A DNA stretch of 42,253 nucleotides, taken from contig CAYHEQ010000004.1 of the NCBI GenBank assembly GCA_964355795.1, positions 1 to 42,253 of the forward strand, in the 5' to 3' direction. Under the pieces are notes generated by a model, which was not told the DNA's origin, made no database searches, and saw only the letters and a list, made by a program, of their open reading frames with translations. A program made the translations under genes and the position numbers. Numbering within the stretch: position 1 is the first letter of the stretch; each line of letters opens with the position of its first letter. Below are positions 1 through 42,253 of the stretch, piece after piece. This DNA comes from an uncultured Candidatus Saccharibacteria bacterium (GTDB taxonomy: Bacteria > Patescibacteriota > JACPGU01).

Positions 1-701
1 CTTTCCAAGGTCGGTGATCTGAACAAAAGTGTCTGAAGAAATGGGTACTTGCCACCCTGAAAGGCGAACTTGATGCCCAGAGCATCTCTGCCATCAATTT
101 GCTTCTCACCCACTACTTGGTATGTCTTATAAATGTTGGCGGGGAAATATTCTTTGGTAGTGGTCGGGACAGGCAAGGCAAACATGGTTCCTATCTGGGG
201 CAGAACCGCATACAATTTACCCTCTTTCCATACGGCTTTCAGCCCCGATGGAACCGCAATAACATCTTCATTGGGAGTTTTGGGATAGGCGCCGGTGAAT
301 TCTCCGGCAAAGCTCTCTAGAGAACCATCAGACTTTAATTTAATCGCAAATTTGATGGGCACATTTTTGGCGCTACCACTATTGATAATCGCATCGTATT
401 CTATGGTAGTAATACTGCAAGATTTGGCCAAAATCGCCAAAACATCCTTTTCGCTATAGGTTTTTTTCTCTGTCCCCGATGACTCTTTGGCGACATCGCT
501 ACCTGCGTCTTTCTCAAAAGTGAAATTGTCCTTGTAGAAAATGAGAGCGCCGACCACCACTACCGCTACCAAAACCGCGCCGACTGTCCAAATCGCCCAG
601 CCGGATTTCTTTGGAAGGTTGGGGGTGTTTTTTGGCTCCTCTGGTGAAACAACAGGAACGGGAGCGACTGCTGGTGAAACAATGGGATTTTCTTCTGACA
701 T
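1..701 (-). CDS. hypothetical membrane-anchored protein, 3' end runs off the window
   Basis: ATG at 701 (rc of cat 699-701) opens a frame that stays open to base 1. It is absent from the ORF track because no stop is reached. The N-terminus MSEENPIVSPAVAPVPVVSPEEPKNTPNLPKKSGWAIWTVGAVLVAVVVVGALIFYK is a Pro-rich leader plus one hydrophobic helix. Track ORFs 99..320(+) and 514..879(-) overlap it and look spurious. Confidence 0.6.
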   Translation of the reverse strand, partial: MSEENPIVSPAVAPVPVVSPEEPKNTPNLPKKSGWAIWTVGAVLVAVVVVGALIFYKDNFTFEKDAGSDVAKESSGTEKKTYSEKDVLAILAKSCSITTIEYDAIINSGSAKNVPIKFAIKLKSDGSLESFAGEFTGAYPKTPNEDVIAVPSGLKAVWKEGKLYAVLPQIGTMFALPVPTTTKEYFPANIYKTYQVVGEKQIDGRDALGIKFAFQGGKYPFLQTLLFRSPTLE

Positions 702-713
702 AAAATTTTTCTT

Positions 714-1214
714 TTAATAATTTATTTGCTTGATGCCTTCCTTTACGGCGATACGAAATAGATCTTGAAAAATCTCCGGATCCATAATATAAACTACTGC
801 GAATGAAGAGACGAATATCACCACAGCCAGCCATTTCGTGTATATCCCATAAGTTTTTACAAATAAGATAATAGAACAAATAGCCATAATGGTTGGGCCA
901 ATAATCTTGATATCGCCAAGAGGAACCCTGTAGCCAGCGATTAACTCTTCTGATTTACCCAAAAAACCAGCGAGGTCAAAGCTAGTTTTTGTAATAATAA
1001 AAATCATTTCCAAAACAAGCGCTATCAGAATAATCCAAGATGATAATTTGGTTGATTTTCCCTCTGTTCTATAGACTTCATAAATAACCGTAGGAGCAAG
1101 AAACAAAACAGCAATGAAAGGATTTTTGGCCAAGAACCCCATCAAAACACCAGCCAATGTTACCACCGTTAGGATGATGCAAATCAGACCTGCATTTTTT
1201 GTTGGTTTACTCAT
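714..1214 (-). CDS. hypothetical integral membrane protein
   Basis: 166 aa made almost entirely of hydrophobic stretches (LICIILTVVTLAGVLMGF, FIAVLFLAPTVIY, WIILIALVLEMIFII, IIGPTIMAICSIILFV, WLAVVIFVSSFAVVYI). No family recognised. Confidence 0.55.
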   Translation of the reverse strand: MSKPTKNAGLICIILTVVTLAGVLMGFLAKNPFIAVLFLAPTVIYEVYRTEGKSTKLSSWIILIALVLEMIFIITKTSFDLAGFLGKSEELIAGYRVPLGDIKIIGPTIMAICSIILFVKTYGIYTKWLAVVIFVSSFAVVYIMDPEIFQDLFRIAVKEGIKQINY

Positions 1215-1227
1215 TTTTTTCTTTTAA

Positions 1228-2184
1228 TTATCTCACTCCTACTTTTTTTCGCACCTCCATCATTTTTTTCTCTGCAACCTTTCGTGCTTTTTTGGCGCCG
1301 TCAAGCAATACTTTTTCCAAATATTTCGGCTTTTTGAGCAGTTCTTTGCGCTTTTTGCGAAAAGTAGCGAAATGGTCGGCGATACCGGACGCCAGGTCCT
1401 CTTTGAGCTTCAAGTTATTATTCACATATTTTTTCGCCTCAAAACCTTTCACGAAAATCTTGGCCAAACTCCTCAAATTTTCCAAACCTTTTTCATCCGC
1501 CACCGCTTTGCGCAATTTCTCGGCAATCACCTTTGGTGAATCGGCCAAGAAAATACAAGACTTTTCTCCGCCTGATTTACTCATTTTTTTCGTTGGGTCA
1601 GAGAGCGACATCACCTTGGGCATTTCGGTCAATTTCAATTGCGGTTCTTTGAAGATTTTGCCATAACGATTGTTGAAAAATCGAACAATATCGCGAGCCA
1701 ATTCCAAATGTTGGATTTGGTCAGTGCCGACCGGAACAATATCTGTATCGTAAAGCAGAACATCTGAAGCCATCAGAGTCGGGTAGGTGAAGAGTCCGAC
1801 ATTGGCATTTTCCTTTTTTTTGGTAATAGCATCCTTGTACTGCGTCATCCTTTCCAAAAAAGAAACAGGGGTCAAACAATTGAAATACCACATCAGCTCG
1901 GTATGCTCGGGGATGGCCGATTGCTGGAACAAAACACATTTTTTGGGATCTACGCCTGTTGCCAAAATTTCCGCAGTCAAAGTCAAAATTTGCTTATGCT
2001 TTTTCTTCGCATCATAATCGACCGTAAGCGAATGAAGATCGGCCACGAAAAAATAACATTCGTAGCCATCTTTAATATACCCTGGCCAATTGACCAAAGT
2101 CCCGAGGTAATTGCCGATATGCAAATCTTCCGTCGGCTTGATACCAGTAAGAATTCTTTTTTTCATAGACTTAAGTATATCCAA
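1228..2184 (-). CDS. trpS: tryptophan--tRNA ligase
   Basis: Class I signatures: GIKPTEDLHIGNYLG (HIGH-type) and KMSKS. Length of 318 aa is typical of TrpS. The start could be the internal Met at 2166. Confidence 0.92.
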   Translation of the reverse strand: MDILKSMKKRILTGIKPTEDLHIGNYLGTLVNWPGYIKDGYECYFFVADLHSLTVDYDAKKKHKQILTLTAEILATGVDPKKCVLFQQSAIPEHTELMWYFNCLTPVSFLERMTQYKDAITKKKENANVGLFTYPTLMASDVLLYDTDIVPVGTDQIQHLELARDIVRFFNNRYGKIFKEPQLKLTEMPKVMSLSDPTKKMSKSGGEKSCIFLADSPKVIAEKLRKAVADEKGLENLRSLAKIFVKGFEAKKYVNNNLKLKEDLASGIADHFATFRKKRKELLKKPKYLEKVLLDGAKKARKVAEKKMMEVRKKVGVR

Positions 2185-2226
2185 ATCTCAATCCGAATGG
2201 AATATCCAAATTAATCCGAAGAAATT

Positions 2227-2251
2227 CACTTAGTGGCTTAGCCACTAAGTG
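2227..2251 (-). terminator. perfect 12-bp palindrome overlapping the NUDIX stop codon, upstream of trpS
   Basis: cacttagtggc t tagccactaagtg is its own reverse complement around a central t. On the minus strand it is followed by aatttcttc. It could be a terminator or attenuator. Confidence 0.3.
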
Positions 2252-2673
2252 ACTATTTTGTCCATAATAGATAGGAAAAATTCTTTGTCTTTCGGGTGGG
2301 TGAGTAAATCCGCCACTTCTTCTTTCCTGACCCATCTGGCTTCAGGATTTTCTGGATCCACTGGCTTGAGCGCTCCTGTATGTTTGGTTTTGAAAAGGAA
2401 GATAGTGATGTGCTTTAATTCTGGCAGATCGTCTTTGCTTTCCGGAAGCATTTTGTACCTACTGTATGTGCCTAATTTTAAAACCAGTTCCAAACCAGAT
2501 ACCCCCGATTCCTCACAAATCTCCCTCTTGGCCGTTTCCAATTCGTCTTCTCCTTTCTCCATATGTCCTTTCGGCAAAGTCCATGATACGCCCTTTACAT
2601 TAACGACTAGAATCAGCCCCTCTGGATTGATGACTACCCCTCCCGCGCTGTATGTCTCGTGAATATTTGGCAT
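2245..2673 (-). CDS. NUDIX hydrolase
   Basis: Nudix box GHMEKGEDELETAKREICEESGV (GX5EX7REUXEEXGU). Confidence 0.9.
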   Translation of the reverse strand: MPNIHETYSAGGVVINPEGLILVVNVKGVSWTLPKGHMEKGEDELETAKREICEESGVSGLELVLKLGTYSRYKMLPESKDDLPELKHITIFLFKTKHTGALKPVDPENPEARWVRKEEVADLLTHPKDKEFFLSIMDKIVT

Positions 2674-2697
2674 AAAAAATTGTCTCGTTACTAATCG

Positions 2698-3573
2698 TTA
2701 CGGTTTCTCAAACAGCGGTATTACATAATCCCCATACCGCCACGAAAGGGGGTTGTCGGGCAGGGCGAGAGTAATGCTATTATTCTTCAAAGTCGGCGAT
2801 GCTCCTTCTTCAACGAAAATCCCATCGCCGCAATTTTTGATAACATTATTTTCAATTATCGCCGAACCACCGAGAACAACGATAGCGGTATGGCAATTTT
2901 CAATCGTATTGCCACGGATAACCTGCCCCGTCCCCTCATACCCAACATCAAGACCTTCGTGTCCAGCGTCAGCCAAATAATTACCAATAGCGCTAATGCC
3001 GGAATGCGCCGTAGAGATAGCGCCCCAAAGCACATGCTGAACAGTAGTATTTCTGATGACACTATCCGCTTGACGACCGATAGGATTAAGTCCGTTCCTA
3101 TTGTATTCCACAAGCGTATTGTCCACTACACTGCCATTGCCGAAAAAAACAATTGCTTCCCAATCAGCCAGAGTTGGCTTGGCACTAGCGGAAGTGAAGA
3201 CGATTTTTTGCTCTTTCGTCCCGACCGCTATCAGCTTCCGCAAGATAGTCAAACTGGAATGAGTGGTGGAATATGCTAACAATCGTGTCGGATCAGCGTC
3301 GTTGAACCCATCCGCCGGCACTTCGTCGCCACCCCCTCGGTCATCGCCTACGACAAATTTCACTATCGTTCCCGGCGCCACTGCCAAATCGCCAAAGATC
3401 ATCACATCGCCCGTTACTAAAATTTCTCCCGACCATTTTTGATGACCAAAATACCACCCGCTAACGCGGGCATCAGCGATTACGCGAGGAGAAAAATACA
3501 TCCACACCCCCACTACCAAAATGACAGCCAAGACAATACCGACAATAGATAGGCTTTTTTTAGGGTTTTTCAT
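2698..3573 (-). CDS. membrane-anchored right-handed beta-helix repeat protein
   Basis: N-terminal TM helix (LSIVGIVLAVILVVGVWMYF). Repeated N-x-I/V-x-N-C/N-type parallel beta-helix turns (NTIENCHTAIVVLGGSAIIENNVIKNCGDGIFVEEGASPTLKNNSI). Confidence 0.7.
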   Translation of the reverse strand: MKNPKKSLSIVGIVLAVILVVGVWMYFSPRVIADARVSGWYFGHQKWSGEILVTGDVMIFGDLAVAPGTIVKFVVGDDRGGGDEVPADGFNDADPTRLLAYSTTHSSLTILRKLIAVGTKEQKIVFTSASAKPTLADWEAIVFFGNGSVVDNTLVEYNRNGLNPIGRQADSVIRNTTVQHVLWGAISTAHSGISAIGNYLADAGHEGLDVGYEGTGQVIRGNTIENCHTAIVVLGGSAIIENNVIKNCGDGIFVEEGASPTLKNNSITLALPDNPLSWRYGDYVIPLFEKP

Positions 3574-3641
3574 GAATATCTCATATTTTATGTTAAAATA
3601 TACTTGGAATCTCCCTTTTCAGTATAGCCACAAATATCCCT

Positions 3642-4577
3642 ATGCGCAACGAACAAAAACCAGAGGGTCTTCACAGAGCGATAATTTTCACCATCGCTTA
3701 TTTTGACGCTTTCGGACAACCGATGACCTCTCCTGAAATATGGAATTATCTTTTTCGCCACAAAGCGACTCTTGATGAAGTAATGTCGGCGCTTGACGAA
3801 CTAGTAATCAAGGGAAAAATAGAGATGTCTCAAGAATTTTACTTTCTACCCGGTAAAAAAGAGCTAGTAGATCTGCGCGCCAAACGTCTGGCCATCTCCG
3901 AAAGATATTGGAAAAAAGCTATCAAATCCGCGAAAATCCTCTCGTATTGCCCCTTCATCAAAACAATTGTAGCCAACAATTCTCTGGCACTTTTCACTTG
4001 CGACCAAGAAAGTGATGTGGACTTTTTCATTATTACTACCAAAAATCATCTTTGGTTTGCTCGGGGATTTTCGTCGCTCGTCTTACATCTTTTACTGCTC
4101 CGCCGTTACGGCCAGAGAATAGCTGGCCAAACCTGCCTTTCAATGTATATCGCCGAAGACAAAATGGATTTGTCTTACATCGCTCCAAGGGAAAGAGAAT
4201 TTTTCCTCTCCTATTGGATAGCGCAAAACGCGCCTATCTTCAACAAAGAGAAGACCTTTGAAAAATACAAAGCGACTAATGATTGGACAAAAAAAGATTT
4301 GCCCAACGCGAACAACAATATCACTGATTATTATATTAATTTCCGCCTCTCTTGGCCTTCAAAAATAGTTTCGCGAAGTCTTGAGATATTTTTTACTCCT
4401 CGATTTTGGGAGTCTATCGCGCGGTTCGTTCAGAAACCATTGATTAAGCGGACACAAAAAAAGTTCGGCAATCCAACATCGGTAAAATTTGACGACCATA
4501 TATTGAAATTTCATACCCGAGACTGGAAGAGAGTGGCCAACACAGACTGGGATAATTCCCTTGACCTTTCCTCCTGA
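3642..4577 (+). CDS. hypothetical protein, possible winged-helix plus nucleotidyltransferase-like fold
   Basis: 311-aa ORF. SDVDFFIIT resembles the DxD of Pol-beta-type nucleotidyltransferases. This is a weak, motif-only assignment. Confidence 0.45.
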   Translation: MRNEQKPEGLHRAIIFTIAYFDAFGQPMTSPEIWNYLFRHKATLDEVMSALDELVIKGKIEMSQEFYFLPGKKELVDLRAKRLAISERYWKKAIKSAKILSYCPFIKTIVANNSLALFTCDQESDVDFFIITTKNHLWFARGFSSLVLHLLLLRRYGQRIAGQTCLSMYIAEDKMDLSYIAPREREFFLSYWIAQNAPIFNKEKTFEKYKATNDWTKKDLPNANNNITDYYINFRLSWPSKIVSRSLEIFFTPRFWESIARFVQKPLIKRTQKKFGNPTSVKFDDHILKFHTRDWKRVANTDWDNSLDLSS

Positions 4578-4700
4578 TTTTGCTAAAATTATTAGCGCGC
4601 TTAGCTCTTATTTCGTCATGAGGCGAAAGAGCCCTACGAATTACAAGCGCATTTAATTCGTAATTTGTATATTCGGTATTATTCGTAATTTCGTAGTAAC

Positions 4701-4991
4701 ATGAAGATCCAACCCCTACGCGACAAAATATTGGTTCGCCCAGAAAAAGAAGAGCAAGAAACCAAATCAGGCATATTCATTCCTGACACCGCCAACAAGG
4801 AGCGCCCCCAAAGGGGCGAGATTTTGGCTGTTGGACCGGGAAGATTGGACGATGATGGCAAGACGATAAAGATGGCCGTCAAAGTCGGCGATCTCATCCT
4901 TTTTTCCAAATATACTCCCACCGAAATAAAAGTGGATGGAGAGGAGTTACTGATTTTGTCAGAGGGAGATGTGCTTGGGATTTTAAAATAA
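4701..4991 (+). CDS. groES: co-chaperonin GroES
   Basis: MKIQPLRDKILVRPEKEEQETKSGIFIPDTA...GDLILFSKY is a canonical Cpn10 and lies directly upstream of groEL. Confidence 0.96.
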   Translation: MKIQPLRDKILVRPEKEEQETKSGIFIPDTANKERPQRGEILAVGPGRLDDDGKTIKMAVKVGDLILFSKYTPTEIKVDGEELLILSEGDVLGILK

Positions 4992-5013
4992 AGCGATGCT
5001 AATCCGCGAATGA

Positions 5014-6747
<1,734 letters not shown>

Positions 6748-6754
6748 GAAGCGG

Positions 6755-6832
6755 GAGAGACACGATATGTCGTGTCTCTCTAAAATCATGGACAGCAAAA
6801 ATCCCCGGCTATTCGGGGATTTTTGTATTTTT
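6755..6832. terminator. two tandem hairpins after groEL, the second a bidirectional intrinsic terminator
   Basis: gagagacacga-tatg-tcgtgtctctc (6755-6780), then aaaaatcccc-ggctattc-ggggattttt followed by gtattttt (6797-6832). The latter has the same design as the hairpin at 8297-8321. Confidence 0.7.
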
Positions 6833-6870
6833 CTGCGCTATTCCGCGTTAAATTCCGCGTAGTTCCGCGA

Positions 6871-7392
6871 TCAATTCATCACCGGTGAGAAATCAGAAGC
6901 GGTGATTTTTTCTACAACTTTTTCTACATGATCTTTGATAATGATTTTACCCGGCAGAACTCGAACAATACGATCGGCAGACATGATACGAATTTCTCTG
7001 GAAAATTTTCGGCGAATAATGATAGTTGCTACCTTGCGAAAAGTGGTATCAAAGACAAAATCACGCAATTGGCCAAAATATTTTCCGCTCTCGCTAACGA
7101 CTCTACTGCCAAAAAACCTCGTCTCACTGTCCAAAATCTTTTTTACCTTGACAATATCCTCCAGCTCCAAAACATTTTCGCATCCTCTGATCAAAGCGCC
7201 ATCTTTGTACCATTCCACCGTATCGCGACTGGAGACTATCTTTGGTCGCGAGAAAAGTCCTTGGTTCAAAAGAATAGCCAAAATATGCCCCGTTTCGGGG
7301 TCTATGATGACATCGCGAATCTGGCCGGCCACAGACGCGCCAGTCATTTCCACAATGTTTTTGCCAATTAGATTTCTTGCATGAATTAGCAT
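6871..7392 (-). CDS. PRC-barrel domain protein (two tandem barrels)
   Basis: LIGKNIVEMTGASVAGQIRDVIIDPETGHILAILL and FFGSRVVSESGKYFGQLRDFVFDTTFRKVATIII match the PRC-barrel pattern. Confidence 0.6.
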   Translation of the reverse strand: MLIHARNLIGKNIVEMTGASVAGQIRDVIIDPETGHILAILLNQGLFSRPKIVSSRDTVEWYKDGALIRGCENVLELEDIVKVKKILDSETRFFGSRVVSESGKYFGQLRDFVFDTTFRKVATIIIRRKFSREIRIMSADRIVRVLPGKIIIKDHVEKVVEKITASDFSPVMN

Positions 7393-7466
7393 ATTAAGAA
7401 AATAAGAAATTAATAAATTAAGAAATTAGACACTGCTTTCTTCTATTTTCTTAATTTTTTACTTTT

Positions 7467-8252
7467 TTAGCCCCTCGCCCGTAAGCGAAAGAAAAATTCC
7501 TTATTCCCCTTATCTCCCACCAAAGGGGAACGCGCTTCACCCAATATCTCAAAATCATTTTCACCGCACCAGTGACGAAAACTGGCGAGGAGTTTCTCGT
7601 GAATTTTGCCGTCGGTGATCACCCCTCTATATTTATCGGCGATATCTTTGCTCGCTTCAAATTGGGGCTTGAAAAGCGCCACAATGCTTGAGTTGTGAGT
7701 TATGAGTTGTGAGTTATGAACCCCATCTTTGTTGTCATTGACTCTTGACTCATGGCTCATAACTCTCTTCAATGTTGGCAAAACTTTTTTTAACGAGATG
7801 AATGACACATCTATCACAAATATATCAATCGGTTCTGGCAGATTTTCCAAATATCTGGCGTTGGTATTTTCCATAACGACAACCCTCGGATCAGAACGCA
7901 AACCCCAGTCTAGCTGTCCCGTGCCCACATCTATCGCATAAACTTTCTTCGCGCCATTTTGCAAAGCGTAATCAGTGAATCCACCCGTGGAAGACCCAAT
8001 ATCAGCCACAATCTTGCCATGAAAATCTAACGCGAAAGCGAGGGATGCTCCCGCCATTTTCTCCGCTCCGCGACCGACATATTGAGGGACTTTCAAGATC
8101 TCAATATTAGCATCCTCTGGATAACTCATCCCCGGCTTGTCAGCCGTCTTCCCTCCCACCAAAACCAACCCCGCCATAATCATTCTCTGCGCCTTTTCGC
8201 GGGAAGCGACCAGTCCTTTATCAAAAATGAGCGTATCAAGCCGTTTTTTCAT
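7467..8252 (-). CDS. tlyA: TlyA-family rRNA 2'-O-methyltransferase
   Basis: S4-like N-terminus (KKRLDTLIFDKGLVASREKAQRMIMAGLV) and SAM motif DIGSSTGGFTDYALQNGAKKVYAIDVG. The start is moved from the track start (8291) to the Met at 8252. Confidence 0.85.
   Translation of the reverse strand: MKKRLDTLIFDKGLVASREKAQRMIMAGLVLVGGKTADKPGMSYPEDANIEILKVPQYVGRGAEKMAGASLAFALDFHGKIVADIGSSTGGFTDYALQNGAKKVYAIDVGTGQLDWGLRSDPRVVVMENTNARYLENLPEPIDIFVIDVSFISLKKVLPTLKRVMSHESRVNDNKDGVHNSQLITHNSSIVALFKPQFEASKDIADKYRGVITDGKIHEKLLASFRHWCGENDFEILGEARSPLVGDKGNKEFFFRLRARG
7690..7717. repeat. 14-nt x2 tandem repeat inside tlyA
   Basis: gagttgtgagttat gagttgtgagttat, translated in frame as part of ...HNSQLITHNSS..., an insertion-like segment. 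Confidence 0.8.
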
Positions 8253-8296
8253 ATTCCCAGTATAGCACTTCCACCTCCTCTGGTCAAACAAATAAC

Positions 8297-8330
8297 AAAA
8301 ATCCGCTATTCGGCGGATTTTGTATTTTTT
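8297..8330. terminator. bidirectional intrinsic terminator between efp and tlyA
   Basis: aaaatccgc-tattcg-gcggatttt flanked by A- and T-runs. Confidence 0.65.
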
Positions 8331-8374
8331 ATTTCTTCCTGAATCTTAAATCATAAATCTTGAATCTGCCATAA

Positions 8375-8929
8375 TTACGCGCGTTCTGCATACATTCCCG
8401 TATCCGTATTGACCTTAATCTTGTCGCCTATATTGACAAAAGACGGCACTTGAAGCTTGTAGCCCGTATCGGTTGTGGCCTGCTTTTTCACATCCGAAGC
8501 GGTGGCGGATTTGATACCCGGTTCGGTATCGGTGATAGTCATCACGACCTTGGGCGGAATCTCCACGCTAATCGGTATCTCGTTATAAATCACTAGCTCT
8601 ACTGTCATACCTTCGGCCAGATAATATATTTTGTCGCCCAAGATTTTGCCAGACAATTCAAATTGCTCAAAAGTCACCCCGTCCATAAAAAAAGCGTTTT
8701 CGCCTTGACGGTAGAGGAATTGCACTTTCTTTTTGTCTATATTGATACTATTAATGGCATCATTGGCGCGAAAAACCACTTCATAAACATTGCCCGTTAT
8801 CATATTGCGCAAACGAGTGGTCATAAACCCTTTGCTCTGCGAGGAACGAGAAAAAGAGGCTGACACCACTTCGTGTGGCGCGCCTTTGTATTCAATCTTC
8901 ACCCCGGGTTTGAGATCCGTCATCTGCAT
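8375..8929 (-). CDS. efp: elongation factor P
   Basis: 184 aa. DLKPGVKIEYKGAPHEVVSASF...KGFMTTRLRNMITG is typical EF-P domain I-III organisation. Confidence 0.94.
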   Translation of the reverse strand: MQMTDLKPGVKIEYKGAPHEVVSASFSRSSQSKGFMTTRLRNMITGNVYEVVFRANDAINSINIDKKKVQFLYRQGENAFFMDGVTFEQFELSGKILGDKIYYLAEGMTVELVIYNEIPISVEIPPKVVMTITDTEPGIKSATASDVKKQATTDTGYKLQVPSFVNIGDKIKVNTDTGMYAERA

Positions 8930-9038
8930 CGCTAATTTTCTCTAATTTCGTTATTCAATATTCTCTTGTACTCCAAACTATTTCTGACATTCTTGTTTTT
9001 GTATTTAATTCGCGAGAATAAGAGCTAATTCGCGAAAA

Positions 9039-9257
9039 TTAGCTTATAACGAAAGGCAATAGCGCCATATGGCGAGCTCTTTTGATGGCCTGCGCTAGGC
9101 GTCTCTGATGATAGGCACAAGCGCCGGTGCGACGGCGGGTTTCAATTTTTCCAAAACCCGACAAGTATTTCTTCAAATACTCGGCGTGCTTGTAATCAAT
9201 CTCGCCAACATTATTGGAACAAAACGGACAAATCTTTGATTTCATATTTTTATGCAA
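9039..9257 (-). CDS. rpsR: 30S ribosomal protein S18
   Basis: [60 protein letters not shown]. Confidence 0.93.
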
Positions 9258-9338
9258 ATCTTAATGCTAATTTGTATGCGAATCGTTACGAATTATTTTA
9301 TCCGCGTAAATCCGTTTCAAATCCGCGATTATCCGCGA

Positions 9339-9848
9339 TTAAAAAGGGATGTCTTCCAAATTCACCTCTGCCTTCGGCTCACCATCGCTAGAGGAACCTT
9401 CCGTTGACGTTGCTGAAGGGAAAGTCTTGTCTGGAGCAGAATAATCAACGTCTGGTTGAACAACCGACGGATCGGAGGGAGCAGCAGGAGCGCCTCCGCC
9501 AGCACCATCCCAAGATTTCGGCCGATCCAGCACCAACATATTCTCGGCGACAATTTCAGTCTTGTATCTTTTGACCCCATCCTGACCCTCCCAATTCCTC
9601 GTTTGCAATCGGCCTTCAATATAGACTTTGCGACCCTTGGTGAGCAATTGCTTGCAGATTTCCGCCAATTTGCCCCAAGTGACAATGTCGTGGAATTCTA
9701 CTGCTTCCTTCTTCTCGCCGGCTGGATCGTTCCATGCCCGATTGGTCGCTACCGCAAAGGAAGCGACTGCCTGACCACTGGGAGTATAGCGTAACTCTGG
9801 GTCGCGAGTGAGATTGCCGATAATTTGAGCGCGATTGAGGCTTAACAT
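9339..9848 (-). CDS. ssb: single-stranded DNA-binding protein
   Basis: LNRAQIIGNLTRDPELRYTPSGQAVASFAVATNR OB fold and the acidic C-terminal tip DIPF. Confidence 0.93.
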   Translation of the reverse strand: MLSLNRAQIIGNLTRDPELRYTPSGQAVASFAVATNRAWNDPAGEKKEAVEFHDIVTWGKLAEICKQLLTKGRKVYIEGRLQTRNWEGQDGVKRYKTEIVAENMLVLDRPKSWDGAGGGAPAAPSDPSVVQPDVDYSAPDKTFPSATSTEGSSSDGEPKAEVNLEDIPF

Positions 9849-9938
9849 AAGATGTCCTTTCTAAGAACTTACTGCGTAAAAAAATTGGTATGCCCATTCA
9901 TGGGGTTCGTTGATGATCCGCGTAATTCGTGTTGCCGA

Positions 9939-10601
9939 TTACAAATCGGCGCTAATATCTTCTCCCAAGATTTCCGCCAATTTCTTGTCCAGAGTGGCCT
10001 TGCGTTCTTCATCAGAGATAGGCTTGGCGTCGTCATCAATCTTTTCTTTTTCTGGCTCTTTTTTTGGCTCCTCAACCGCTTCCTCGGACTTTTCTGTATC
10101 AACAACCATCTTCTCATCATCCTGTCTGTCCCGAGCGAAATCCTGGGATTCCTCTGTTTTTTCGTCCTTTGACTCTTCTTTCTTTATTTTCCGCGCAGTC
10201 TTCCTCTCCACTGTTTCCTCACCACCAGTTCTTTTCGTCGTCCTAGAAGATGGAGTCTCTTTTTGTTCTCCTTTTTCGGCTTTTTCAGCGGATTCTGCGC
10301 CGGGCAATTCTACTCCTTCCAGATATTCGGTGATAAGATACCGAGAGATTCTCTCATTGAGATTGAGTTCTCTGGTTAATTTCTCCAAAGCTTGCCCTTC
10401 CGCTGTGAAAATCACCATGAAATAATAACCAAAAGAATTATCGGCTATTTTGTAGGCCAATTTCTTCTTGCCCCAATAGATTTCTTTTTCTATCGTGGCG
10501 CCTTCTTTTTTGACTTGCGCGGTAATTTCCTTGGAGATCTCTTGGGCTTTCGGTTCTGTCAATTTCTCGCCCAAAACAAACATCAATTCGTATTTTTTCA
10601 T
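9939..10601 (-). CDS. rpsF: 30S ribosomal protein S6 with a long acidic C-terminal extension
   Basis: MKKYELMFVLGEKL...YWGKKKLAYKI...GYYFMVIF S6 core (~95 aa) followed by ~120 aa of E/K/D-rich low complexity. Part of the rpsF-ssb-rpsR operon. Confidence 0.9.
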   Translation of the reverse strand: MKKYELMFVLGEKLTEPKAQEISKEITAQVKKEGATIEKEIYWGKKKLAYKIADNSFGYYFMVIFTAEGQALEKLTRELNLNERISRYLITEYLEGVELPGAESAEKAEKGEQKETPSSRTTKRTGGEETVERKTARKIKKEESKDEKTEESQDFARDRQDDEKMVVDTEKSEEAVEEPKKEPEKEKIDDDAKPISDEERKATLDKKLAEILGEDISADL

Positions 10602-10609
10602 TGTTCTTG

Positions 10610-10673
10610 CTCCGACCGAAGAAGCGTCGGAGTCCTTTCTGTGGTCTAATGGTCCGACCCTGTGGCGTCGGAC
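10610..10673. repeat. two CCGAC..GTCGG hairpins in the rpsF leader
   Basis: ctccgac-cgaagaagc-gtcggag (10610-10632) and gtccgac-cctgtggc-gtcggac (10652-10673). Confidence 0.7.
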
Positions 10674-10700
10674 AAAAAGGATTATTGATCAGTTTTCTCT

Positions 10701-10713
10701 ATTCTAGCACAAA
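10701..10713 (-). promoter_or_regulatory. extended -10 promoter-like motif upstream of rpsF
   Basis: The minus strand reads tttgtgctagaat. The same TGTGCTAGAAT word recurs at 16414-16424(-) and 20374-20384(+). Confidence 0.4.
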
Positions 10714-10778
10714 TTCTTGCTCCGAGCAAGTCTTTGTATTTTGTTCGTATGTTCGTATTTGTTCGTAAGTGTGTAGTA

Positions 10779-11360
10779 TTATTTCCCCAAATTCCGCAAC
10801 GCCTCTCGTAGTTTTTTCTCCGGGTCCGTGACGCTGGCTGACACCATCTTGAGCGCCGCTCGGGCTTCAATAGCGTTATAGCCTAGACGAAGGAGCGCTT
10901 CATAGACATCAAGACTGGAACCAACATCCAAAGACTTCGTCCCGACAGGCCTGATATCTCCCATTTTTATCTTATTTTTCAGCTCCAAAACAATTCTCTT
11001 AGCCGTTTTGTCGCCAATACCGGATATTTTCGTCAACATTTCGGCGTTGTCCTCGATTACCGCCGCCTTGATCTCGGCCACTGACGCCGCGTTCATGACC
11101 GAAAGACCAACTTTCGGCCCGATACCAGAAATAGAAAGCAAAAGTTCGAAAAATTCCTGCTCTTCTTGCGACAAAAATCCGTACAGAGCCTGACTGCTTT
11201 CCGACATATAGTGGTGAATGTGCAGAAAAGCTTCTGAACCAATCTGAATGGCAGACATTACTGACTCGGGAGAAAAAACCTGATAACCAACACCACCCGT
11301 CTCCACGAGCAACCAGCTATCTTTTTTCGTTTTCACAAATCCACGGAGTGAAGCTATCAT
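10779..11360 (-). CDS. ruvA: Holliday junction DNA helicase RuvA
   Basis: MIASLRGFV...VETGGVGYQV, HhH motifs (ISGIGPKVGL, ISGIGDKTAKRIVLEL) and a C-terminal domain III. Confidence 0.92.
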   Translation of the reverse strand: MIASLRGFVKTKKDSWLLVETGGVGYQVFSPESVMSAIQIGSEAFLHIHHYMSESSQALYGFLSQEEQEFFELLLSISGIGPKVGLSVMNAASVAEIKAAVIEDNAEMLTKISGIGDKTAKRIVLELKNKIKMGDIRPVGTKSLDVGSSLDVYEALLRLGYNAIEARAALKMVSASVTDPEKKLREALRNLGK

Positions 11361-11389
11361 TGGGGGCTAAGAAATTAATTTTCTGATCA

Positions 11390-11430
11390 GAGGTTTGACC
11401 TTGAGAATTGGCTGTTTAAGGTCAAACCTC
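11390..11430. repeat. 13-bp perfect-stem hairpin
   Basis: gaggtttgacctt-gagaattggctgttt-aaggtcaaacctc, between ruvA and rnj. Confidence 0.7.
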
Positions 11431-11550
11431 GGATAGAGGCGATATTTTTTAAATTTCTTAATTTTTTATTTTCTTAACTTCAATATATCATACGAGAAAT
11501 ATTTTTGGGACAAGGAAGATGCCTTTCCCCAAAAAACCTATTTTCCGCGA

Positions 11551-13443
11551 TTATACCTCTATCACCACTGGAATGACCATTGGTCGGCGCTTGGTGCCTT
11601 TGTAGAGATAATCACCGATATCGTCGCGCAAAGTTTCTTTAGTGCCTTTCCATTCGTCTCGGCCTTTGCCGTGACGATTGACGATATTTTTAATCTCCGA
11701 GCGAGCGCCCTGAATCAAAGCTTCCGCCTCTCTCATATAGACAAAGCCACGCGAAATAATGTCTGGTGAAGTCATCATCTTGCCGGATCTCTTGTCCACG
11801 GTCACGATAATAACAAAGAGGCCCTCTTGCGCCATCGCTTGACGATCGCGAAGCACGATATTGCCAATATCGCCCACACCCAAACCATCCACCATCACTG
11901 CTCCCACAGGCACTCTTTTCGGTGATACTTGCACTCCTCGCTCATCAATCTCCACCACATTGCCGTCTTCGGTCATAATAATCTTTTCTTCGGGTAAGCC
12001 GTTCCTCAAGGCCATTTCCTTGTTGGCCACTAAATGATGGTAGTCGCCATGGACTGGCATATAGTATTTTGGCTTGACTCGGCGATACATTTCTTGAATC
12101 TCGTCGTAAAATCCGTGTCCCGAAACATGCACCTCCATTTGTTCGTTGTGAATTACCCGAGGCCCCATGCGGAGCAAATCATCCATCATCCGAAAAATAG
12201 CTTCTTCGTTACCCGGAATAGGGGAAGAAGAAAGAATAATCATATCGGTCGGCTTGATATTGATTTGGGCGTGATCGCCAGTGGACATTCTCACTAGGGC
12301 CGAATACTGTTGACCTTGAGAACCAGTGCTGATAATAATGACACTTTTGTCTGGATATTTGTCTATCTCATAAAGTGGGATTAGCAAATCATCAGGCATT
12401 TTCAAATACCCCAGTTTGCAGGCCACTTCTATATTGTTTTGCATAGAACGACCAGAAATAGCTATCTTTCGGCCTAGCTTTATCGCCGTATTCATCACTT
12501 GTTGGATTCTTGCAATCTGCGAAGCGAAACAGGCCACGATAATTCGCCCCTTGGCTTGACCAAAGGCTTCTACGAAAGCTTCATCCACCACTTTGGCCGA
12601 CAAAGAATGTCCCTTGCGATCTATATTAGTACTATCAGGAGCCAAAATCAAAGCGCCACCGGCTTTTTGACACATGGCTTCCAGCTTTTCAAAATCAGTC
12701 GTCCAGCCATCTACCGGCGTTGGGTCAATGCGAAAATCTCCGGTCTGAATAATCAATCCGTAAGGAGTATGAATGCCGTAGCCCACGCTTTCCGGCACCG
12801 AGTGAGCGACACGAAAAGGTTCAATGCGAAAGACCCCCAGACGCAAAACTTCTTCGGAATCAATCACCTGCACTTTGACGCTAGCCAGATGTTTGTATTC
12901 TGAAAGTTTTCTCTCAATCAATCCGGCCGTAATCCTAGTGCCAAAAATAGGCACTCCGGCTAATTCTGGGATGAGATGAGGGATCGCCCCCATGTGGTCT
13001 TCATGACCGTGGGTAATCAAAATCCCGCGAATTTTGTCTTTGCGATCGCGAAGATACGAAATGTCCGGAATGAGATAATCAATGCCGTGCATATCCGAAT
13101 CGGGAAAAGCGATACCCATATCCACAATTATAATATCGCCCCCGTTCGGCAGGAGGGGATCGTCATATTCATAGACCATCATATTTTTACAAATCTTGCC
13201 CACTCCGCCCAAAGGTATCATTTTGAGGCGAGCCTTTTTGGGCAGATAGGCCCTGTGGTCGCTATTTTGCTGGCCGTTTTGGCCGTTGTTTTGGCCATTT
13301 TTGTGACCATTGCCATTGATGGGACCATTAGTCACCAAATGATGGCGAGAACCTCTCGCCACATTTCTGTTGCGAGAATTGCGAGAAGAATGTTTCTTCC
13401 CGCTGTTTTCATTTTTTCTATTTTCCATATTTTTGTTTAACAC
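11551..13443 (-). CDS. rnj: ribonuclease J
   Basis: Metallo-beta-lactamase motif ITHGHEDHMGAIP, beta-CASP region and C-terminal domain. About 75 aa of N/G/R/H-rich N-terminal extension. Confidence 0.9.
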   Translation of the reverse strand: MLNKNMENRKNENSGKKHSSRNSRNRNVARGSRHHLVTNGPINGNGHKNGQNNGQNGQQNSDHRAYLPKKARLKMIPLGGVGKICKNMMVYEYDDPLLPNGGDIIIVDMGIAFPDSDMHGIDYLIPDISYLRDRKDKIRGILITHGHEDHMGAIPHLIPELAGVPIFGTRITAGLIERKLSEYKHLASVKVQVIDSEEVLRLGVFRIEPFRVAHSVPESVGYGIHTPYGLIIQTGDFRIDPTPVDGWTTDFEKLEAMCQKAGGALILAPDSTNIDRKGHSLSAKVVDEAFVEAFGQAKGRIIVACFASQIARIQQVMNTAIKLGRKIAISGRSMQNNIEVACKLGYLKMPDDLLIPLYEIDKYPDKSVIIISTGSQGQQYSALVRMSTGDHAQINIKPTDMIILSSSPIPGNEEAIFRMMDDLLRMGPRVIHNEQMEVHVSGHGFYDEIQEMYRRVKPKYYMPVHGDYHHLVANKEMALRNGLPEEKIIMTEDGNVVEIDERGVQVSPKRVPVGAVMVDGLGVGDIGNIVLRDRQAMAQEGLFVIIVTVDKRSGKMMTSPDIISRGFVYMREAEALIQGARSEIKNIVNRHGKGRDEWKGTKETLRDDIGDYLYKGTKRRPMVIPVVIEV

Positions 13444-13488
13444 TCACGCCCAAGAGATCAGCGTTTTTCTAATATTTTAGTGATAATT

Positions 13489-13689
13489 TTATGATTCTTC
13501 TAATATTATTTTCTTTTCAAAGCCTCCTTTTTTATTCAATTTTTCTTCCTTAATTTTTTCTATTGCTGATTTTTCAAATCCTTTAGCGACACAAATAGCG
13601 TCAATAACTTCTAGTATATCTGCGATTTCTTCAGCAGATTCATCTCGTAGAAGCTCATTTGTGTGGTAGTCGGAACCTAGTTCCGACAC
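13489..13689 (-). CDS. MazG-like NTP pyrophosphohydrolase fragment, possibly 5'-truncated
   Basis: ESAEEIADILEVIDAICVAKGF...KKGGFEKKIILEE resembles the C-terminal half of ~100-aa MazG-type proteins. The first EExxE helix is missing. The hairpin repeat at 13704-13729 lies immediately upstream. Confidence 0.4.
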   Translation of the reverse strand: MSELGSDYHTNELLRDESAEEIADILEVIDAICVAKGFEKSAIEKIKEEKLNKKGGFEKKIILEES

Positions 13690-13703
13690 TCTTAATTCTT
13701 TTC

Positions 13704-13729
13704 TGTCGGATGTAGCATCCGACTAGCAC
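13704..13729 (+). repeat. TGTCGGATGTAGCATCCGACTAGCAC hairpin element, copy 1
   Basis: Exact 26-nt copy of 39200-39225. The stem is gtcggatg/catccgac. Confidence 0.85.
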
Positions 13730-13771
13730 GATATTTGAGATAATTCGCATCTGGATTCGCATACCCAGCGA

Positions 13772-15862
13772 CTATTTCTCACTCGCCTTTTTCATAGAAA
13801 AATTGAGTCGTCCCATATCGTCAATTTCTTTCAAGAATACTTTCACTTCTTGGCCGACTTTGAGATGATCCTCTACTTTGTTCACTCGCTCGTTGGCGAT
13901 CTCCGAAATATGCACCAAGCCTTCTTGCCCGGACATAATAGCCACAAAGGCGCCGAAGTCCATAATGCGCGTGACCGTACCATTGTAAGTTTTGCCAACT
14001 TCTGGCTCTTCTACCAATCCCTCTATCATCGAGCGAGCCTTGGCTAGACCTTCCAGATTGACGGAAAAGATGAAGACGCTCCCGTCTTGCTCAATATCAA
14101 TTTCGGCGCCAGTTTCAGCGATAATCTTGTTGATAATTTTGCCACCCGGCCCGATAATGTCGCGAATTTTGTCCGGATTGATTTTAATCGTCTCCATTCT
14201 TGGCGCGTGAGGCGACATTTCTTTGCGTGGTTCTGGTAGAACCGCTAACATTTTTTCCAAAATTTCTAGCCGACCCTTTTCGCCTTGAGTAAAGATGTCT
14301 TTGATCATCGGGAGCGTCAAGCCATCATTTTTCACATCCAGCTGAATAGCGGTAATGCCCGCTTTGGTGCCGGCGATTTTGAAATCCATATCGCCATGAT
14401 GATCTTCGGTGCCAGCGATATCGGACAATACTTTGTAATTATCCTTTTCATCTGTTACCAACCCCATAGCAATACCCGAAACTGGCGCCGTGATAGGCAC
14501 CCCCGCGTCCATTAGCGAAAGAGTGGAGGCGCAAGTAGAGCCCATAGAGGTGGAACCATCAGACGATAACGCTTCTGACACCAAACGAATAGTGTAAGGA
14601 AACGATTCTTCGGAGGGCAAAACAGGAATCAAAGCTTTTTCGGCTAAAGCCCCATGACCGATTTCTCTCCTGCCAGCCGAACGCAAAGGCTTGGCCTCGC
14701 CGACTGAATAGGGAGGGAAATTGTAGTGGTGCATATATCTTTTCTTTGTATCTTCTTCCATAGAATCAATAATCTGCGCCATACTCTTGGAGCCAAGAGT
14801 TGTTACATTCAAAATCTGCGTATAGCCTCGATTGAATAGGGCTGAACCATGCACGCGAGGAAGTAGCGAAGTTTCACAAGATATTGGGCGAACCTCATCT
14901 AATTTTCTCCCACCGATTCTTTGCCCTTTTTCCAACACATTAGTTCGCAAAATCTTTTGTGCCACTCTATCAAAATAATCGGCAACTAGTTTCTTCTTTT
15001 CTTCGTCTTCTTTGTATTTTTCTATCAAAGGATCAAGAATATCGGCGAAAGCTTGACTCATATCTACCTTATCGGCTAGCTCATAGGCTTTCTCAATAGC
15101 GGATGAGGTTTCCTTCTCAATTGTCATCAAAAATTGTTCATCCAAGATTACTTCAAAAGGCCTCTTTTTCAAACCATGCTTTTTGATCAATCCTTCTTGG
15201 AATTTGATTAGAGTCTGATTTTCTTTGTGAGCAAAGGTAATCGCTTCCAGCACTTTATCTTGTGGTACTTGATTCCCGGCGCATTCAATCATCACCACCT
15301 TCTTGTTCGTTGAAACAACCACTAGATCGAGCGGTGAAGTTTTTAATTGCGATTCAGTAGGATTCAAAACCAATTTGTCATCAACTATCCCTACGCGCGC
15401 CAAAGCGATCGGTCCATCCCATGGAATATCAGATAGCGACAGGACTAGAGACACCGCCACCATAGCGGGCACTTTGCAGTCGTTTTCCTGATCATAAGAA
15501 AGTGCCGTAGCTATCACTTGCACATCATAGAAATATCCTCTTGGAAAAAGTGGCCTAATGGGTCTATCAATAAGACGAGAGTTGAGAACAGCGTCTTCTG
15601 ATGGTCGGCCTTCTCTTTTGATAAACCGGGAACCAGAAATCTTCCCTGCCGCGTACATCTTCTCTTCATAATCAACAGTCAGGGGCAAGAAGTCCTGATC
15701 TTCATTTCTTTTTTTGTGCGGTGAGACGACAGACGCAAAAATGGTGGTGTCGCCATAACGAACGGTCAGCGCGGCGTCAGCTTGTTTGGCCAATTTGCCA
15801 AATTCAACAATTAATTCGCGACCGGCGAATTCAATAGATTCTTTGAAATATTCCTTCTTCAT
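13772..15862 (-). CDS. pnp: polyribonucleotide nucleotidyltransferase (PNPase)
   Basis: Two RNase PH domains, then KH (GPGGKIINKIIAETGAEIDI) and S1 (GKTYNGTVTRIMDFGAFV) domains. The start is set at ATG 15862, preceded by GGAGG 8 nt upstream, rather than the track start 15937. Confidence 0.95.
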   Translation of the reverse strand: MKKEYFKESIEFAGRELIVEFGKLAKQADAALTVRYGDTTIFASVVSPHKKRNEDQDFLPLTVDYEEKMYAAGKISGSRFIKREGRPSEDAVLNSRLIDRPIRPLFPRGYFYDVQVIATALSYDQENDCKVPAMVAVSLVLSLSDIPWDGPIALARVGIVDDKLVLNPTESQLKTSPLDLVVVSTNKKVVMIECAGNQVPQDKVLEAITFAHKENQTLIKFQEGLIKKHGLKKRPFEVILDEQFLMTIEKETSSAIEKAYELADKVDMSQAFADILDPLIEKYKEDEEKKKLVADYFDRVAQKILRTNVLEKGQRIGGRKLDEVRPISCETSLLPRVHGSALFNRGYTQILNVTTLGSKSMAQIIDSMEEDTKKRYMHHYNFPPYSVGEAKPLRSAGRREIGHGALAEKALIPVLPSEESFPYTIRLVSEALSSDGSTSMGSTCASTLSLMDAGVPITAPVSGIAMGLVTDEKDNYKVLSDIAGTEDHHGDMDFKIAGTKAGITAIQLDVKNDGLTLPMIKDIFTQGEKGRLEILEKMLAVLPEPRKEMSPHAPRMETIKINPDKIRDIIGPGGKIINKIIAETGAEIDIEQDGSVFIFSVNLEGLAKARSMIEGLVEEPEVGKTYNGTVTRIMDFGAFVAIMSGQEGLVHISEIANERVNKVEDHLKVGQEVKVFLKEIDDMGRLNFSMKKASEK

Positions 15863-15870
15863 AATTTTGC

Positions 15871-15890
15871 CTCCGACGCTACGGTCGGAG
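15871..15890. repeat. CCGAC..GTCGG hairpin overlapping the pnp Shine-Dalgarno
   Basis: ctccgac-gctacg-gtcggag. On the minus strand the 3' arm supplies the GGAG of the GGAGG in front of the pnp ATG. Confidence 0.65.
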
Positions 15891-16088
15891 CTCCTTTTTG
15901 AGATCGTCTGCAAGACAGATATAGGGTTGGACGTCAAAATATTTGGCGACTAACTCTACTTCTGTCGAAGCTAACAATCTCCGTTAATAATGTTGCTGTC
16001 CCTATTACTATACACTACGGATTTCTACGGATATACAGATAATTAATCAGTCCGTATATCCGTAATCATCCGTATGTGTCTAGTGATA

Positions 16089-16358
16089 TTATTTCCTTAG
16101 CCCCAATTCTTTCAACGTCTTTTCGTATTTTTTCGGATCGGATTTGGCCAGATATTTCAGCATTTTTCTCCTCTGGCCGACATTGGAAAGCAAGCCTCTC
16201 TTGCTCGAGAAGTCATGGATATTTTTCTGCAAATGAGAATTGAGCTTGTGAATCTTGGCAGTCAGCAGTGTTATCTGCACGGCCGGAGAACCGGTATCGC
16301 TATCGCTACCAGCTAGTCTCGTCATTTCTTTCTTTTTTTCTAATGTAGTCAACGCCAT
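16089..16358 (-). CDS. rpsO: 30S ribosomal protein S15
   Basis: GSPAVQITLLTAKIHKLNSHLQKNIHDFSSKRGLLSNVGQRRKMLKYL. Confidence 0.95.
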   Translation of the reverse strand: MALTTLEKKKEMTRLAGSDSDTGSPAVQITLLTAKIHKLNSHLQKNIHDFSSKRGLLSNVGQRRKMLKYLAKSDPKKYEKTLKELGLRK

Positions 16359-16413
16359 AAAAAACTACCCGTCTAGGGCCTAGAAAATCAAACAGTAATA
16401 CGATATTGAGTTC

Positions 16414-16424
16414 ATTCTAGCACA
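16414..16424 (-). promoter_or_regulatory. extended -10 promoter-like motif upstream of rpsO
   Basis: The minus strand reads tgtgctagaat, about 55 nt upstream of the rpsO ATG. Confidence 0.4.
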
Positions 16425-16458
16425 GATTGAAAAATATGTCAAAACCAGAGATATGGTT

Positions 16459-17052
16459 TCAAGAATCTCTTGGTTTGTCCAAATCACCCAGAGAGAAACC
16501 AAGACCTTCAAATATCAGATTTCTCAAATATATAGCGCCCACAAACAAAGCTCCTTCGATATCCGTACCAGTCTTGAATGCTCCATTCTTCAGCGCGTCG
16601 ACTATATCGGGATAATACTTCGGTAACTCTTTCACAACAGACAGTATAGCCTCTTCGGCGTCATAAGCATTATTTATGTTCTGATCTTTTATAATCTTAA
16701 GTAATTGGTCTTTTTTGTCTTCAATGATTTTTTTAATTCCGCTTTCTTCTAATATAGACCGACCAAGTTCGTTCAGTTGTCTTGGCGAATGCGCCGACGC
16801 GAATCTGTCCTTCCACAAAGTGTCTACTTTATCCTCAACAGCCATGAATCTTTCCCTAACATCTTTCAGGTCAGGTTTTATTTCTTTTAGCGTGTCGCTA
16901 ATGTTGCTAACTGATTTTTTTAGTGTTCCCCATGCGACACCGATACCGATGAGGAAAACGATTGCCCCTATAATCACGTTTATTGTGCTGATTTGCAAAA
17001 CAGAGTTTTCCATGCTTTTTATTATAGATGAAAGTAAGAAAAGGTAAAGCAT
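16459..17052 (-). CDS. hypothetical membrane-anchored protein
   Basis: 197 aa with one TM helix (INVIIGAIVFLIGIGVAWGTL) followed by a helical soluble part. No family recognised. Confidence 0.5.
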   Translation of the reverse strand: MLYLFLLSSIIKSMENSVLQISTINVIIGAIVFLIGIGVAWGTLKKSVSNISDTLKEIKPDLKDVRERFMAVEDKVDTLWKDRFASAHSPRQLNELGRSILEESGIKKIIEDKKDQLLKIIKDQNINNAYDAEEAILSVVKELPKYYPDIVDALKNGAFKTGTDIEGALFVGAIYLRNLIFEGLGFSLGDLDKPRDS

Positions 17053-17092
17053 AATCCTTTGTAATTTTTTAATTTCTCAATTTTTTATTTTA

Positions 17093-18607
17093 TTACTCAA
17101 AGTCTCCATCCTCGTCCCAATCATTGACGACAATACGGGGCTTTTCCCCTTGCTGGGCTTCTTGTTCTAGTTTAGTAAAATTAATCTTTTCTTCGCCCCT
17201 TTTTTCCCGAGATTTGATAATTCGCTCCAAGATTGAACCTTTGACTTCTTCTATCTTGGGCGTATCCGAGTCTATATCGGAAAGACTGGGCGCGTAGAGT
17301 GCGTGGTCATCAATAGCCTTGACCTCTTTGGAAACAACTGGCGCGGGAGAAGCAACTACCGATGCCACTGGTTTTTCAAAAATAACTTTTTCTTCTTTCC
17401 CTTTAGCTAGAATAGGCGCTGACTTGGCCACGCCCAGATATTGGTAAATTTTTTCAAAAGCTAGTTTCTCGGCTTCGGCCAAAGAGGTGTTTTCTAACTT
17501 AAATCCAGAAGCCTGCTTGTGACCACCACCGCCCAAGAGCAGACAAATTTTGTCCGCTTCCAAGGAAGAATCTTCCACGGTCCTAATACTACCGGTCACT
17601 AGCCCTTTTTCTCTTTCCACCAACAACATGAATATTTTGGCCCCGGGAGCGGTGATCATCAAATCGCCCAACACTTGTCCGAAATTAGTATTTTGAAAAC
17701 CGCCCTTCTCCACTTCATGTAAAGAGAGGGTGGACCAGACTATTTTGTTCTCTTTATCTTCTTTGATATTAGCCAGGATAGAACCCCAAGCCTTCAAAGT
17801 ATTAACCGAATGAGTTCTGTAGATATTTTTAATAATCTCGTATCTCTGCGCGCCAGCGGCGATTAATTGCGCAGCGACAGTCAGAGACTTGGGAGTCGTA
17901 TTGCTATTTTGAAATCTATCCGTATCAGTCAAAATACCGGCCAAAAGCAAAGTGGCCACTTCCTTGTCCAGCAAGGTTTTGTCCAAAGCTTCAATCATAG
18001 AAACTAAGATCTCGGCGGTAGCGGTAGCGGTGGAATCAATGAGGTTGATGTCGCCAAAATAATTGTTGGTCACATGATGGTCAATCACTACTAGAGGCAC
18101 GCCTTGAAAAGCTTCTTTATTATCAGAAAAAGCGCCGTTGACGCGGTCTAGACTCCCGACATCCAAGATAATTATCAAATCATAAGGGTTACCAGTATGT
18201 TCAATAGACAAATCTTCTTTACTGATAGTGCCTTCAGCTGGAGAAATCACCAATCGTACTTCATTTTCACTGTCTTTGTGATAGCTGATTTTGCCCACTT
18301 TGCCAGCCGGGCTTTTGATTTTGACCACCACATCGCGATTCAATTGCAAATGTTCGGAAATAATTGTGTGTTGGGGTAAAAATTTGTAGACATCGCTGAC
18401 ACCTTCGGGTACTACCGCGTCCACTTTTTTGCCCAGCTTTTCCAAGATCAGCTTCATGGCGATAGTAGAGGAGATAGCGTCGCAATCCGGACGCACATGA
18501 GTTAACACCAAAATCCTTTGGGACTTTTTGATGAGTTCAATGATTTGTTGCTTGGGGCTAGGGTCTCTGACCATAGAGTCATTTGAGCCTACTTTTAGGG
18601 GATCCAT
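17093..18607 (-). CDS. DHH/DHHA1 phosphoesterase (NrnA-like) with a C-terminal extension
   Basis: Motifs HVRPDCDAISS, IDHH and GGGGHKQASGF. About 130 extra C-terminal residues. Confidence 0.85.
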   Translation of the reverse strand: MDPLKVGSNDSMVRDPSPKQQIIELIKKSQRILVLTHVRPDCDAISSTIAMKLILEKLGKKVDAVVPEGVSDVYKFLPQHTIISEHLQLNRDVVVKIKSPAGKVGKISYHKDSENEVRLVISPAEGTISKEDLSIEHTGNPYDLIIILDVGSLDRVNGAFSDNKEAFQGVPLVVIDHHVTNNYFGDINLIDSTATATAEILVSMIEALDKTLLDKEVATLLLAGILTDTDRFQNSNTTPKSLTVAAQLIAAGAQRYEIIKNIYRTHSVNTLKAWGSILANIKEDKENKIVWSTLSLHEVEKGGFQNTNFGQVLGDLMITAPGAKIFMLLVEREKGLVTGSIRTVEDSSLEADKICLLLGGGGHKQASGFKLENTSLAEAEKLAFEKIYQYLGVAKSAPILAKGKEEKVIFEKPVASVVASPAPVVSKEVKAIDDHALYAPSLSDIDSDTPKIEEVKGSILERIIKSREKRGEEKINFTKLEQEAQQGEKPRIVVNDWDEDGDFE

Positions 18608-18673
18608 ATCCTGAAAGATTAGTATATAAGGAAAAAATCTTCTTCACAAGAGAGATTCTTGCGCTGAAGTTAC

Positions 18674-18702
18674 ATTATATCACAAAATCAGAGTAAAGTC
18701 AA
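18674..18702 (-). promoter_or_regulatory. near-consensus sigma70-type promoter for the DHH phosphoesterase gene
   Basis: The minus strand reads TTGACT-17 nt-TATAAT with TG at the extended -10 position (ttgactttactctgattttgtgatataat). Confidence 0.6.
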
Positions 18703-18890
18703 CTTTTTGAGTAAAAACAGGAGCGAAAATGCCCCCATCACTTCTTTTTTGTTTTCACCCTGTACTCTTCCTTGTATATCCCTCTCAATTCTTTTTGGAT
18801 ATCTTGCGTATTCGCATGCGAACGGCTGGCTGGGTTCGGTTTCTCCTCAAAAAGAACAAGAAGCCCCAAATAGGACCTCTTGATTCCAAG

Positions 18891-19015
18891 AAACTTCGGA
18901 ACGAGCTCGCCAATTAGGATTAGCATTGTGAGGGTTGATTCTATTGACGTTCAACTTGTCATTGATGCCATTCCAGTTCACAATCACGACATTGCCATCG
19001 GCATCGCGCGAGCTA
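18891..19015 (-). repeat. DGR-type template repeat (TR)
   Basis: 125 bp matching 19360-19484. All 15 differences have A on the minus strand here. The implied translation is Asn-rich (NWNGINDKLNVNRINPHNANPNW). Confidence 0.85.
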
Positions 19016-19295
19016 AATTTTGTCTGACTCCCTCCGCATGCCACCGGCTTTCTTTTGCAAGATTCCTGTGTTCTCCCTTCGTCTCAAAGGGCTATGTTTC
19101 CGACCAATATCTTTGAGGAATATATGTCGCGCAGAATCAGACAAGCAGTTTCTCTAAAATGTGGCAAACCGCTATCCCCCACCACTCGCACTTTCTAAAA
19201 GCCAATCACATCATCAGAACAAGAATCGTTTTCTAAAATACACGAGTGGCGGGGGACCGATTGTATTAGCCAAAGATTATTTTAGCAAAACAAAA

Positions 19296-19323
19296 CCCCC
19301 GCGTCAAAACCACAACGCGGGGG
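19296..19323 (-). other. GC-rich hairpin 36 nt downstream of the VR
   Basis: cccccgcg-tcaaaaccacaa-cgcggggg, an 8-bp G/C stem just past the target gene stop. Confidence 0.6.
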
Positions 19324-19357
19324 GAATCCAAAGGATTCAAGATTAAGGTTTCAAGGA

Positions 19358-20188
19358 TTAAACTGCGGAACGAGCCCGCCAATCAGGATAAGCATTGCGA
19401 GGGCTGAAACTATTGACGCGCAACCTGTCATCGATGCCACCCCAGTGCACAATCACGACATTGCCATCGGCATCGCGCGAGCTAGTAATTGTGACGGTCT
19501 TGAGGTCGAGATGTTGGCCGGTATTCCAGTGATACCAGAGCTCGAGAAGAAGGCGTTCCTCAAGAGTAATAATGTCCATGCCTTCTCCTCGACAGGCATC
19601 AGCGGATTTGTTTTTGTTCTCCTCGTCCGCTTCTTGACCACCACGGAACCATTTGAAGTAGGTTTGGCTGGTGTTGCGCGGAGCCTCAACTATTTGTGTG
19701 TTGAGATCATCGTAGAGCTTCCACGCCTTGCTACTAAAGCGATTCTTGCACTTGCCAAAAAGTTCTTCGCGAGTAAGCCCCTCCAAAACAGCCATTAGCC
19801 ACTGAGAGTCCTTGGGCTTTTCGTGGATGAAAGCACTGGAAAGATCCACTTCTTTTTTGAAGACATCGGAATAAAAACGCTGAAGTCCCTCGATCTGCGC
19901 GCTATAATCTCCGATGGATTCAGAGGTAATCTTGCCAGAGGAGAATGCCTCAAAAAGTTTTATGGCAGTGGCTGGGGAGATGCCTACGGGAAGCTTCACC
20001 CAGATTGCTTTTGCAACATCCTTTGTTTGTCGCAAAAGTTCCGATATCTTCTTCGCCAGTAGGGTCTTCTTCCCAATCCAATACTGCGCGTCTAGAGCCA
20101 ACAAGTCGGTAGGGATCGATTGTACGACAGCGCTTATCAGCTCCCTAAGCTGTTTGGCGCTAAGGACAGTTCTATCATCTTTCTTCAT
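19358..20188 (-). CDS. DGR target protein (hypothetical, C-terminal variable region)
   Basis: 276 aa, with AAAGGAGGA 7 nt upstream of the ATG. The last 41 codons coincide with the VR. No recognisable family otherwise. Confidence 0.8.
   Translation of the reverse strand: MKKDDRTVLSAKQLRELISAVVQSIPTDLLALDAQYWIGKKTLLAKKISELLRQTKDVAKAIWVKLPVGISPATAIKLFEAFSSGKITSESIGDYSAQIEGLQRFYSDVFKKEVDLSSAFIHEKPKDSQWLMAVLEGLTREELFGKCKNRFSSKAWKLYDDLNTQIVEAPRNTSQTYFKWFRGGQEADEENKNKSADACRGEGMDIITLEERLLLELWYHWNTGQHLDLKTVTITSSRDADGNVVIVHWGGIDDRLRVNSFSPRNAYPDWRARSAV
19360..19484 (-). repeat. DGR-type variable repeat (VR)
   Basis: Partner of 18891-19015 at an offset of 469. Carries G/C/A (plus strand) at the 15 positions where the TR has T. 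Confidence 0.85.
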
Positions 20189-20373
20189 GATAGACAGTTC
20201 CTCCTTTCGCGTTTTATGCCCGCCGGCGGTTTGCCTGTCGCCCTACGGGCGATCAGGGTATAGATTTTGAAGGTTCGTAGCTTCCGAACCCGACTACTGC
20301 CATTTTACTCCTTTTTGGCTCTGCTGTCAAATAAATCTAGTTGACTATCTCCACAGACCCCTCCGGCCAGTTT

Positions 20374-20384
20374 TGTGCTAGAAT
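20374..20384 (+). promoter_or_regulatory. extended -10 promoter-like motif upstream of the SpoIID gene
   Basis: tgtgctagaat on the plus strand. Confidence 0.35.
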
Positions 20385-20451
20385 GAGCGTGATGAAAAAC
20401 TTTTCCAAAACAAGAGAGCTTATGACTTTCGCATTTAACCTTCTCCGCAAA

Positions 20452-20489
20452 GATGTCCGACATCAAAGGATGCCCAGATGTCGGACATC
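20452..20489. repeat. 13-bp hairpin with loop AAAGGATGCCCA, copy 1
   Basis: gatgtccgacatc-aaaggatgccca-gatgtcggacatc, in the leader of the SpoIID gene. Confidence 0.85.
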
Positions 20490-20541
20490 AAAATACGCAC
20501 CGACCAATAGAAGCCACCTGTTGTCATACGGCAGACTAACG

Positions 20542-22305
20542 ATGAGAACAAAAGCGAAAGTCCTGATGGTGTTAATTTTTGTGACTCTGATGTCTCTGCT
20601 TTTGAATACGCCAAGTATTTCCCTAGCGGAAAACAAAACCAAGGATGAACTCCTGCAGGAACTAGAAAATATCAAGAATAGCCAAGACGATTTCATGGGA
20701 GCTGTTACCAACTATCAGGGCAAAAGTAAAAATGCTCTCACCAGTCTGGCTGAAACTCGGGAGCAAGTATTGAAAAACAAAGCCGAGATAGAAAATCTGG
20801 CAGAAAGTATCGAGCAAGCCGAGGAAGAATTGGCCAAAAATAAAAAGGCGCGGATGAGCTTGCTACGCAATTTCTATATCGCTACGACTGGCAAATGGCC
20901 TTTTTTGGAGCTTTTGCAGGCCGAAAGTTTCGGCGACCTCATTCGCCGACAGATCTATATGAAAAACGCTCAAGAAAAAATGGTGGCCGAGATCAAGAAA
21001 TCGGTGGCGGAAGCGCGCTTGCTGGAAGAGGGGAAGCAAGTGGCGACCGTCAAAAGAGAAATAATGCTCTCGCAAATAGACATTTTACATAATCAATTGG
21101 CGTCTTTCAAAAAATCCATCCGAGAAAATGAGGCGAAAATCCGCGATTTGGAAAAAAATAAAAAAGAAGTGGAACAGCAAATCTTGGCGCTAGATCCGCC
21201 GAAAGTCCCACTCAATACCGACGGCAATTCGGCTCTGATTTTGCGATTAAACGAAGTGGATTTCGCCAAACAAAATTATTTAACTATTGAAGGCGCCGGC
21301 ACGCCCCACGGCATAGGAATGAGTCAGTACGGCGCCAAAGCGATGGCCGAGGCCGGCAATGATTTCGAGAAAATCCTGACCCATTATTATCAAGGAACGA
21401 AAATCGGCCAGATCAATACTGATGCTATCAAAATGCGCGTGAAACTCTCCGCTTCCGCTTCTGGTGGCGCTATTATTGTCTCTGGCGGAAAGGCTTTGGG
21501 ACATGAAGGTATCATAGAATCTGGGAGCGCGATCTCCGCTCGTTCGGGGTTACATCTAGAAGCTATTGATGTCTCCACTCGCTTCATCGTTACTTACAAA
21601 TTTAATAAATTTAATTCCTTCCGCGGAGCGATAGATATCGTGGGCTCGGCCGGCAATTTCACGACCGTTAATACCTTGCCGATAGAAGATTATCTGCGCG
21701 GAGTAATCTCCGGGGAGATGTCGTCTTCCTGGCCCAAGGAGGCTCTGAAAGCGCAAGCGGTGGCGGCCAGAAATTACGCGTATAAAAATCTGAAGCCCAA
21801 TGCCTCTTACGACATCTGCGACACGCCGACCTGCCAAGTCTATCACGGCGCTTCTTACGAATTCGTCTCAACAGACCTAGCCATTCGAGAAACCGCGGGA
21901 AAAATGCTCTACTACGGGAGCGAGATTATCACTGCCTACTATTTTTCCACTTCCGGAGGTTGGACGGAAAATAACGAAAATGTTTGGGGCGGCGCGCCTC
22001 GCCCCTACTTGCGCGGCGTGGCTTCTCCCGGAGAAAATTCGCCGTACAATCATTGGACGGTGAAGACTCTGGACAAGACTACGGTGGAGAGATATTTGAA
22101 CGCTGATTCGGATACCGCTATCGGCGATTTACAAAAAATCGAGATCATCAAAAGAGGCGTTTCGGGGCTGGTGATGGCAGTGAAAATCACCGGATCAGCC
22201 GGGGTGAAATTGGTTACCGGCCAAAATTTCAAATATGTTATCAATATCAATCTACCCGACAATGAACCCAGCTACATCAAAAGCGGGCTTTTTGGTGTAC
22301 GCTAA
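20542..22305 (+). CDS. SpoIID/LytB-domain protein with signal anchor and coiled coil
   Basis: The start is moved to ATG 20542 (MRTKAKVLMVLIFVTLMSLLL). Coiled-coil N-terminal half. SpoIID motifs YLRGVISGEM...ALKAQAVAARNYA...CDTPTCQVYHG...YYFSTSGGWTENNENVW. Confidence 0.85.
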   Translation: MRTKAKVLMVLIFVTLMSLLLNTPSISLAENKTKDELLQELENIKNSQDDFMGAVTNYQGKSKNALTSLAETREQVLKNKAEIENLAESIEQAEEELAKNKKARMSLLRNFYIATTGKWPFLELLQAESFGDLIRRQIYMKNAQEKMVAEIKKSVAEARLLEEGKQVATVKREIMLSQIDILHNQLASFKKSIRENEAKIRDLEKNKKEVEQQILALDPPKVPLNTDGNSALILRLNEVDFAKQNYLTIEGAGTPHGIGMSQYGAKAMAEAGNDFEKILTHYYQGTKIGQINTDAIKMRVKLSASASGGAIIVSGGKALGHEGIIESGSAISARSGLHLEAIDVSTRFIVTYKFNKFNSFRGAIDIVGSAGNFTTVNTLPIEDYLRGVISGEMSSSWPKEALKAQAVAARNYAYKNLKPNASYDICDTPTCQVYHGASYEFVSTDLAIRETAGKMLYYGSEIITAYYFSTSGGWTENNENVWGGAPRPYLRGVASPGENSPYNHWTVKTLDKTTVERYLNADSDTAIGDLQKIEIIKRGVSGLVMAVKITGSAGVKLVTGQNFKYVININLPDNEPSYIKSGLFGVR

Positions 22306-22436
22306 TTTCGCTAATTAACTCAAATTACTTGAATAAACAAAATTGTAACTTTCATTTGATTTTTTGCTTAATTTTTGATAGTATTTGTATTCAATAGCCA
22401 ATCCGAATGTTCGGAATGTTTTATCTTTGGCGATTT

Positions 22437-22633
22437 GCGCCCATAGCTCAGTTGGTTAGAGCGCCACTCTTACCCGCCCGCCTGGACTTCGTTTGTGCGC
22501 CTATAGCTCAGTTGGTTAGAGCGCCACTCTTATAAGGTGGATGTCGCTGGTTCAAGTCCAGCTAGGCGCATTCGTCAAGGCGAAGTCGGGCGCGGTAAGG
22601 TGGAAGTCCCTGGTTTCAGCCCCAAGCTGACCT
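22437..22633 (+). pseudogene. disrupted outer tRNA-Ile-like copy split in its anticodon by a 123-nt insert
   Basis: 22437-22472 matches the first 36 nt of the intact tRNA with 1 mismatch. 22596-22633 is a degenerate copy of its 3' half that cannot form a T arm or acceptor stem. Confidence 0.6.
22497..22570 (+). tRNA. tRNA-Ile (anticodon TAT)
   Basis: Manual cloverleaf: acceptor gcgccta/taggcgc, D arm gctc-agttggtta-gagc, anticodon arm ccact-cTTATAa-ggtgg, T arm gctgg-ttcaagt-ccagc. No encoded CCA. Confidence 0.85.
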
Positions 22634-22641
22634 ACCGTAGC

Positions 22642-22730
22642 GCAATCTATTTGGCGAAGAGGAATAATCACCCCCGTCTGCAATGCTTTGCATAGCAATG
22701 CGGGCAGGTATTTCGCCAAGAGATTAAGCG
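22642..22730 (+). repeat. 89-nt structured repeat, copy A
   Basis: Shares a 58-nt core (1 difference) with 23418-23506. The closing helix is ttggcgaa/ttcgccaa. Confidence 0.7.
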
Positions 22731-22797
22731 CAGGGCAGGCAAGTCCATCCACGCGCATTTCGTAAGTGGTAAGCCAAGCCTTTTGTAAAATAAAAAT

Positions 22798-23202
22798 ATG
22801 ATAAAAGATATTATCAGACTTTTTGAAAAACAGAGTAAATTCTCAAAGACCATGATGGCCTTGATTGTCGTGGGAACATTGATGCTGTATTCATCTCTGA
22901 ATATTGTTTATAGGAATTACCAAATCAATAGACAAATAAAGGGTCTGGAGCAAGAAATCGCTTATTTACAAGAAAATAACATTGAACAAAGGAACAGAAT
23001 CCTGTATTATAGTACGGACGCCTTCGCTGAAAAGATTTTGCGACAAAAACTCAATCATCAGAAGGAGGGCGAGAGGGTCTACGCCTTGGCGCGCAAAGAT
23101 CCTGAAAGAGAGAAGTTAGTCAGAGAGCAACAGAAGTATCAAGAAAGGGAGGAGAAAAAAGCGAATATTTTGAAATGGTGGGATTTCTTCTTTAAGCACT
23201 AA
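22798..23202 (+). CDS. FtsB/DivIC-like septum formation initiator
   Basis: Single TM helix (MMALIVVGTLMLYSSL), a coiled coil (QINRQIKGLEQEIAYLQENNIEQRNRI), then DAFAEKILRQKLNHQKEGERVY. Confidence 0.6.
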   Translation: MIKDIIRLFEKQSKFSKTMMALIVVGTLMLYSSLNIVYRNYQINRQIKGLEQEIAYLQENNIEQRNRILYYSTDAFAEKILRQKLNHQKEGERVYALARKDPEREKLVREQQKYQEREEKKANILKWWDFFFKH

Positions 23203-23290
23203 TTGCGCGAATATTTGACTAATTGCGCGAATGAATGATCTCCGAAATGATTAGTGAAATTCGTTAAAAATTCGCGTAATTAGTGTATGT

Positions 23291-23362
23291 CGCGGGGTAG
23301 AGCAGTGGTAGCTCGCAAGGCTCATAACCTTGAGGTCGTGGGTTCAATTCCCACCCCCGCAA
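23291..23362 (+). tRNA. tRNA-Met (CAT), initiator-like
   Basis: Acceptor cgcgggg/ccccgca gives the C1:A72 mismatch typical of bacterial initiator tRNA. Anticodon arm caagg-ctCATaa-ccttg, T arm gtggg-ttcaatt-cccac. Confidence 0.85.
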
Positions 23363-23417
23363 TTTGAAATGTGTTACAGCAAGGATATAGATAGAAAAAC
23401 ATCTCACCCTCCGAAGA

Positions 23418-23506
23418 GCAATCTATGCCGAGAAGAGGAATAATCACCCCCGCCTGCAATGCTTTGCATAGCAATGCGGGCAGGTATTTCGAGGCGAGAT
23501 TAAGCG
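23418..23506 (+). repeat. 89-nt structured repeat, copy B
   Basis: Same core as copy A. The closing helix is gccgagaa/ttcgaggc, with three compensatory pair changes relative to A. Confidence 0.7.
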
Positions 23507-23535
23507 AAGGAGGGGTGTGGTTTTAGAAATAATTA

Positions 23536-23609
23536 GCCAGGGTAGCTCAGTTGGTTAGAGCGTAGGACTCATAAGCCTAAGGTCGAGAGTTCAATCCTCT
23601 CCCCTGGCA
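23536..23609 (+). tRNA. tRNA-Met (CAT), elongator; lysidine-type Ile2 not excluded
   Basis: Acceptor gccaggg/ccctggc, D arm gctc-agttggtta-gagc, anticodon loop ctCATaa, T arm gagag-ttcaatc-ctctc. Confidence 0.85.
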
Positions 23610-23612
23610 TTT

Positions 23613-23903
23613 ATGTTCTATGTATATATACTGCGAAGCACCAAATGCCAAAATTACTATATTGGCGTAAGTAATGATGTAAAAAGAAGATTAAAAGAGC
23701 ATAATAGTGGAATGTCGAAATCTACTAGTCCTTTCCGACCGTTTCTGCTCAAAAGGGTGGAGAGATACTTAACCATCAATGAGGCATACCGAAGGGAAAG
23801 ATTTTTGAAGTCAAAAAAAAGTAAAAAGATTATAGACCTAGTAGTAAAGAGTAGTCCCGACGTTCTTGCGGAGCAAGAAGTCGGGATCCCGATTTTGCGG
23901 TAG
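23613..23903 (+). CDS. GIY-YIG nuclease family protein
   Basis: FYVYILRS...NYYIGVSNDVKRRLKEHN...ERFLK has the GIY/YIG, R, H and E positions. The ATG starts 3 nt after the tRNA 3' end. Confidence 0.85.
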   Translation: MFYVYILRSTKCQNYYIGVSNDVKRRLKEHNSGMSKSTSPFRPFLLKRVERYLTINEAYRRERFLKSKKSKKIIDLVVKSSPDVLAEQEVGIPILR

Positions 23904-23905
23904 CA

Positions 23906-23979
23906 AACATCGGGACTCAGTTGGTTAGAGCACAGCACTCATAACGCTGAGGTCGTGGGTTCGATCCCCGCCCCTGGTA
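23906..23979 (+). pseudogene. tRNA-Met(CAT)-like copy with a damaged 5' acceptor/D region
   Basis: From the D loop onward it is a good tRNA (agttggtta-gagc, ctCATaa, gtggg-ttcgatc-cccgc, 3' acceptor ccctggt). The 5' 12 nt (aacatcgggactc) pair with it at only 4 of 7 acceptor positions. Confidence 0.45.
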
Positions 23980-23988
23980 TTTAGCATT

Positions 23989-24024
23989 CAAAAGCCCCTT
24001 CTTTCATGAGAGACGGGGCTTTTG
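23989..24024. terminator. bidirectional intrinsic terminator
   Basis: caaaagcccc-16 nt-ggggcttttg between the tRNA cluster (+) and doc (-). Confidence 0.6.
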
Positions 24025-24039
24025 CATTATTGAAAAAAT

Positions 24040-24402
24040 TTAAGCGCAATTTTTAGCCAGCCATTCGGAGAGGTCTTTGACGGAGGCGGTAAAAAGATTA
24101 TTTTTGAAAAAATCAAAAGTGGCGGGACTGGAAGCGTCAAATTCTTTTTTATTAATCTTAAGAAAGACAGCCATAGCAGTCAAGGCTGTCGGCAGATTAC
24201 CGGACGCGAAAGGCTTCTTTTTCGCGATAGCGAAAATCAGCGCGCCAGCTTTGTCAAAAAGCGTGGGGAAAACTTCGTTGTTTTTGATGTAGCTGACTGT
24301 TCTTTTCAAAATCTTGGTGTCGCCAATGCCGTCGCGACCTCCTATTTCGGAGGTTACGCGACTATGGATGTATAGTATTTCGGAAGGAGATAAATAATTC
24401 AT
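24040..24402 (-). CDS. Fic/Doc-family toxin-like protein with a degenerate active-site motif
   Basis: Size (120 aa) and pattern (ILYIHSRV...GGRDGI...GALIFAIAKKKPFASGNLPTALTAMAVFL) fit Doc. KPFASGNLPT replaces the HxFx(D/N)(A/G)NKR motif. Confidence 0.65.
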   Translation of the reverse strand: MNYLSPSEILYIHSRVTSEIGGRDGIGDTKILKRTVSYIKNNEVFPTLFDKAGALIFAIAKKKPFASGNLPTALTAMAVFLKINKKEFDASSPATFDFFKNNLFTASVKDLSEWLAKNCA

Positions 24403-24506
24403 TCTGACAATTTTTCTAGGTCTTTCTTGTATTTCTTGATGAATTCTTCAATATGCCGAGCCTTTTCGTCTTCCAGTTGGAAATTGACGAGTGGTTCAAT
24501 ACGAAT
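24399..24506 (-). pseudogene. 3' fragment of an AbrB/MazE-type antitoxin gene, still stop/start coupled to doc
   Basis: Encodes ...EPLVNFQLEDEKARHIEEFIKKYKKDLEKLSE*, a diverged copy of the C-terminal ~35 codons of 24665..24898. Its TGA overlaps the doc ATG (ATGA). Confidence 0.7.
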
Positions 24507-24551
24507 GGCTGGATGATGGTTTGACTTGCAGGAAACCCTTCTTCCTGATCC

Positions 24552-24589
24552 AAGGTTCGACCTTAAAGGATGCCCAAAGGTCGAACCTT
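24552..24589. repeat. 13-bp hairpin with loop AAAGGATGCCCA, copy 2
   Basis: aaggttcgacctt-aaaggatgccca-aaggtcgaacctt. The loop is identical to 20465-20476 and the stem is unrelated. Confidence 0.85.
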
Positions 24590-24664
24590 TTAATTCTTAC
24601 AAATAAGAGAGTAATTAATATACAAATGAAACGATTTGAATTTGTATATTTGTAATGTCTAGAA

Positions 24665-24898
24665 CTACTCTGATAGTTTTTCCAAATCTTTCTTGTATTT
24701 CTTAATAAATTCTTCAATGTGCTGGGCTTTTTCATCTTCCAGCTGGAAATTGACCAGTGGTTCAATAATAATGCGACGATTCTTGCCGTCCACATTGACG
24801 AAAACTTTGTCGCCAATTGCTATCGCCAAATTACCCAAAACTTTTTTGGGGATAGTTACCGCCGCCGAAGAGCCGATTTTGATGATTTTGTTGGCCAC
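24665..24898 (-). CDS. AbrB/MazE/SpoVT-family antitoxin
   Basis: IIKIGSSAAVTIPKKVLGNLAIAIGDKVFVNVDG looped-hinge-helix pattern, 77 aa. Confidence 0.75.
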   Translation of the reverse strand: MANKIIKIGSSAAVTIPKKVLGNLAIAIGDKVFVNVDGKNRRIIIEPLVNFQLEDEKAQHIEEFIKKYKKDLEKLSE

Positions 24899-25128
24899 AA
24901 AAATAGTTTTTAGTTATTAGGGACTAGGGACTAGTTTTCAAATTTTAGACGATAACAAAATTGAGTTTTTACTAAAACCTAGTCCCTAATCACTATCAAC
25001 CATTCTATTATAATATCATTATAACAGTCTGCAAATAGTCTTTTTTCGGACATGGAAAAGCCCCGACATTAAGTCGAGGCTTGTTTCCCTCCCCCGTGTG
25101 CGGAGGGTGAAAATTTCGAAAAGGCACT

Positions 25129-25836
25129 TTAGCCCTTTCTCTTTTTTGGGTTCCAATCGTAGGCGTTGGTAAATTGCCCGATGTGATTGTACCCATAGAA
25201 AGTTGTCCGGAGCTTGCCTCGCCTTTTGGCATTATGCCAAACCTTGGCGCAATACTCCAGTTGCCGGTTCCAGTATTTGAAACTGGGGCTGGCGATAAAC
25301 CCCCCATGATACGCGGAGTTCAACTGGCACAGACCATGATCGGTCGTGCCATTATTGTTTTTTCCGACCGCCCAGATGCCCCATTCGGGATTTTCGGCGG
25401 TCAGGGTAAGGACGAAGTCGTTGCCACCCAGCCGGTGCGCGTAGCGCACCATGGTCTGCTTCCAGCCGGGCCAATCTTTACGATGTGGCGCGACATGGCC
25501 GGATCTAACCGGCCGAAAAATATCCGTCGCCCCTCTTTGAGAGCCGGTGGCGGGAGCGCTCTCCTCATCGATCCCGTAAATATGCTCGGGAAATTGAGGG
25601 TTGTACTCCCCCTTACAGTCATCAGGATCTTTCTCCCAAAATTTGCCCTGTGGGCAATCGGGGGCTTCCGCCCGCGGAAGTTGGAGGTCGTCCATCCTTT
25701 CCTCCATCTTCCTTTCGCGCCCGTGAAGACGATCTTCCTGCTGGCGCTGGTCAGCTCCGACCAGGAAAGCGCCTACCGTCACCCCAATCAAACAAAAAAC
25801 AAAAAAACCAAAGCTCTTTCGGCTTTCAAATTCCAT
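25129..25836 (-). CDS. membrane-anchored lysozyme-like / lytic transglycosylase-like protein
   Basis: The start is moved to the Met at 25836 (MEFESRKSFGFFVFCLIGVTVGAFLVG). LTAENPEW...NNNGTTDHGLCQLN resembles the SLT pattern E-S...G-x-D-x-GLMQIN. Hairpins at ~25060-25125 could terminate it. Confidence 0.5.
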   Translation of the reverse strand: MEFESRKSFGFFVFCLIGVTVGAFLVGADQRQQEDRLHGRERKMEERMDDLQLPRAEAPDCPQGKFWEKDPDDCKGEYNPQFPEHIYGIDEESAPATGSQRGATDIFRPVRSGHVAPHRKDWPGWKQTMVRYAHRLGGNDFVLTLTAENPEWGIWAVGKNNNGTTDHGLCQLNSAYHGGFIASPSFKYWNRQLEYCAKVWHNAKRRGKLRTTFYGYNHIGQFTNAYDWNPKKRKG

Positions 25837-26003
25837 TTTTTCTTCTTTTCCCCTTGGATGTAAAGGTCCGAAACCACCGGATCCTTGCCTTTGGCTAAGA
25901 CCCATATTACCACAAAAATAAGGCTTAGTCAAGAGTATATTTTAGGGCTTTGCCCCAGCTTGAAAATTCCCAAAAACCTTGACTTTAAGCCTAATTTTAT
26001 GCC

Positions 26004-26078
26004 CTATCCCACCCATTCCTCTACCATCAAAAATTCTTTCTTGTTGGCGAGAGGGAGGGTTTGGTAGATTTCTTCGGT
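26004..26078 (-). pseudogene. displaced remnant of the valS 3' end
   Basis: Encodes TEEIYQTLPLANKKEFLMVEEWVG*, compared with the functional ValRS C-terminus TEEIYQILPLAGKKEFLMVEEWPSS. About 75 bp of DNA similarity to 26905-26980. Confidence 0.75.
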
Positions 26079-26089
26079 GGTTATTTATT

Positions 26090-26662
26090 TTACACTAATG
26101 TCTTGTGTTCAAAAATATCAATATCCTCTTTTGATAATAATTTCGATAAAGAAGCGTGTCTTTGAAGGGCGAAGCTGGGCTGATTGGAAAAGCCGATATA
26201 CTCCACTTTTTTACCCAATTCTTTGGCCTTCTTGATGGCTGGAATCAAATCAGTATCGGAAGAAATTAGAATGGCTGAATCGTAGAGATTTTCGTATGCC
26301 CCAACCAACAGATCAACCGCCAATTCAACATCAACGCCCTTCTCATGATACGCTCCGTTATTTTGCATGATATATCCTCTTTTTATCGTAAAACCCTGAA
26401 CCTTTGATTCTATATGAGCAAAAAGGCGTTGCTGTTCTCTCCTCAATTCCTCGCCCTTTTTGTTCCCTTTTTCCACTCGCACCACCCCCACATAATATCC
26501 TTGATAAACTACTTTTCTTTCCCGAGCCAAAAATTCCGATAATCCTTTGTAATTAAATTTATTCAGGTTTTTGAAACCTAATTCTTTTGATCGTAATTTA
26601 TAATAAAGGTTACTCCCATCTATAAAGACAGCGATCCTTTCTTCTTTTCTTTCTTTGCTCAT
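26090..26662 (-). CDS. NYN-domain (LabA/DUF88-like) protein
   Basis: IAVFIDGSNLYY...GVDVELAVDLL...AILISSDTDLIPAIKKAKELGKKVEYIGF. AAGGAGGG lies 4 nt upstream of the ATG. Confidence 0.85.
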   Translation of the reverse strand: MSKERKEERIAVFIDGSNLYYKLRSKELGFKNLNKFNYKGLSEFLARERKVVYQGYYVGVVRVEKGNKKGEELRREQQRLFAHIESKVQGFTIKRGYIMQNNGAYHEKGVDVELAVDLLVGAYENLYDSAILISSDTDLIPAIKKAKELGKKVEYIGFSNQPSFALQRHASLSKLLSKEDIDIFEHKTLV

Positions 26663-26676
26663 ATCCCTCCTTAAAG

Positions 26677-26724
26677 AAAAACCCCACCGTGTGCTCTTGC
26701 GAGCCCAGAGTGGGTGGTTTTAGC
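26677..26724 (-). terminator. imperfect hairpin with GCAA loop and T-run downstream of valS
   Basis: The minus strand reads aaaaccacccactctgggctc-gcaa-gagcacacggtggggtttttc. Confidence 0.45.
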
Positions 26725-26880
26725 TAATCCAATAGTAGCAAAACGCTTTGATAAAGTCAACGATATTTTTGTCATAGTTTTTTTCATACGTTTTTGGCTA
26801 CTTTTTGGACTTTTATCCGACCCACCCAGTAGTGAAAATCCGAAAATTGTCCCTACGGGACCCTTTTGGGACTAACTCAA

Positions 26881-29193
26881 TTAAGATTGCGCTCTCGGAT
26901 TTCTACTACTAGGCCATTCCTCTACCATCAAAAATTCTTTTTTGCCAGCAAGGGGCAAGATCTGGTAGATTTCTTCGGTGATGAAAGGGATCATCGGGTG
27001 CAGGAGAATGAGAGAATTTTTCAAAATGAAAAGGAGGTTGTCTTTAGTTTCTTTTTCAATTCTTAATTGCTCTGCGTTTTTATTATTTGGATTTTGAGTA
27101 TTGGGTATTGTTTGTGATTTGTGATTTGTGATTTGTGATTTTGTTTCCTCTATATACTTATCGCAAAATTCGTGCCAGAAAAAATGATAGATCTCTTCTG
27201 CCGCTTGACCGAAACGGAATTTTCCCAGATTGTCATGGTAGGATTTTTTTAATTCTGCAAATTTTAATTTAATCTCTCGATCAGCCTCGGTATTTTCGGT
27301 AAAATCAAGCTCGCCTCGCTGTTCATAGCCATCCAGCTTCATCAAAACAAAGCGCGTGGCGTTCCAGATCTTGTTCATAAAGGTCTTGGCCATTTGCAAA
27401 ACATCCTCGGAAAATTTGATATCCGGTGTGCCGGTGGTTTGGTAAATCAAGCCAAATCGTGTCGCGTCAGCGCCATATTTCTCCACCATAAGCAGAGGGT
27501 CGATGCCAGTGCCGAGCGACTTGCTCATCCTTTTCCCTTCTTTGTTAAAGACGGTTGGGTTGATATAGATAGTGTGAAAAGGCGCTTCGCCCATAAATTC
27601 AATCCCTGAAAAAAGCATGCGCACCTCCCAGAGATTGATAATCCCGCGGTCGGTGACATTGATGGAATTCGGATAGTATTTTTCCAAATCTGTTTTCTTG
27701 TTTTCTTGACTTCTTGACTTCTTGACTTCTTGACCATCGGGCCAACCGAGAGTCGCAAATGGCCACAGCGCCGATGAAAACCAAGTATCCAGAACATCTT
27801 CCGATTGAACCATATCGCAATCACTGCAGAAAGGGCATTTTTCTGGCCTATTGGCTGAAACAATGCATTGGTTTTGAATTTTAGATTTTGGATTTAAGGT
27901 TTGTTTGGGATTTGAGATTTGGGATTTGAGATTTTCTGCCGTTTGGTTTTTACAAAACCAAACAGGCAGTTGGTGTCCCCACCAGATCTGACGGCTGATA
28001 CACCAATCGCGGATATTTTCCAGCCAATGCATCGCTGTCCCCTCGTATTGTTCGGGGATGATTTTCACCTTACCTGATTTTAACGCTTCAATCGCGGGCT
28101 TGATTAATTCCGCCATTTTCACGAACCATTGCTTTGACGGGATTGGTTCGATAACGGTGTGGCAACGGTAACATTGCGCGCTATTGTGAATATAGTTGTC
28201 GTCAATGCGATCAATCAGCCCCATTTTTTCCATATCAGCCACGATGACTTTTCGCGCCTCCAGTGTCGTCAAACCTGCATATTTGCCACAATTGGCCATC
28301 ATCTTGCCATCTTCGTCTATTATTTGCTTTAATGGCAAATGATGGCGAAGCGAGATATCGTAATCCACAGAGTCATGGGCGGGAGTGACCTTGATAGCTC
28401 CCGAACCAAAGGCGGGATCTACCATCTCGTCAGCGACCACGGTGATCTCAAATTCGCCCAAGACCCCGGGAATCATATATTTCTTACCCACCATCTCGCG
28501 GTATCTTTCGTCAGACGGATGAACCGCCACCGCGGTATCGCCGAGTTTCGTCTCCGGACGAGTGGTTGCTAAAACAAAGGGGCCATATTTGATCCAATAC
28601 AATTTCGTTTTTTCTTCCTCGTGTTCTATCTCCAAATCAGACAAAGAGGTCTTGCATCTCGGACACCAATTGACCACTCTCTCGCCTTGATAAATATAGC
28701 CCTTGTCCCAATAGTGCTTGAAGGCGACGAGAACTGCGCGAGAATAACCTTCATCCATCGTGAAACGAGTGCGAGACCAGTCGCAGGAGACACCAAGTTT
28801 TTTCAGCTGTCCCAAAATAGTTGCCTCGTATTGATCCTTCCATTCCCAAACTTTTTCGACGAATTTTTCCCGCCCCAAATCAAAGCGATTCACCCCTTCT
28901 TTTTGTAATTTTTGTTCTACTTTGTACTGCGTGGCAATCCCCGCGTGATCGGTGCCGGGGATCCAAAGCGTTGGTCGTCCCTCCATTCTTTTTTGTCGAA
29001 TCAAAACGTCTTGCAAGGTATTGTTGAGCGTGTGCCCCATATGCAATTCGCCCGTCACATTGGGTGGGGGGATGGCAATGACAAAAGGTTCTCCTTTGGC
29101 TTTTTCGGAGGGCGAGAAATATCCCGACTTTTCCCAAAGCGGGTAGATTTTCCCTTCCACTTCGGCTGGATTGTAGGTTTTGGAGAGTTCCAT
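26881..29193 (-). CDS. valS: valine--tRNA ligase (with in-frame low-complexity insertions)
   Basis: PPPNVTGELHMGH (HIGH), RMSKSLGTG (KMSKS), editing-domain block TTRPETKLGDTAVAVHP, and EDVLDTWFSS. Confidence 0.95.
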   Translation of the reverse strand: MELSKTYNPAEVEGKIYPLWEKSGYFSPSEKAKGEPFVIAIPPPNVTGELHMGHTLNNTLQDVLIRQKRMEGRPTLWIPGTDHAGIATQYKVEQKLQKEGVNRFDLGREKFVEKVWEWKDQYEATILGQLKKLGVSCDWSRTRFTMDEGYSRAVLVAFKHYWDKGYIYQGERVVNWCPRCKTSLSDLEIEHEEEKTKLYWIKYGPFVLATTRPETKLGDTAVAVHPSDERYREMVGKKYMIPGVLGEFEITVVADEMVDPAFGSGAIKVTPAHDSVDYDISLRHHLPLKQIIDEDGKMMANCGKYAGLTTLEARKVIVADMEKMGLIDRIDDNYIHNSAQCYRCHTVIEPIPSKQWFVKMAELIKPAIEALKSGKVKIIPEQYEGTAMHWLENIRDWCISRQIWWGHQLPVWFCKNQTAENLKSQISNPKQTLNPKSKIQNQCIVSANRPEKCPFCSDCDMVQSEDVLDTWFSSALWPFATLGWPDGQEVKKSRSQENKKTDLEKYYPNSINVTDRGIINLWEVRMLFSGIEFMGEAPFHTIYINPTVFNKEGKRMSKSLGTGIDPLLMVEKYGADATRFGLIYQTTGTPDIKFSEDVLQMAKTFMNKIWNATRFVLMKLDGYEQRGELDFTENTEADREIKLKFAELKKSYHDNLGKFRFGQAAEEIYHFFWHEFCDKYIEETKSQITNHKSQTIPNTQNPNNKNAEQLRIEKETKDNLLFILKNSLILLHPMIPFITEEIYQILPLAGKKEFLMVEEWPSSRNPRAQS
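27113..27140. repeat. 7-nt x4 tandem repeat inside valS
   Basis: tgtgatt x4, part of the in-frame segment ...QITNHKSQTIPNTQNPNNKN.... Confidence 0.85.
27705..27735. repeat. 8-nt x~4 tandem repeat inside valS
   Basis: cttgactt x3 plus cttgacc, encoding ...GQEVKKSRSQE.... Confidence 0.85.
27870..27934. repeat. T/G-rich stuttered repeat inside valS
   Basis: ggttttgaattttagattttggatttaaggtttgtttgggatttgagatttgggatttgagatttt encodes ...ENLKSQISNPKQTLNPKSKIQNQ... between the WFCKNQ and CPFCSDC blocks. Confidence 0.8.
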
Positions 29194-29235
29194 TATATGC
29201 TTGATATGAAATAGTATATTGTGAGAATGACCCTA

Positions 29236-30360
29236 CTAGCAAACAAAGTCAAGATAATTATCTCTGTTAATGACGGTGACTTGAGCGTCTGGATAAGAAC
29301 CCGCAAAATCTTTCGGAATGGAAAAATCATCTTTTTTCCATTTTATTTCGTAACCGAATATCTGACCATCTCCTTCTTCTATCCAGTCAATCTCTTTTTG
29401 ATCATAATTCCTCCAAAAATAATGATTGAAATAATTCCCCTTATAGCTGTTTCTTTTTATCCTTTCCATGATAACAAAATTTTCCCATATCTCCCCGATG
29501 TCATTTCTACTCTCCGTGTCGTTGAATTGTCCGATAACCGCGTTACGAATACCGTTGTCGTAAAAATAATATTTGTTCTTTTTGGATATTTCTTTTCTCA
29601 AGTTTTTATTAAAACCACTCACCGCTTTGACAACAAAGGTTTTTTCCAAAAGATCCAAATACTTCTCTACTGTTCTGGAGTTAAGCCCCAGCTGGGTGGC
29701 CAATTCATTGACGGAAACAGGCTTGCCTATTTGGAAGGCAAGTAATTTCAATAGCTTAATCAAGGCGGTGGGATTTTTGATATTTTCTAGAGCTAAAATG
29801 TCTTTGAATAGATAGGACGCTACCGTCTCGTTGAGAATTTTTATTTTTTCTTCTTTACTCTTCGCTAAAACAACTTCGGGGTATGAGCCAAAAAGCAGAA
29901 AATCGTCTAGTTTCTCTTTGAGCTCAAATTTGTTATACATATTCAAAAGTTCCATTTGCGCGATGGGGTAAAGCGTCAAAGTCGTTTTTCTTCCGGTCAA
30001 AGGCTCACCGATTTTGTTCGCCAAATCAAAAGACGAAGAGCCGGTGGCAATAACCAGTATCCCCGGGATTTGATCGATAATTATCTTCAGTCCCATACCG
30101 ATATCGGGGATCTGCTGGGCTTCGTCAATGGCGATTAGCTCGTACCCCGAGACATATTCCGATATATTGGAAAAATTTTGCGACCCCAAAATCTGTCGGG
30201 TCAAAATATTGTCCCCCGAATCTAATTTATATTTTTTATCAACAGCGGACAGGTATTGTTTGAGGAGGGTGGTCTTACCTACTCTCCTTGGGCCATAGAT
30301 AACCAGAACCTTGCCAATCCCTAGGTATTGTCCTATGTTGTTGTAATATCTTGGAATCAT
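29236..30360 (-). CDS. AAA+ ATPase (COG1373-like, DUF4143-type C-terminus)
   Basis: Walker A VIYGPRRVGKTTLL and Walker B ELIAIDEAQ. The first ATG is at 30360. The track start at 30384 is a TTG. Confidence 0.85.
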   Translation of the reverse strand: MIPRYYNNIGQYLGIGKVLVIYGPRRVGKTTLLKQYLSAVDKKYKLDSGDNILTRQILGSQNFSNISEYVSGYELIAIDEAQQIPDIGMGLKIIIDQIPGILVIATGSSSFDLANKIGEPLTGRKTTLTLYPIAQMELLNMYNKFELKEKLDDFLLFGSYPEVVLAKSKEEKIKILNETVASYLFKDILALENIKNPTALIKLLKLLAFQIGKPVSVNELATQLGLNSRTVEKYLDLLEKTFVVKAVSGFNKNLRKEISKKNKYYFYDNGIRNAVIGQFNDTESRNDIGEIWENFVIMERIKRNSYKGNYFNHYFWRNYDQKEIDWIEEGDGQIFGYEIKWKKDDFSIPKDFAGSYPDAQVTVINRDNYLDFVC

Positions 30361-30477
30361 ACCGCCATCATACTCCCAATACAAAAATTTGTCAATATCT
30401 TTGTAGTATCAACACAAATATTTAGTATATTTTGTGTATTTATGGCTATTTTAGCCCCCATATCTATGCTTTGAGAC

Positions 30478-30514
30478 AAAAAATAAAAGGAGCAAATGTT
30501 TTCACATTTGCTCC
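30478..30514 (-). terminator. intrinsic terminator after the 339-aa ORF
   Basis: The minus strand reads ggagcaaatg-tgaaaa-catttgctcc followed by ttttatttttt. Confidence 0.7.
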
Positions 30515-30539
30515 CCCAGAGGGAAAGATCAAAGAGAGT

Positions 30540-31559
30540 TCAAGCGTGAAGCTCCAATGGGACTCCCTGGACGGACACACCAATCCTGTCATTGGCAAGC
30601 CTGCAATACCAATCGTCGTTGACATTGACACCATCGTCGCTACCGTAGATGCACAGAGGGTCGTCGGGATCAGGAGTGTTCGTCCGAGACCACGTGGTCA
30701 TGCGCAATTTGGCGTCAAGCGCTCTGACCAGATTGAGCATTAGGGTATCGCTGGATACTGTGGCGATATCCATCTTCTTCTTGGCGACTACCGCTTGTTG
30801 CACATCCCAATCTCTCATGGCGGTCCACAGAGGGTGTTCGTAGCCGATCCGCCAGCACCATTTGGTGGAGGCGGGCTCTTGCGCCCACTGATGGTTTGGC
30901 CCCAAGAACCAATTGGAATAGAAAACATTGTTCCTGATCGTCCCTGGTCCGAGGTTGTCGTGAGCCACTCTCCACCACAAGGATTGGTTAATGAGGTGGG
31001 TGGGCAGGTTGCCCTCTTTGGCAGGGACAGAGGGTGGACAGAGGTAGAGAATGAAGAGGGTTTTCCACTCTTTGGTTTTGCAGAGTTCAGAGAGCCCCCG
31101 TATGAGATCGGGAGTAATCTCAATCTCTCTGCCGTCTGGGGTAATGATGACCATGGGAATGTCTCTGGGCGCCCATCTTTCAGGTAGACCCAGAGGGTTC
31201 TCTCCTTCGGAACCAAGGAAGGCCTTTTCCACCTCGTCAGGACCGATGAAGATGCCGTTGTCAAACCGGCGGTAGGGGGAGAAGGGATCGAGAATCTCTT
31301 GGGGGATCTCGCCCTTTTGAAGAAGGGTGAGAAGCCGAAGAGCGGATTTTGGATCTATGCCAGGGGGGAGGGCTATCTGATTACCTCCTTCATAAAAAAC
31401 GGGCTCCCCCTTCAATACCGCTTTCAGCATACCTTCCACCACCGTCTTATCGCGTAAAGCTTGTTGCGCCTGCGCATGAGTGAGCTTACATGACTTCAGG
31501 GTTTTGATGATAAAAATCGTCATATCGAAAGCCTGATCGCCACTTGTCGGTTTGCTCAT
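30540..31559 (-). CDS. hypothetical Trp-rich protein
   Basis: The start is set at ATG 31559 (AAGGAGGTG 5 nt upstream). 339 aa with no family recognised. By eye it is more G+C-rich than its neighbours. Confidence 0.6.
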   Translation of the reverse strand: MSKPTSGDQAFDMTIFIIKTLKSCKLTHAQAQQALRDKTVVEGMLKAVLKGEPVFYEGGNQIALPPGIDPKSALRLLTLLQKGEIPQEILDPFSPYRRFDNGIFIGPDEVEKAFLGSEGENPLGLPERWAPRDIPMVIITPDGREIEITPDLIRGLSELCKTKEWKTLFILYLCPPSVPAKEGNLPTHLINQSLWWRVAHDNLGPGTIRNNVFYSNWFLGPNHQWAQEPASTKWCWRIGYEHPLWTAMRDWDVQQAVVAKKKMDIATVSSDTLMLNLVRALDAKLRMTTWSRTNTPDPDDPLCIYGSDDGVNVNDDWYCRLANDRIGVSVQGVPLELHA

Positions 31560-31737
31560 AACGCACCTCCTTCGTTTTTGCCCCAATCGGTCTGAAAGGG
31601 GCGAGCGCCTTAATTCTTAAGGTTCGCTTTACTGCGTGGATACATTATACCACCACAGGGCTTCTTGTCAACCTTTTTGGCTTGATTGAGCGAATATGGT
31701 GGAATTACTTCGGGGCTCAACTTATAAGCAACCTTTC

Positions 31738-31765
31738 TTGACACTACTAATCCATAGTATATACT
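31738..31765 (+). promoter_or_regulatory. sigma70-like promoter for the RelB/RelE-type operon
   Basis: TTGACA-16 nt-TATACT, ending 8 nt before the ATG at 31773. Confidence 0.5.
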
Positions 31766-31772
31766 TTGGTTA

Positions 31773-32048
31773 ATGAAAACTGTCATCAATATCAAGACCG
31801 ACAAAGTGGTGAAAGAAAACGCGCAAGAGATCGCGCGCGATTTGGGTCTGTCTTTGAGCGACATTGTCAATGCTTCGCTCCGTAATTTCATTAAAACACG
31901 GGAGATATATATTTCCGCCGTACCGCAAATGACCCCGGAATTGGAACGGCTTTTAGGCCCTATTGAAAAAGATATCGTTTTCGGCAAAAAGCTTTCTCCT
32001 GCTTTTTCTTCCGCCGATGAAGCTCTCGGCTATCTCGACACGCTATGA
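31773..32048 (+). CDS. RelB/DinJ-family antitoxin
   Basis: MKTVINIKTDKVVKENAQEIARDLGLSLSDIVNASLRNFI ribbon-helix-helix pattern. ATGA overlap with the downstream toxin gene. Confidence 0.8.
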   Translation: MKTVINIKTDKVVKENAQEIARDLGLSLSDIVNASLRNFIKTREIYISAVPQMTPELERLLGPIEKDIVFGKKLSPAFSSADEALGYLDTL

Positions 32049-32305
32049 TCGTTCTCTACCACAAAAACTTTGAAAAGGATTTCAAAAAGCTCTCCGCCAA
32101 ACAAAAAGAAAAGTGCAAAGAACGCCTCACGCTCTTTTTTCAAGACGAATTCGGGCTTATCTTAGGGAATCATCCTTTGAGGGGAAAATATCAGGGCTAT
32201 CGCAGTATCAATATCGGTGGCGACCTCCGCGCGCTTTACAAAAAAACCGCGAGAAATGCGGTTATTTTCGTAGCCGTCAATACGCATAACAAGCTGTACA
32301 AATAA
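32045..32305 (+). CDS. RelE/YafQ-family toxin
   Basis: KNFEKDFKKL...HPLRGKYQGYRSINIGGDLRALYK...VIFVAVNTHNKLYK. Confidence 0.8.
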   Translation: MIVLYHKNFEKDFKKLSAKQKEKCKERLTLFFQDEFGLILGNHPLRGKYQGYRSINIGGDLRALYKKTARNAVIFVAVNTHNKLYK

Positions 32306-32308
32306 TGC

Positions 32309-33604
32309 TCACAGGTTTTTGCTCGACGCGACCTCAAAATTCATTTTGCTTAATTGCTTAATTGGTTTTTTGGTTAATTGGAACAAAGCGCAGGTCGCGA
32401 CCATTGTCGCGTTGTCGCCACAGTATTTGAGAGGGGGTAGAACGAGATTTGGATGTCCGACATCGAACCCGCTAGATGACGGACATCTCAGCTCACCTAG
32501 AGTAATCGCCATTTTTTCGCGCAAACGTTTGTTGGCGGCGACGCCTCCGGCGATAGAGATGGTCTTGGCTTTGTATTTTTGCGCGGCGCGGATAGTTTTC
32601 GCCACCAAAACATCAGTGGCGGCTTCTTCAAATTCGTAGGCGAACGATCCTTTTCGCGCTTCAGCCGAGGTCGCACCTCCGTCCGCTACGCTCTCCGAGG
32701 AACGACCCCCACTTTCGCGTTGCCAAGCATACAAAACGGCAGTTTTGAGACCGGAAAAGGAAAAATTGAGGTCCTTGCTGTCTAGCATAGGACGAGGGAA
32801 GGTTAGGCCAGTGTTGAGTGTTGAGTGTTGAGTGTTGAGTTTAGGATTTTGAATTTGAGATTTGTTTGTGTTTTGTGAAGTTTGTGTTTTGTGAAGTTTT
32901 TTTCGGTATTCATCCGCATATCGCGAGACGCTCGGTCCTCCGGGGTATCCCAACCCCAAAATCCTCGCCACTTTATCAAAGGCCTCCCCCGCCGCGTCAT
33001 CCAAGGTCTCGCCCAGCGTCTGATATTGACCATGGTCTTTCATTAAAATAAGCGAGGTATGCCCACCAGAGACCAGCAATATGATTGCTGGAAATTCGAA
33101 GGGGGTTGCGTTTAGGTTGAAATTTTGGATTTGTAATTTGTTTGTGTTTTGTGTTTTGTAATTTGTGTTTTCGCGAATTTTATCGGAGATAAAATTCGCG
33201 TAGATGTGTCCCTCCAAATGATTCACCGGTATCAAGGGCTTCCCCCACGCCAGCGCCAATGATTTGGCGGTATTAACGCCTACCAGAAGCGAGCCAATCA
33301 GCCCTGGATAGGCGGTAACGGCGATAGCGTCTATCTGTCGAGGTGTCACCTCGGCATCTTTGAACGCCTTATCAATGACAGAGATGATCTGCTCCACATG
33401 AGCGCGAGAAGCCACTTCTGGCACCACCCCGCCGGTTAAAGCGTGGATATCCACTTGAGAGGCAATAACAGATGACAAAACGTGTGCTCCTTTTTGAAGT
33501 CGCACTTCGTCTGGTGCCGAAGAACGACTTCTTTGAGGAGCGCGCAACTCCACCACCGAAGCGGCCGTCTCATCACAACTTGTTTCAATGCCTAGAATAA
33601 TCAT
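32309..33604 (-). CDS. tsaD: tRNA N6-adenosine threonylcarbamoyltransferase TsaD (insertion-rich)
   Basis: MIILGIETSCDETAASVV, NHLEGHIYANF, VSGGHTSL, GGVAANKRLRE. At 431 aa it is clearly longer than the family norm because of several inserts. Confidence 0.9.
   Translation of the reverse strand: MIILGIETSCDETAASVVELRAPQRSRSSAPDEVRLQKGAHVLSSVIASQVDIHALTGGVVPEVASRAHVEQIISVIDKAFKDAEVTPRQIDAIAVTAYPGLIGSLLVGVNTAKSLALAWGKPLIPVNHLEGHIYANFISDKIRENTNYKTQNTNKLQIQNFNLNATPFEFPAIILLVSGGHTSLILMKDHGQYQTLGETLDDAAGEAFDKVARILGLGYPGGPSVSRYADEYRKKLHKTQTSQNTNKSQIQNPKLNTQHSTLNTGLTFPRPMLDSKDLNFSFSGLKTAVLYAWQRESGGRSSESVADGGATSAEARKGSFAYEFEEAATDVLVAKTIRAAQKYKAKTISIAGGVAANKRLREKMAITLGELRCPSSSGFDVGHPNLVLPPLKYCGDNATMVATCALFQLTKKPIKQLSKMNFEVASSKNL
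32810..32898. repeat. tandem repeats inside tsaD
   Basis: gtgttga x4 (32810-32837) and ttgtgttttgtgaagt x2 (32865-32896), encoding ...KKLHKTQTSQNTNKSQIQNPKLNTQHSTLNT.... Confidence 0.85.
33108..33172. repeat. T/G-rich stuttered repeat inside tsaD
   Basis: gcgtttaggttgaaattttggatttgtaatttgtttgtgttttgtgttttgtaatttgtgtttt encodes ...RENTNYKTQNTNKLQIQNFNLNA.... Confidence 0.8.
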
Positions 33605-33678
33605 ATCCGAATCTTAATTCTAATTATTATCCTAATATACGCTAATATTTGAATATTATAGCCCTTTTCCGTCCAAAA

Positions 33679-33687
33679 TGCTATAAT
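33679..33687 (+). promoter_or_regulatory. extended -10 (TGCTATAAT) upstream of the FemAB-family gene
   Basis: tgctataatct. The same word occurs at 39160-39170. Confidence 0.4.
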
Positions 33688-33768
33688 CTGAATGAGATTA
33701 TTTTCCGCGTTAATCCGCGCCTGCCTGCCGGCAAAGGCAGGTAAACATCTGCGTAATTCCGCGACATT

Positions 33769-34659
33769 ATGGATAATTTGCTACAATCCAAACACTGGGG
33801 GGAGTTCCAAAAAGCTCTTGGGAAAGAGGTCTTTTGGATTGAAAACGCGCTTTTGATCAAAAATCCTCTGCCGAAGGGCAAATGCTATCTTTCCTGCCCT
33901 TGGGGGCCGGAAGAACTAACGGGAGATTTTTTGTTCAAAGCCAAGATGTTGGCGCGGAAAGAAATGGCCATCTTCGTAAGAGTTGAGCCGAGAAACAGAT
34001 TTAAGATTCAGGATTCAAGATTCAAGATTAAAAAAACGAGGGATACCAACCCGAAGAATACTCTCGTTCTGGATCTATCCGCCAGCGAAGAGGAATTGTT
34101 GAAAAATCTCAAGCAGAAAACGCGATACAACATCAATCTTGCGACTAAAAAAGGCGTGAAGATTGAAACTACCACGAACCCAGAGAATATCAAAGTATTT
34201 TATGACATCATCAAAGAAACAAGCAAGAGAGACCGCATCAGAAATCATAGCAAAGAGTATTTCAAAAAAATGCTGGAAACCCTGGGGCGCGCAGGCGTAA
34301 TGAAGCTCTATCTGGCCAGATACGAGAACAAATACATCGCCGGTAATCTCGTAGCAAAATTTGGCAACACCACCACCTATCTCCACGGCGCGTCATCAGA
34401 CGAGGAACGCAATGTCATGGCGCCCTATCTCATGCAATGGGAAGCGATTCGCGACGGGAAGAAAGAAGGGTCAAAATATTACGACTTCTTTGGCATCGCT
34501 CCAGACGACAATCCGCGCCGAAAATGGGCGGGCATTACCCGCTTCAAAAAAGGTTTTGGCGGAAAGCAGATAGATCGCCCGGGGACTTATGATGTGGTGC
34601 TGTCGAGGGGGTGGTATTTGGTGTATAGAGTGTTTAGGATTTTGAATAAATTACGATAG
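33769..34659 (+). CDS. FemAB-family peptidoglycan peptide-bridge transferase
   Basis: LQSKHWGEFQ..., NLKQKTRYNINLATKKGV, YLHGASSDEERNVMAPYLMQWEAIRDGKKEGSKYYDFFGI, FKKGFGG. Confidence 0.8.
   Translation: MDNLLQSKHWGEFQKALGKEVFWIENALLIKNPLPKGKCYLSCPWGPEELTGDFLFKAKMLARKEMAIFVRVEPRNRFKIQDSRFKIKKTRDTNPKNTLVLDLSASEEELLKNLKQKTRYNINLATKKGVKIETTTNPENIKVFYDIIKETSKRDRIRNHSKEYFKKMLETLGRAGVMKLYLARYENKYIAGNLVAKFGNTTTYLHGASSDEERNVMAPYLMQWEAIRDGKKEGSKYYDFFGIAPDDNPRRKWAGITRFKKGFGGKQIDRPGTYDVVLSRGWYLVYRVFRILNKLR
33997..34035. repeat. stuttered repeat inside the FemAB-family gene
   Basis: agatttaagattcaggattcaagattcaagattaaaaaaa encodes RFKIQDSRFKIKK. Confidence 0.8.
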
Positions 34660-34664
34660 ACCCT

Positions 34665-35627
34665 ATGGGACACATGCGACCTATGCTCTACCTTTTTCAC
34701 GGTGAGGATGATTTCCTCTCTTCGCAAAAATTATCGGAATGGAAAAATATCTTCGTGAGCAAACACGGAGATTTTAATCTGTCCTATTTTGATGAGAGCA
34801 ACTTTGATTTTGGCGAAATGATCAATAGCATCAAAGCTTCTCCCTTCCTCGGAGAAAAAAGATTGATTGTTTTGGACGGACTTTTGGGAGCTTGGAAGAA
34901 AGAAGACAAAGAAAAATTTGAAAAAGTAATCGGAGAAATCCCCGAAACAACCATCGTCCTCTTCTACGAAAACGAGAAGCTGGATAGCCGAAATTCTCTG
35001 CTTAAACATTTCAGAAAAGAAAACATTAAAAATCATCAGGCTATGGACGAACTCAAATTGAATGCCTGGATGGCGGTAAAATTCCAAGAAACCGGCTATA
35101 TTGTTGAGCCACAAGCTCTGAAAGCGCTAACCACCATGACGGGGAGCAACACTCGGCAAATCTATAACGAAATCGGCAAATTGATGGCCTATCGTTTTGA
35201 GGAGAAAAAAATCACAGCAGATGATGTCCGAGAGCTGACAATTGCGCACGAGAATACCAATATCTTTGATTTCACGGGCGCGCTAGCGAGAAAAGATCTC
35301 AAAACCGCGCAAAAAATTTTGAAAAACATTTTTGATTCCGGCAAAGAAACCTATATTATTCTCTCTCTTATCGCGGGTCAATTTCGCAACCTCTTGGCGC
35401 TTAAAATCGCGCGAGAAGAAAAAATCTCTTCTGACGAAGTGGCCGAGAAATTGAAAATACATCCTTATCCACTGAAGCTTGCCGGCCAACAGCTTCACCA
35501 TTTCACCATGGAAAGATTGAAGGAAATCTACTCTCTGATTGCCGCCACCGATCTGGCTATCAAAACAGGCGAGATGGAGGAGAGACTGGCGCTGGATTTA
35601 CTGGTGGTGAAGATATGTGGGCACTAA
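34665..35627 (+). CDS. holA: DNA polymerase III delta subunit
   Basis: LYLFHGEDDFLSSQKL, PFLGEKRLIVL and a C-terminal helical domain. The start may be the Met at 34683. Confidence 0.8.
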   Translation: MGHMRPMLYLFHGEDDFLSSQKLSEWKNIFVSKHGDFNLSYFDESNFDFGEMINSIKASPFLGEKRLIVLDGLLGAWKKEDKEKFEKVIGEIPETTIVLFYENEKLDSRNSLLKHFRKENIKNHQAMDELKLNAWMAVKFQETGYIVEPQALKALTTMTGSNTRQIYNEIGKLMAYRFEEKKITADDVRELTIAHENTNIFDFTGALARKDLKTAQKILKNIFDSGKETYIILSLIAGQFRNLLALKIAREEKISSDEVAEKLKIHPYPLKLAGQQLHHFTMERLKEIYSLIAATDLAIKTGEMEERLALDLLVVKICGH

Positions 35628-35671
35628 TTTTGGTCACTAATTTTCGCTAATTAATTCGAATTATCGCGAAT

Positions 35672-35698
35672 AAAAAAACGGGGGTTGACCCGTTTTTT
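35672..35698 (+). terminator. intrinsic terminator after holA
   Basis: aaaaaaacggg-ggttga-cccgtttttt. Confidence 0.75.
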
Positions 35699-35746
35699 AG
35701 AAAAGCCGATTTTCGGCCCATTAAACTCTTGGCCCTGTTGGGCTGG

Positions 35747-36043
35747 TTAAACAAGAGCTTTTTCCGTCAGCGGTTGAATAAAGATTGGCTTCCCGCAAGA
35801 ATAACAACTGGATTCCTCGCCAATCATCCCCAGTCCTTTATTGCCACAAGGGCACATCCATTGGCCATCAAAAATCCCCGAGAACGAAGACCCCCCTTCT
35901 TCTACAGCTGGTTTGATAGCCACTACTACGTTATCGCACTTTTCGGTGGGACAATGTGTCGCCGTGCCAATCCAACCCTCGCCACTCTGCCGACAAAAAG
36001 GGCAATACCAATGTCCTCTTCCTTTTTGAAGATTATTCGGCAC
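35747..36043 (-). CDS. hypothetical Cys-rich (double zinc-ribbon-like) small protein
   Basis: Cys pairs: CPFC...CPTEKC and CPC...CYSC. GTG at 36043 lies 7 nt after GGAGG. The track start at 36052 abuts the SD. Confidence 0.5.
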   Translation of the reverse strand: MPNNLQKGRGHWYCPFCRQSGEGWIGTATHCPTEKCDNVVVAIKPAVEEGGSSFSGIFDGQWMCPCGNKGLGMIGEESSCYSCGKPIFIQPLTEKALV

Positions 36044-36169
36044 CAGTAACACCTCCTCTTTACTCGTTTAGTTGAATTCTTAAGTTGCGTCTGAATCCTT
36101 CTTCTTCCCGCCATCGCAATTGTAATTTCTTAATTTCTTAATTTCTTATTTTTTTAATTTCTTATACCT

Positions 36170-38953
36170 CTACTTCGCCTCTTGCCAATTTTTGCCCATC
36201 CCGCTATCAACAATTATCGGACATTTGAGCTGGAAAACATTTTCCATGATTTTCTTAATTTTTTCAGACAGAGCGCGCTCTGTCTCTACGGGGATTTCGA
36301 AAACCAGTTCGTCATGCACTTGCAGAATCATTTTCACTTCGGGATTTTTGGACAAAATCTGCCGGTCAATTTCTATCATCGCCAGTTTGATAATGTCCGC
36401 GGCGGTGCCTTGAATCGGCATATTGATAGCCATTCGCTCGGCCGATTTGCGGATTTGCATATTGGGCGAATTGATATCGGGAGTGGGACGACGCCGTCCC
36501 AGCAAGGTCTGGACATAGCCGTGTTCTTTGGCAAATTCAATCGTCTCGCTAAGATAATCTCTGACGCCAGAAAAATTTTCAAAGTATTGATCAATGAATT
36601 CTTTGGCCTCCTTTGGATCGACATCAATGGATTGAGCCAACCCATAGGCGCTCATGCCGTAGAGGATGCCGAAATTGACCACTTTGGCCATCCGTCTCTG
36701 GTCTTTTGTCACCTTGTCTGCCTCAACATGAAAGACGGCCATGGCGGTCTCGGTATGAATATCGCGCCCGTCTTTGAACGCTTGCAACATTTTCCTATCC
36801 CCCGATAAATGCGCGGCAACCCGTAGCTCGATTTGCGAATAGTCAAAAACCATCAGCGTTTGCCCTTTTTCGGCGACAAAAGCCCCACGGATTTGTTGCC
36901 CCCATTCGGCGGAGGCCGGAATATTTTGTAGGTTGGGGTCGGTAGAAGACAGCCGTCCCGTCGCTGCGATGGTCTGACTGAAATTAGTATGAATCCGCCC
37001 ATCCATGGGATTGACTGCTTTGGGTAGCGCCTCCAGATAAGTATTTTGTAATTTGGAAAGCTCCCGATATGCCAAAATAGGCTCAATGATAGGGTGGGCG
37101 CCTTTTAATTTTTCCAGCTCTCCGGCGGCGGTAGAAAGACCGGTTTTATTTTTTTTAATCAATTCTGACGAGATTTTTAATTTTTGGAACAAAACTTCCG
37201 CCATCTGCGAGGGAGAAGCGATATTGAAATCCGACCCCGCGAGTTTATGAATCTTTTTTTCCAGCTCTTTGATTTTCTCCGCAACTATCCGCGATATCTT
37301 GTGAAGTTTTTCCGCGTCAATCCGCACCCCGTGCCACTCCATATCAGACAGGACTCGCAAGAGAGGCATTTCCACATCATAAAAGACATCGCTGATTTTT
37401 CCCGTCAATCTCTTCTTCAACAATTCGTACAGTCGCCAAGTAAAATCCGCGTCCTCGGTGGCGTATTGGGTCGCCTCATTGATATCGGTGTCGGCAAAAG
37501 ATTTTTGTTTGGCGCCTGTGCCAATCAATTGTGAAATCGGAATCATCTGGTGCCCGAATTCTATGAAAGCCAGATTGTCCAAAGAATGACCTCGACGAAC
37601 AGGGTCAAGACAATATGATGCCAACATCGTGTCAAAATAGATACCTGCCATTTTTACACCCGCTTTGCGGATAGCCAATAGATCATATTTTATATTTTGG
37701 CCAATCTTCCTTATCTTTTCGTCTTCAAGAATGAGTCGGAGCGTTTCCATGACCAATTTCTTCGGCAACTGTTGGCCCACCGTATGCCCCACCGGGATAT
37801 AATACCCCTCGCCCAACTTCCAAGAAAACGACAGCCCCACCAACTCCGAATTGAGTGCCCCCAAGTCCGAGGTCTCGGTATCAATGGCGAACTCCTTTTG
37901 CTTTTTCAATTCTTTCAGAAACTCGCCGAAAGATTTCTGGTCATTAACGAGTTTGTATTTGTGGTTTCGTAGAGGCAGGTGATTACCTGCCTTCTTTCTG
38001 GGCAGATTATTATCTGCCCCTACGGAATCAAACAATGTCTGCTCACCCTCTACTGGCTTCTTGCCCATCAGCTTCAACAACCTCGGCATCAGCGAGCGGA
38101 ATTCGTATTTTTGGAAAATAGCGGTGGCGTTTTTGAAATCCACATCATGCAAGACACAGGCTGGCAGGTCCAATTTGATCGGCGCGTTGAGATTGATGGT
38201 CGCCAATTTCTGCGATAGGTAAGCGTTGCCTTTGTCTATCGCTAATTTGTCGCGAATACTATCAGACATCGCGAATTTTCCCGAATCAATCGCAGAGTAG
38301 ACCCCATCCAGCGTCTTATATTTCTGCAACAAATCGGTAGCGGTCTTCTCGCCAATGCCCTTCACACCAGGAATATTATCCGACGCGTCGCCTCGCAGGG
38401 CTTTGTAGTCCACGACTTGCGAAGGCGTTAGCCCCATTTTTTCTACCACTCCTTTTTCATCATAAATAATGGTGTCCTTGATGCCTTTTTTCAAAGTATA
38501 GACAAAAGTATTTTTGTCCACCAGTTGCAAGGTGTCCATATCGCCAGTAACGATATAAGTATCCACACCAAGATTTTTACCATCTATTTTGTGACAGAGC
38601 GTCCCAATGAGGTCATCAGCCTCGTATCCTTGCAATTCAAATATCGGCACATTAAGCGAGGTCAGCACCTCTTTGGTCATCGGGATCTGCTCGTAAAGTT
38701 CATCTGGCGCTTTGACCCGCGTCGCCTTGTATTCTTTGTACTCTTCGTGCCGAAAAGTCGGTCCCGCCATATCAAAAGTCGCCGTGATATAATCCGGCCC
38801 GACATCTTCAATGGCCTTCAGCAAAGTGGCCGTGAACCCGTATACCGCCCCTATTGATTTCCCGTCCTTCGTCCGCAAATTAGGGATAGCGTGATACGAG
38901 CGATGGACAAGAGCGTTGGAGTCAATTAAAAGGAATTTTTTTTTCTTGGTCAT
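36170..38953 (-). CDS. polA: DNA polymerase I
   Basis: 5' nuclease (LLIDSNALVHRSYHA, GDASDNIPGVKGIGEKTA), 3'-5' exonuclease (FAIDTETS) and polymerase motifs A/B/C (DYSQIELR, RRMAKVVNFGILYG, QVHDE). Confidence 0.97.
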   Translation of the reverse strand: MTKKKKFLLIDSNALVHRSYHAIPNLRTKDGKSIGAVYGFTATLLKAIEDVGPDYITATFDMAGPTFRHEEYKEYKATRVKAPDELYEQIPMTKEVLTSLNVPIFELQGYEADDLIGTLCHKIDGKNLGVDTYIVTGDMDTLQLVDKNTFVYTLKKGIKDTIIYDEKGVVEKMGLTPSQVVDYKALRGDASDNIPGVKGIGEKTATDLLQKYKTLDGVYSAIDSGKFAMSDSIRDKLAIDKGNAYLSQKLATINLNAPIKLDLPACVLHDVDFKNATAIFQKYEFRSLMPRLLKLMGKKPVEGEQTLFDSVGADNNLPRKKAGNHLPLRNHKYKLVNDQKSFGEFLKELKKQKEFAIDTETSDLGALNSELVGLSFSWKLGEGYYIPVGHTVGQQLPKKLVMETLRLILEDEKIRKIGQNIKYDLLAIRKAGVKMAGIYFDTMLASYCLDPVRRGHSLDNLAFIEFGHQMIPISQLIGTGAKQKSFADTDINEATQYATEDADFTWRLYELLKKRLTGKISDVFYDVEMPLLRVLSDMEWHGVRIDAEKLHKISRIVAEKIKELEKKIHKLAGSDFNIASPSQMAEVLFQKLKISSELIKKNKTGLSTAAGELEKLKGAHPIIEPILAYRELSKLQNTYLEALPKAVNPMDGRIHTNFSQTIAATGRLSSTDPNLQNIPASAEWGQQIRGAFVAEKGQTLMVFDYSQIELRVAAHLSGDRKMLQAFKDGRDIHTETAMAVFHVEADKVTKDQRRMAKVVNFGILYGMSAYGLAQSIDVDPKEAKEFIDQYFENFSGVRDYLSETIEFAKEHGYVQTLLGRRRPTPDINSPNMQIRKSAERMAINMPIQGTAADIIKLAMIEIDRQILSKNPEVKMILQVHDELVFEIPVETERALSEKIKKIMENVFQLKCPIIVDSGMGKNWQEAK

Positions 38954-39008
38954 GAAGCTCCTCGAGTGTAATCACGAGAGGTTTCGTAGGAAATCGCGAC
39001 CTTGCCTG

Positions 39009-39028
39009 TTCCGACCGTAGCGTCGGAA
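39009..39028. repeat. CCGAC..GTCGG hairpin in the polA leader
   Basis: ttccgac-cgtagc-gtcggaa. The loop is the reverse complement of the loop at 15878-15883. Confidence 0.65.
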
Positions 39029-39141
39029 GGGAGCGAAGCGGAATCCCCCGAAGCAGATTTCGAGACCAACACTGGGTTATTTCTAAATATTTTTCTCAAC
39101 ACATGCCTCGCTTAAACACAAATCTATATTGCGAAGGGTGG

Positions 39142-39279
39142 ATAGATTATGGCATTAGTTGCTATAATCTATTATACTAGATTGTGAAGAATATCAAAAT
39201 GTCGGATGTAGCATCCGACTAGCACAAAAACACTCAACACATAATCTTTATGCGAGATATCTTCACATAAAGACGAGTT
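39142..39279 (+). repeat. conserved left block, copy 1 (bidirectional promoter-like region plus hairpins)
   Basis: 39142-39203 aligns to 41353-41414 and 39244-39279 aligns to 41470-41505. Contains tgctataat (+), TTGATA-15-TATAAT on the minus strand facing polA, and the hairpin ctttatgcgag...cacataaag. Confidence 0.8.
39200..39225 (+). repeat. TGTCGGATGTAGCATCCGACTAGCAC hairpin element, copy 2
   Basis: Identical to 13704-13729. It occupies the slot where the 41.4-kb copy of the block has a different hairpin. Confidence 0.85.
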
Positions 39280-39300
39280 CTGCAAAATCGAGTTTGAATT
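39277..39300. repeat. cassette-1 left inverted repeat
   Basis: The rc of gttctgcaaaatcgagtttgaatt matches 40017-40029 (13 bp) and 40047-40053 (7 bp). Confidence 0.8.
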
Positions 39301-39331
39301 ATATCTATATAAACGCAATTATTTTTTACTT

Positions 39332-40018
39332 ATGGCAACAAAACAATCAATGGAGTTTTTCGGTGAAGCCCTTTTATCATATTTTTTGGGTGGCCGAGAA
39401 AAATTTTATTTTAAAATGCCTTCCGGCGAAATATACGAACACCACCTAAAAAGATATTTTAGAAAGGCCACCCAAATAGCAAAATCAGAAAGAAAATTAA
39501 TTTCTTTGTCTTATGGCGACATTTTGGACGTTGGCTGTGCTACGAGCAATTATACTGCTCTGCTATCTAAGCGTGGAAAAGTTCTTGGTATTGATATATC
39601 CAAAAATGTCACCGATGTGGCTAAAATGGCTGGCCGAAAAGATTGTATTGTTGCGGATATTTTTACTTTTAAACCAAAGAAAAAATACGATACTATTACT
39701 TTTCTCGAGAACAATCTCGGCCTTGGCGGTTCTGTAGATAAGACAAAGAAATTATTGAAAAAAGTTTCATCTATATTGAAAGATGATGGTCAAATTCTGG
39801 CCGTATCAAAACAGTTAAACAACCAAAAATACTTTGTCAGAAAACTAACACCTATATGGAAGAAAAAAGTTGGGCCAGAATTTGCCTGGATCAACTTCAA
39901 TATAGATTTTCTTTCTGATTTATGCAAAAAGGAGGGGCTTCACCTTGAGCTTTTACAGGCAAATCGGTATACTTATCTAATAAGAATCGTAAAAAATAAA
40001 TTGCTTAAAAGGAAATAA
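39332..40018 (+). CDS. class I SAM-dependent methyltransferase
   Basis: Motif I ILDVGCATSNYTALL, then VLGIDIS and DTITFLENNLG. Confidence 0.8.
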   Translation: MATKQSMEFFGEALLSYFLGGREKFYFKMPSGEIYEHHLKRYFRKATQIAKSERKLISLSYGDILDVGCATSNYTALLSKRGKVLGIDISKNVTDVAKMAGRKDCIVADIFTFKPKKKYDTITFLENNLGLGGSVDKTKKLLKKVSSILKDDGQILAVSKQLNNQKYFVRKLTPIWKKKVGPEFAWINFNIDFLSDLCKKEGLHLELLQANRYTYLIRIVKNKLLKRK

Positions 40019-40053
40019 TTCAAACTCGACTCAAGCCCTTCGGGTCGCAGAAC
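40017..40053. repeat. cassette-1 right inverted repeat with a 16-nt insert
   Basis: aattcaaactcga[ctcaagcccttcgggt]cgcagaac. Confidence 0.8.
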
Positions 40054-40186
40054 ACGGTATATCTGGCTCAGAAATATGACGTATTTAATATTTATTGTTT
40101 GTCATATTTCTTCGACCCATATTTCAGGCTCTTTTCTACATTTAATATTGAATCGAGCCAGAAACATCAGATATACCGAAACATTA
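40051..40186 (+). repeat. conserved right element, copy 1 (11-bp terminal inverted repeats)
   Basis: aacaCGGTATATCTGgct...agaaatatgac/gtcatatttct inner hairpin...gagccagaaacatCAGATATACCGaaacatta. Confidence 0.8.
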
Positions 40187-40229
40187 TACGAAAGAGCAAA
40201 TTTTTTTTCTATCAATTAAGCAAATCAAT

Positions 40230-40475
40230 ATGAAACAAGTTTGGAAATTATTTTGGGATATATCTGCCGTAGTTATTGGTCTGTATTTTGGGTATAAAGT
40301 GTTCATTTATTCAGGTGAACATATTCCGGCTTTTGGATATTTCCCAATAGGATTAATATTTGGACTTTTCGTTTTGGGTATTGTTGCTTATTCCGTTCAC
40401 GGATTAGAGTTGCTTTTTAGTTGGGTTCTTTTCAAATTGTTTAGAATTAGAACGGAAGATGATTTGCCATTTTAA
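40230..40475 (+). CDS. hypothetical small membrane protein
   Basis: 81 aa with two or three hydrophobic helices. Confidence 0.5.
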   Translation: MKQVWKLFWDISAVVIGLYFGYKVFIYSGEHIPAFGYFPIGLIFGLFVLGIVAYSVHGLELLFSWVLFKLFRIRTEDDLPF

Positions 40476-40508
40476 TAATAGTTAAAAAATTTGCTCCATC
40501 GTATTCTA

Positions 40509-40551
40509 TGCTAGTCGGATGCCTGCCTGCGCAGGCAGGCTACATCTGACA
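40509..40551 (-). repeat. TGTCGGATG..CATCCGACTAGCA element, copy 3, with an 18-nt palindrome inserted in the loop
   Basis: tgctagtcggatg[cctgcctgcgcaggcagg]ctacatctgaca is the rc of the 39200 element, with 1 mismatch plus a perfect palindromic insert. Confidence 0.8.
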
Positions 40552-40658
40552 GGCAAAGGATGTCTCTTGACGCGTATATGCATTGCATATACAATGTATA
40601 TATATGACAAAATCCAAATGCCAAAGCTCAAATGTCAAATAATACTAATTCCAAGACT

Positions 40659-40973
40659 ATGAATGCCGTCATTAATTTCAAGACCGACAAAAAGATCAAG
40701 ACAGAGGCGCAGAAGATCGCGGGACAAATGGGGCTCACCCTCTCTGATGTGATGAATCTTTATTTGAGAGAGTTTATCGTGAAAAAGGAGTTGCTTGTTA
40801 CTGCCCACCAAGATGAATCGCGACCCTCAAAGATGCTCCTTGGCGCGATAAAAGAATCCAGAAGAAACCTCCGAGATGGTGATATTTCTCCCGCTTTTTC
40901 CAACGCCAAAAACGCTATTTCTTGGCTCAATAGCAAAAACAAAAAGTTCCAAAACGGCAAAATATGCCGCTAA
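40659..40973 (+). CDS. RelB/DinJ-family antitoxin (second copy)
   Basis: MNAVINFKTDKKIKTEAQKIAGQMGLTLSDVMNLYLREFI parallels the 31773 protein from its first residue. The track start at 40632 adds 9 residues. Confidence 0.8.
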   Translation: MNAVINFKTDKKIKTEAQKIAGQMGLTLSDVMNLYLREFIVKKELLVTAHQDESRPSKMLLGAIKESRRNLRDGDISPAFSNAKNAISWLNSKNKKFQNGKICR

Positions 40974-41230
40974 TCAGATTTGATAAGAAGTTTGTCAAAC
41001 AATACGATAAAGCAGATCCACAAATCCGCTGGTCTTTTGATAGAAGATTAGAGTTATTAATGACCAACAAAAACAGTCCTCTACTGGGACTGCACAAGCT
41101 CCATGGTCAATATTCGGGTTGTTGGAGCATAAATATTACTGGTGACTGGAGGGCTATTTTTCAAGAGATAAATGAGCAACAAACTATTTTTTTCATCGCC
41201 ATCGGCACTCACAGCCAGCTATATAAATAA
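40964..41230 (+). CDS. RelE/YafQ-family toxin (second copy)
   Basis: FDKKFVKQYDK...HKLHGQYSGCWSINITGDWRAIFQ...IFFIAIGTHSQLYK. Overlaps the antitoxin by 10 nt. Confidence 0.8.
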   Translation: MPLIRFDKKFVKQYDKADPQIRWSFDRRLELLMTNKNSPLLGLHKLHGQYSGCWSINITGDWRAIFQEINEQQTIFFIAIGTHSQLYK

Positions 41231-41252
41231 ATCTGCCCCGATTAAAATTCGC

Positions 41253-41354
41253 CTAAAATTGACCATCTCTAGTGCGCAGATTGGGTATCGCGTGATACGC
41301 CCGATGGACAAGGGCGTTGGAATCAATTAAGAGAAATCTTTTCTTCTTGGGCAT
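41253..41354 (-). pseudogene. displaced remnant of the polA 5' end
   Basis: Encodes MPKKKRFLLIDSNALVHRAYHAIPNLRTRDGQF*, compared with PolA MTKKKKFLLIDSNALVHRSYHAIPNLRTKDGKS. Confidence 0.8.
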
Positions 41355-41505
41355 AGATTATAGCTTTACTGGCTAGAATCTATTATACTAGATTGTGGGT
41401 AATATCAAAATGTCAGGACAGAGTCCCTGCTCGCATGGGATGACGATTACCTATAATACCCGACATACCATCTTTATGCGAAATATCTTCGCATAAAGAC
41501 GAGTT
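41353..41505 (+). repeat. conserved left block, copy 2
   Basis: Aligns to 39142-39279, with a different central hairpin and the perfect hairpin ctttatgcgaa-atatc-ttcgcataaag (41472-41498). Confidence 0.8.
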
Positions 41506-41543
41506 ATCGGATATATTGCTCTTTTAAAACGAATACTTTTGGG
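41503..41543. repeat. cassette-2 left inverted repeat
   Basis: The rc of gttatcggatatattgctcttttaaaacgaatacttttggg matches 41919-41936, 41967-41976 and 41980-41989. Confidence 0.8.
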
Positions 41544-41579
41544 AAGCTCTACAACACCAAATATAAGGAGGGTTCTAAA

Positions 41580-41870
41580 GTGTCGATTGAAAAACAGAAT
41601 GAAGTTTATGTCAGTGATGGAAAGGGCGGAAAAATCGTGGTTCGCCCCGGAGACAAAGTAACACTTTTGCCTCCAAAGGAAGGTGACGAAGAGGAAGGAT
41701 ACTTGTCGAAAAAACACCACGATTTTCTTCAGCGGTTTCTTGATGGACCAGGCCATTACGAAATATCATGGATAGGCCTGTGGCCATGTGGGAGAGCAAT
41801 GCTTTACCTGAAACTGACACACGGACGAGAACCCGGAGCTCACGTTTCCAAGTTCCAGTGCGCCGCATGA
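41580..41870 (+). CDS. hypothetical protein
   Basis: GTG start, with AAGGAGGG 7 nt upstream. 96 aa. No family recognised. Confidence 0.55.
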   Translation: MSIEKQNEVYVSDGKGGKIVVRPGDKVTLLPPKEGDEEEGYLSKKHHDFLQRFLDGPGHYEISWIGLWPCGRAMLYLKLTHGREPGAHVSKFQCAA

Positions 41871-41918
41871 AAAGCAATCGTTTCAAACTAGGGGGAGACC
41901 GCTTCCGTCTCCCCGCTT

Positions 41919-41989
41919 CCCAAAAGTATTCGTTTTGCTGGCTAAGTCGCCAGCAGGCTAACGCCTAAAAGAGCAAGACATCCGATAAC
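41919..41989. repeat. cassette-2 right inverted repeat with a 30-nt two-hairpin insert
   Basis: cccaaaagtattcgtttt[gctggctaagtcgccagc aggctaacgcct]aaaagagcaa gac atccgataac. Confidence 0.8.
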
Positions 41990-42102
41990 ACGGTATATCT
42001 GGCTACGGTTTGCTAAGTCGCAAACCTGCGCCCATATCTATGCTCTTCCTATATCAACTTAATTTTGTAGCGAGCCTAGACATCAGATATACCGAAACAT
42101 TA
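41987..42102 (+). repeat. conserved right element, copy 2
   Basis: aacaCGGTATATCTGgct...ggtttgc-taagtc-gcaaacc inner hairpin...cgagcctagacatCAGATATACCGaaacatta. Confidence 0.8.
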
Positions 42103-42253
42103 TCTGGAAATCGCGCCCTCGCCTCGTCCTTCGCTCTCGCTACGGACACGGCTTCAGTCGCTCTGATTTCCAGATAACGGCTTCGGAAATAATTCCGTGT
42201 TCTCTTCGTCGCTCCTTCGCCTTCGGCTCCGGTCGCGACATCAGATAACACGG

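Follow-up and report, generated by a model that had tools for sequence, protein, structure and literature searches.

A diversity-generating retroelement cassette with an intact template RNA gene that has very probably lost avd and the reverse transcriptase by deletion

We find that the window, by which we mean the whole stretch of DNA analyzed (an entire contig of 42,253 nt, or 42 kb), carries on its minus strand a real target gene of a diversity-generating retroelement (DGR), with the template RNA gene still intact beside it. No reverse transcriptase (RT) gene lies on the contig. The locus is very probably a DGR cassette that lost avd and the RT through deletion. With less assurance, we favor the fuller reading in which this cassette has also become inactive and its variable repeat is frozen.

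The locus is recognized by a direct repeat of 125 nt, whose two copies, the template repeat (TR) and the variable repeat (VR), lie at an offset of 469 nt (Table 1) and agree at 110 out of 125 positions. On the minus strand, each of the 15 mismatches exchanges an adenine of the TR for another base in the VR (nine G, three C, and three T). Since the TR has 35 adenines in 125 nt, the placement of 15 out of 15 mismatches on adenines has a hypergeometric probability of 3.6e-10. There are no non-adenine mismatches in the window: a preliminary description of this DNA had counted 110 identical nonvariable positions, and all 110 are indeed identical. The peptide encoded by the TR is an asparagine-rich version of the VR peptide, with AAY codons at the variable sites, and the VR forms the 3′ end of the protein-coding target gene. 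Such a pattern marks the template and variable repeats of a DGR. That the repeat has nothing to do with DGRs, and arose by chance or by duplication of the 3′ end of the target gene, is hardly credible: The absence of an RT speaks for this and nothing more does, whereas the adenine signature and the AAY codons of the TR, a lineage-specific RNA leader that matches its covariance model at 125.9 bits, and the homology of the whole cassette to 27 intact DGRs all speak against it. We regard the non-DGR reading as refuted by the adenine signature and the covariance-model matches of the leader.

Table 1. Features of the cassette and its flank in the window, in order of position
Feature	Coordinates	Strand	Description	Basis
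NrnA-like DHH/DHHA1 phosphoesterase gene	17093..18607	-	Housekeeping neighbor	Pfam
Promoter of NrnA-like gene	18674..18702	-	TTGACT, 17 nt, TG-TATAAT; outside the DGR, on the far side of the inferred deletion	Promoter scan, 11/12 matches
Putative avd 3′ end remnant	18798..18866	+	~20 codons (DILRIRMRTAGWVRFLLKKN..KKP), stop codon lost	Avd HMM alignment and position
Hairpin and T run	18847..18882	-	9 nt 3′ of the TR	Terminator-like match
TR	18891..19015	-	35 adenines; encodes SSRDADGNVVIVNWNGINDKLNVNRINPHNANPNWRARSEV	Repeat comparison
Structured 5′ leader of template RNA	19016..19274	-	Three conserved helices around an invariant GAAACTGC motif; abuts the TR	Alignment A3
Predicted template RNA promoter	19279..19307	-	TTGACG, 17 nt, TG-TAAAAT	Promoter scan, 10/12 matches and TG extension
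Pyrimidine-rich motif and hairpin	19296..19357	-	Motif (CCTTGAAACCTTAATCTTGAATCC) directly after the VR, then GC-rich hairpin and T run (19323-19296)	Terminator-like match; motif and hairpin position kept in 33 loci (alignment A2)
VR	19360..19484	-	Last 41 codons of the target gene, through the stop codon; 15 mismatches, all at TR adenines	Repeat comparison
DGR target gene	19358..20188	-	276 aa	ORF and translation; 82 homologs; alignment A1

The 82 homologs of the target protein have ~240 aa and are found in Patescibacteria; the few with source names belong to Candidatus Uhr-, Magasanik- or Vogelbacteria. The family combines a conserved core with a hypervariable C-terminal stretch of ~40 residues, which occupies the same alignment columns as the VR. 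Neither the protein nor its family has a Pfam match. A search of the PDB with Foldseek, using the AF2 model of the target (pLDDT 84.5), placed C-type lectins at the top (TM-scores of 0.35-0.45 for the first two, normalized by target length); these fold matches are not significant (E ~0.8). Identity to the closest homologs, all from other samples, is 39%-51%, and at 90% clustering the target protein stands as the one member sequence of its cluster.

The preliminary description had reported that the TR/VR pair lacks an RT or avd in cis, that the flanking spacers are too short for either gene, and that no RT-like YxDD block can be seen; Pfam, a motif scan, and HMMs of the lineage bear out this account for the contig, which is the scope of the absence described here. 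None of the 30 largest ORFs matches PF00078, PF22296, or PF05635 in a Pfam scan; they belong to housekeeping families (PNPase, RNase J, GroEL, PolA, IleRS, TsaD, EF-P, and others). In a six-frame motif scan of the contig, no real ORF contained a YxDD block. An HMM made from 25 RTs belonging to the same DGR lineage had no match in the stop-to-stop segments of at least 30 aa of the contig, even at E ≤ 10, nor did an Avd HMM of the lineage, run with filters off on segments of at least 20 aa, find a match on the contig at E ≤ 10. The cassette thus has no DGR-clade RT and, of the accessory avd, just the ~20-codon remnant recovered in a targeted test. An RT concealed by a frameshift or otherwise, whether within 18608-19357 or at another place on the contig, is rejected by the six-frame lineage HMM searches.

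Two assemblies from a Hainich groundwater well (H52), ENA ERZ1292617 (L001; 6265 nt, spanning target-TR-nrnA-pnp) and ERZ1292616 (L002; 2276 nt), are 100% identical to the window. Because the arrangement recurs in them, misassembly as the cause of the missing RT is rejected; a misassembled contig and a frameshift that hides the RT, both considered in the preliminary description, are ruled out. We infer that the missing RT reflects a deletion. A related alternative places the effect in the population or the assembly: An intact avd-RT would stand beside the TR in most or some cells, and the contig would be a deletion variant or a collapsed path. Long reads do show structural variants with and without an intact RT in Thiohalocapsa (PMC10907252), L002 ends 26 nt after the TR, and coverage is just ~3.5-4x. 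However, the end of L002 falls at another place than the inferred breakpoint, and low coverage readily accounts for it; L001, an independent assembly, crosses the TR-nrnA junction at 100% identity. We consider this alternative very unlikely. The VR is identical in all three assemblies, which are consensus sequences (coverage ~4x) and as such do not reach VR microdiversity.

The spacer between VR and TR, given as 344 nt in the preliminary description and found to be 344 nt here, is not empty; it carries a promoter together with an RNA leader that is structured and conserved. The GC-rich hairpin that follows the VR is the predicted terminator of the target gene and may also act as a VR-side recognition hairpin. 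The -10 box of the template RNA promoter occupies the same alignment position throughout the family, with two invariant columns, and transcription is predicted to start at ~19272, where the conserved leader begins. These promoter and terminator calls combine consensus matches with family conservation.

The leader measures ~260 nt in the window and ~200 nt across the lineage. From an alignment of 31 loci, RNAalifold predicted 34 base pairs, 27 of them with compensatory changes. Over the 33 pairs counted, 94.4% of cells are paired, as against 80.5% in column shuffles (none of 500 reach the observed value) and 32%-55% in slid-partner controls. In the window, 30 of these 33 pairs form, and its sequence matches 67 of the 71 columns conserved in intact loci (94%, within the intact range). 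The covariance model of the leader, R1, places the match in the window at 19002-19274; a second match there is weak (12.1 bits, E 0.03) and probably due to chance. In other genomes the model detects 41 leader loci (e.g., L022:959-1163 and L064:9210-9410). No Rfam family was found for 18608-19357, where the only matches are weak, miRNA-like, and caused by the long first hairpin of the leader. The leader is a candidate for the RNA element recognized by RT-Avd.

On the other side of the TR, the hairpin (18882-18857) with its T run is probably the terminator of the template RNA. Every TR-bearing locus has a hairpin in this place, the versions in L011 and L019 can be aligned with that of the window, and in intact relatives it stands between the TR and the 3′ end of the convergent avd. 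With a leader directly 5′ and a hairpin directly 3′ of its TR, the window has the arrangement of the B3 lineage of CPR. We also considered that the window might be missing an RNA element located antisense to the 3′ end of avd. In intact loci, this part of avd shows no unusual conservation at third codon positions; such an element is rejected because the synonymous sites are ordinary, and the RNA unit of the window therefore appears complete. Since promoter, leader, TR, and hairpin are all present, 18608-19357 appears to be a complete template-RNA gene rather than empty spacer, its product a discrete predicted ncRNA with a promoter of its own.

For comparison, the 80 best target-family loci were taken from GTDB representative genomes. 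An intact layout is seen at 27 loci: the target gene, a spacer of 220-370 nt, the TR, a hairpin, an ORF of 110-125 aa on the opposite strand, and an ORF of ~350 aa. The TRs of these loci are ~120 nt long and in the general layout differ from their VRs at adenines only, non-adenine mismatches averaging ~0.6 per locus. Pfam assigns the opposite-strand ORF to the bAvd-like family (PF22296, 4e-15) and the ~350-aa ORF, which carries LPLGNVTSQLFAN and RYCDDF, to RVT_1. The canonical order in the lineage is target/VR, terminator hairpin, promoter, leader of ~200 nt, TR, hairpin, avd on the opposite strand, and RT. [quoted passage not shown] (PMC5758913). As a separate observation, in most intact loci (e.g., L019:11261-11314 and L022:1608-1678) the reverse-strand avd and the RT gene share an antisense overlap of ~50-150 nt at their 5′ ends. 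The overlap contains a nearly invariant G run, which corresponds to Pro-Pro-Pro in Avd (CCC codons, third positions 86%-100% conserved) and Gly-Gly-Gly in the RT.

In the intact loci, avd runs away from the TR on the opposite strand and its stop codon lies in or beside the hairpin. The window has a plus-strand ORF at 18729-18917 whose residues 24-43 resemble the final 20 positions (111-130) of the lineage Avd HMM. The alignment scores 4.1 bits (E 0.0023, taking one sequence), which two out of 1000 shuffles attain; strand, position, and frame relative to the hairpin agree with L011 and L019. This is modest evidence that the segment is the remnant of a truncated avd. In nhmmer, the match between the window and a nucleotide profile of the TR-to-RT spacer is confined to the end of the TR, the hairpin, and the first avd bases (E 2.9e-6), and beyond ~18797 we see no similarity to intact cassettes before the nrnA promoter follows. 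A deletion of at least ~1.4 kb would have taken avd codons 1 to ~110 together with the whole RT.

The gene across this putative scar was described earlier as NrnA-like, and Pfam finds the DHH/DHHA1 families in it. The near-consensus promoter reported ahead of it is also present, although its -35 box lies 188 nt from the TR rather than ~170 nt; between the TR and the start codon of nrnA there are 283 nt. The gene order spoIID, nrnA, rpsO, pnp, rnj is kept in distant relatives without a DGR at this place (contexts of NrnA homologs with 54% and 52% identity). Synteny with sister species gives no basis for dating the deletion, the nearest NrnA homolog being just 54% identical and its spoIID-nrnA slot being occupied by unrelated genes. 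The slot itself (18608-20340 in the window, L091:6506-8001, and L092:3368-4940) is conserved in position and varies in cargo, holding an ORF of 269 aa or 111 aa in the two relatives and the DGR cassette in the window; it behaves like an insertion hotspot.

The 41 leader-bearing loci in other genomes show what else can become of such cassettes. A full RT is present in 27, nine are degenerate, and five are not assessable because of a contig end or, in L021, a run of N within the RT; the degenerate share is thus nine out of 36 assessable relatives, about one quarter. The degree of loss varies among the nine. Half an RT is left in L037 and L042, and L017 has avd and no RT. Only the C-terminal ends of avd and RT remain beside the TR in L066 and L074, and only a C-terminal RT fragment in L070. 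L077 and L071 have neither gene, and L003 has also lost its TR; what is left there is half of the leader and an IS200-type transposase, with the target intact. RT loss is seen directly at relA/spoT, where the order RelA-target-RVT_1 in one genome stands against RelA-target-IS200-leader remnant (L003) in another, the RVT_1 gene thus lying downstream from a relative of the L003 target at the same position.

Like these loci, the window keeps target and TR, lacks the RT and most of the accessory gene, and has known intact homologs. The nine degenerate relatives and the shared architecture therefore identify it as a degenerate DGR locus, of a kind already described in Thiohalocapsa PB-PSB1 (PMC10907252). 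Of the two options in the preliminary description, a recent relic or service by a remote RT, the relic gains support from the canonical TR-hairpin-(avd)-RT layout, the hairpin and ~20-codon avd end that were kept, and the decay series in the nine relatives. The claim that a TR/VR pair with a remote RT would be an unusual architecture was overstated: Incomplete loci without an RT have been described for Thiohalocapsa PB-PSB1, along with the question whether such loci are active in trans (PMC10907252).

Two of the degenerate relatives have features of their own. In L003 (9747-11804), the target, an IS200/IS605-type Y1 transposase, and the half leader are together flanked by 82-nt direct repeats that are 98% identical; rearrangement of this decayed cassette, or its transfer in one piece, is possible. 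In the RT-less L071 (10325-10900), the "TR" shows just six adenine differences from the VR, and in place of the usual hairpin the motif, hairpin, and promoter that follow the VR occur a second time after it, which suggests recombination between the VR and TR flanks.

In the deletion reading, the window would retain the non-protein half of a DGR after the protein half, avd and RT, was deleted. Without an RT no cDNA would be made, so the VR would now be a frozen allele and the template RNA gene a leftover as yet undecayed. Two features stand against a relic: There is not one non-adenine mismatch in 110 positions, and promoter, leader, hairpin, and target ORF are all intact. Both would also be expected if an RT were still acting in trans. 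The locus would then be a satellite cassette, whose TR RNA is still transcribed and is reverse transcribed by the remote RT-Avd of another DGR, so that the VR is still being rewritten. We consider this possible, though unlikely. In its favor, besides the complete and undecayed RNA unit and the absence of non-adenine mismatches, is the conservation of the leader across the lineage, so that recognition by a paralogous RT-Avd is plausible and another DGR could use the RNA of the window. Remote action does occur in the family: The VR of L067 has its matching TR in L057, at a distance of 19 kb on one contig (28 adenine and five non-adenine mismatches). According to a statement in PMC5758913 that cites its ref. 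9, avd, TR, and brt function from a plasmid in the Bordetella system. CPR genomes often have several DGR loci, and trans use was proposed for the incomplete loci of Thiohalocapsa (PMC10907252).

Several results weigh against service in trans. There is no RT on the 42-kb contig, and no second copy of the TR or VR was found in JGI metagenome or viral contigs (zero matches for a TR query with adenines replaced by N; the source groundwater samples are apparently in ENA only). The target has no close paralog among 5.8 billion proteins, and the VR does not vary among the three assemblies. Genomes with a degenerate cassette have no second target-family locus among the 80 retrieved. Finally, non-adenine TR/VR mismatches number 0, 0, 2, 3, and 6 in RT-less relatives (mean ~2.2), more than the ~0.6 of intact loci, which suggests that RT-less cassettes are generally not refreshed. 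The intactness of the leader does not discriminate as a test of ongoing selection: The leader of L066, a clear relic, is as intact as those of functional loci, and for this reason intactness does not separate a relic from service in trans. The most extended form of the alternative, that the window holds a working satellite module next to its target, served by the RT-Avd of another DGR in the same small genome, and that RT-less modules (about one quarter of the loci in the lineage) are normal and maintained, seems to us doubtful.

Returning to the deletion relic, we compared the window with four known systems. It belongs to the same lineage as the B3 DGRs of CPR/Patescibacteria, TR-(avd)-RT (Wu et al. 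2018, PMC5758913; DGR clade 2 of Roux et al. 2021, PMC8144416): It agrees with the 27 intact loci in its target family and leader, in where the TR and hairpin lie, and in the direction of the avd remnant, while avd is cut to ~20 codons and the RT is absent from the whole contig. The degenerate loci of Thiohalocapsa PB-PSB1 (Dore et al. 2024, PMC10907252) likewise have an RT, TR, or accessory gene that is missing or pseudogenized beside an apparently intact target, and they raise the same question of whether such loci are frozen or served in trans. They belong, however, to a different phylum and RT clade, and read data show diversification at most of the incomplete loci there, whereas the window is known from its consensus VR alone, which is invariant in three assemblies.

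With the prototype DGR of Bordetella phage BPP-1 (Handa et al. 2018, PMC6182149), the window shares adenine-specific transfer from TR to VR, a template RNA with flanking non-template RNA (required in BPP-1), and a GC-rich hairpin downstream from the VR. In BPP-1, however, the TR has its essential flank on the 3′ side, in the form of a 140-nt spacer, and avd is an upstream gene of the same strand, whereas the conserved structure in the window lies 5′ of the TR, with just a hairpin on the 3′ side. The template RNA of the Trichodesmium erythraeum DGR (Pfreundt et al. 2014, PMC4143802) offers a parallel as a discrete ncRNA with the TR expressed from its own promoter; it is abundant and 265 nt long, and the neighboring RT gene is interrupted by a stop codon (PMC4143802). 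Unlike the TR of the window, that of Trichodesmium still stands beside the RT gene and serves at least 12 targets, and its transcription was shown experimentally, whereas that of the window is predicted from promoter and terminator matches.

In about one quarter of the cassettes of this lineage, the RT is lost or truncated and the target gene is intact. Surveys anchored on the RT therefore undercount past, and possibly present, DGR targets, and many "VR-only" genes could represent fossils instead of targets served remotely. The leader (~200 nt, strongly covarying, and without an Rfam match) extends across the lineage, and R1 finds TR cassettes independently of any RT or VR. If service in trans did prove true, it would mean that several template RNAs share one RT in a modular way; working satellite modules would let several Patescibacteria proteins be diversified with one enzyme set, and RT-anchored surveys would miss them.

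Elsewhere on the contig, we note several features separate from the cassette. A tRNA cluster at 22496-23983 comprises a tRNA-Ile with the unusual anticodon UAU, two tRNA-Met (CAU), and a fourth tRNA-like sequence at 23912-23975 that is detected by Rfam only (33.8 bits). The spacers of ~105 nt within the cluster are duplicated (22627-22734 and 23403-23510, 86% identical). Promoter and 5′ regions are duplicated at 38857-39279 and 41258-41505 and at 31773-31849 and 40659-40735, with identities of 79%-87%. The starts of two RelB-like antitoxin genes are related to each other, and a Fic/DOC gene is present (24040-24402 is listed with the duplicated regions); several toxin-antitoxin-like modules are dispersed among the housekeeping genes of the contig. 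Low-complexity inserts interrupt two unrelated essential genes in frame, that of IleRS at 27087-27141 and 27866-27934 and that of TsaD at 32841-32895 and 33117-33171. The inserts of the two genes are alike (e.g., NKSQIQNPK and KSQITNHKSQ) and derive from plus-strand repeats of the GATTT/GTGATTT type.

What the first reader, a model, noticed from the sequence alone, without database searches (positions are those of the whole stretch)
18891..20188. DGR-type template/variable repeat pair with strictly adenine-specific differences
Segments 18891-19015 and 19360-19484 (constant offset 469, no gaps) are identical except at 15 positions. At every one of these the 18891 copy has T on the plus strand, which is A on the minus strand, the coding strand of the 276-aa ORF. 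The positions are 18896, 18907, 18915, 18921, 18929, 18935, 18939, 18940, 18950, 18951, 18956, 18963, 18971, 18972 and 18978. The partner carries G, C or A at those sites. The 37 bp at 18979-19015 are invariant. The 19360 copy is the last 41 codons of CDS 19358..20188. Read in the same frame, the template is Asn-rich (SSRDADGNVVIVNWNGINDKLNVNRINPHNANPNWRARSEV) where the gene reads SSRDADGNVVIVHWGGIDDRLRVNSFSPRNAYPDWRARSAV. A-to-N substitution from an AAY-rich template into the 3' end of a target gene is the defining signature of diversity-generating retroelements. The target protein has no obvious family, so its ligand-binding fold is unknown.
Basis: partly seen in the sequence, partly recalled or inferred. 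Interest (0 to 1): 0.9.

Follow-up and report, generated by a model that had tools for sequence, protein, structure and literature searches.

The report
Diversity retroelement module missing its enzyme
This is a real diversity-generating retroelement footprint in a groundwater ultra-small (CPR) bacterium: a gene tail rewritten from an adenine-rich template carried on a structured RNA, but the reverse transcriptase and its helper protein that should sit next to it are absent from the whole 42-kb contig.

Summary
Segments 18891-19015 (TR) and 19360-19484 (VR) differ at 15 of 125 ungapped positions, and all 15 are adenines of the TR on the minus strand (chance about 4e-10).

The 276-aa target belongs to a family found only in Patescibacteria (CPR bacteria). 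In 33 related genome loci the same VR-to-TR arrangement recurs. In about 27 of them a reverse-oriented bAvd gene and an RT follow the TR. This is the published "B3" TR-(avd)-RT architecture typical of CPR.

The window has no RT or Avd anywhere. The TR hairpin is followed by the nrnA promoter.

It has its own promoter and is absent from Rfam 15. The window's copy is intact (111 bits).

One leader motif (GAAACUGC) pairs with the TR 3' end, directly beside a 12-bp helix that closes just upstream of TR. This is the Bordetella primer-duplex and stop-duplex layout, but placed 5' of TR.

Most likely this is a recently orphaned module. Supply of RT-Avd in trans cannot be excluded. The target fold is only weakly C-type-lectin-like.

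The parts
20302..20330 (-). Promoter-like site of the target gene (TTGACA-17-TAAAAT, 11 of 12)
   Evidence: Consensus scan. Position only; not tested.
19358..20188 (-). DGR target gene, 276 aa: N-terminal helical part plus C-terminal alpha/beta domain; no Pfam or NCBIfam family
   Evidence: ORF. Family of 82 CPR protein clusters. AF2 pLDDT 90.4; C-terminal domain 95.1. No family hits.
19360..19484 (-). Variable repeat (VR): last 41 codons of the target
   Evidence: 15 of 15 mismatches to the TR lie at TR adenines. Columns that vary across the family coincide with this stretch.
19328..19356 (-). VR-proximal CTT repeats with a 7-8 nt period (CCTTGAAA CCTTAAT CTTGAAT CCTTTGG). Family-wide and absent after the TR. 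Inferred to mark the VR side for homing, in the role of an IMH.
   Evidence: mean 3.15 CTT in the 45 nt after the VR, against 1.30 after the TR and 1.88 in shuffles. 53 of 72 spacings are 7 or 8 nt. Function is inferred only.
19296..19323 (-). GC-rich hairpin plus T run after the VR: terminator of the target gene, in the position of the hairpin that DGR targets carry downstream of the VR
   Evidence: 11-bp stem, 8 GC pairs. An equivalent hairpin is present in relatives.
19279..19307 (-). Promoter-like site of the TR RNA (TTGACG-17-TAAAAT with an upstream TG)
   Evidence: A -10 box (TATAAT or TAAAAT) is conserved at this position in relatives.
19016..19274 (-). Structured leader RNA of the TR transcript (helices P1, P2, P3-P5). 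It has a 77-nt hairpin insertion in P1 at about 19176-19256.
   Evidence: A covariance model built only from 20 other loci hits 19010-19274(-) at 111 bits, E 1.9e-32, full length. Covariation is shown. The single-sequence fold recovers P2, z = -4.1. No Rfam family matches.
19145..19153 (-). Leader motif AGAAACUGC, complementary to the TR 3' end. Candidate primer-side strand.
   Evidence: 84% of cells paired against 22-50% in slid controls. The outermost pair is GC 12, AU 8, CG 5, UA 2. The priming role is inferred.
19133..19144 (-). P2 5' strand (UUGUCUGAUUCU), directly 3' of the motif above
   Evidence: 12-bp helix, 10 pairs with compensatory changes, 98% paired.
19020..19032 (-). P2 3' strand (GGGAGUCAGACAA), ending 4 nt before the TR. 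Candidate counterpart of the Bordetella cPRT-stop duplex strand.
   Evidence: The analogy rests (bioRxiv 10.1101/2023.10.23.563531).
18891..19015 (-). Template repeat (TR), AAY-rich, non-coding
   Evidence: TRs of other species are 78-93% identical to each other, with adenines conserved.
18857..18882 (-). Hairpin immediately after the TR, followed by a T run: terminator of the TR RNA. It sits where Avd-binding stem-loops were predicted downstream of the TR in other DGRs.
   Evidence: 11-bp stem. Present in all relatives. Literature.
18608..18856 (-). Where relatives carry the reverse-oriented avd and then the RT, the window has only 249 bp containing the nrnA promoter (18674-18702). A 14-nt resemblance to the avd 3' end at 18816-18829 is not significant.
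   Evidence: tblastn with 25 relatives' RTs. Avd and RT profile HMMs on all six frames with filters off. nhmmer. PWM shuffles, 24% reach the score. Promoter.

Best explanation
The window holds the target-plus-template half of a CPR-type diversity-generating retroelement (published architecture B3: target, TR, reverse avd, RT).

How it works:
- A strong promoter drives a 276-aa target gene.
- Just after its terminator a second promoter drives a non-coding RNA of about 415 nt. This RNA consists of a structured leader of about 260 nt, the 125-nt TR, and a terminator hairpin.
- Reverse transcription of that RNA, with random incorporation opposite adenines, followed by replacement of the VR by the cDNA, produced the 15 adenine-only differences.

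The enzyme half is missing. A reverse-oriented bAvd gene and the RT start right after the TR hairpin in relatives. The window contig has neither.

I think the avd-RT pair was most likely lost from this locus recently. The VR would then be a frozen record of past retrohoming, and the module is stranded unless enzymes are supplied from elsewhere.

Shown: the repeat pair and its adenine specificity; absence of RT and Avd in 42 kb; family membership; the conserved leader structure and its integrity here; the promoter and terminator motifs.

Inferred: the transcript ends; the role of the leader in priming and stopping cDNA synthesis; loss by deletion; present inactivity.
For: The repeat pair is exact and adenine-specific (P about 4e-10).

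The family context is canonical DGR.
- 33 GTDB loci show the same VR-to-TR layout, with the TR 350-500 bp downstream of the VR.
- An RT ORF with a YCDD motif follows about 300-450 bp after the TR. The stop-to-stop ORF begins 208-393 bp after the TR end in most loci.
- Between TR and RT lies an opposite-strand bAvd-like gene (PF22296, E down to 4e-15; NF033474, E 7e-15) and the RT is RVT_1 (E 9e-24).
[quoted passage not shown] 2018 (PMC5758913).

No RT or Avd is present in the window. The TR-to-nrnA junction is confirmed by an independent assembly.

Decay is common in this family.
- L041 has an internal avd/RT deletion.
- L064, L075 and L072 lack the RT.
- L069 has a TR/VR pair with only 7 of 21 mismatches at A.
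- L008 has a leader without a TR, plus an inserted IS200-type (Y1) transposase.
- L039 and L068 have a leader fused to an RT C-terminal remnant.

Wu et al. discarded over half of candidate DGRs as inactivated.

Loci without an RT carry more non-A mismatches than RT-linked loci (0, 0, 3, 3, 6, 14 against a median of 1; P = 0.06).

The target's 90% cluster holds a single sequence, and three assemblies are 100% identical.
Against: Nothing in the module itself looks decayed.
- 0 of 90 non-A positions differ, which is as clean as the best RT-linked loci.
- The leader scores 111 bits, within the range of RT-linked loci that were not used for training (75-157 bits).
- Both promoters and both terminators are intact.

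No significant avd or RT remnant marks a deletion.

The window is only about 4% of a typical CPR genome, so an RT elsewhere cannot be excluded.

Remote action is common in the family. The L065 VR matches the L055 TR about 20 kb away, and four paralogous VRs in one genome have no local TR.

The identical VR in three assemblies is uninformative, because the whole 6.3 kb is identical.
Confidence: 0.5

Rival explanations
1. The module is still active. An RT-Avd pair encoded elsewhere in the same genome, probably in a second DGR cassette of the same clade, acts in trans on this self-contained leader-TR RNA and keeps rewriting the VR.
For: The module is pristine: 0 of 90 non-A mismatches, an intact leader, and intact promoters and terminators.

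In complete cassettes the TR RNA already ends at a hairpin plus T run before the convergent avd gene. The enzymes therefore always meet the RNA as separate molecules.

All conserved RNA elements with covariation lie upstream of the TR. Nothing downstream therefore seems to be required in cis.

Remote VRs are served in this family.

avd, TR and brt work from a plasmid in trans in Bordetella (Wu et al.). The Bordetella RNP is reconstituted from separate RNA and proteins.

Nanoarchaeal genomes with several DGR RTs and DGR fragments are described.
Against: No genome in the fetched set shows an RT-less leader-TR module coexisting with an RT cassette elsewhere. The one two-locus genome with such a module (L075 plus L039) has both loci decayed.

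RT-less modules in relatives tend to accumulate non-A mismatches.

Helix P5 of the window's leader has three non-canonical pairs.

No VR variants of this protein exist in 5.8 billion clustered proteins.
Confidence: 0.38
2. The RT and Avd are really adjacent in the genome but were lost from the contig by misassembly or a chimeric join at the TR or VR repeat.
For: Repeats such as TR and VR can break or mis-join assemblies. Contig L002 ends inside the post-TR hairpin.
Against: An independent assembly from another sample (L001, 6265 bp) runs uninterrupted from the target through the TR into nrnA, rpsO and pnp, and is 100% identical to the window.

The order SpoIID / slot / NrnA / S15 / PNPase / RNase J is syntenic in the two nearest relatives.
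Confidence: 0.03
3. It is not DGR-derived. An ordinary duplication of the gene's 3' end diverged by chance or by some other A/T-biased mutational process.
For: No RT is present locally, so the mechanism is not demonstrated in this contig.
Against: 15 of 15 differences lie at adenines of one copy only, with substitutions to G, C and T (P about 4e-10). The adenines sit in AAY codons. The same polarity and layout recur in 33 loci, with RT and Avd alongside in most. The pair is flanked by the family-specific leader RNA.
Confidence: 0.01

Closest known systems
CPR-type DGRs of architecture B3, TR-(avd)-RT (Wu et al. 2018, PMC5758913; DGR clade 2 of Roux et al. 2021, PMC8144416)
   Same: - The target has a C-terminal VR and no recognisable domain or transmembrane segment.
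- The TR lies downstream of the target.
- Differences are adenine-only.
- In relatives of this locus, a reverse-oriented bAvd gene and an RVT_1 RT follow the TR. This is the arrangement that accounts for 90% of the published CPR set.
- Roux et al. note that CPR targets typically lack recognisable domains.
   Different: The window's copy lacks both avd and RT.

The structured leader of about 200 nt upstream of the TR is not mentioned in the papers I could read. The RNA survey of Handa et al. looked only at 40 nt upstream and 100 nt downstream of the TR.

I could not open Paul et al. 2017, the primary CPR DGR paper. Prior description there cannot be ruled out.
Bordetella phage BPP-1 DGR (mtd-avd-TR-brt) and its RNP structure (Handa et al., bioRxiv 10.1101/2023.10.23.563531)
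   Same: - Adenine mutagenesis, a VR at the gene's 3' end, a hairpin after the VR, and a stem-loop right after the TR.
- One continuous RNA strand pairs first with the TR 3' end and then, immediately adjacent, with the segment just upstream of the TR, so the TR is looped out between two stacked duplexes.
- The CPR leader shows the same geometry: GAAACUGC pairs with the TR 3' end, followed with no gap by the 12-bp P2 helix.
- The boundary of sequence transfer falls inside that duplex at a conserved G. This parallels TR G117 next to the Sp A56:TR118 pair.
   Different: In Bordetella that strand (Sp47-70) and the protein-binding stem-loops lie 3' of the TR. Here they lie 5' of it, an apparent circular permutation.

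The avd gene is on the other strand. There is no GC-rich IMH; instead there are periodic CTT repeats. The target is unrelated to Mtd. Priming chemistry is untested here.
C-type-lectin-fold DGR variable proteins (Mtd, TvpA, TaqVP and relatives)
   Same: The VR forms the C-terminal strands of a compact alpha/beta domain. The best Foldseek matches of the C-terminal domain model are mostly C-type lectin-like domains: MCL, rhodocetin, mannose-receptor and DEC205 CTLDs, CD23, and an FGE paralogue (TMq 0.40).
   Different: No match is significant (best E 0.28). No known DGR variable protein appears among the listed hits. There is no sequence or profile match to PDB or Pfam. The fold assignment remains open.
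Trichodesmium DGR, whose TR is an abundant discrete sRNA serving at least 12 remote targets (PMC6596454)
   Same: The TR is expressed as its own small RNA, and VRs are served at a distance. In this family the TR RNA has its own promoter and terminator, and remote VRs exist.
   Different: The passage I read says nothing about where that element's RT lies relative to its TR. Here a TR unit stands without any RT in 42 kb.
Retron msr-msd RNA (from my own knowledge; not tested here)
   Same: A structured RNA sits 5' of the template. A pairing between a 5' segment and the template's 3' end positions the start of reverse transcription.
   Different: There is no evidence here for branched msDNA or for a retron-clade RT. 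The RTs in relatives score best against the group II intron RT model, below its cutoff. None reaches the curated cutoff of the retron St85 model or of any other RT model. This is an analogy only.

Membership tests
Diversity-generating retroelement (DGR) | Near-identical TR/VR pair whose mismatches fall only at adenines of the template copy | tested here: met
   15 of 15 mismatches are at TR adenines and 0 of 90 non-A positions differ. P = 3.6e-10.
Diversity-generating retroelement (DGR) | VR inside a protein-coding gene (usually the 3' end); TR non-coding with AAY-rich codons in the VR frame | tested here: met
   The VR is the last 41 codons of ORF 19358..20188(-). In that frame the TR reads as an Asn-rich stretch.
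Diversity-generating retroelement (DGR) | DGR-clade reverse transcriptase encoded in the cassette | tested here: not met
   No RT in 42,253 bp: no YxDD ORF, tblastn with 25 family RTs found nothing, and an RT profile HMM on six frames with filters off found nothing. The RT is present in about 27 related loci.
Diversity-generating retroelement (DGR) | Accessory protein Avd (in most DGRs) | tested here: not met
   Avd profile HMM: no hit. The 62-aa and 58-aa ORFs after the TR have no Pfam match. Relatives carry bAvd (PF22296 and NF033474).
Diversity-generating retroelement (DGR) | Target-site signals at the 3' end of the VR (IMH and a downstream GC-rich inverted repeat) | tested here: inconclusive
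   A GC-rich hairpin lies at 19296-19323. There is no GC-rich IMH. Family-specific periodic CTT repeats are present instead. Function is untested.
Diversity-generating retroelement (DGR) | Hypervariability of the VR in populations | tested here: inconclusive
   For this protein there is one sequence only, and three assemblies are 100% identical over up to 6.3 kb. No reads were available. Relatives do vary: P0012 and P0093 differ at 11 residues, all in the VR.
CPR DGR architecture B3: target, TR, (avd), RT | Reverse-oriented avd between TR and RT | tested here: not met
   Met in relatives (definition). In the window the TR hairpin is followed by the nrnA promoter and gene.
Leader RNA of this DGR lineage (model R1, built here) | Full-length match to a covariance model with helices P1, P2 and P3-P5 | tested here: met
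   Window 19010-19274(-): 111 bits, E 1.9e-32, model positions 1-199. The model was built without the window.
C-type lectin fold DGR variable proteins | Structural match of the VR-bearing domain to a CLec or FGE-type fold | tested here: inconclusive
   The models are confident (pLDDT 90.4 and 95.1). The top PDB hits are CTLDs, but E is 0.28 or higher and TM is 0.3-0.5. BFVD gives nothing significant.
Known RNA families (Rfam 15, including the RT-1 to RT-19 motifs of Weinberg et al. 2017) | Match to a curated covariance model | tested here: not met
   No relevant hit at E up to 1 in the window region or in three canonical relatives. The RT motifs are described.

The most novel reading that the evidence does not exclude
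The TR RNA of this CPR DGR lineage is a circularly permuted version of the Bordetella DGR RNA. The primer-side strand, the stop-duplex strand and the protein-binding stem-loops all precede the TR. The leader-TR unit would then be a self-contained substrate. The RT-less module in this window would still be diversified in trans by an RT-Avd pair encoded elsewhere: a dispersed DGR with more than one template RNA per enzyme.
Probability: 0.25. Interest if true: 0.75.

Novelty: new member of a known kind. Interest (0 to 1): 0.55.

Why it matters
DGRs of candidate-phyla-radiation bacteria are numerous, but nothing is known experimentally about how they prime or what they target.

This locus and its 40 relatives give a compact, covariation-supported RNA model for the dominant CPR architecture. 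That model maps element by element onto the only solved DGR ribonucleoprotein, but with the elements on the other side of the template. This makes three questions directly testable with a few mutants:
- which nucleotide primes;
- which helix stops cDNA synthesis;
- whether the template RNA can be served in trans.

Modules without an RT matter for a second reason. DGR finders that start from the RT miss them. They show either how these elements decay or that one enzyme can serve several template RNAs.

The target family has about 240-280 residues, no signal peptide or transmembrane segment that I could see by eye, and several paralogues per genome. It is a candidate non-membrane, possibly intracellular, hypervariable binding protein in organisms with minimal genomes.

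Tried and rejected
**Searches for an RT or Avd in the window.** All were negative: a motif scan for YxDD, Pfam on ten ORFs, tblastn with 25 family RTs (the only hits were a groES artefact of the N-masked L020 ORF and the TR itself), and Avd and RT profile HMMs on all six frames with filters off.

**A vestige of avd after the TR hairpin.**
- By eye, 18816-18829 (CCAGCCGTTCGCAT, reading ..HANGWL.. on the other strand) resembles the conserved avd 3' end (..MANGWI..) at the right distance.
- nhmmer found nothing there. The Avd HMM gave E = 5. A PWM score was reached by 24% of shuffles.
- I do not count it as evidence for a deletion.

**The leader:TR 3'-end duplex as a simple primer whose 3' end (position l7) is extended.** Rejected. 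TR adenines t1 and t2 inside the duplex are mutagenised in VRs, so copying must start further 3', at about t3 or t4. That is why I propose internal 2'-OH priming, as in Bordetella.

**The L069 TR serving the remote L089 VR as proof of trans action.** 13 of 29 mismatches are non-A. Not clean, so dropped.

**Close relatives of the organism, to date the loss.** The nearest NrnA is only 54% identical. The two syntenic relatives carry unrelated small genes in the slot and have no leader.

**Fold assignment.** Foldseek against PDB (twice) and BFVD, a profile against PDB sequences, and Pfam on 70 members gave nothing significant.

**Literature.**
- Many paper-tool calls timed out.
- Paul et al. 2017 is not held.

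**Other repeat pairs in the window as further TR/VR pairs.** Their mismatch spectra are mixed.
Full report
**Observation.** The two segments are exactly as described.
- 18891-19015 and 19360-19484 align without gaps at offset 469. They differ at the 15 listed coordinates, and at every one the 18891 copy carries T on the plus strand, which is A on the minus strand.
- The minus-strand TR has 35 A in 125 nt, so the chance that all 15 differences fall on adenines is 3.6e-10. None of the 90 non-A positions differs.
- The 19360 copy is the 3' end of ORF 19358..20188(-), 276 aa.
- Other repeat pairs of similar length in the window have mixed mismatch spectra.
- Two independent assemblies from Hainich groundwater are 100% identical to the window over 6265 and 2276 bp, including both repeats and the flanks.

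**Surroundings in the window.**
- The contig is a stretch of Patescibacteria (CPR) housekeeping genes: trpS, groEL, efp, ssb, rpsF, ruvA, RNase J, pnp, rpsO, nrnA, a SpoIID-domain protein, tRNAs, valS, tsaD, holA and polA. I named most of them by eye from the translations. Pfam confirmed only the nrnA and SpoIID domains.
- On the minus strand the order is: target gene, 344-bp spacer, TR, 283 bp, nrnA.
- No reverse transcriptase and no Avd exist anywhere in the 42,253 bp. There is no YxDD ORF. tblastn with 25 family RTs found nothing. Family-specific RT and Avd profile HMMs on all six frames, with filters off, found nothing.

**The family.**
- The target has no Pfam, NCBIfam or PDB relative. 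It does belong to a family of about 230-290-residue CPR proteins: 82 clusters and 118 loci in GTDB representative genomes, of which 80 were fetched.
- The conserved core is RVEADEENKNKSAN...ITLxERLLLELWYHWKTGxHLD..NxTLCSGSR..DG.VP.V.W, followed by a patchwork of variable positions ending in LRARSAV.
- A self-comparison of every locus found the same polarity in 33 genome loci: a VR at the gene's 3' end and a TR 350-500 bp downstream, with 80-100% of mismatches at TR adenines. Four more loci were recognised later.
- In about 27 loci, ORF scans and sample Pfam/NCBIfam runs show what follows the TR: a hairpin, then an opposite-strand gene of 110-125 aa (PF22296 bAvd, NF033474 DivGenRetAVD), then a same-strand RVT_1 RT with a YCDD motif.
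- This is architecture B3, TR-(avd)-RT. Wu et al. 2018 found it in 90% of their CPR set and almost nowhere else (PMC5758913).
- The family is actively diversified. Cluster mates P0012 and P0093 are identical except for 11 residues, all in the VR. P0065 and P0090, P0048 and P0085, and P0059 and P0088 differ only in the VR.
- Remote targets occur. The L065 VR matches the L055 TR region about 20 kb away, and four paralogues in one genome share one VR scaffold with no local TR.

**The spacer is a structured RNA.**
- An alignment of VR-TR spacers shows conserved blocks in every locus, the window included. In order they are: a -10 box, GGCUAAUACAAUCGG, GAUAGCGGUUUGCCA, GAAACUGCUUG, several hairpins, and AACxCAG...UCGGUGA..GGAxGGAAUCAGGCAA. 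The TR follows.
- RNAalifold on 20 loci, without the window, predicts 36 pairs, 28 of them with compensatory changes.
- With controls, 95.1% of cells are paired, against 31-51% when partners are slid. 28 pairs show double changes, against 10-14 in the slid controls. None of 500 shuffles reaches any of the five measures.
- A covariance model from those 20 loci hits window 19010-19274(-) over its full length at 111 bits, E 1.9e-32. The hit has a 77-nt insertion that extends the P1 hairpin. That insertion explains the microRNA-like Rfam noise.
- The score lies within the range of RT-linked loci that were not in the training set (75-157 bits). The model finds the leader in 40 of 83 loci.
- Rfam 15 has no such family. 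This includes the RT-associated motifs of Weinberg et al..
- In the window a promoter-like site (TTGACG-17-TAAAAT, with an upstream TG) sits at 19307..19279. A hairpin plus T run follows the TR at 18882-18857.
- The TR RNA therefore looks like a discrete transcript of about 415 nt (fold z = -4.1).
- In complete cassettes the same hairpin separates the TR from the convergent avd gene. TR RNA and enzyme mRNAs therefore appear to be separate molecules throughout the family.

**A mechanistic reading (inferred).**
- The nearly invariant leader motif N-GAAACUGC is complementary to the conserved TR 3' end G(A)AGUUUC-N'.
- Over 36 loci, 84% of cells pair, against 22-50% in slid controls. The outermost pair shows four Watson-Crick types (GC 12, AU 8, CG 5, UA 2). 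There are single compensatory changes at two inner pairs. No shuffle of 500 reaches the covariation score.
- This motif is followed, with no intervening nucleotide, by the 5' strand of P2. P2 is a 12-bp helix in which 10 pairs covary. Its 3' strand ends 4-10 nt before the TR.
- One continuous strand therefore pairs first with the TR 3' end and then with the segment just upstream of the TR, and the TR is looped out between the two duplexes.
- This is the geometry seen by cryo-EM in the Bordetella RNP. There Sp47-56 (priming nucleotide A56) pairs with TR117-129. Two nucleotides later, Sp59-70 pairs with avd369-379 to form the cPRT stop. The TR is looped out, an Avd-binding stem-loop lies before the primer strand, and further stem-loops lie after the stop strand (bioRxiv 10.1101/2023.10.23.563531).
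- In the CPR leader the order is the same: P1 stem-loop, primer-side strand, stop strand, P3-P5. But the whole block lies 5' of the TR, an apparent circular permutation.
- The TR/VR comparison fits this reading. Position t1 of GAAGUUUC is A-to-N in 29 of 36 loci, and t2 in 11. Positions t3 and t4 are identical apart from six loci with a 1-nt indel. Non-adenine TR/VR differences begin at t5-t7. Transfer therefore starts at about the conserved G (t3), next to a leader adenosine paired with t4. This parallels TR G117 next to Sp A56.
- A plain 3'-end primer at the end of the motif is excluded by the same data.
- Handa et al. surveyed only 40 nt upstream and 100 nt downstream of the TR, so this leader would have escaped them.

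**VR side.** Between the stop codon and the terminator hairpin, the window and most relatives carry three or four CTT motifs spaced 7-8 nt apart. These are absent after the TR. I take them as a candidate VR-specific homing signal, but this is untested.

**Relic or trans-served?**

Arguments for a relic:
- The family shows a decay series, listed below.
- Wu et al. discarded more than half of candidate DGRs as inactivated.
- RT-less modules carry more non-A mismatches than RT-linked ones (P = 0.06).
- Helix P5 has three non-canonical pairs in the window.
- No VR variant of this protein exists in the protein collection.

The decay series in relatives:

| Locus | State |
|---|---|
| L041 | Internal avd/RT deletion |
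| L064, L075, L072 | No RT |
| L069 | Non-adenine mismatches dominate the TR/VR pair |
| L008 | TR deleted, IS200-type (Y1) transposase inserted |
| L039, L068 | Leader fused to an RT C-terminal remnant |

Arguments for trans supply:
- The module is flawless at every element I can score.
- Its RNA seems self-contained.
- Remote action is normal in the family.
- The contig is only a small part of the genome.

What does not help:
- A supposed avd vestige at 18816-18829 is not significant.
- The nearest relatives of the organism are too distant to date the loss. The nearest NrnA is 54% identical, and the syntenic slot between SpoIID and nrnA holds unrelated small genes.

I put a recently stranded relic at about 0.5 and trans supply at about 0.38.

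**Target protein.**
- AlphaFold models are confident: pLDDT 90.4 for the full length and 95.1 for residues 118-276.
- The VR forms the last four strands of a compact alpha/beta domain.
- Foldseek's best PDB matches for that domain are mostly C-type lectin-like domains and an FGE paralogue, but none is significant (E 0.28 or higher). BFVD gives nothing.
- I saw no signal peptide or hydrophobic segment by eye. Roux et al. likewise remark that CPR DGR targets lack recognisable domains.

**Verdict.**
- The finding is a genuine DGR template/variable pair of the known CPR B3 lineage, so it is a new member of a known kind.
- Two things are unusual. The enzymatic half is absent. The lineage carries a leader RNA that is undescribed as far as I could check, and its layout mirrors the Bordetella RNA in permuted order.
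- The permutation and the trans reading are inferences that need the experiments listed.

Noticed in passing
window 30540-31586 (-): A 348-aa ORF is a remote paralogue of the DGR target. BLASTP gives E 6e-6 over the N-terminal LPxGIxPxxAxxL segment, and it aligns with the family. It has no VR/TR relationship and no leader nearby.
   Followed up: partly
window 22436-23983: A cluster of tRNA genes with fragments.
- 22436-22472 is a 97% copy of the 5' half of tRNA-Ile (22496-22571).
- A 108-nt repeat (22627-22734 and 23403-23510, 86% identical) occurs twice, each copy lying 40-55 nt downstream of a tRNA gene.
- A GIY-YIG-like ORF (23613..23903) lies between tRNA-Met and a degenerate tRNA-like sequence at 23912-23975. 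Rfam scores the latter at 33.8 bits and ARAGORN is silent.
The region looks like a hotspot for integration or homing-nuclease activity.
   Followed up: no
window 26013-26079 and 26914-26980: An 85% copy of the 3' end of valS lies on the far side of a 190-aa ORF (26090..26662) that I judged LabA/NYN-like by eye. It looks as if an inserted gene duplicated the end of valS.
   Followed up: no
window 27087-27141, 27866-27934, 32841-32895, 33117-33171: G/T-rich repeats lie inside valS and tsaD. They encode in-frame low-complexity inserts (QIQNPK- or NTNKSQ-like) in otherwise conserved enzymes.
   Followed up: no
window 24040-24898: A Fic/Doc toxin gene (24040..24402) sits next to an ORF (24665..24898) that I judged an AbrB/MazE-type antitoxin by eye. 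There is also an 85% partial duplicate of the antitoxin region (24403-24507 against 24669-24773). The same Fic plus MazE pair is syntenic in relative L091.
   Followed up: no
window 38857-39279 and 41258-41505: The 5' end of polA and its upstream region are duplicated at 79-87% identity about 2.2-2.4 kb away. This suggests a second, truncated 5'-3' exonuclease start.
   Followed up: no
L031:1224-2312: In one relative the RT active-site motif reads YCDE instead of YCDD, and its TR/VR pair has 3 non-adenine mismatches of 24. The RT may be catalytically dead.
   Followed up: no
L025, L041, L055, L067, L090, L048 (VR 3' ends): In six loci the VR has one extra nucleotide relative to the TR, exactly at the inferred cDNA start (TR CAGAAGUUUC against VR CAGNNAGUUUC). 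This may reflect untemplated addition at initiation.
   Followed up: partly
L008:10919-11657: An IS200-type (Y1) transposase is inserted between a target gene and a leader whose TR has been deleted. This is an example of DGR decay by insertion.
   Followed up: partly
L091 and L092, compared with window 18608-20340: The interval between the divergent SpoIID-domain gene and nrnA is a variable slot. It holds an unrelated 111-aa gene in L091, an unrelated 269-aa gene in L092, and the DGR module in the window.
   Followed up: yes

Follow-up and report, generated by a model that had tools for sequence, protein, structure and literature searches.

Short palindromic repeats of several kinds have been described in bacteria and organelles. 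REP and REPIN sequences number in the tens to hundreds in a genome, and the RAYT gene is usually flanked by REPs. Rickettsia palindromic elements (RPEs) are 100-150 bp long and restricted to Rickettsia, the GC clusters of yeast are mitochondrial, and the non-coding DNA of chloroplasts undergoes minute hairpin-loop inversions, which are single-locus events. In the REP/BIME/REPIN systems, REP doublets form hairpins that are mobilised by RAYT Y1 transposases (PMC3116915, PMC3337134). Here we analysed two hairpins, E1 (GATGTCCGACATC-AAAGGATGCCCA-GATGTCGGACATC) and E2 (AAGGTTCGACCTT-AAAGGATGCCCA-AAGGTCGAACCTT), in a window of 42,253 nt, the whole stretch of DNA studied, which comes from a Microgenomates-like CPR bacterium of groundwater. 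They probably belong to a family of miniature DNA repeats with nested palindromes that is dispersed in CPR/Patescibacteria, that is both REP/REPIN-like and RPE-like, and of which we found no description in the searchable literature. Since this high-copy palindrome of 36-42 bp is scattered through CPR genomes, even in-frame in essential genes, we conclude that E1 and E2 are selfish or structural repeat DNA and not a loop-recognised regulatory signal.

Both hairpins have a perfect 13-bp stem, and the preliminary description had given their sequences, common loop and coordinates exactly. Its statement that such stems are unlikely in 42 kb was confirmed: by calculation, 42 kb should contain only about 0.01 perfect 13-bp stems with loops of 6-20 nt, and the window has 10 hairpins with at most one mismatch versus 0-2 in ten first-order Markov shuffles. 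Folded as single-stranded DNA, E1 and E2 reach -13.2 and -12.8 kcal/mol, respectively (z about -6), and the 12-mer loop occurs exactly twice in the window. The two stems had been described as covaried but unrelated. Indeed, all five positions at which the arms differ are compensated in the other arm; the stems are nevertheless related, as 8 of 13 positions are alike (NANGTNCGACNTN). Taken alone, each arm is nearly palindromic (6-1-6 or 5-3-5; P about 0.005 for a random arm), with 5-6 of 6 internal pairs per arm in addition to the 13/13 pairs between arms. The unit consists of two inverted copies of a palindromic 13-bp motif (consensus RANGTYSRACNTY; main type GATGTC-C-GACATC) with a spacer of 8-17 nt between them, and the surviving stem variants differ by four-way concerted changes. 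Intrinsic terminators have a GC-rich stem, a 3-8-nt loop and a T-tract right after the stem. Here the loop is 12 nt long and no proper T-tract is present; the terminator scan called neither hairpin, and at E1 it returned only an alternative 8-pair fold inside the hairpin on the minus strand.

Table 1 Hairpins and associated features of the window
Feature	Position	Strand	Description
E1	20452..20489		38-nt hairpin repeat unit; arms 20452-20464 and 20477-20489, loop AAAGGATGCCCA 20465-20476
Type A	20419..20566	-	MITE-like element, ~150 nt, contains E1; ends at spoIID start (20566)
E2	24552..24589		38-nt hairpin repeat unit; stem variant AAGGTTCGACCTT, loop 24565-24576 same as E1
Type B tail of E2	24505..24551	-	~47 nt; GGATCAGG...TCATCCAGCC on the minus strand; ends where antitoxin-gene homology resumes
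MazE-type antitoxin C-terminus	24403..24507 (end approximate)	-	5'-truncated second copy, directly upstream of doc (24040-24402)
E3	32452..32487		36-nt (12-codon) in-frame insertion in tsaD, encodes RCPSSSGFDVGH; 13-nt arm of E1, 10-nt loop GAACCCGCTA
E6	32667..32709		Older decayed hairpin of like kind inside tsaD; 10/13 pairs; shared with relatives
E7	33496..33531		Related 36-nt hairpin inside tsaD, GAAGTCGCACTTC-GTCTGGTGCC-GAAGAACGACTTC; 11/13 pairs; lineage-specific insertion
E4	11390..11430		Perfect 13-bp hairpin, intergenic (RNase J / ruvA); unrelated 15-nt loop
Possible decayed half-copy	40519..40566	+	GC hairpin GCCTGCCTGCGCAGGCAGGC, then ..TCTGACAGGC-AAAGGATG...; weak

The hairpin itself is the repeat unit: it is multicopy and has sharp boundaries, and its surroundings are unrelated, both inside a genome and from one genome to another. 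In groundwater metagenomes, depth rose from ~6.6 in the flanks of E1 to ~350 (~351), the rise being confined exactly to 20452-20489, and metagenome contigs diverged exactly at its edges, leaving loose ends at 20451/2 and 20489-91. Public assemblies broke at this hairpin as well. Perfect copies numbered only 2-3 per CPR genome in the GTDB set; therefore, the depth ratio of ~53 may sum over several organisms. JACPGU01, whose TsaD is only ~70% identical to that of the window, carries 41 nt identical to the window, E1 included, in an unrelated locus where nothing further is shared.

The unit can also sit within larger composite repeats. E1, which lies upstream of spoIID as previously described (it ends 77 nt before the start at 20566 in public gene calls), is part of the type A element, which was matched on the minus strand at 20419-20566 by an nhmmer profile built from metagenome copies (E = 3e-37). 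In the window its terminal inverted repeat reads GACTTTCGC (20434-20442) / GCGAAAGTC (20554-20562). A full copy is present in JACPGU01 (locus L029, E = 1.5e-27), and at least nine copies with ~95% identity and unrelated flanks were found. Copies occur in three genomes or populations, at different loci in different genomes, with a 13-bp terminal inverted repeat that shows compensatory variants. As in MITEs, type A is small and multicopy, has terminal inverted repeats and is without coding capacity. The preliminary description had proposed looking for insertion signatures in the flanks; those of eight type A copies showed no consistent direct repeat, and neither a target-site duplication nor a fixed target was seen.

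E2 is accompanied by the type B tail, over which the depth rise is graded (12-40); across the hairpin, depth increased from ~8 to ~110. The tail resembles that beside the hairpin of locus L019 with an alignment score of 8 (shuffle mean -9.6, maximum 2, none of 500 as high). E2 was 100% identical in three Hainich contigs, contigs with a flipped loop were seen at E2, and on one metagenome contig an E1-type hairpin lies 10 nt upstream of an E2-type hairpin. Stems and spacers combine modularly, and the spacer is invertible. E2 had been thought to lie inside an insert that split the Doc antitoxin. This had to be corrected: the antitoxin is intact (complete MazE-type gene, 24665-24898), a truncated second copy repeats its C-terminal 35 codons, and E2 lies between both.

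The window holds six family members, and the unit has been gained in some lineages and is missing at orthologous sites in others, essential genes included. E3, whose second arm has one mismatch and whose loop differs from that of E1, is missing from all 11 TsaD relatives in the alignment, even the closest (69-74% identity), and from solved TsaD structures; E7 is missing from all aligned TsaD relatives. In the E6 ortholog of JACPGU01, a G:C to T:A change is compensatory and preserves the stem, while the loop is different (11 nt versus 17 nt), and E6-like sequence was found in 2-3 other contexts per sample. The stems of E4 and E2 differ by two substitutions, both compensated. The word aaaggatg, which had been noted to recur, is indeed present at 40555-40562, but such an 8-mer is expected ~1.3 times by chance. 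The stretch around it may be a decayed half-copy of the family, because its GC hairpin resembles the one directly preceding a true family copy at positions 577-614 of locus L023.

The preliminary description was to be refuted if the hairpins had no further copies and their loop no conservation in related genomes; this is clearly not the case, as many further copies were found. In a metagenome scan, a third stem, GAGGTTCAACCTC, carried the same loop in at least ten true copies on metagenome contigs, and every non-CPR match was without a stem. Rather than serving as a recognition element, the 12-nt loop AAAGGATGCCCA marks a single sub-lineage in Microgenomates-like genomes from groundwater. The pattern GATGTCCGACATC-N8-17-GATGTCGGACATC occurs at 13 loci, all in CPR (Saccharibacteria, Staskawicz-, Nealson- and Microgenomates genomes), with a different loop at each and no occurrence in viral contigs; altogether, the E1 stem was found with 15 different, unrelated loops at 14 loci of Saccharibacteria, Parcubacteria-type and Microgenomates genomes. 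When the centre base was left free, the CPR pairs comprised 13 C..G, one G..C and one direct, i.e. an inverted arrangement in 14/15. These centre-base pairs mark the arms as a true inverted repeat and not as two independent sites. Of the 13 pan-CPR copies, eight are located within long ORFs, and housekeeping genes are often hit; the coding copies occur on either strand and in each of the three phases, and in-frame copies are tolerated in genes such as tsaD, recG, thrS and rsmA. In an O-antigen-ligase-like gene, a 36-nt insertion is centred on a 7-1-7 palindrome, one ortholog (L037) being empty and others having different hairpins. Between copies, the loop can be inverted relative to homologous flanks, and some loops, as in L027 and L025, consist of flank sequence in inverted form. 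Genes that might mobilise the unit (a transposase, an HUH/Y1 enzyme or any other candidate) were not found in the 42-kb window; only a decayed, truncated IS200-like fragment lies 1.5 kb from one metagenome copy.

Loops built from inverted flanks, together with sites that are orthologous but differ in their hairpins or share a stem and have unrelated loops, hairpins at the centres of pre-existing palindromes and the four-way concerted stem changes, would also fit palindromes that are generated locally, i.e. fragile hairpins that break, are repaired by fold-back priming or template switching and are rewritten in place without transposition. Local copying may explain the loop turnover, but it cannot place one and the same 38-41-nt unit in unrelated loci and genomes, nor can it give rise to the same 12-nt loop on three stems or to the sharp-edged 50-fold depth spike; as the general explanation, we consider it rather unlikely. 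We also judge it unlikely that the arms are paired sites for a conserved dimeric DNA-binding protein, with the 13-bp palindrome as an operator, a nucleoid or segregation site or a motif resembling DNA uptake signals, with a tendency to stand in inverted pairs. The palindromic arms would suit dimer binding, the 13-mer is conserved across CPR classes whereas the spacers are not, and the uptake signal sequences of Neisseria and Haemophilus likewise occur in inverted pairs and also in genes. However, the centre base should not matter in a symmetric site, yet 14 of 15 CPR pairs have it complementary, 13 of these 14 with one polarity; moreover, the spacing varies between 8 and 17 nt, several different 13-mers have the same roles, many copies are insertions in coding sequence, and perfect copies per genome are few.

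The preliminary description favoured a loop-recognised hairpin that binds a protein or a kissing partner. A cis-acting structured RNA of this type (leader, attenuator, stabiliser or terminator) would agree with the stability of the hairpins, with the loop being identical in three stem backgrounds and with the positions of E1 upstream of spoIID and of E2 between genes of a toxin-antitoxin locus. This reading is already largely refuted, and we regard it as very unlikely: the loop is inverted against homologous flanks, where an RNA would show a complementary loop, the 15 loops on one stem are unrelated, copies lie within ORFs on both strands, and the orientation relative to neighbouring genes is inconsistent. 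In Rfam 15, no match to the hairpins was found; only tRNAs pass the gathering score in the window, and the best hits near E1 have E>=0.7. The hairpins may nevertheless have an added role at the RNA level. Units of a TIGR-like guide-RNA system, with the loop as conserved repeat and the arms as variable 'spacers', are suggested by the size of 36-38 nt, the conserved ~12-nt loop with CCA at its end, the variable flanking 13-mers and the two units 10 nt apart on one metagenome contig, and TIGR systems are present in CPR (PMC12045711). TIGR arrays are tandem edge/loop arrays beside a Tas gene, and their spacers A and B pair with neighbouring segments of the target, one on each strand. The window units, in contrast, are isolated, no Tas (Nop-domain) gene was found among the 30 ORFs scanned, the arms pair perfectly whereas spacers A and B are not mutually complementary, the loop has no UG start, and copies lie inside housekeeping genes. 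We therefore give this possibility hardly any credence. Of the three earlier readings, a small mobile element or its active end came closest, as the units are dispersed, sharp-edged, surrounded by unrelated flanks and present or absent between relatives.

We propose that the repeat family spreads as DNA folded into a hairpin, which would probably be single-stranded while replication proceeds, and that it would be copied to new places, in many cases AT-rich palindromes or the tips of hairpins already present. This copying would be the work of a trans-acting, structure-specific enzyme that reads the two-fold symmetric stem; candidates are a dimeric 'RAYT-like' transposase of the HUH/Y1 type and a hairpin nuclease acting together with repair. 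The loss of either symmetry would end the spreading of a copy, which would account for the four-way concerted differences among surviving variants. The fast spacer turnover, in turn, may be due to the fragility of hairpin tips. Against the proposal stand the lack of a candidate mobilising gene in the window, the few perfect copies per GTDB genome and the missing target-site duplication. Simple copy-and-paste descent also does not readily explain why one loop is shared by three stems that differ in a concerted way. It is possible, although we advance it only tentatively, that the repeat is an undescribed pan-CPR self-propagating nested palindrome whose 13-bp module always occurs in inverted pairs and colonises hairpin tips, including those in essential genes where 12-14 extra residues are translated, with stems rewritten four-way and spacers swapped or flipped. 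If so, a dimeric hairpin-specific enzyme or a copy-choice mechanism common to Patescibacteria would be implied, and some of the protein insertions that abound in CPR could stem from this repeat.

The streamlined genomes of CPR/Patescibacteria are tiny, and numerous conserved proteins in these bacteria exceed the usual length. A repeat spreading to many loci across distant CPR classes, in-frame in genes, would be a concrete source of protein insertions and would mark an unrecognised DNA-hairpin-processing activity in these bacteria. In practical terms, metagenome assemblies break exactly at these repeats, and there is a risk of taking the repeat for a regulatory RNA or for a guide-RNA unit.

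Compared with known systems, the family shares with REP/REPIN sequences a short unit that is an imperfect palindrome and forms a larger hairpin when two units are inverted, the dispersed multicopy occurrence and a spacer less conserved than the units; its subfamilies differ by compensated changes, and unit types and linkers form a mosaic as in BIMEs. The CPR unit, however, has only 13 bp, it is not confined to extragenic DNA (E3, E6 and E7 lie in tsaD, and 8/13 pan-CPR copies in long ORFs), no RAYT is nearby in the window, and the conserved 5' tetranucleotide was not seen. REP-type repeats normally differ between genera, and an identical 13-mer across distant CPR classes is unusual. Type A resembles the Correia, ERIC and BOX MITEs in being multicopy and modular, with terminal inverted repeats, beside varied genes and in either orientation, but differs from them in lacking a known parent IS and any detected target-site duplication and in having the mini-hairpin as an exchangeable internal module. 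RPEs and GC clusters are likewise palindromic selfish repeats that are present or absent between relatives, lie in-frame in essential genes and are tolerated as extra surface peptides. The palindromic in-frame insertions missing in orthologs (E3 in tsaD; the ligase-like gene) correspond to RPEs, whereas size and taxon do not, and the CPR units of 36-42 bp have a nested palindrome architecture. As in chloroplasts, a loop between short perfect inverted repeats flips between close relatives, but the CPR loops belong to a dispersed repeat family.

E1 and E2, the two hairpins of the preliminary description, are both exact in the window sequence, as are their coordinates. Their common 12-nt loop occurs exactly twice in the window, perfect 13-bp stems with loops of 6-20 nt are expected about 0.01 times per 42 kb, and hairpins with at most one mismatch number 10 in the real window vs 0-2 in each of ten shuffles. 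The ssDNA folding energies are -13.2 kcal/mol for E1 and -12.8 kcal/mol for E2 (z about -6). The shuffle counts, the loop count and the folding z rule out a chance origin; the hairpins are genuine and strongly non-random. The stems had been described as unrelated; in fact, 8 of their 13 positions match, and all five differences are compensated in the opposite arm. Taken alone, each arm is near-palindromic (GATGTC-C-GACATC in E1 and AAGGT-TCG-ACCTT in E2; P ~0.005 per random arm), with C/G as the centre bases in E1 and TCG/CGA in E2. Since the differences are compensated and the arms are near-palindromic, four half-sites change together.

Hairpins, the elements and genes that contain them, and other features noticed in the window
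Feature	Position	Strand	Description
E1	20452-20489		GATGTCCGACATC-AAAGGATGCCCA-GATGTCGGACATC
E2	24552-24589		AAGGTTCGACCTT-AAAGGATGCCCA-AAGGTCGAACCTT
E3	32452-32487		arm identical to E1, loop GAACCCGCTA instead; inside tsaD
E4	11390-11430		stem two compensated substitutions from E2; unrelated 15-nt loop
E6	32667-32709		related hairpin, partly decayed; inside tsaD
E7	33496-33531		related hairpin, partly decayed; inside tsaD
tsaD	32309-33604	minus	431-aa product vs ~330 aa in solved structures
Type A copy	20419-20566	minus	diverged, with E1 inside; nhmmer E=3e-37
doc region	24040-24898		5'-truncated second MazE/AbrB antitoxin C-terminus precedes doc; full-length antitoxin further upstream
valS	26881-29193		encodes ValRS
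276-aa ORF beside E1, and decayed copy of its C-terminal domain	18847-19044 and 19358-20188		no Pfam match for the ORF
tRNA-Ile	22496-22571		anticodon TAT, uncommon in bacteria
tRNA-like match	23912-23975		weak extra Rfam match (33.8 bits) after the GIY-YIG gene; not called by ARAGORN
Short repeats	13663-13729, 39196-39225, 39242-39276, 41456-41514		

An exact search with E1 gave a match in the Candidatus Microgenomates MAG JACPGU01, the closest relative found (TsaD 69-74% identical, same gene order), whose E1 locus has only the 41-nt hairpin in common with the window. Window DNA has 100% identical matches in Hainich groundwater assemblies. When groundwater metagenome contigs were aligned to the E1 locus, depth was ~351 over the hairpin vs ~6.6 in the flanks, the foreign contigs parting from the window exactly at 20451/2 and 20489-91; at E2, depth rose from ~8 to ~110. 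Two independent public assemblies of the window organism (L047 and L048) stop exactly at or inside E1 (window ~20449 and 20474), indicating that the E1 repeat fragments metagenome assemblies of Patescibacteria (CPR). A scan with the loop pattern ACNTN-AAAGGATGCCCA-NANGT returned one true copy from 185,579 species genomes, in JACPGU01, and at least 10 from JGI metagenomes, the latter with a third stem, GAGGTTCAACCTC/GAGGTTGAACCTC; the remaining matches in both sets were stemless and hence due to chance. Compared with E1, the third stem is changed at 3/11 and 6/8, again in all four half-sites. The loop variants AAGATGCCCC, AAAAGAAGTCCA and AAAGGATGCTC were also seen. The preliminary description had named a lack of further copies and of loop conservation as grounds for its refutation; many copies lie beyond the window.

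The stem pattern GATGTCCGACATC-N8-17-GATGTCGGACATC (26 specified bases, chance expectation ~0) was found at 13 loci, all 13 in Patescibacteria (Saccharibacteria, Staskawicz- and Nealsonbacteria, Microgenomates and unclassified), and no two of them have the same loop. Even between the orthologous loci L026 and L031, with ~90% identical flanks and the same stem, the loops are unrelated. Long ORFs contain eight of the 13 loci, the hosts being ThrRS, RecG, a Mfd/RecG-like helicase, CysRS, RsmA and membrane glycosyltransferase- or O-antigen-ligase-like genes; as the coding copies occur in both strands and all three phases, they share no conserved peptide. With the centre base left free, the GATGTCSGACATC pairs in CPR were 13 C..G, one G..C and one direct, and the same scan outside CPR returned only actinobacterial tandem repeats. 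From two symmetric binding sites that are independent of each other, ~25%, 25% and 50% would be expected in these classes; by this comparison, the pair is a genuine inverted repeat, and one polarity is preferred. A phage origin was dismissed because three scans of viral contigs found no stem pattern. A sequencing adaptor or artefact is unlikely, since the repeat is confined to CPR over independent projects (Rifle, Northern California, Hainich groundwater and SRA co-assemblies) and sits in intact ORFs.

Insertion into coding sequence can be followed in tsaD, where the positions of E3, E6 and E7 are three of the insertions of TsaD. E3 is a clean 36 nt, or 12 codons, and both E3 and E7 are missing from 11 of 11 aligned TsaD relatives; E3 is thus a palindromic in-frame insertion with orthologs that lack it, as is characteristic of RPE-like elements. 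A peptide predicted from the hairpin copies in tsaD is RCPSSSGFDVGH. E6 is common to the nearest relatives, and in JACPGU01 its stem is kept by a G:C to T:A compensatory change while the loop is different. Gain and turnover are also seen in an O-antigen-ligase-like gene, where the copy in Saccharibacteria was inserted, as 36 nt, into the middle of a 7-1-7 palindrome. The site is empty in the ortholog L037, which has only a small native hairpin, and other orthologs have different hairpins at the same codon, that of L038 again with palindromic arms (GGAAAC-CGA-GTTTCC). The CysRS copy (L034) was dropped as a clean insertion, since its counterpart in the alignment is a variable segment. Besides the hairpins, TsaD contains two insertions of low complexity, KTQNTNKLQIQNFNLN and KTQTSQNTNKSQIQNPKLNT, whose motif reappears in ValRS (LKSQISNPKQTLNPKSKIQNQ); they may represent another type of coding insertion derived from repeats.

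The metagenome copies sit within a ~150-nt element (type A) with a 13-bp terminal inverted repeat, AGGACTTACGCAC/GTGCGTAAGTCCT. Its copies are ~95% identical, and they are found in either orientation with wholly unrelated flanks and varied neighbour genes; flank comparison revealed no target-site duplication. In the diverged copy that bears E1, the terminal repeat is altered in a compensatory manner, and the copy ends at the spoIID start codon of the public gene calls (20566). In JACPGU01, a full type A copy precedes recR and a half copy follows mnmA. Relative to the homologous flanks, the loop in the metagenome copies is inverted vs the window and JACPGU01. E2 has beside it a tail of ~47 nt (type B) that differs from type A and also accompanies the hairpin in locus L019. 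The same samples contain contigs with E2-like flanks and a flipped loop, and one contig has an E2-type hairpin preceded, 10 nt upstream, by an E1-type hairpin. In the doc region, the breakpoint of the antitoxin copy falls where the tail beside E2 ends. Elsewhere, inverted ~150-nt copies (L017, 485-636 and 1158-1310), one with the loop variant AAGATGCCCC, bracket a Fur-family regulator gene, and a truncated reverse-transcriptase ORF (RVT_1, YADD motif; L015, 1529-1945) begins right at the end of a ~150-nt copy.

Taken together, E1 and E2 fit a family of nested-palindrome repeats that is dispersed in CPR bacteria and is REP/REPIN/RPE-like. A loop-recognised RNA or protein element, as in the preliminary description, is not supported: the loop is inverted between copies and swapped for others on the same stem, the copies are oriented arbitrarily with respect to genes and occur within coding DNA on both strands, and no Rfam family matches the hairpins. 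E1 and E2 were also not called by a terminator scan, so they were rejected as intrinsic terminators. A search for transcription turned up no RNA run that includes the locus. TIGR-Tas guide units share with the hairpins the 36-nt unit, conserved loop repeats and occurrence in CPR, but this explanation was rejected, as known units form arrays beside a Tas gene, an architecture and a gene that the window lacks, and the two spacers of a known unit are not mutually complementary, unlike the arms of E1 and E2.

Paired operator sites for a DNA-binding protein are disfavoured by the centre-base result, the varying spacing and the insertions in coding sequence. Purely local fold-back repair may drive the loop turnover, but it cannot account for identical units of 38-41 nt at unrelated loci and in unrelated genomes. 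A target-site duplication from a palindromic target was rejected, because the arms are exact inverted and not direct repeats.

For spread of the repeat family, a folded, probably single-stranded hairpin would be copied into hairpin tips or AT-rich palindromes. The candidate agent is a dimeric, structure-specific enzyme acting in trans and belonging to the HUH/Y1 RAYT type, or a hairpin nuclease with repair. This mode of spread is favoured because the stem is two-fold symmetric, the polarity is fixed and palindromic sites are preferred. Against it stand the occurrence of a single loop on three concertedly different stems, for which there is no simple explanation, and the failure to see a target duplication. 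A HUH motif search and Pfam scans of 30 ORFs found no mobilising enzyme in the window; by the Pfam scans, the genes of the region are of common housekeeping kinds, and no transposase, recombinase or Nop-domain gene is among them. Near the copies, the only candidate mobilising gene is a decayed IS200-like fragment, which lies at 1.5 kb from a single copy. In L021 (3605-5089), an IS5-like DDE transposase adjoins an N-terminally truncated IS200-like Y1 transposase, both ~1.5 kb from an element copy, and the truncated Y1 transposase has the in-frame GC palindrome GGGGCACGGCATGCCGTGCCCC within it.

Other repeats were noticed in the window. The 26-mer TGTCGGATGTAGCATCCGACTAGCAC occurs twice, its copy at 13669-13723 pairing with a second 8-3-8 palindrome 17 nt off, and the hairpin ATCTTTATGCGA...TCGCATAAAGA also occurs twice. 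The 276-aa ORF has the C-terminal domain SSRDADGNVVIV.W.GI.D.L.VN..., a decayed paralogous copy of which lies just downstream of the ORF.

In the searchable literature, no paper was found that gives the hairpin sequences in a relevant context, describes the phenomenon or connects Patescibacteria with in-frame palindromic insertions. The interest of the repeat family lies in its pan-CPR reach and its residence in essential genes. Its architecture is like that of REP doublets (REPINs/BIMEs), its in-frame insertion behaviour is like that of the Rickettsia RPEs, and the E1 hairpin is nested in a MITE-like element.

Follow-up and report, generated by a model that had tools for sequence, protein, structure and literature searches.

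A complete tRNA-Ile(UAU) gene nested in the anticodon loop of a decayed tRNA-Ile copy in a Patescibacteria genome: a candidate hairpin-armed tRNA cassette

Results

Anatomy of the nested tRNA locus

The window, i.e., the whole stretch of 42,253 nucleotides analyzed here, belongs to a Patescibacteria chromosome and is housekeeping in content, with genes for GroEL, EF-P, SSB, PNPase, a class I tRNA synthetase, TsaD, and PolA. Its PNPase shares 89% identity with a protein of "Candidatus Microgenomates bacterium," and the next named matches are labeled "Patescibacteria group bacterium." Contigs with genes identical to those of the window were found in assemblies from 0.1-µm-filtered groundwater.

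In the interval that separates a SpoIID-domain gene from a DivIC-like gene, the forward strand of the window contains an intact tRNA-Ile(UAU) gene (22497–22570), recognized by ARAGORN and by Rfam (tRNA, 74.8 bits), which lies within the scattered pieces of a second tRNA-Ile copy. Piece 1 of this outer copy (22437–22472, forward strand) corresponds to tRNA positions 1–36 and comprises the 5′ strand of the acceptor stem, the D arm, the 5′ strand of the anticodon stem, and the loop bases CTTA; it is identical to the inner gene at 35 of 36 positions. A left arm, CCCGCCCGCCTGGACTTCG (22473–22491), and the 5-nt spacer TTTGT complete the segment 22473–22496 upstream of the inner gene, and the 3′ flank of that gene, TTCGTCAAGG, and a right arm, CGAAGTCGGGCGCGG (22581–22595), make up the segment 22571–22595 behind it, all on the forward strand. 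The outer copy then resumes with piece 2 (22596–22615, forward strand; positions 37–56), which in a local alignment agrees with the inner gene at 18 of 20 positions and consists of the loop bases TAA, the 3′ strand of the anticodon stem, the variable loop, the 5′ strand of the T stem, and TT. The sequence from 22596 onward reads TAAGGTGG..., the exact continuation of the interrupted anticodon loop. A second insert of 124 nt (22616–22739, forward strand) follows in the outer T loop, and behind it lies piece 3, CAAGTCCATCCACGCGCA (22740–22757, forward strand; positions 57–74; 14/18 identical to the inner gene), with the remainder of the T loop, the 3′ strands of the T and acceptor stems, and the discriminator base.

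A preliminary description of this DNA had reported that the tRNA is repeated on both sides of the inner gene, and both repeats were confirmed: 22436–22472 matches 22496–22532 at 36 of 37 positions (repeat family D3; blastn E-value 2.6e-10 within the window), and 22596–22622 matches 22533–22559 at 22 of 27 (repeat family D4). As also stated there, the inner gene is complete, and the sequence reads CTTA/TAA across the joint once 22473–22595 is removed. The insertion point, between positions 35 and 36, is the center of the palindromic anticodon loop CTTA^TAAG. A target-site duplication is absent, as the sequence runs from CTTA through the insert to TAAGG with no duplicated bases. The 3′ flank of the inner gene resembles native flanks, namely the sequence past the outer 3′ end (TTTCGTAAG) and that behind the tRNA-Ile gene of a close relative, L317 (TTTATCAA).

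The arms, proposed earlier to be complementary, do pair with each other in the minimum-energy fold, which is a single long rod with z = −3.4 for RNA and −4.6 for DNA; along this rod, the anticodon stem of the outer copy is followed by the helix of the arms and then by the acceptor stem of the inner gene. A consensus scan of the forward strand revealed no clear promoter; by eye, a weak TTGATT-17-TAGTAT match with a preceding TG is discernible approximately 50 nt upstream. The window also contains other short duplications of gene ends, and a GIY-YIG gene is located at 23536–23975, 1 kb from the nested locus.

The interrupted outer copy and its second insert

The outer pieces have a combined length of 74 nt and share 68 of 74 positions with the inner gene. 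When both inserts are removed, ARAGORN reports a weak tRNA-Ile(tat), in which four of the seven acceptor pairs and three of the five pairs of the T stem can form, whereas no gene is called when the first insert alone is taken out. Thus 5 of the 12 stem pairs are broken, and piece 3 does not pair with piece 1. The 3′ half of the outer copy had been described as decayed, lacking a T arm and acceptor pairing. The broken stems bear out the decay, but the T-arm and acceptor part does exist and is displaced by the insert at 22616–22739, which according to local alignment cuts the T loop between TT and CAAGT. Piece 3 is moreover of a different type, with the T-stem strand CCATC and the acceptor strand CACGCGC compared to CCAGC and TAGGCGC in the inner gene.

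The second insert forms a long composite hairpin (z = −3.3) that contains repeat D2 (22627–22734). A second copy of the D2 hairpin, 86% identical and with compensatory differences in the outer stem, is present at 23403–23510. At the tip of the composite hairpin sits a further hairpin of 36 nt (22673–22708), a core that reaches a word depth of 470–775 in the groundwater runs compared to about 5 for its flanks; some contigs lack this core and join 22672 directly to 22709. Small hairpins are therefore plentiful here, differ in presence among contigs, and sit inside one another.

Support for the nested order

Three replicate assemblies are colinear with the window, with contigs over 21145–23923, 22043–23615, and 22668–24783. 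In addition, single-run contigs from three public runs (X1, X2, X3) span 22443–22532 without mismatch, a segment that covers the outer 5′ half, the left arm, and the inner 5′ half, and another single-run contig crosses the 3′ part of the inner gene and the right arm. An assembly error at the repeat, which had been named as one way in which the structure could prove spurious, is contradicted by this agreement. One contig of X1 carries an identical inner 3′ part and right arm and then continues with different sequence that reads like the 3′ part of a tRNA.

The locus in related genomes

Two more distant relatives (L004, L322) possess one plain tRNA-Ile(UAU) gene before DivIC. The L322 gene ends in ...GATGGTTCAAGTCCATCCACGCGCA TTT, to which piece 3 of the window with its following TTT is identical (18/18 plus TTT), and the inner gene differs from it in the T stem (GCTGG/CCAGC) and the acceptor. 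Given this full agreement of piece 3 with the end of the plain gene, the outer copy is the old resident gene of the locus and the inner gene a newcomer of another type. The outer pieces that adjoin the cassette are inner-like, and the piece beyond the second insert is ancestral. At acceptor position 7, too, the outer 5′ half matches its own inner gene, with A in the window and G in L317. This mosaic suggests to us that gene conversion acted between the close direct repeats and was halted at the second insert, although co-conversion during the insertion itself would leave an identical pattern.

In the closest relative with a homologous structure (L317; PNPase 89% identical, 312-kb contig), an outer 5′ half ending in CTTA is followed by a left arm, an intact new-type tRNA-Ile gene, the native flank, and DivIC; neither a right arm nor an outer 3′ half is found at this locus. 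Apart from a 16-nt insert in its D loop, the L317 outer piece 1 is identical to that of the window at 33 of 36 positions. Its left arm is homologous but diverged (CGCCC..GCCT.GACTT, 14 of 17 aligned bases). The sole differences between the inner genes of the window and L317 are two compensatory acceptor pairs, a pattern indicating that the inner gene is under selection. A third arrangement occurs in L319 (PNPase 69% identical), where a pseudogene of the old type is followed in tandem by an intact tRNA-Ile of the new type; the D loop of the pseudogene contains a 47-nt CCCGCCCGC...GCGGGCGGG hairpin, and its T loop a further insert.

Simple tandem copies in relatives, from which the nest could be explained by deletion, had been suggested as a counter-finding. 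A tandem of this kind is seen in L319, with its dead and live genes, but the two nearest informative genomes did not bear the suggestion out. L317 shows the order of half gene, arm, and complete gene, and L322 and L004 have a single gene. A route by tandem duplication and deletion needs two separate breaks at the same base, between positions 35 and 36. The simplest reading is that the nesting is older than the split between the window and L317, and that L317 lost its 3′ side through a deletion between the direct repeats of the 3′ part. The left arm of the window agrees at 19 of 19 positions with a solo hairpin from an unrelated sample (see below), yet that of L317 has diverged, which does not agree easily with one old insertion.

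The arms as a separate element

The cassette is short and non-coding and ends in terminal inverted repeats (CCCGCCCGCCTGGACTTCG / CGAAGTCGGGCGCGG). Its arms recur elsewhere, in several contexts. A metagenome contig with 48% G+C (L164) carries in AT-rich intergenic DNA the solo hairpin CCCGCCCGCCTGGACTTCG-TCCATG-CGAAGTCGGGCGGG, in which not only the whole left arm but also a 5-nt asymmetric bulge is identical to the window. On a contig from an unrelated run (X7), the left and right arms of the window are joined by a single C, and the flanks are unlike those of the window. Compared to these solo hairpins, the window has at the hairpin tip a tRNA with 3 nt of 5′ and 7 nt of 3′ flank. Judging from these sequences, the arms constitute an independent hairpin element that exists also without a tRNA.

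No second copy of the cassette arms is present elsewhere in the 42-kb window, neither a transposition intermediate nor a pair of empty and filled sites was seen for the window locus, and a search of a metagenome collection with the exact 36-nt tRNA half gave no match. A scan of metagenomes with a 16-mer of the arm was unspecific, as all matches but one were chance hits in high-GC DNA.

Recurrence of nested tRNA genes in Patescibacteria

One genome per species was scanned for two D arms (GCTCAGTTGGTTAGAGC) spaced 17–47 nt apart, a distance that marks nesting because two normal tRNA genes cannot produce it. The scan yielded 70 loci, 41 of which have titles naming Patescibacteria lineages. When the loci were read individually, about 35 of the 70 proved to be true nestings with the same anticodon inside and outside, mostly in Patescibacteria. 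They affect tRNA-Met, Val-CAC, Val-UAC, Val-GAC, Ile-GAU (L060), and Ile-UAU, the last represented besides the window by L018, L055, L058, and L075. The nesting site is the anticodon loop or stem; in L014 and L044, the D loop is also used, by outer layers of the nest. Nests may be layered, with four layers in L025 and three in L067, L015, and L044.

Several arm families can be distinguished. Arms with the tips TTCA-CCCCG...CGGGG-CARR replace a CA of the anticodon loop and occur in flipped orientation in L018 and L055; arms with the tips TCC...GGA on Val-GAC join position 35 to position 41; arms with the tips CCTGCCCGCC...GGCAGGCGGG are inserted cleanly between positions 37 and 38; and a further family in Saccharimonadia has AT-rich arms. 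In two of the arm families, 5 nt of the target (positions 36–40) are lost and the outer copies nevertheless look intact, so that intactness of an outer copy points to recent insertion and not to function. The two tRNA-Ile types of L018 recur in L055, where they lie between identical arms but in reversed nesting order. Solo hairpins within tRNA sequence were in every case read located in outer or pseudogene copies and never in the working inner gene (the second insert of the window, L018, L014, L055, L319).

Among 21 cleanly parsed pairs of outer and inner genes, the acceptor and T stems show 78 compensatory double changes compared to 4 broken pairs. The inner gene is thus usually a different, once independent tRNA and not a local copy, and both genes had evolved separately as functional tRNAs before one came to lie in the other. 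The window locus was found in no RNA run. RNA-labeled compost runs contained a nested tRNA-Met of Saccharimonadia, but the contigs fit DNA variants and spliced RNA alike. The D-arm spacing pattern had no match among 2.9 million viral contigs. A phage origin was accordingly rejected; a looser arm pattern gave only chance matches, with no tRNA between the arms.

Search for a linked enzyme

Neither in the 42-kb window nor beside 37 nested loci was an integrase or transposase found. A Pfam scan of 138 ORFs at these 37 loci and of most of the larger ORFs of the window revealed no linked enzyme, only housekeeping genes, toxin–antitoxin pairs, and one GIY-YIG gene. Genes for a tRNA splicing endonuclease or ligase are likewise lacking within the 42-kb window. 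Integron-like core sites (GTTAAAT/ATTTAAC) are present in some arms only, and none of the target rules resembling those of IS200/IS605, IS91, or serine recombinases matches the junctions. For group I and II introns, Rfam searches at the gathering threshold, and with E-values up to 5 over 22300–24100, retrieved only tRNA. The bulge-helix-bulge motif of exon–intron junctions is absent from the predicted fold as well, since the rod is continuous, interrupted by small internal loops only, and does not contain two 3-nt bulges 4 bp apart.

Discussion

A proposed history of the locus

The preliminary description had left open whether the structure is the scar of a tRNA-targeting element or of an intron-like insertion. 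The former view gains from the solo arm hairpins, the recurrence in many genomes, and the resident type of the outer copy; the latter is not supported here, as neither a group I or II core nor a bulge-helix-bulge was found and the outer exons give no sound tRNA even with both inserts taken out. We consider it reasonably probable that the locus arose by DNA-level insertion of a non-autonomous, hairpin-armed tRNA cassette, which left the resident gene behind as a pseudogene shell.

In the ancestral state, one tRNA-Ile(UAU) gene would have resided directly before the DivIC-like gene, as it does in L322 and L004. A non-coding cassette of 123 nt, consisting of a tRNA-Ile with 3 nt of 5′ flank and about 7–10 nt of 3′ flank on the tip of a GC-rich hairpin, would then have entered the center of the anticodon loop CTTA^TAAG at the DNA level. 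Such an insertion would break the resident gene and at the same time deliver a working replacement, leaving the inner gene as the functional tRNA. We assume that the old promoter region upstream probably drives transcription of the inner gene, and that the usual enzymes of tRNA 5′ and 3′ processing would release its tRNA from a rod-shaped precursor. The outer shell may subsequently have decayed, acquiring a second hairpin in its T loop and losing stem pairing; its parts beside the cassette would have been homogenized with the inner copy by gene conversion, and piece 3 would have stayed ancestral. The cassette presumably moves as a unit, and the enzyme responsible might act in trans and read the hairpin or loop structure, probably in single-stranded DNA.

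Alternative explanations

One alternative is a rescue from local sequence. A solo hairpin would have landed in the sole tRNA-Ile(UAU) gene, a break at its tip would have been repaired from the sister chromosome, and the intact gene would have been copied from −3 to about +7, so that the inner gene would be a copy of the resident and not imported. The 68/74 identity of inner and outer copies and the likeness of the inner gene's short flanks to the outer's own allow such a local origin of the inner copy at the window locus. Furthermore, the solo hairpin has its loop of a few nucleotides exactly at the place of the tRNA, and self-identical nests exist (e.g., L025, L076). Nevertheless, piece 3 differs in type from the inner gene and matches L322, which argues that the inner and the resident gene were not the same, and the 78 compensatory changes across 21 pairs also speak against copying. 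Local rescue in addition needs either an intermediate stage that is lethal or cells with several copies of the chromosome, and the X1 contig in which the identical inner 3′ part and right arm have a different continuation is a hint in the same direction; we regard this explanation as unlikely. The serial integration of islands by a tyrosine integrase, followed by near-total loss of the islands, appears very unlikely. It would interpret the partial tRNA duplicates as att scars. PMC9897764, citing Williams (2002), presents tRNA genes, including their anticodon and T loops, as classic integration sites in which partial duplicates are left, and the other short gene-end duplications of the window would suit such a history. 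The complete insert measures only 123 nt, however, and no integrase is encoded in the 42 kb or at the 37 nested loci. It is also the 5′ half that is duplicated, with a complete gene inside, so that both old halves flank a whole new gene, and complementary arms with conserved tips and multi-layered nests are unlike att scars.

Still less probable is a design at the RNA level, in which the insert would be a tRNA-containing intron. RNase P and RNase Z would free the inner tRNA, the arm helix would keep the outer halves together for cleavage and ligation, and both tRNAs would be made. The neat rod of the predicted fold agrees with this idea, as do the clean insertions between positions 37 and 38, the canonical intron site, in L050, L066, and L067, and the 2-bp closing helix of one arm family, which allows only U-A and U-G. 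For the window it is difficult to reconcile with an outer copy that contains a second insert of 124 nt and has lost three of its seven acceptor pairs and two of its five T-stem pairs; for other arm families, with the removal of 2 or 5 nt of the target. No intron family matches the insert, and we know of no splicing endonuclease in bacteria. The arm tips flipped in L018 and L055 argue for a role at the DNA rather than the RNA level. Taken together with tip mismatches that are transitions only and with the preference for tRNA loops and hairpin tips, they speak against an RNA intron and for recognition of DNA stem-loops. An artefact of assembly or binning at the repeated tRNA sequence could be suspected, since tRNA D arms are common to many genomes of a sample and contigs break there. 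Given the agreement of the three replicate assemblies, the contigs of X1, X2, and X3 that cross without mismatch, the homologous structure on the 312-kb contig of L317, and the nested architecture in about 35 other genomes from different assemblers, we consider its probability negligible.

Wider reading and implications

Going beyond the insertion of a tRNA cassette at this one locus, Patescibacteria might harbor a previously unrecognized class of structure-targeting mobile hairpins that are able to carry a whole tRNA gene, a generalization that we put forward tentatively and with more doubt than confidence. The targets of such elements would be the loops of DNA stem-loops, i.e., the anticodon, D, and T loops of tRNA genes and other hairpin tips. 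They could be described as self-compensating gene-replacement parasites of the translation apparatus, which can insert into the very tRNA genes that they carry and exchange tRNA alleles across species. In a still bolder form of this view, the clean-insertion families might yield both tRNAs by excision at the RNA level; if true, protein-dependent splicing of tRNA would have its first bacterial example.

If the cassette reading is right, essential single-copy tRNA genes of reduced genomes would be overwritten by tiny self-substituting cassettes, and tRNA alleles would be replaced horizontally with no need of an island, a phage, or a nearby recombinase. It would also account for unusual pieces of tRNA and for tRNA genes that are overlooked or called twice when Patescibacteria genomes are annotated, and the dead shells could serve as natural markers for dating insertions. 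The family-specific junction rules (CA replaced, 35 joined to 41, clean insertion at 37/38) point to an enzyme that reads DNA hairpin loops. A few Patescibacteria are now reportedly culturable and manipulable, and the layered nests and the pairs of solo and loaded hairpins would make the idea directly testable in such organisms.

Comparison with known systems

In a search of one full-text literature collection, no account of tRNA genes nested in one another, or of hairpins that carry a tRNA, was encountered for Patescibacteria. Small palindromic repeats of bacteria include MITEs, REP elements, and the Rickettsia palindromic elements that sit inside genes. Like these, the cassette is short and non-coding, has inverted-repeat ends, occurs in many contexts, and varies in presence. 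In contrast to them it lacks a target-site duplication, and no linked transposase was found in the neighborhoods examined. To our knowledge, no palindromic repeat has been reported that carries a tRNA gene at its tip or prefers the loops of tRNA genes.

Group I introns occur in the anticodon loops of bacterial tRNA genes and share with the cassette this site of insertion, but the cassette has no ribozyme core and, with 123 nt that are mostly tRNA, is too short for one. Free-standing GIY-YIG homing endonuclease genes adjoin tRNA genes, e.g., segB in the tRNA cluster of phage T4, and the GIY-YIG gene 1 kb from the nested locus is an instance in the window itself. They resemble the present case in that a selfish element is tied to the duplication or replacement of a tRNA gene, but the cassette encodes no protein and its junctions differ.

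The mobile tRNA introns and split tRNAs of Archaea (Fujishima, 2010, and the tri-split tRNA, both as cited in PMC10714607) involve short, helix-forming inserts that occupy several positions in tRNA genes and apparently transpose from one tRNA to another. In split tRNAs, complementary leader sequences hold the halves together in a manner reminiscent of the arms, and the archaeal sequences are removed or joined at the RNA level via the bulge-helix-bulge and a splicing endonuclease, the interrupted tRNA being the functional one. The cassette, by contrast, resides in a bacterium, shows no bulge-helix-bulge, and has interrupted a copy that is now dead. Another parallel is offered by islands and prophages integrating into tRNA genes, since they likewise target a tRNA gene, keep a working tRNA, and leave a partial duplicate (Williams, 2002; reviewed in PMC9897764). 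The cassette differs from them in its size of 123 nt, the lack of an integrase, the delivery of a whole tRNA instead of a 3′ part, the hairpin arms, and the repeated nesting. Islands, palindromic repeats, archaeal introns and split tRNAs, and group I introns each agree with the cassette in one or two traits and depart from it in at least one defining property. It combines the target-restoring insertion of such islands with the build of a palindromic mobile element, and there is a fair chance that it represents a new class of element.

A GIY-YIG gene beside tRNA-Met

An open reading frame for a GIY-YIG nuclease of 96 aa (23613-23903; Pfam E-value 9e-14) starts only 3 nt past the intact tRNA-Met(CAU) gene of the window (23536-23609), and is followed on its 3' side by a second tRNA-Met copy that lacks the first ~10 nt (23912-23975; Rfam score 33.8 bits). 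The two copies have the 4 nt directly 3' of the tRNA in common. At the corresponding place, the relatives L317 and L322 possess plain tRNA-fMet and tRNA-Met genes. The stretch 23536-23975 looks like a GIY-YIG element that arrived with a tRNA-Met of its own and took the place of the resident copy.

Repeats and accessory genes of the window

A repeat of ~108 nt is present in two copies, one of which (22627-22734) interrupts the dead tRNA-Ile in its T loop, and the other (23403-23510) lies between tRNA-fMet and tRNA-Met. The copies are 86% identical, fold into a long composite hairpin and differ from each other in a compensatory manner; no matching Rfam family was found for either of them. The tip of this structure is formed by a 36-nt hairpin (22673-22708 and 23449-23484), which at 22673-22708 reaches a word depth of 470-775 in the groundwater runs, as opposed to ~5 for its flanks. 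The contexts of this hairpin are many and varied, and some contigs in four runs lack it. It may be a mobile hairpin of very high abundance in the community, or else perhaps a CRISPR-like repeat.

Four further pairs of short direct repeats, with identities of 83-88%, occur in the window (18891-19015 and 19360-19484, 24403-24507 and 24669-24773, 26013-26079 and 26914-26980, 38871-38953 and 41272-41354). In the pair at 26013-26079 and 26914-26980, a partial 3' end of a class I tRNA-synthetase gene is repeated beyond a gene for an NYN nuclease. Small genes seem to have entered along with a substitute for whichever gene end they displaced. The TsaD homolog (431 aa; 32312-33604) may carry an insertion, because the Pfam model matched it in two stretches. 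Near it lie the toxin-antitoxin genes RelB/YafQ (40632-41227) and, at 24040-24402, a lone Fic gene. In relatives, Fic and MazE form a pair that adjoins the tRNA-Ile locus.

Other arrangements among the scanned loci

The scan of species genomes for closely spaced tRNA D arms also recovered loci resembling Russian dolls (L014, L015, L025 at 6440-6780, L044 and L067), which hold as many as four tRNA-Val copies inside one another, with repeated arms; in L014 and L044, the D loop is the site of nesting for outer layers. Six loci from Saccharimonadia (L010, L040, L052, L057, L063 and L069; for example L057, 7250-7600) contain a nested tRNA-Met with AT-rich arms that is inserted in the anticodon stem, and most of them have a further insert of ~55-100 nt in the anticodon loop of the outer copy. 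L057 possesses a third 3' fragment farther out. On one contig from a compost run, the upstream flank and outer acceptor are joined straight to an uninterrupted tRNA body (7257>7309), which suggests either a presence/absence variant or a collapse through repeat recombination.

A class different from the nested tRNAs was observed in Levyibacteriota, Acidobacteriota and Chloroflexota (L019, L020, L021, L031, L064 and L072). Here, a 5' tRNA fragment with a perfect GC hairpin in place of the anticodon arm is followed by a complete tRNA, and in the loci read, the downstream reading frame opens with a GIY-YIG-like motif such as MAFVYILRS. Finally, the ARAGORN prediction in L062 (4880-5189) is a tRNA-Phe(GAA) interrupted after position 35 by an intron of 236 nt, which may be a group I intron.

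Follow-up and report, generated by a model that had tools for sequence, protein, structure and literature searches.

Hairpin repeats beside tRNA genes in a Candidatus Saccharibacteria contig as probable members of a dispersed family of short palindromic insertion elements

Introduction

Two copies of a structured repeat, each on the strand of a neighbouring tRNA gene, lie within 42,253 nt of DNA from an uncultured Candidatus Saccharibacteria bacterium (contig CAYHEQ010000004.1; this whole stretch is referred to below as the window). The first-pass annotation described an 89-nt repeat with a 58-nt core and compensatory changes in the helix that closes it, placed each copy just downstream of a tRNA gene, and proposed a search for a discrete RNA of about 90 nt. 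The question raised by the locus is whether such a repeat is a tRNA-linked RNA gene, a regulatory or processing signal, or a sequence that has spread for reasons of its own. Both copies probably belong to a family of short palindromic insertion elements, non-autonomous and dispersed through CPR/Patescibacteria genomes, that spreads as DNA; where transcribed, the hairpin may in addition have a role as RNA.

The two copies in the window

The 58-nt core occurs exactly twice in the window, at 22658-22715 and 23434-23491, where no matches are expected (100 shuffles). The two cores differ, as first reported, at a single pyrimidine position. In the minimum-energy fold this position lies in an inner hairpin opposite a G, so that U.G in one copy is C-G in the other; the change itself stands, and the exact pairing register is slightly off from the one originally given. 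The compensatory changes in the closing helix (ttggcgaa/ttcgccaa in copy A, gccgagaa/ttcgaggc in copy B) and the outer aatct/agatt helix common to both copies were likewise found as described. The repeat is longer than 89 nt, extending over 108 nt at 86% identity (22627-22734 and 23403-23510), with the differences between copies clustered in two pairs of complementary segments. On the + strand each copy forms a single long hairpin, with energies of -33.6 (copy A) and -32.4 (copy B) kcal/mol and z scores of -4.1 and -3.3 for the 89-nt versions. With the covariance model built from the family alignment (described below), copies A and B are the only true matches in the window; a third candidate at 41453-41516 on the minus strand (23 bits) was rejected as an unrelated hairpin without the constant tip. 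The parts of the two copies are as follows.

22629-22741, + strand: copy A, whole hairpin element, consisting of a 77-nt unit and a 36-nt nested element (covariance model R1, 66.3 bits, E 7e-16)
22631-22636, + strand: copy A, 5' strand of helix P0, CCTACC; partner GGCAGG at 22734-22739, one A.C mismatch (family covariation)
22640-22648, + strand: copy A, 5' strand of helices P1b and P1, GCGCAATCT; partner AGATTAAGC at 22721-22729
22651-22658, + strand: copy A, 5' strand of the closing helix P2, TTGGCGAA; partner TTCGCCAA at 22712-22719
22659-22672, + strand: copy A, left part of the apical loop, GAGGAATAATCACC; right part, TAT, at 22709-22711
22673-22708, + strand: copy A, nested 36-nt GC-clamped palindromic mini-element, CCCGTCTGCAATGCTTTGCATAGCAATGCGGGCAGG (word depth, a paralogue without the 36 nt, 24 loci in reference genomes)
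23405-23517, + strand: copy B, whole hairpin element (covariance model R1, 63.0 bits)
23405-23412, + strand: copy B, 5' strand of P0, CACCCTCC; partner GGAGGGGTG at 23509-23517
23416-23424, + strand: copy B, 5' strand of P1b and P1; partner at 23497-23505
23427-23434, + strand: copy B, 5' strand of P2, GCCGAGAA; partner TTCGAGGC at 23488-23495
23449-23484, + strand: copy B, nested 36-nt mini-element, with C for T at the fifth base

A covarying family of 77-nt hairpins

Metagenome scans with the pattern AATCTAT-N8-GAGGAATAATCACC returned 34 loci, comprising 25 distinct copies beyond the window pair. Once the nested piece is removed, a 77-nt hairpin is left as the family unit, built from a GC-rich basal helix (P0, in several copies a CCCGCC..GGCGGG-type clamp), a short helix usually containing tandem G.A pairs, an invariant P1 (AAUCU/AGAUU), the 8-bp helix P2, and a tip of 17 nt, GAGGAAUAAUCACCUAU. 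The tip is present in uninterrupted form (GAGGAATAATCACCTAT) in 23 of the 25 distinct copies, the other two being loci L073 and L078. The constancy of P1 and the tip is partly by construction, because the scan pattern prescribes P1 on its 5' side and the tip for the most part; it leaves the 3' side of P1 and the TAT unconstrained.

Covariation was assessed over 25 modelled pairs in an alignment of the 25 copies and the two window copies, the nested piece having been removed. Pairing reaches 85.9%, vs 40-55% with slid partners, and double changes are found at 14 of the 25 pairs (74 cells, vs 6-16 cells with slid partners); the observed covariation score was reached by none of 500 shuffles. P2 exists in at least eleven different complementary forms and P0 is similarly variable, whereas P1 and the tip are constant. 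The upkeep of the closing helix in further copies, on which the original description had staked its reading, is borne out, with both P2 and P0 kept via many double changes across the 25 copies. Tandem G.A pairs are present in about 20 of the 27 aligned sequences and a U.G pair in 26 of them; a K-turn formed by the tandem G.A pairs was considered and rejected, the 3-nt bulge being absent by inspection. Read on the + strand the alignment contains 42 G.U and 10 A.C pairs, and this strand folds better than its reverse complement (-33.3 vs -24.6 kcal/mol). The covariance model also detects a short homologue in locus L020 (29.8 bits). Covariation of some helices while P1 and the tip stay constant would also be expected of a functional RNA or of a protein-binding site.

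No known RNA family accounts for the hairpin. The suggested Rfam scan (Rfam 15) returned nothing over copy A or copy B, either at the gathering score or at E<=10, and the uninterrupted copy L070 gave only noise (<17 bits), so membership of an Rfam family was rejected. The discrete RNA of about 90 nt found no backing, there being neither an Rfam family nor RNA-seq coverage of the repeat; the RNA runs searched contain no element, their matches being generic tRNA parts only.

A 36-nt palindrome nested in the tip

What had been treated as a single 58-nt core is a composite of 15 nt, a 36-nt nested element and 7 nt. In the core the tip of the hairpin, 14 + 3 nt (GAGGAAUAAUCACC and UAU), is interrupted by a 36-nt GC-clamped palindrome. 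When contigs of the source runs (Hainich groundwater 0.1-um metagenome) were mapped onto copy A, word depth was 280-500 over exactly 22673-22708 and about 7 on the flanks, a 40-70-fold excess, and many contigs match copy A over those 36 nt only, on both strands and with unrelated flanks. A further copy in the source runs has the P2 of copy A, different flanks, and exactly the 36 nt absent. This joint was considered as an allelic empty site for the 36-mer and rejected: having other flanks it is a paralogue, and it does not count as evidence of current mobility. At the identical CACC|TAT site, L073 and L078 have a GC-clamped hairpin that is also 36 nt long but is a different one.

Reference genomes contain the 36-mer at 24 loci; about 20 belong to CPR MAGs, which represent many phyla, and the sequence hardly varies among these loci. 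Such near-identity could reflect function rather than mobility. No close relative carrying the nested form was found among the reference genomes, nor did a search on the SpoIID protein encoded nearby reveal any related locus. Where the 36-mer lies within a long ORF it has the same orientation and frame in 7 of 7 cases and is read as PARIA(M)QSIAGG, a fixed peptide of 12 residues that includes PARIAMQSIAGG. The host ORFs are, by our reading of them, SMC, RuvB, PriA and similar proteins. In the SMC host the alignment to structure 5h66 is continuous on either side of a 22-residue insertion containing PARIAAQSIAGG. Because its length is a multiple of 3 and it always presents one open frame in ORFs, the 36-mer appears to be translated there rather than removed.

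An interrupted tRNA-Ile gene around copy A

The proximity to tRNA genes noted originally holds in the window, where the neighbours are tRNA-Ile and tRNA-Met, and does not hold as a trait of the family, in which only 3 of the 25 other copies are near a tRNA. The relationship of copy A to tRNA-Ile is also more intimate than adjacency: it lies inside the second of two insertions that divide an outer tRNA-Ile(UAU) gene.

22437-22472, + strand: outer tRNA-Ile(UAU) pseudogene, 5' piece, 36/37 identical to the inner tRNA
22473-22595, + strand: GC-clamped cassette in the anticodon loop of the outer tRNA, carrying an intact tRNA-Ile(UAU)
about 22496-22571, + strand: the intact tRNA-Ile(tat) (ARAGORN, Rfam)
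22596-22615 and 22740-22757, + strand: further pieces of the outer tRNA-Ile(UAU) pseudogene
22616-22739, + strand: second insertion in the outer tRNA, T-arm region, containing copy A; 5' junction approximate
23290-23363, + strand: tRNA-Met(cat); copy B starts 41 nt downstream
23536-23609, + strand: tRNA-Met(cat); copy B ends 18 nt upstream

Both tRNA-Met(cat) genes were likewise placed by ARAGORN and Rfam, and the C1/A72 ends of the one at 23290-23363 suggest that it is the initiator. Removal of 22473-22595 and 22616-22739 in silico yields a sequence recognized by ARAGORN as tRNA-Ile(tat). The outer gene has decayed, since five of its stem positions are mismatched (by inspection). The cassette in its anticodon loop is bounded by CCCGCCCGCCTGGACTTCG and CGAAGTCGGGCGCGG, which also turn up in CPR MAGs from several phyla. 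At four loci (L030, L036, L037 and L020) these ends flank a tRNA-Ile(UAU) that sits in the anticodon loop of a second such tRNA; elsewhere they enclose AT-rich filler between genes. In L020 the outer tRNA-Ile is in five pieces separated by four insertions, including one in the T-arm that contains the short hairpin homologue, and the pieces when rejoined form a perfect cloverleaf. Excision in silico restores tRNA-Ile(UAU) in the window and at all four of these loci, and no duplicated bases remain at the restored junctions. The outer tRNA is decayed in the window, truncated in L019 and broken in L027, and each of these loci has an intact replacement tRNA. The likeness of the P0 clamp to the ends of these cassettes suggests one superfamily of GC-clamped cassettes with varied contents.

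Sites with and without the element

The window's syntenic relatives, labelled Microgenomates, CPR3 or Patescibacteria, keep the order tRNA-Ile, divIC-like gene, two tRNA-Met, and lack both copies; in one of them (L019) a 52-nt spacer occupies the position of copy B. A closer comparison of orthologous sites is afforded by rpsB. The rpsB promoter (TTGTCA..TATGATAAGAT) and coding start align across loci L072, L097, L098 and L099, the L072 protein being 69-72% identical to the three orthologues. The Shine-Dalgarno (SD) stretch of L072, GGAGCGAAAGG, is shared with L097 only, L099 having GGAG and L098 GGAA. A block of about 114 nt, comprising the hairpin and a second small hairpin, is present in L072 only; the three orthologous rpsB promoters are without it, and the covariance model found no copy over 23 CPR rpsB loci. 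No target duplication is seen at the rpsB site, and no allelic presence/absence polymorphism was found in the source runs.

Genomic contexts of the family

Copies of the 77-nt unit are found in several kinds of setting. In twelve of the 25 copies the hairpin is found no more than about 110 nt from the start of a protein gene and runs antisense to it; the genes concerned are unrelated. Here it is joined to a second small hairpin in the same composite of about 114 nt, between promoter and SD. The genes downstream of these leader copies, read from their N-termini, are taken to be nusA, rpsB, dnaN, trxB, a response-regulator gene and others. An RNase P-like reading of an upstream GGAAGUCC motif was rejected, since the motif forms the 5' side of P0, in a region that is a 5' UTR read in antisense.

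Stable-RNA settings are also represented. One copy (L074) sits inside a larger insertion in a 23S rRNA gene, after GUAACUAU, at about E. coli position 1917 and not at the classical intervening-sequence sites (23S helices 25/45). In CPR, short insertions at 23S helices 25/45 and rRNA genes with many short unclassified insertions have been described (PMC11270868). Another copy (L091) is separated by about 150 nt from the 16S 3' end upstream of it, and a third (L083) follows a tRNA in sense orientation. Considered together with leader and rRNA contexts, the 3 of 25 copies near a tRNA led to the rejection of a tRNA-linked RNA gene as the property of the family. The hairpin is in sense in 5 of 7 stable-RNA contexts, including both window copies, L083, L074 and L091, and lies on the strand opposite to flanking ORFs in 30 of 41 cases (crude ORF calls). 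This variation of orientation with context points to RNA-level selection on at least some copies. A phage or viral origin was rejected, scans of viral contigs with the two core halves giving only chance matches.

Probable origin and spread of the elements

An insertion element is the reading that we favour, because of the comparison of orthologous rpsB sites, the nesting of one palindrome in another and the location of copy A in a broken tRNA pseudogene. The family is dispersed, is absent from orthologous sites, and has precise junctions without target duplication. On this basis both copies are probably short, non-autonomous palindromic elements of a family that has spread as DNA through CPR/Patescibacteria. 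Spread would probably proceed through a single-stranded fold-back, recognized at the constant P1 and tip by an enzyme encoded elsewhere. Entry would favour sites that form loops (those of tRNAs, or the tips of other elements) and would create no target duplication, and the smaller 36-nt palindrome would have landed in this manner in the tip of the 77-nt unit, between CACC and TAT. Elements would then persist where a self-contained hairpin is harmless (tRNA and rRNA spacers, introns, 5' leaders), with the surviving orientation filtered by what the host transcript tolerates. The compensatory changes would be explained by the need to keep the fold-back, possibly aided by repair within the hairpin. 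Several observations weigh against this reading: a Pfam scan of the 28 window ORFs found no transposase, RAYT or integrase, neither target duplication nor allelic polymorphism was seen, the + strand is clearly the better folder, and the dependence of orientation on context implies RNA-level selection on at least some copies.

The main competitor, which we regard as unlikely, sees in the hairpin a functional cis-acting RNA module, recruited or spread; a mobile origin would be consistent with it. Covariation alongside a constant tip and P1 is in keeping with such a module, as are the recurrence of one composite between promoter and SD in front of unrelated genes, some read as housekeeping (12 of the 25 copies), and the difference in orientation between stable-RNA and mRNA contexts. 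In leaders the transcribed strand presents a strong SD-like heptamer, AGGUGAU, in the hairpin tip close to the 5' end, and the hairpin could there be an mRNA stabilizer or ribosome standby site of organisms with RNase J, an enzyme that is encoded in the window; read in sense, in tRNA and rRNA operons, it could signal processing or give protection. The tip sequence AUCACCU is, in our reading, a 7-nt match to the 16S 3' end, for which a post hoc estimate of the chance is about 0.005. Against this stand the close rpsB orthologues without the element, and the strand transcribed in mRNA leaders, which is the weaker fold and has C.A and C.U mismatches. In the window, moreover, the 36-nt insertion disrupts both tips, and the tRNA gene around copy A is dead, which argues that no needed function is served here.

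If the elements are insertions, they might instead be handled at the RNA level, the hairpins and GC-clamped cassettes being intervening sequences that are cut from RNA and ligated, so that the interrupted tRNAs are functional. Such a system is unknown in bacteria, and this reading is regarded as very improbable. The insertions are precise, their removal in silico restores tRNA-Ile(UAU) in the window, L030, L036, L037 and L020, and the L020 outer gene gives a perfect cloverleaf despite four insertions; the paired insertion ends would bring the exon ends together. However, the outer tRNAs in the window, L019 and L027 are decayed, truncated and broken, respectively, each with an intact replacement. 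A bulge-helix-bulge is absent by inspection from the window, L020, L030, L036 and L037, the junctions facing each other at one helix base, and the 36-mer is locked in frame in ORFs. A broader form of the proposal is given scarcely more credence, namely that a loop-targeting superfamily (the 36-mer, the 77-nt unit and the tRNA-Ile cassette) is removed from RNA by a novel cut-and-ligate activity and that tRNA-Ile(UAU) of the L020 type is functional. In a less radical form, the superfamily may move as DNA and include a self-compensating cassette that breaks the anticodon loop of tRNA-Ile(UAU) while delivering a replacement.

A transcription terminator or attenuator is very unlikely: the hairpin is strong, its base is GC-rich and U-rich stretches follow some copies (TGGTTTT after copy B), but in agreement with the first-pass annotation a U-tract does not consistently adjoin the stem in the 3' flanks of the 27 copies, whichever orientation is read; CAAGTCCATCC comes after copy A, and copies lie between promoter and gene or inside an rRNA gene, where termination would be harmful.

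Relation to known elements

The elements resemble REP/REPIN sequences, Rickettsia palindromic elements (RPEs), Correia-type MITEs and mitochondrial GC clusters, but fail on defining features of each that were tested. Like REP/REPIN sequences they are short, GC-rich imperfect palindromes (especially the 36-mer) that form hairpins, do not code and are presumably mobilized in trans. They are also multicopy, the 36-mer having 40-70 times the depth of its flanks and 24 genome loci, and the 77-nt unit 25 further copies. They are not, however, confined to extragenic positions, the 36-mer being found in 7 ORFs and the 77-nt unit in an rRNA insertion and a tRNA pseudogene. No GTAG-type 5' tetranucleotide was seen at the ends, no RAYT is found among the 28 window ORFs, and, unlike REP/REPIN sequences, here the same sequence recurs across phyla.

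RPEs are palindromes that lie in frame in conserved protein genes and also in RNA genes, and that encode no enzyme. The nested 36-mer is likewise in frame (SMC compared with 5h66), which was not seen for the 77-nt unit. By description, RPEs are 100-150 bp long and restricted to Rickettsia, whereas the present elements are of 36 and 77 nt, nest at the tip and occur across CPR phyla. Correia/NEMIS, BOX, ERIC and other MITEs are small hairpin repeats, often located in 5' leaders and co-transcribed, that can alter mRNA processing and stability. MITEs have a target-site duplication and the terminal inverted repeats of a parent IS; here the arms are inverted repeats simply because they pair in the hairpin, there is no duplication and no known parent IS, and in contrast to Correia-type MITEs the tip and inner helix are constant and the basal helix variable.

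GC clusters or double-hairpin elements in the mitochondria of yeasts and Allomyces are mobile GC-rich palindromes of 30-50 nt in AT-rich compact genomes. These occupy a similar set of sites, namely spacers, introns, the variable regions of rRNA and, in frame, protein-coding genes, although they are organellar and unrelated in sequence. Integron attC sites share the preservation of structure over sequence, covarying stems and one strand that folds better; the present elements have no R/L boxes, cassette array or integron integrase, and conserve the tip rather than the base. No description of the elements was found in the literature on CPR tRNA introns, insertions, MITEs, palindromic elements or the sequences themselves, nor in Rfam.

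Significance

The genomes of CPR/Patescibacteria are small and thought to be streamlined, yet this locus consists of layers of tiny palindromic elements, which nest, split a tRNA gene, and occupy rRNA operons and the 5' leaders of genes read as housekeeping. In several phyla the 36-mer adds a fixed 12-residue peptide to conserved proteins. There are practical consequences: the elements can mislead gene, tRNA and ncRNA prediction, scoring as covarying "structured RNA", while assemblies break at the 36-mer and apparent protein insertions are inflated. Questions raised by the family include the enzyme that mobilizes it, the reason for the constant tip, and whether leader copies have come to serve mRNA stability or translation through co-option. 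The tRNA-in-tRNA cassette next door may be the more remarkable object.

Probable insertions in tRNA genes

One tRNA-Ile(UAU) gene lies within another at window positions 22437-22757, and likewise at L020 (883-1493), L030, L036 and L037, loci from other CPR genomes or metagenomes. At each, the anticodon loop of the outer gene contains a GC-clamped cassette, 123 nt long in the window, which holds the inner tRNA-Ile(UAU) intact. Identical cassette ends are found in several CPR phyla. The interrupted outer genes range from perfect, at L037 and at L020, where four insertions split the gene, to decayed, in the window, L019 and L027. The cassette looks like a gene-targeting element that brings its own replacement tRNA.

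A further tract of the window (23536-23983) begins with tRNA-Met and comprises the following features:

23536-23983: tract starting with tRNA-Met
23613-23903: GIY-YIG nuclease ORF of 96 aa, 3' of tRNA-Met
23855-23915: two GC-clamp hairpins
23912-23975: 5'-truncated tRNA-Met-like copy, 82% identical to 23546-23613

Together, the ORF, the hairpins and the truncated copy suggest that a GIY-YIG element invaded a tRNA-Met gene and provided a new 3' part.

In relatives of the window, a conserved long hairpin of ~80 nt ends 2-4 nt upstream of each tRNA-Met or tRNA-Ile gene, with the layout AGGAG-stem-GGAAGAAAAATTTC..GAAATTTTTATGGA-stem-ACGA:

L020, 2240-2323: tRNA-preceding hairpin
L020, 2035-2116: tRNA-preceding hairpin
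L024, 3830-3908: tRNA-preceding hairpin
L027, 4460-4543: tRNA-preceding hairpin

This may be a tRNA leader structure and distant kin of the hairpin repeat of the window.

Neighbouring protein genes and possible insertions

A Fic/Doc gene lies within window positions 24040-24900:

24040-24402, minus strand: Fic/Doc gene

Next to it is a gene that reads as encoding a MazE/AbrB-type antitoxin, with a duplication of its 3' 105 nt (24403-24507 and 24669-24773, 85%). Relatives carry the MazE-Fic pair on the opposite strand and upstream of tRNA-Ile, indicating that the module is inverted and relocated in the window.

32309-33604: TsaD homologue of 431 aa

The Pfam match of this protein falls into two stretches, which suggests an internal insertion of the same sort as in other CPR proteins.

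The 36-mer, the palindromic mini-element of the hairpin tip, lies in frame within protein genes at reference-genome loci L038, L041, L044, L048, L051, L057 and L061, where its translation is without exception PARIA(M)QSIAGG. The host proteins read as SMC, RuvB, PriA, a methyltransferase-like protein and membrane proteins. Those of L044 and L057 carry additional repeated peptide blocks (NVPRGT.., MFHVEH.., CSTWNI..), which look like further in-frame palindromic elements. The 36-mer is also present in MAGs labelled Gammaproteobacteria and Bdellovibrionales (L039, L054, L060, L057); these could be mis-binned or mislabelled CPR contigs, or the 36-mer could have spread past CPR.

Follow-up and report, generated by a model that had tools for sequence, protein, structure and literature searches.

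Non-triplet tandem arrays in the spacers and, in frame, in the essential genes of a CPR bacterium: probable slippage products filtered by frame, stop codons and loop tolerance

Short tandemly repeated repetitive (STRR) heptamers are reportedly found in the cyanobacteria Calothrix, Anabaena and Nostoc, their description being attributed to Mazel et al. in 1990. The small dispersed repeats (SDR) of Nostoc, credited to Elhai et al. in 2008 (Genome Res 18:1484), are said to be 21-27-nt hairpins that are dispersed through the genome and often lie inside tandem heptamer arrays. Low-complexity inserts rich in Asn and Lys, mostly encoded by triplet repeats and driven by extreme A+T, occur in the housekeeping proteins of the eukaryotes Plasmodium and Dictyostelium. 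Passages of PMC4692102 mention STRR repeats, others in PMC2858038 cite Vioque 1997 for STRRs inside the gene for RNase P RNA, and part of PMC5861425 cites the Nostoc SDR work (Elhai et al. 2008). Rehm et al. 2015 (PMC4692102) reported the G-rich heptamers GGGAATC (Xanthomonas) and GGGGA(C/T)T (Nostoc). The Rickettsia palindromic elements (RPE; Ogata et al. 2000), as outlined in PMC10969869, are approximately 100-150 bp long and fall into defined families, each encoding a conserved peptide. Phase-variable simple sequence repeats (SSRs) are exemplified by those of 7 bp found at hmw1A in Haemophilus (PMC8262952).

The DNA analysed here, a stretch of 42,253 nucleotides (the 42-kb window), belongs to an ultra-small bacterium of the CPR (Patescibacteria) that lies close to Microgenomates/CPR3 and has a genomic G+C content of 44%. 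Tandem Repeats Finder (TRF), at a score of at least 40, detected 21 non-redundant arrays, against a mean of 0.95 and a maximum of 4 in 60 block-wise dinucleotide shuffles of the window. Arrays with periods of 7, 8, 14 or 16 nt account for 14, where 0.22 are expected from the shuffles: those with a period of 7 nt, or of 14 nt as a doublet, lie at 27111, 27867, 32810, 33130, 33997, 7689 and 8342, and octamer arrays are present beside them. Per 10 kb, arrays of these four periods number 3.3 in the window and 2.4-3.2 in the sister genome, compared with 0.67 for other CPR loci and 0.34 for loci from outside the CPR. A sequence-only reading had listed repeat blocks in four genes and had translated them in frame; TRF recovers each block listed, and the quoted peptides were reproduced. 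Its label of T/G-rich holds for the strand as given, but on the sense strand the repeats are A/C-rich, the difference arising because the host genes lie on the minus strand.

Like STRRs, these are tandem heptanucleotides in many dispersed arrays, with a small set of preferred units per genome in the relatives though a more varied set in the window, mainly intergenic yet tolerated in variable regions of functional genes. They differ in their CPR host, with genomes of about 1 Mb as opposed to the large cyanobacterial genomes, in their units (AAATCNN, TTTCTTAA and others in the window, octamers included), and in that many arrays lie in frame inside essential protein genes. With such a host and other units, the arrays are STRR-like in their working and are not members of the cyanobacterial families. 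We found no published account of such arrays in CPR. Similarity to the G-rich heptamers lies in the strong enrichment of heptameric SSRs in particular genomes, the typical number of about four units and the frequent location within 50 bp of the end of an ORF. The window's ValRS array, read on its antisense strand as GGGATTT/GAGATTT, also looks similar. Unlike them, the units of the window often lie in coding DNA and contain fewer G runs than a quadruplex needs.

Three arrays are found in valS (26881..29193, minus strand), which encodes a valyl-tRNA synthetase (ValRS) of 770 aa (phmmer against 1gax, E=2.4e-189) with intact HIGH and KMSKS motifs. Insert A (27867..27935, minus strand; TRF period 7/14/32) reads (AAATCTC AAATCCC)x2 plus decayed units in the sense direction and yields the peptide NLKSQISNPKQTLNPKSKIQNQ; 1gax has a 14-residue gap opposite, and the sister has (AAATCTC)x4 at the site. 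Insert B (27691..27734, minus strand) is an octamer array, (GTCAAGAA)x4 followed by AACAAGAA, with the peptide QEVKKSRSQENKK (TRF 27695-27734, period 8, 5.0 copies). Alignments place a 12-residue gap opposite it in 1gax and in every CPR relative but the sister; both genomes have five octamers here, four of them perfect in the window and those of the sister decayed. Insert C (27111..27141, minus strand), (AAATCAC)x4.4 at period 7 with 100% matches, encodes KSQITNHKSQ, whose array is missing at the corresponding site of the sister, where CAAATC occurs once and the alignment has two gaps of 18 nt. In the AlphaFold model of ValRS, pLDDT drops below 50 at residues 418-440 (A), 487-494 (B) and 692-701 (C), the core being otherwise intact.

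The tsaD gene (32309..33604, minus strand; 431 aa), identified by phmmer against 6nak/6n9a, carries four inserts, two made of arrays and two of hairpin type. Its ORF is intact, the conserved motifs are present, and the AlphaFold model matches Escherichia coli TsaD with a TM score of 0.87-0.88, normalised by target length. Insert 1 (33130..33171, minus strand; TRF period 14) has the sense units AAACACA and AAATTAC and the peptide NTNYKTQNTNKLQ; it lies opposite a 28-residue gap in 6nak, and the sister has (AAATCTC)x4.6 there. Insert 2 (32810..32900, minus strand) comprises, in sense order, a 16-mer, (TTCACAAAACACAAAC)x2.2, then AAATCTC-type units and (CAACACT)x4.4, together encoding KLHKTQTSQNTNKSQIQNPKLNTQHSTLNT. 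TRF assigns period 7 to 32810-32859, with 4.4 perfect copies at 32810-32840, and 2.2 copies of the 16-mer with 100% matches to 32864-32900. This insert faces a 36-residue gap in 6nak, and the sister has unrelated content at the site. Values of pLDDT below 50 are seen at residues 142-166 (insert 1) and 243-264 (insert 2), around an otherwise intact core, and also at the inserts lacking repeats; the ValRS and TsaD models each contain a few further short low-confidence stretches. Neither hairpin-type insert is present in the sister; folding gave them z-scores of -3.2 and -2.7.

In tlyA (7467-8291, minus strand) the insert region (7689..7766, minus strand) contains a 14-mer, AACTCACAACTCAT, repeated 2.2 times with 100% matches at 7689-7719, and a weaker heptamer array at 7738-7766; the insert peptide includes SHESRVNDNKDGVHNSQLITHNS and 3hp7 has a 19-residue gap opposite. 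The FemAB-family gene (33769-34659, plus strand) contains the heptamer array (AGATTCA)x4.7 at 33997..34029 (plus strand), encoding RFKIQDSRFKI. Here the net gain in length is zero, since the sister orthologue is equally long at the site and the solved homologue FemX (6snr) is longer; the array overwrites a loop that was already there. The proposal that the repeats separate blocks normally contiguous in each family is thus upheld for ValRS, TsaD and TlyA, where they lie opposite gaps in solved (1gax, 6nak and 3hp7) and CPR homologues, but not for FemAB. Assignment to loops agrees with the low pLDDT of the repeat-bearing segments of ValRS and TsaD, and an objection that the genes might be pseudogenes falls before their intact ORFs and conserved motifs. 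CPR alignments of TsaD and ValRS reveal shared insert hot spots, variable in length and content, at which certain relatives have no insert. The surviving inserts are presumably translated and would form hydrophilic, flexible loops in enzymes (ValRS, TsaD and TlyA) that are otherwise normal. In this they recall the inserts of Plasmodium and Dictyostelium, which likewise are hydrophilic, disordered loops of conserved enzymes, fast-evolving and, as is probable here too, slippage-driven and tolerated rather than needed; the units here are, by contrast, of 7-8 nt, in a bacterial genome with 44% G+C. Even a tiny CPR genome would seem to hold fast-evolving filler DNA within its core proteins. An intein, intron or other removed insertion was also considered and rejected: the inserts are 10-36 low-complexity residues, and an Rfam search at the arrays gave no match.

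Comparison with the sister genome shows turnover of the arrays and, at ValRS insert C, where the sister has its lone CAAATC, speaks for growth in place. At array-bearing loops the sister has other units, other copy numbers or no array, so that insert sequence and length differ although the flanks are 84-100% identical; at ValRS insert A and TsaD insert 1 the site is common to both genomes, the units and copy number are not. A closer pair comes from a related lineage, not from the window's own organism: L167/L168 and L169 (relatives' loci are given L numbers) are 99.9% identical over 3.47 kb, yet differ by a 21-nt tandem duplication in a TsaD loop, AATGAAA-AACTAAT-AACTAAT, which amounts to three heptamers and keeps the frame.

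The constraint exerted by stop codons was assessed on arrays pooled over 160 kb, 40 coding and 31 non-coding. Among the 40 coding arrays, 27 have a sense unit with no stop in any of the three frames and 10 have an antisense unit of that kind; of the 62 spacer orientations, 12 are stop-free. Being stop-free in every frame makes the sense strand A/C-rich (A 49%, C 21%, T 21% and G 9% in coding arrays) and hence the peptides rich in K/Q/N/S/T/P/I/H. The filter is leaky, since for 13 of the 40 coding arrays the consensus unit would yield a stop codon were the array perfect and longer. Coding DNA, 83% of the total, holds the 40 arrays and the non-coding 17% the other 31, making spacers about four times denser. 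Taken with the sister comparisons and the 21-nt polymorphism, the stop and orientation bias supports the earlier suggestion of selection following slippage or insertion.

Spacers of the window carry several arrays. Between the EF-P and TlyA genes lies a heptamer array of AAATCTT/AAATCAT (8342..8367, plus strand), and a 19-mer from it recurs without change within TsaD insert 2 of the sister. Octamer arrays occur downstream of polA ((TAATTTCT)x5.2 at 36123..36164, plus strand, TRF score 70) and at 17058..17095 ((TTTTTAAT)x4.8, plus strand). The pattern AAATCNNAAATC is found in ValRS, TsaD, FemAB and the EF-P/TlyA spacer (8341-8366), and matches the window 24 times against 11.6 expected, no shuffle reaching 24; AAATCNN is about twofold enriched, the units of the window being otherwise rather varied. 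The idea of one sequence family populating both spacers and loops holds, though in the window it can be seen only in part. It is clearer in relatives, where AATTACC, AAATCTC and TAATACT occur in genes and spacers alike, but most spacer arrays of the window differ, being A/T-rich octamers of the TTTCTTAA type that cannot be read through as protein. Every genome has favoured units of its own, which recur at loci that are not linked (AGTATTA in L164 and L165, AATTACC in L163, AAATCTC in L165). With the TRF cut-off lowered to 36, from the 40 used for the window, relatives have 16-25 arrays per 15-21 kb locus, one TsaD gene having ten.

A further component is a 21-22-nt GC hairpin, CCTGCCTGCCGGCAAAGGCAGG, located by motif match in the TsaD-FemAB spacer (33720..33741) with TAATYCCGCG repeat units flanking it; a second copy, CCTGCCTGCGCAGGCAGG, was matched upstream of relB (40522..40539). 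In the window, the hairpin CCTGCCTGCCGGCRAGGCAGG gives three overlapping matches at these two spacer loci, 0.03 being expected. Near-identical hairpins sit inside heptamer arrays in the TsaD genes of L001, L164, L110, L072 and L090 and in PolA of L001, and another occurs at an unannotated site in L008; between these hairpin-bearing lineages, TsaD proteins share only about 40% identity. An identical heptamer tract flanks the hairpin on both sides in L001, L008, L164 and L110, and the L001 hairpin region has a fold z-score of -3.1. The sister carries the hairpin in TsaD insert 2 and in PolA, and the orthologous sites of the window are without it, although comparison of the two yielded no clean case of a filled and an empty site with unchanged flanks. 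As in SDRs, the CPR hairpin is of the same size, embedded in arrays and has hairpin potential. The comparison, made with SDRs as described, also brings out differences of taxon and presumably of sequence, the near constancy of the CPR hairpin across deeply diverged lineages, its position in frame in coding regions (with peptides such as LPAGRQ) and its putative mobility. A hairpin conserved within arrays across CPR lineages hints at an extra mobile component resembling the Nostoc SDR.

We consider it probable that the arrays are non-triplet, STRR-like products of slippage, filtered by frame, stop codons and loop tolerance. The CPR lineage would make arrays of 7 or 8 nt, with doublets of 14 or 16, at a high rate and genome-wide, in spacers and genes, most likely where short local seeds give rise to template switching or slipped-strand mispairing. 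Within genes an array would survive only if the net change in length were a multiple of three, if its orientation and unit were stop-free in all three frames cycled by the 7-/8-nt period, and if the site were a loop able to tolerate additional disordered residues. Surviving inserts turn over far more quickly than neighbouring codons, and we infer that they serve no use, being neutral or mildly deleterious. Slippage offers no reason why periods 7 and 8 should be favoured, and the genome-specific reuse of units, the shared 19-mer and the near-constant hairpin of distant lineages are hard to obtain by local slippage, suggesting dispersal or a sequence-specific generator.

Those same three observations favour deposition of the inserts, in spacers and genes, by tiny mobile or dispersed elements made of hairpin and heptamer tracts and moving between the two, in the manner of Nostoc SDRs or RPEs, with slippage remodelling them afterwards. 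So do the hairpins at two window spacers, far above the chance number of matches, the matching heptamer tract on either side, as if a hairpin had entered an existing array, and the two hairpin-type inserts of the window TsaD that the sister lacks. We nevertheless regard this origin as rather unlikely. The arrays flagged earlier have no hairpin, terminal inverted repeats, target-site duplications or conserved element-length consensus; their units vary by site (AAATCAC, GTCAAGAA and CAACACT, for example); a local seed suffices to derive ValRS insert C; and the scanned window ORFs include no transposase-like gene. The parallel with RPEs extends to in-frame, fold-compatible repetitive DNA in unrelated housekeeping genes of a host-dependent bacterium with a reduced genome, found in intergenic DNA as well, but the present inserts consist of tandem 7-8-mers over 28-90 nt, lack a conserved element, turn over quickly and differ in content between sites and between the sister genomes.

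It is improbable that the inserts are functional, lineage-specific loops, selected as disordered linkers or as interaction surfaces for an episymbiotic lifestyle, with the DNA repeats incidental. Inserts at identical loop sites in many CPR lineages, hydrophilic throughout, would suit such a role; against it, neither sequence nor length is conserved between sisters despite their closely matching flanks, some relatives lack the insert at the corresponding site, non-coding spacers hold identical DNA words, and perfect DNA repeats point to recent mutation, not to a maintained protein sequence. Slippage-prone, non-triplet units in four to five perfect copies, each copy shifting the frame, also bring to mind contingency loci, at which gain or loss of one unit switches a gene on or off. 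Such loci are promoter or 5'-end switches of surface or restriction-modification genes, whereas these arrays lie mid-ORF in many genes, among them the essential, single-copy housekeeping genes for ValRS and TsaD, so that only frame-preserving changes can survive; the sole polymorphism found, of 21 nt, is of that kind, and phase variation is accordingly very improbable. We attach equally little weight to an artefact of assembly or sequencing, or to pseudogenes: the contig is of metagenome type and low-complexity DNA is easily mis-assembled, but independent assemblies (NCBI, JGI and ENA) have inserts at matching sites, and the ORFs are open, with catalytic motifs and model cores intact.

Another spacer holds an inverted pair of octamer arrays, (ATTAAGAA)n ... 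(TTCTTAAT)n, at 7393..7469; its two arms, 7403-7430 and 7442-7469, each measure 28 nt and are 86% complementary. TsaD insert 1 is bordered on its 5' side by a perfect 13-nt palindrome, CGCGAATTTTATC/GATAAAATTCGCG (33172..33200), which an inverted-repeat search brought out; inspection of the alignment by eye shows a shorter palindrome, GCAAACTTCGTTTGC, at this site in the sister.

The repeat blocks that the sequence-only reading had singled out in valS, tsaD, tlyA and the FemAB-family gene are each reported by Tandem Repeats Finder (TRF), essentially where that reading had placed them. They include perfect arrays of (TTTGTGA)x4.4 at 27111-27141 in valS (26881-29193, minus strand) and of (AGTGTTG)x4.4 at 32810-32840 in tsaD (32309-33604, minus strand), a 16-mer present 2.2 times at 32864-32899 in the latter gene and a 14-mer, also present 2.2 times, at 7689-7719 in tlyA (7467-8291, minus strand). 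The chance baseline was obtained from 60 block-wise dinucleotide shuffles of the window. At a score of at least 40 the window holds 21 non-redundant arrays, whereas the shuffles average 0.95 and never exceed 4; for periods of 7, 8, 14 or 16 the figures are 14 arrays and 0.22 expected. Every genic array in the window stays open in frame, in line with the same reading, and a scan of all window proteins for K/Q/N/S/T/P/I/H-rich segments picked out the ValRS and TsaD inserts and nothing else. Rfam and tRNA scans gave no match at the arrays.

The window (42 kb, 44% G+C) carries ordinary housekeeping genes, mostly on the minus strand: TrpRS/TyrRS, GroEL, TlyA, EF-P, SSB, S6, RuvA, RNase J, PNPase, a DHH phosphoesterase, SpoIID, ValRS, TsaD, the FemAB-family protein (33769-34659, plus strand), HolA and PolA. 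Its top protein matches are without exception from CPR/Patescibacteria. The nearest genome, here called the sister, is 'Candidatus Microgenomates bacterium' GCA_016188915.1, with 69% (TsaD) and 80% (ValRS) identity to the window, and CPR3 and Berkelbacteria-like sequences come second. The gene order PolA-HolA-FemAB-TsaD(-ValRS) is kept among relatives. Pfam scans of 30 window ORFs revealed no transposase, and the matches listed in a metagenome scan with the TsaD protein were all relatives at no more than 45% identity, with none from another strain of the window organism.

Comparison with proteins of known structure places most of the repeats in loops. Alignment of ValRS with the T. thermophilus enzyme (1gax) opens gaps at all three arrays, of 14, 12 and about 14 residues; TsaD aligns with its T. 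maritima counterpart (6nak) in three blocks split by repeat inserts of 28 and 36 residues; and TlyA has a 19-residue gap against 3hp7 facing the repeat region. AlphaFold models of ValRS and TsaD, with homologue alignments as input, have confident cores. In ValRS the three repeat inserts (residues 418-440, 487-494 and 692-701) have pLDDT values below 50, as do both termini and the very short stretches 43-45, 189-191 and 558-562. In TsaD, values this low mark both repeat inserts (142-166 and 243-264) and a further three lineage-specific inserts (31-36, 300-311 and 375-382), and the model as a whole superposes on TsaD of E. coli and Salmonella at TM values of 0.87-0.88 (target-length normalised). 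The proposal that the repeats are insertions into loops is thus borne out for ValRS, TsaD and TlyA by the alignment gaps, and by low pLDDT in the first two, but not for FemAB, which has gained no length: the heptamer array is genuine, the sister ortholog is equally long there and FemX (6snr) is longer. The FemAB array overwrites a loop without lengthening it.

Comparison with the sister at the DNA level indicates rapid turnover. The site of ValRS insert A (27867-27935) is common to both genomes, being occupied by (AAATCTC)x4 in the sister and by (AAATCTC AAATCCC)x2 plus decayed units in the window. Insert B (27691-27734) consists of five octamers in each genome, with four perfect GTCAAGAA units in the window and decayed ones in the sister, and is absent from all other relatives in the CPR ValRS alignment. 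Insert C (27111-27141), read as (AAATCAC)x4, occurs only in the window, a single CAAATC standing at the sister's equivalent point. TsaD insert 1 (33130-33171) again has a common site, with ACACAAA/ATTACAA units in the window and (AAATCTC)x4.6 in the sister, while insert 2 (32810-32900) is unalignable between flanks that are 84-100% identical. Since ordinary sites of the two genomes diverge by about 22%, the perfect arrays must be much younger than the window-sister split. The arrays expand, contract and are replaced in situ.

The same few loop sites host inserts of 0-60 residues across alignments of 21 CPR TsaD proteins (342-524 aa) and 14 CPR ValRS proteins (672-828 aa), and the insert peptide words KSQI.NPK, NIQYPINN, NPNDQN, KLTANSYKLKA and LPAGRQ recur. 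These words and variable inserts arise because the DNA of relatives is dense in tandem arrays: four of them have 16-25 per 15-21 kb locus (TRF score at least 36), mostly of period 7. Single TsaD genes contain six arrays in one relative (locus L163) and ten in another (L166), and the ValRS, PolA, HolA and FemAB genes of relatives bear arrays too. Arrays of periods 7, 8, 14 or 16 number 3.3 per 10 kb in the window, 2.4-3.2 in the sister, 0.67 in other CPR loci and 0.34 in non-CPR loci, the last two being controls from a genome scan with the TsaD alignment that missed the closest relatives; this clade therefore shows the trait strongly, and its occurrence in the rest of CPR is patchy. Spacers of the relatives frequently hold inverted pairs, for example (AGTATTA)n...(TAATACT)n. 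Such intergenic pairs lie at L164 1963-2037 and 8489-8562, at L165 2567-2641 and 3460-3586 and, in the window, at 7403-7430/7442-7469 and 16016-16039/16051-16074; between genes read in the same direction, they could fold into long imperfect hairpins.

A period of 7 or 8 nt runs through all three reading frames, so that an array stays open only if its unit is stop-free in each. In 160 kb pooled from this clade, 27 of 40 coding arrays have a sense unit free of stops, and only 10 have such an antisense unit; among spacer arrays the figure is only 12 of 62 orientations. The sense strand of the coding arrays is composed of 49% A, 21% C, 21% T and 9% G. Density is about fourfold higher in spacers: non-coding DNA, 17% of the total, holds 31 arrays, and coding DNA, the other 83%, holds 40. 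The stop-free bias and the spacer excess together mean that the coding arrays are a filtered subset of the genome's output. Most spacer arrays of the window, octamers of the TTTCTTAA type (7393, 11444, 17058 and 36123), could not persist inside a gene.

The sequence-only reading had taken preserved frames as a sign of selection after slippage or insertion, and length polymorphism was sought in related CPR TsaDs, using 90%-identity protein clusters. One frame-preserving variant of 21 nt was found. The TsaDs P0072 (423 aa, 14 contigs) and P0256 (430 aa), from strains of a Berkelbacteria-like CPR bacterium, differ solely by seven residues. Across 3.47 kb their loci show 99.9% identity, the differences including three SNPs and one homopolymer indel. 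Within a TsaD loop (L167/L168 1741-1900 against L169 922-1102) lies a 21-nt tandem duplication of three heptamers, AATGAAA-AACTAAT-AACTAAT, which adds NEKLITN. This is the kind of variant predicted by slippage followed by reading-frame selection.

The best-supported account is that this lineage would produce non-triplet tandem arrays at a high rate, in the manner of the cyanobacterial heptamer arrays known as STRRs. The generating step was probably slipped-strand mispairing on short seeds, and selection would spare those genic arrays that keep the frame, have no stop in three frames and sit at a tolerant loop site. The survivors would be translated as disordered hydrophilic segments, and the inserts may well be neutral. 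Readings of the inserts as functional loops under selection, or of the arrays as a device for phase variation, fit poorly, as does the idea that the arrays are an artefact or the host genes pseudogenes; catalytic motifs are intact and the genes are therefore not pseudogenes. The main rival is dispersal by very small elements resembling the small dispersed repeats (SDRs) of Nostoc or the palindromic elements (RPEs) of Rickettsia, a process which could also complement slippage. Unit vocabularies specific to each genome favour it, as does a 21-nt hairpin, although the arrays first flagged can themselves be explained without it.

The hairpin, CCTGCCTGCCGGCRAGGCAGG, varies at only 1-3 positions between copies. 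It is found in window spacers at 33720-33741, flanked by TAATYCCGCG units, and at 40522-40539, against 0.03 matches expected by chance in the window. In the sister it occurs in TsaD insert 2 (L001 10708-10728), where (TTGCAGA)x2 is followed by CCTGCCTGCCGGCGAGGCAGG, TTGCAGATTG and AAATCNN units, giving a GC hairpin within a heptamer array, and in a PolA array (L001 7803-7823). Further copies lie inside TsaD arrays of a relative (L164 10672-10692) and of other CPR loci (L110 6220-6240, L072 10861-10881 and L090 6703-6723), and at L008 9415-9435, in lineages that share only about 40% identity in TsaD. The setting is typically a heptamer array, in spacers or in frame in TsaD and PolA, and the translated peptide is LPAGRQ or PAGEAG. 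Window TsaD has GC-richer, hairpin-type inserts missing from the sister at 33486-33541 (z = -3.2) and 32452-32487 (z = -2.7), and a perfect 13-nt palindrome (33172-33200) adjoins the insert 1 array, where the sister has a shorter one. Elhai et al. in 2008 (cited in PMC5861425) reportedly described Nostoc SDRs as embedded in heptamer arrays, a description that the CPR hairpin fits.

The earlier suggestion that spacers and genes share one sequence family holds in part. The word AAATCNNAAATC is enriched in the window (24 matches against 11.6 expected, a count attained by no shuffle) and present in ValRS, TsaD, FemAB (on the antisense strand) and spacer 8341-8366, but the octamers noted earlier make up most of the spacer arrays. 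That spacer shares 19 identical bases with a piece of the sister's TsaD insert 2. Occurrence of this 19-mer at three loci was rejected as strong evidence of dispersal: the third copy belongs to a duplicated TsaD fragment of the sister, identical in sequence to the second, so only two copies are independent. The fragment (L002 8643-9224), a second, truncated tsaD of 193 aa with the insert 2 hairpin and arrays, lies about 70 kb from the full gene and is probably a duplicated pseudogene fragment. It is conceivable, though we think it rather unlikely, that genome-specific heptamer/octamer arrays and the conserved hairpin constitute a previously undescribed, ultra-small selfish DNA system in CPR, spreading actively between spacers and essential-gene loops. 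Were this so, the near-constancy of the hairpin would reflect either horizontal spread or recognition by a conserved protein, the arrays would serve the system as landing pads or be a by-product of it, and the unsolved STRR/SDR puzzle of cyanobacteria would have a parallel in an independent phylum.

To go by the title of a 1997 paper by Vioque, cited in PMC2858038, cyanobacterial STRRs reportedly occur in the gene that encodes RNase P RNA. The CPR arrays work like STRRs and SDRs and lie outside those cyanobacterial families; their unusual feature is how densely they have colonised, in frame, the essential enzymes of a reduced genome. Heptamer SSRs are enriched in some bacteria, the G-rich heptamers of Xanthomonas and Nostoc being under-represented in coding DNA (PMC4692102). 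RPEs place repetitive DNA in frame in Rickettsia housekeeping genes (PMC10969869) but are, unlike the CPR arrays, palindromic elements of about 150 bp. No literature connecting CPR/Patescibacteria with heptanucleotide or simple sequence repeats emerged from full-text searches. CPR genomes are usually called streamlined, yet their essential enzymes here carry as many as ten fast-evolving non-triplet arrays apiece, a load that speaks for either a strong mutational input or purifying selection that is weak. Non-triplet repeats in essential genes are a standing frameshift hazard, and their abundance is informative on replication and repair. The inserts provide a natural map of insertion-tolerant loops in core enzymes, account for much of the length variation seen here in TsaD (342-524 aa) and ValRS (672-902 aa) and for the words KSQI.NPK, NPNDQN and LPAGRQ in CPR proteins, and will lead alignments, domain assignment and low-complexity filtering astray. 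Heptamer arrays with embedded small hairpins in a second phylum also offer comparative leverage on the origin of STRRs and SDRs.

Some further observations concern individual sequences. A G-quadruplex reading of GGGATTT was rejected, there being two GGG runs only, and the telomere-like appearance of TTTGGGA was judged superficial. Between tsaD and valS, window 29236-31987 holds three genes, an AAA_14/DUF4143 ATPase and two ORFs without Pfam match, and is probably an inserted segment; in L164, L165 and L166 valS directly follows tsaD. Window ValRS keeps both zinc-knuckle Cys pairs (FC...CPFCSDC; residues ~411-465, window 27800-27990), as do T. thermophilus and some distant CPR ValRS, and the segment has been lost in the nearest relatives and in the sister, whose ValRS is 80% identical, a distribution that suggests recombination or repeated loss. 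Among tRNAs (entries at 22496-22571 and 23912-23975), the window encodes a tRNA-Ile with anticodon UAU, which is unusual since bacterial AUA decoding normally uses a lysidine-modified CAU; Rfam additionally gives a weak tRNA-like match of 64 nt (33.8 bits) with no ARAGORN call. In the DHH protein, residues 31-225 (window 17933-18517) spread 125 Pfam DHH profile positions over 195 residues, implying a large insertion there too, and TRF reports a hexamer, (ACCGCT)x2.8, in its gene at 18015-18031. Finally, sister PolA has a mid-gene octamer array, (TAAGAAAT)x4.4, at L001 6075-6109 and, near its C-terminus (L001 7803-7844), an insert of hairpin plus heptamers that adds 7 aa, and window PolA has a lineage-specific +9 aa, SVGADNNLP, at residues 310-318 (about 38000-38026).
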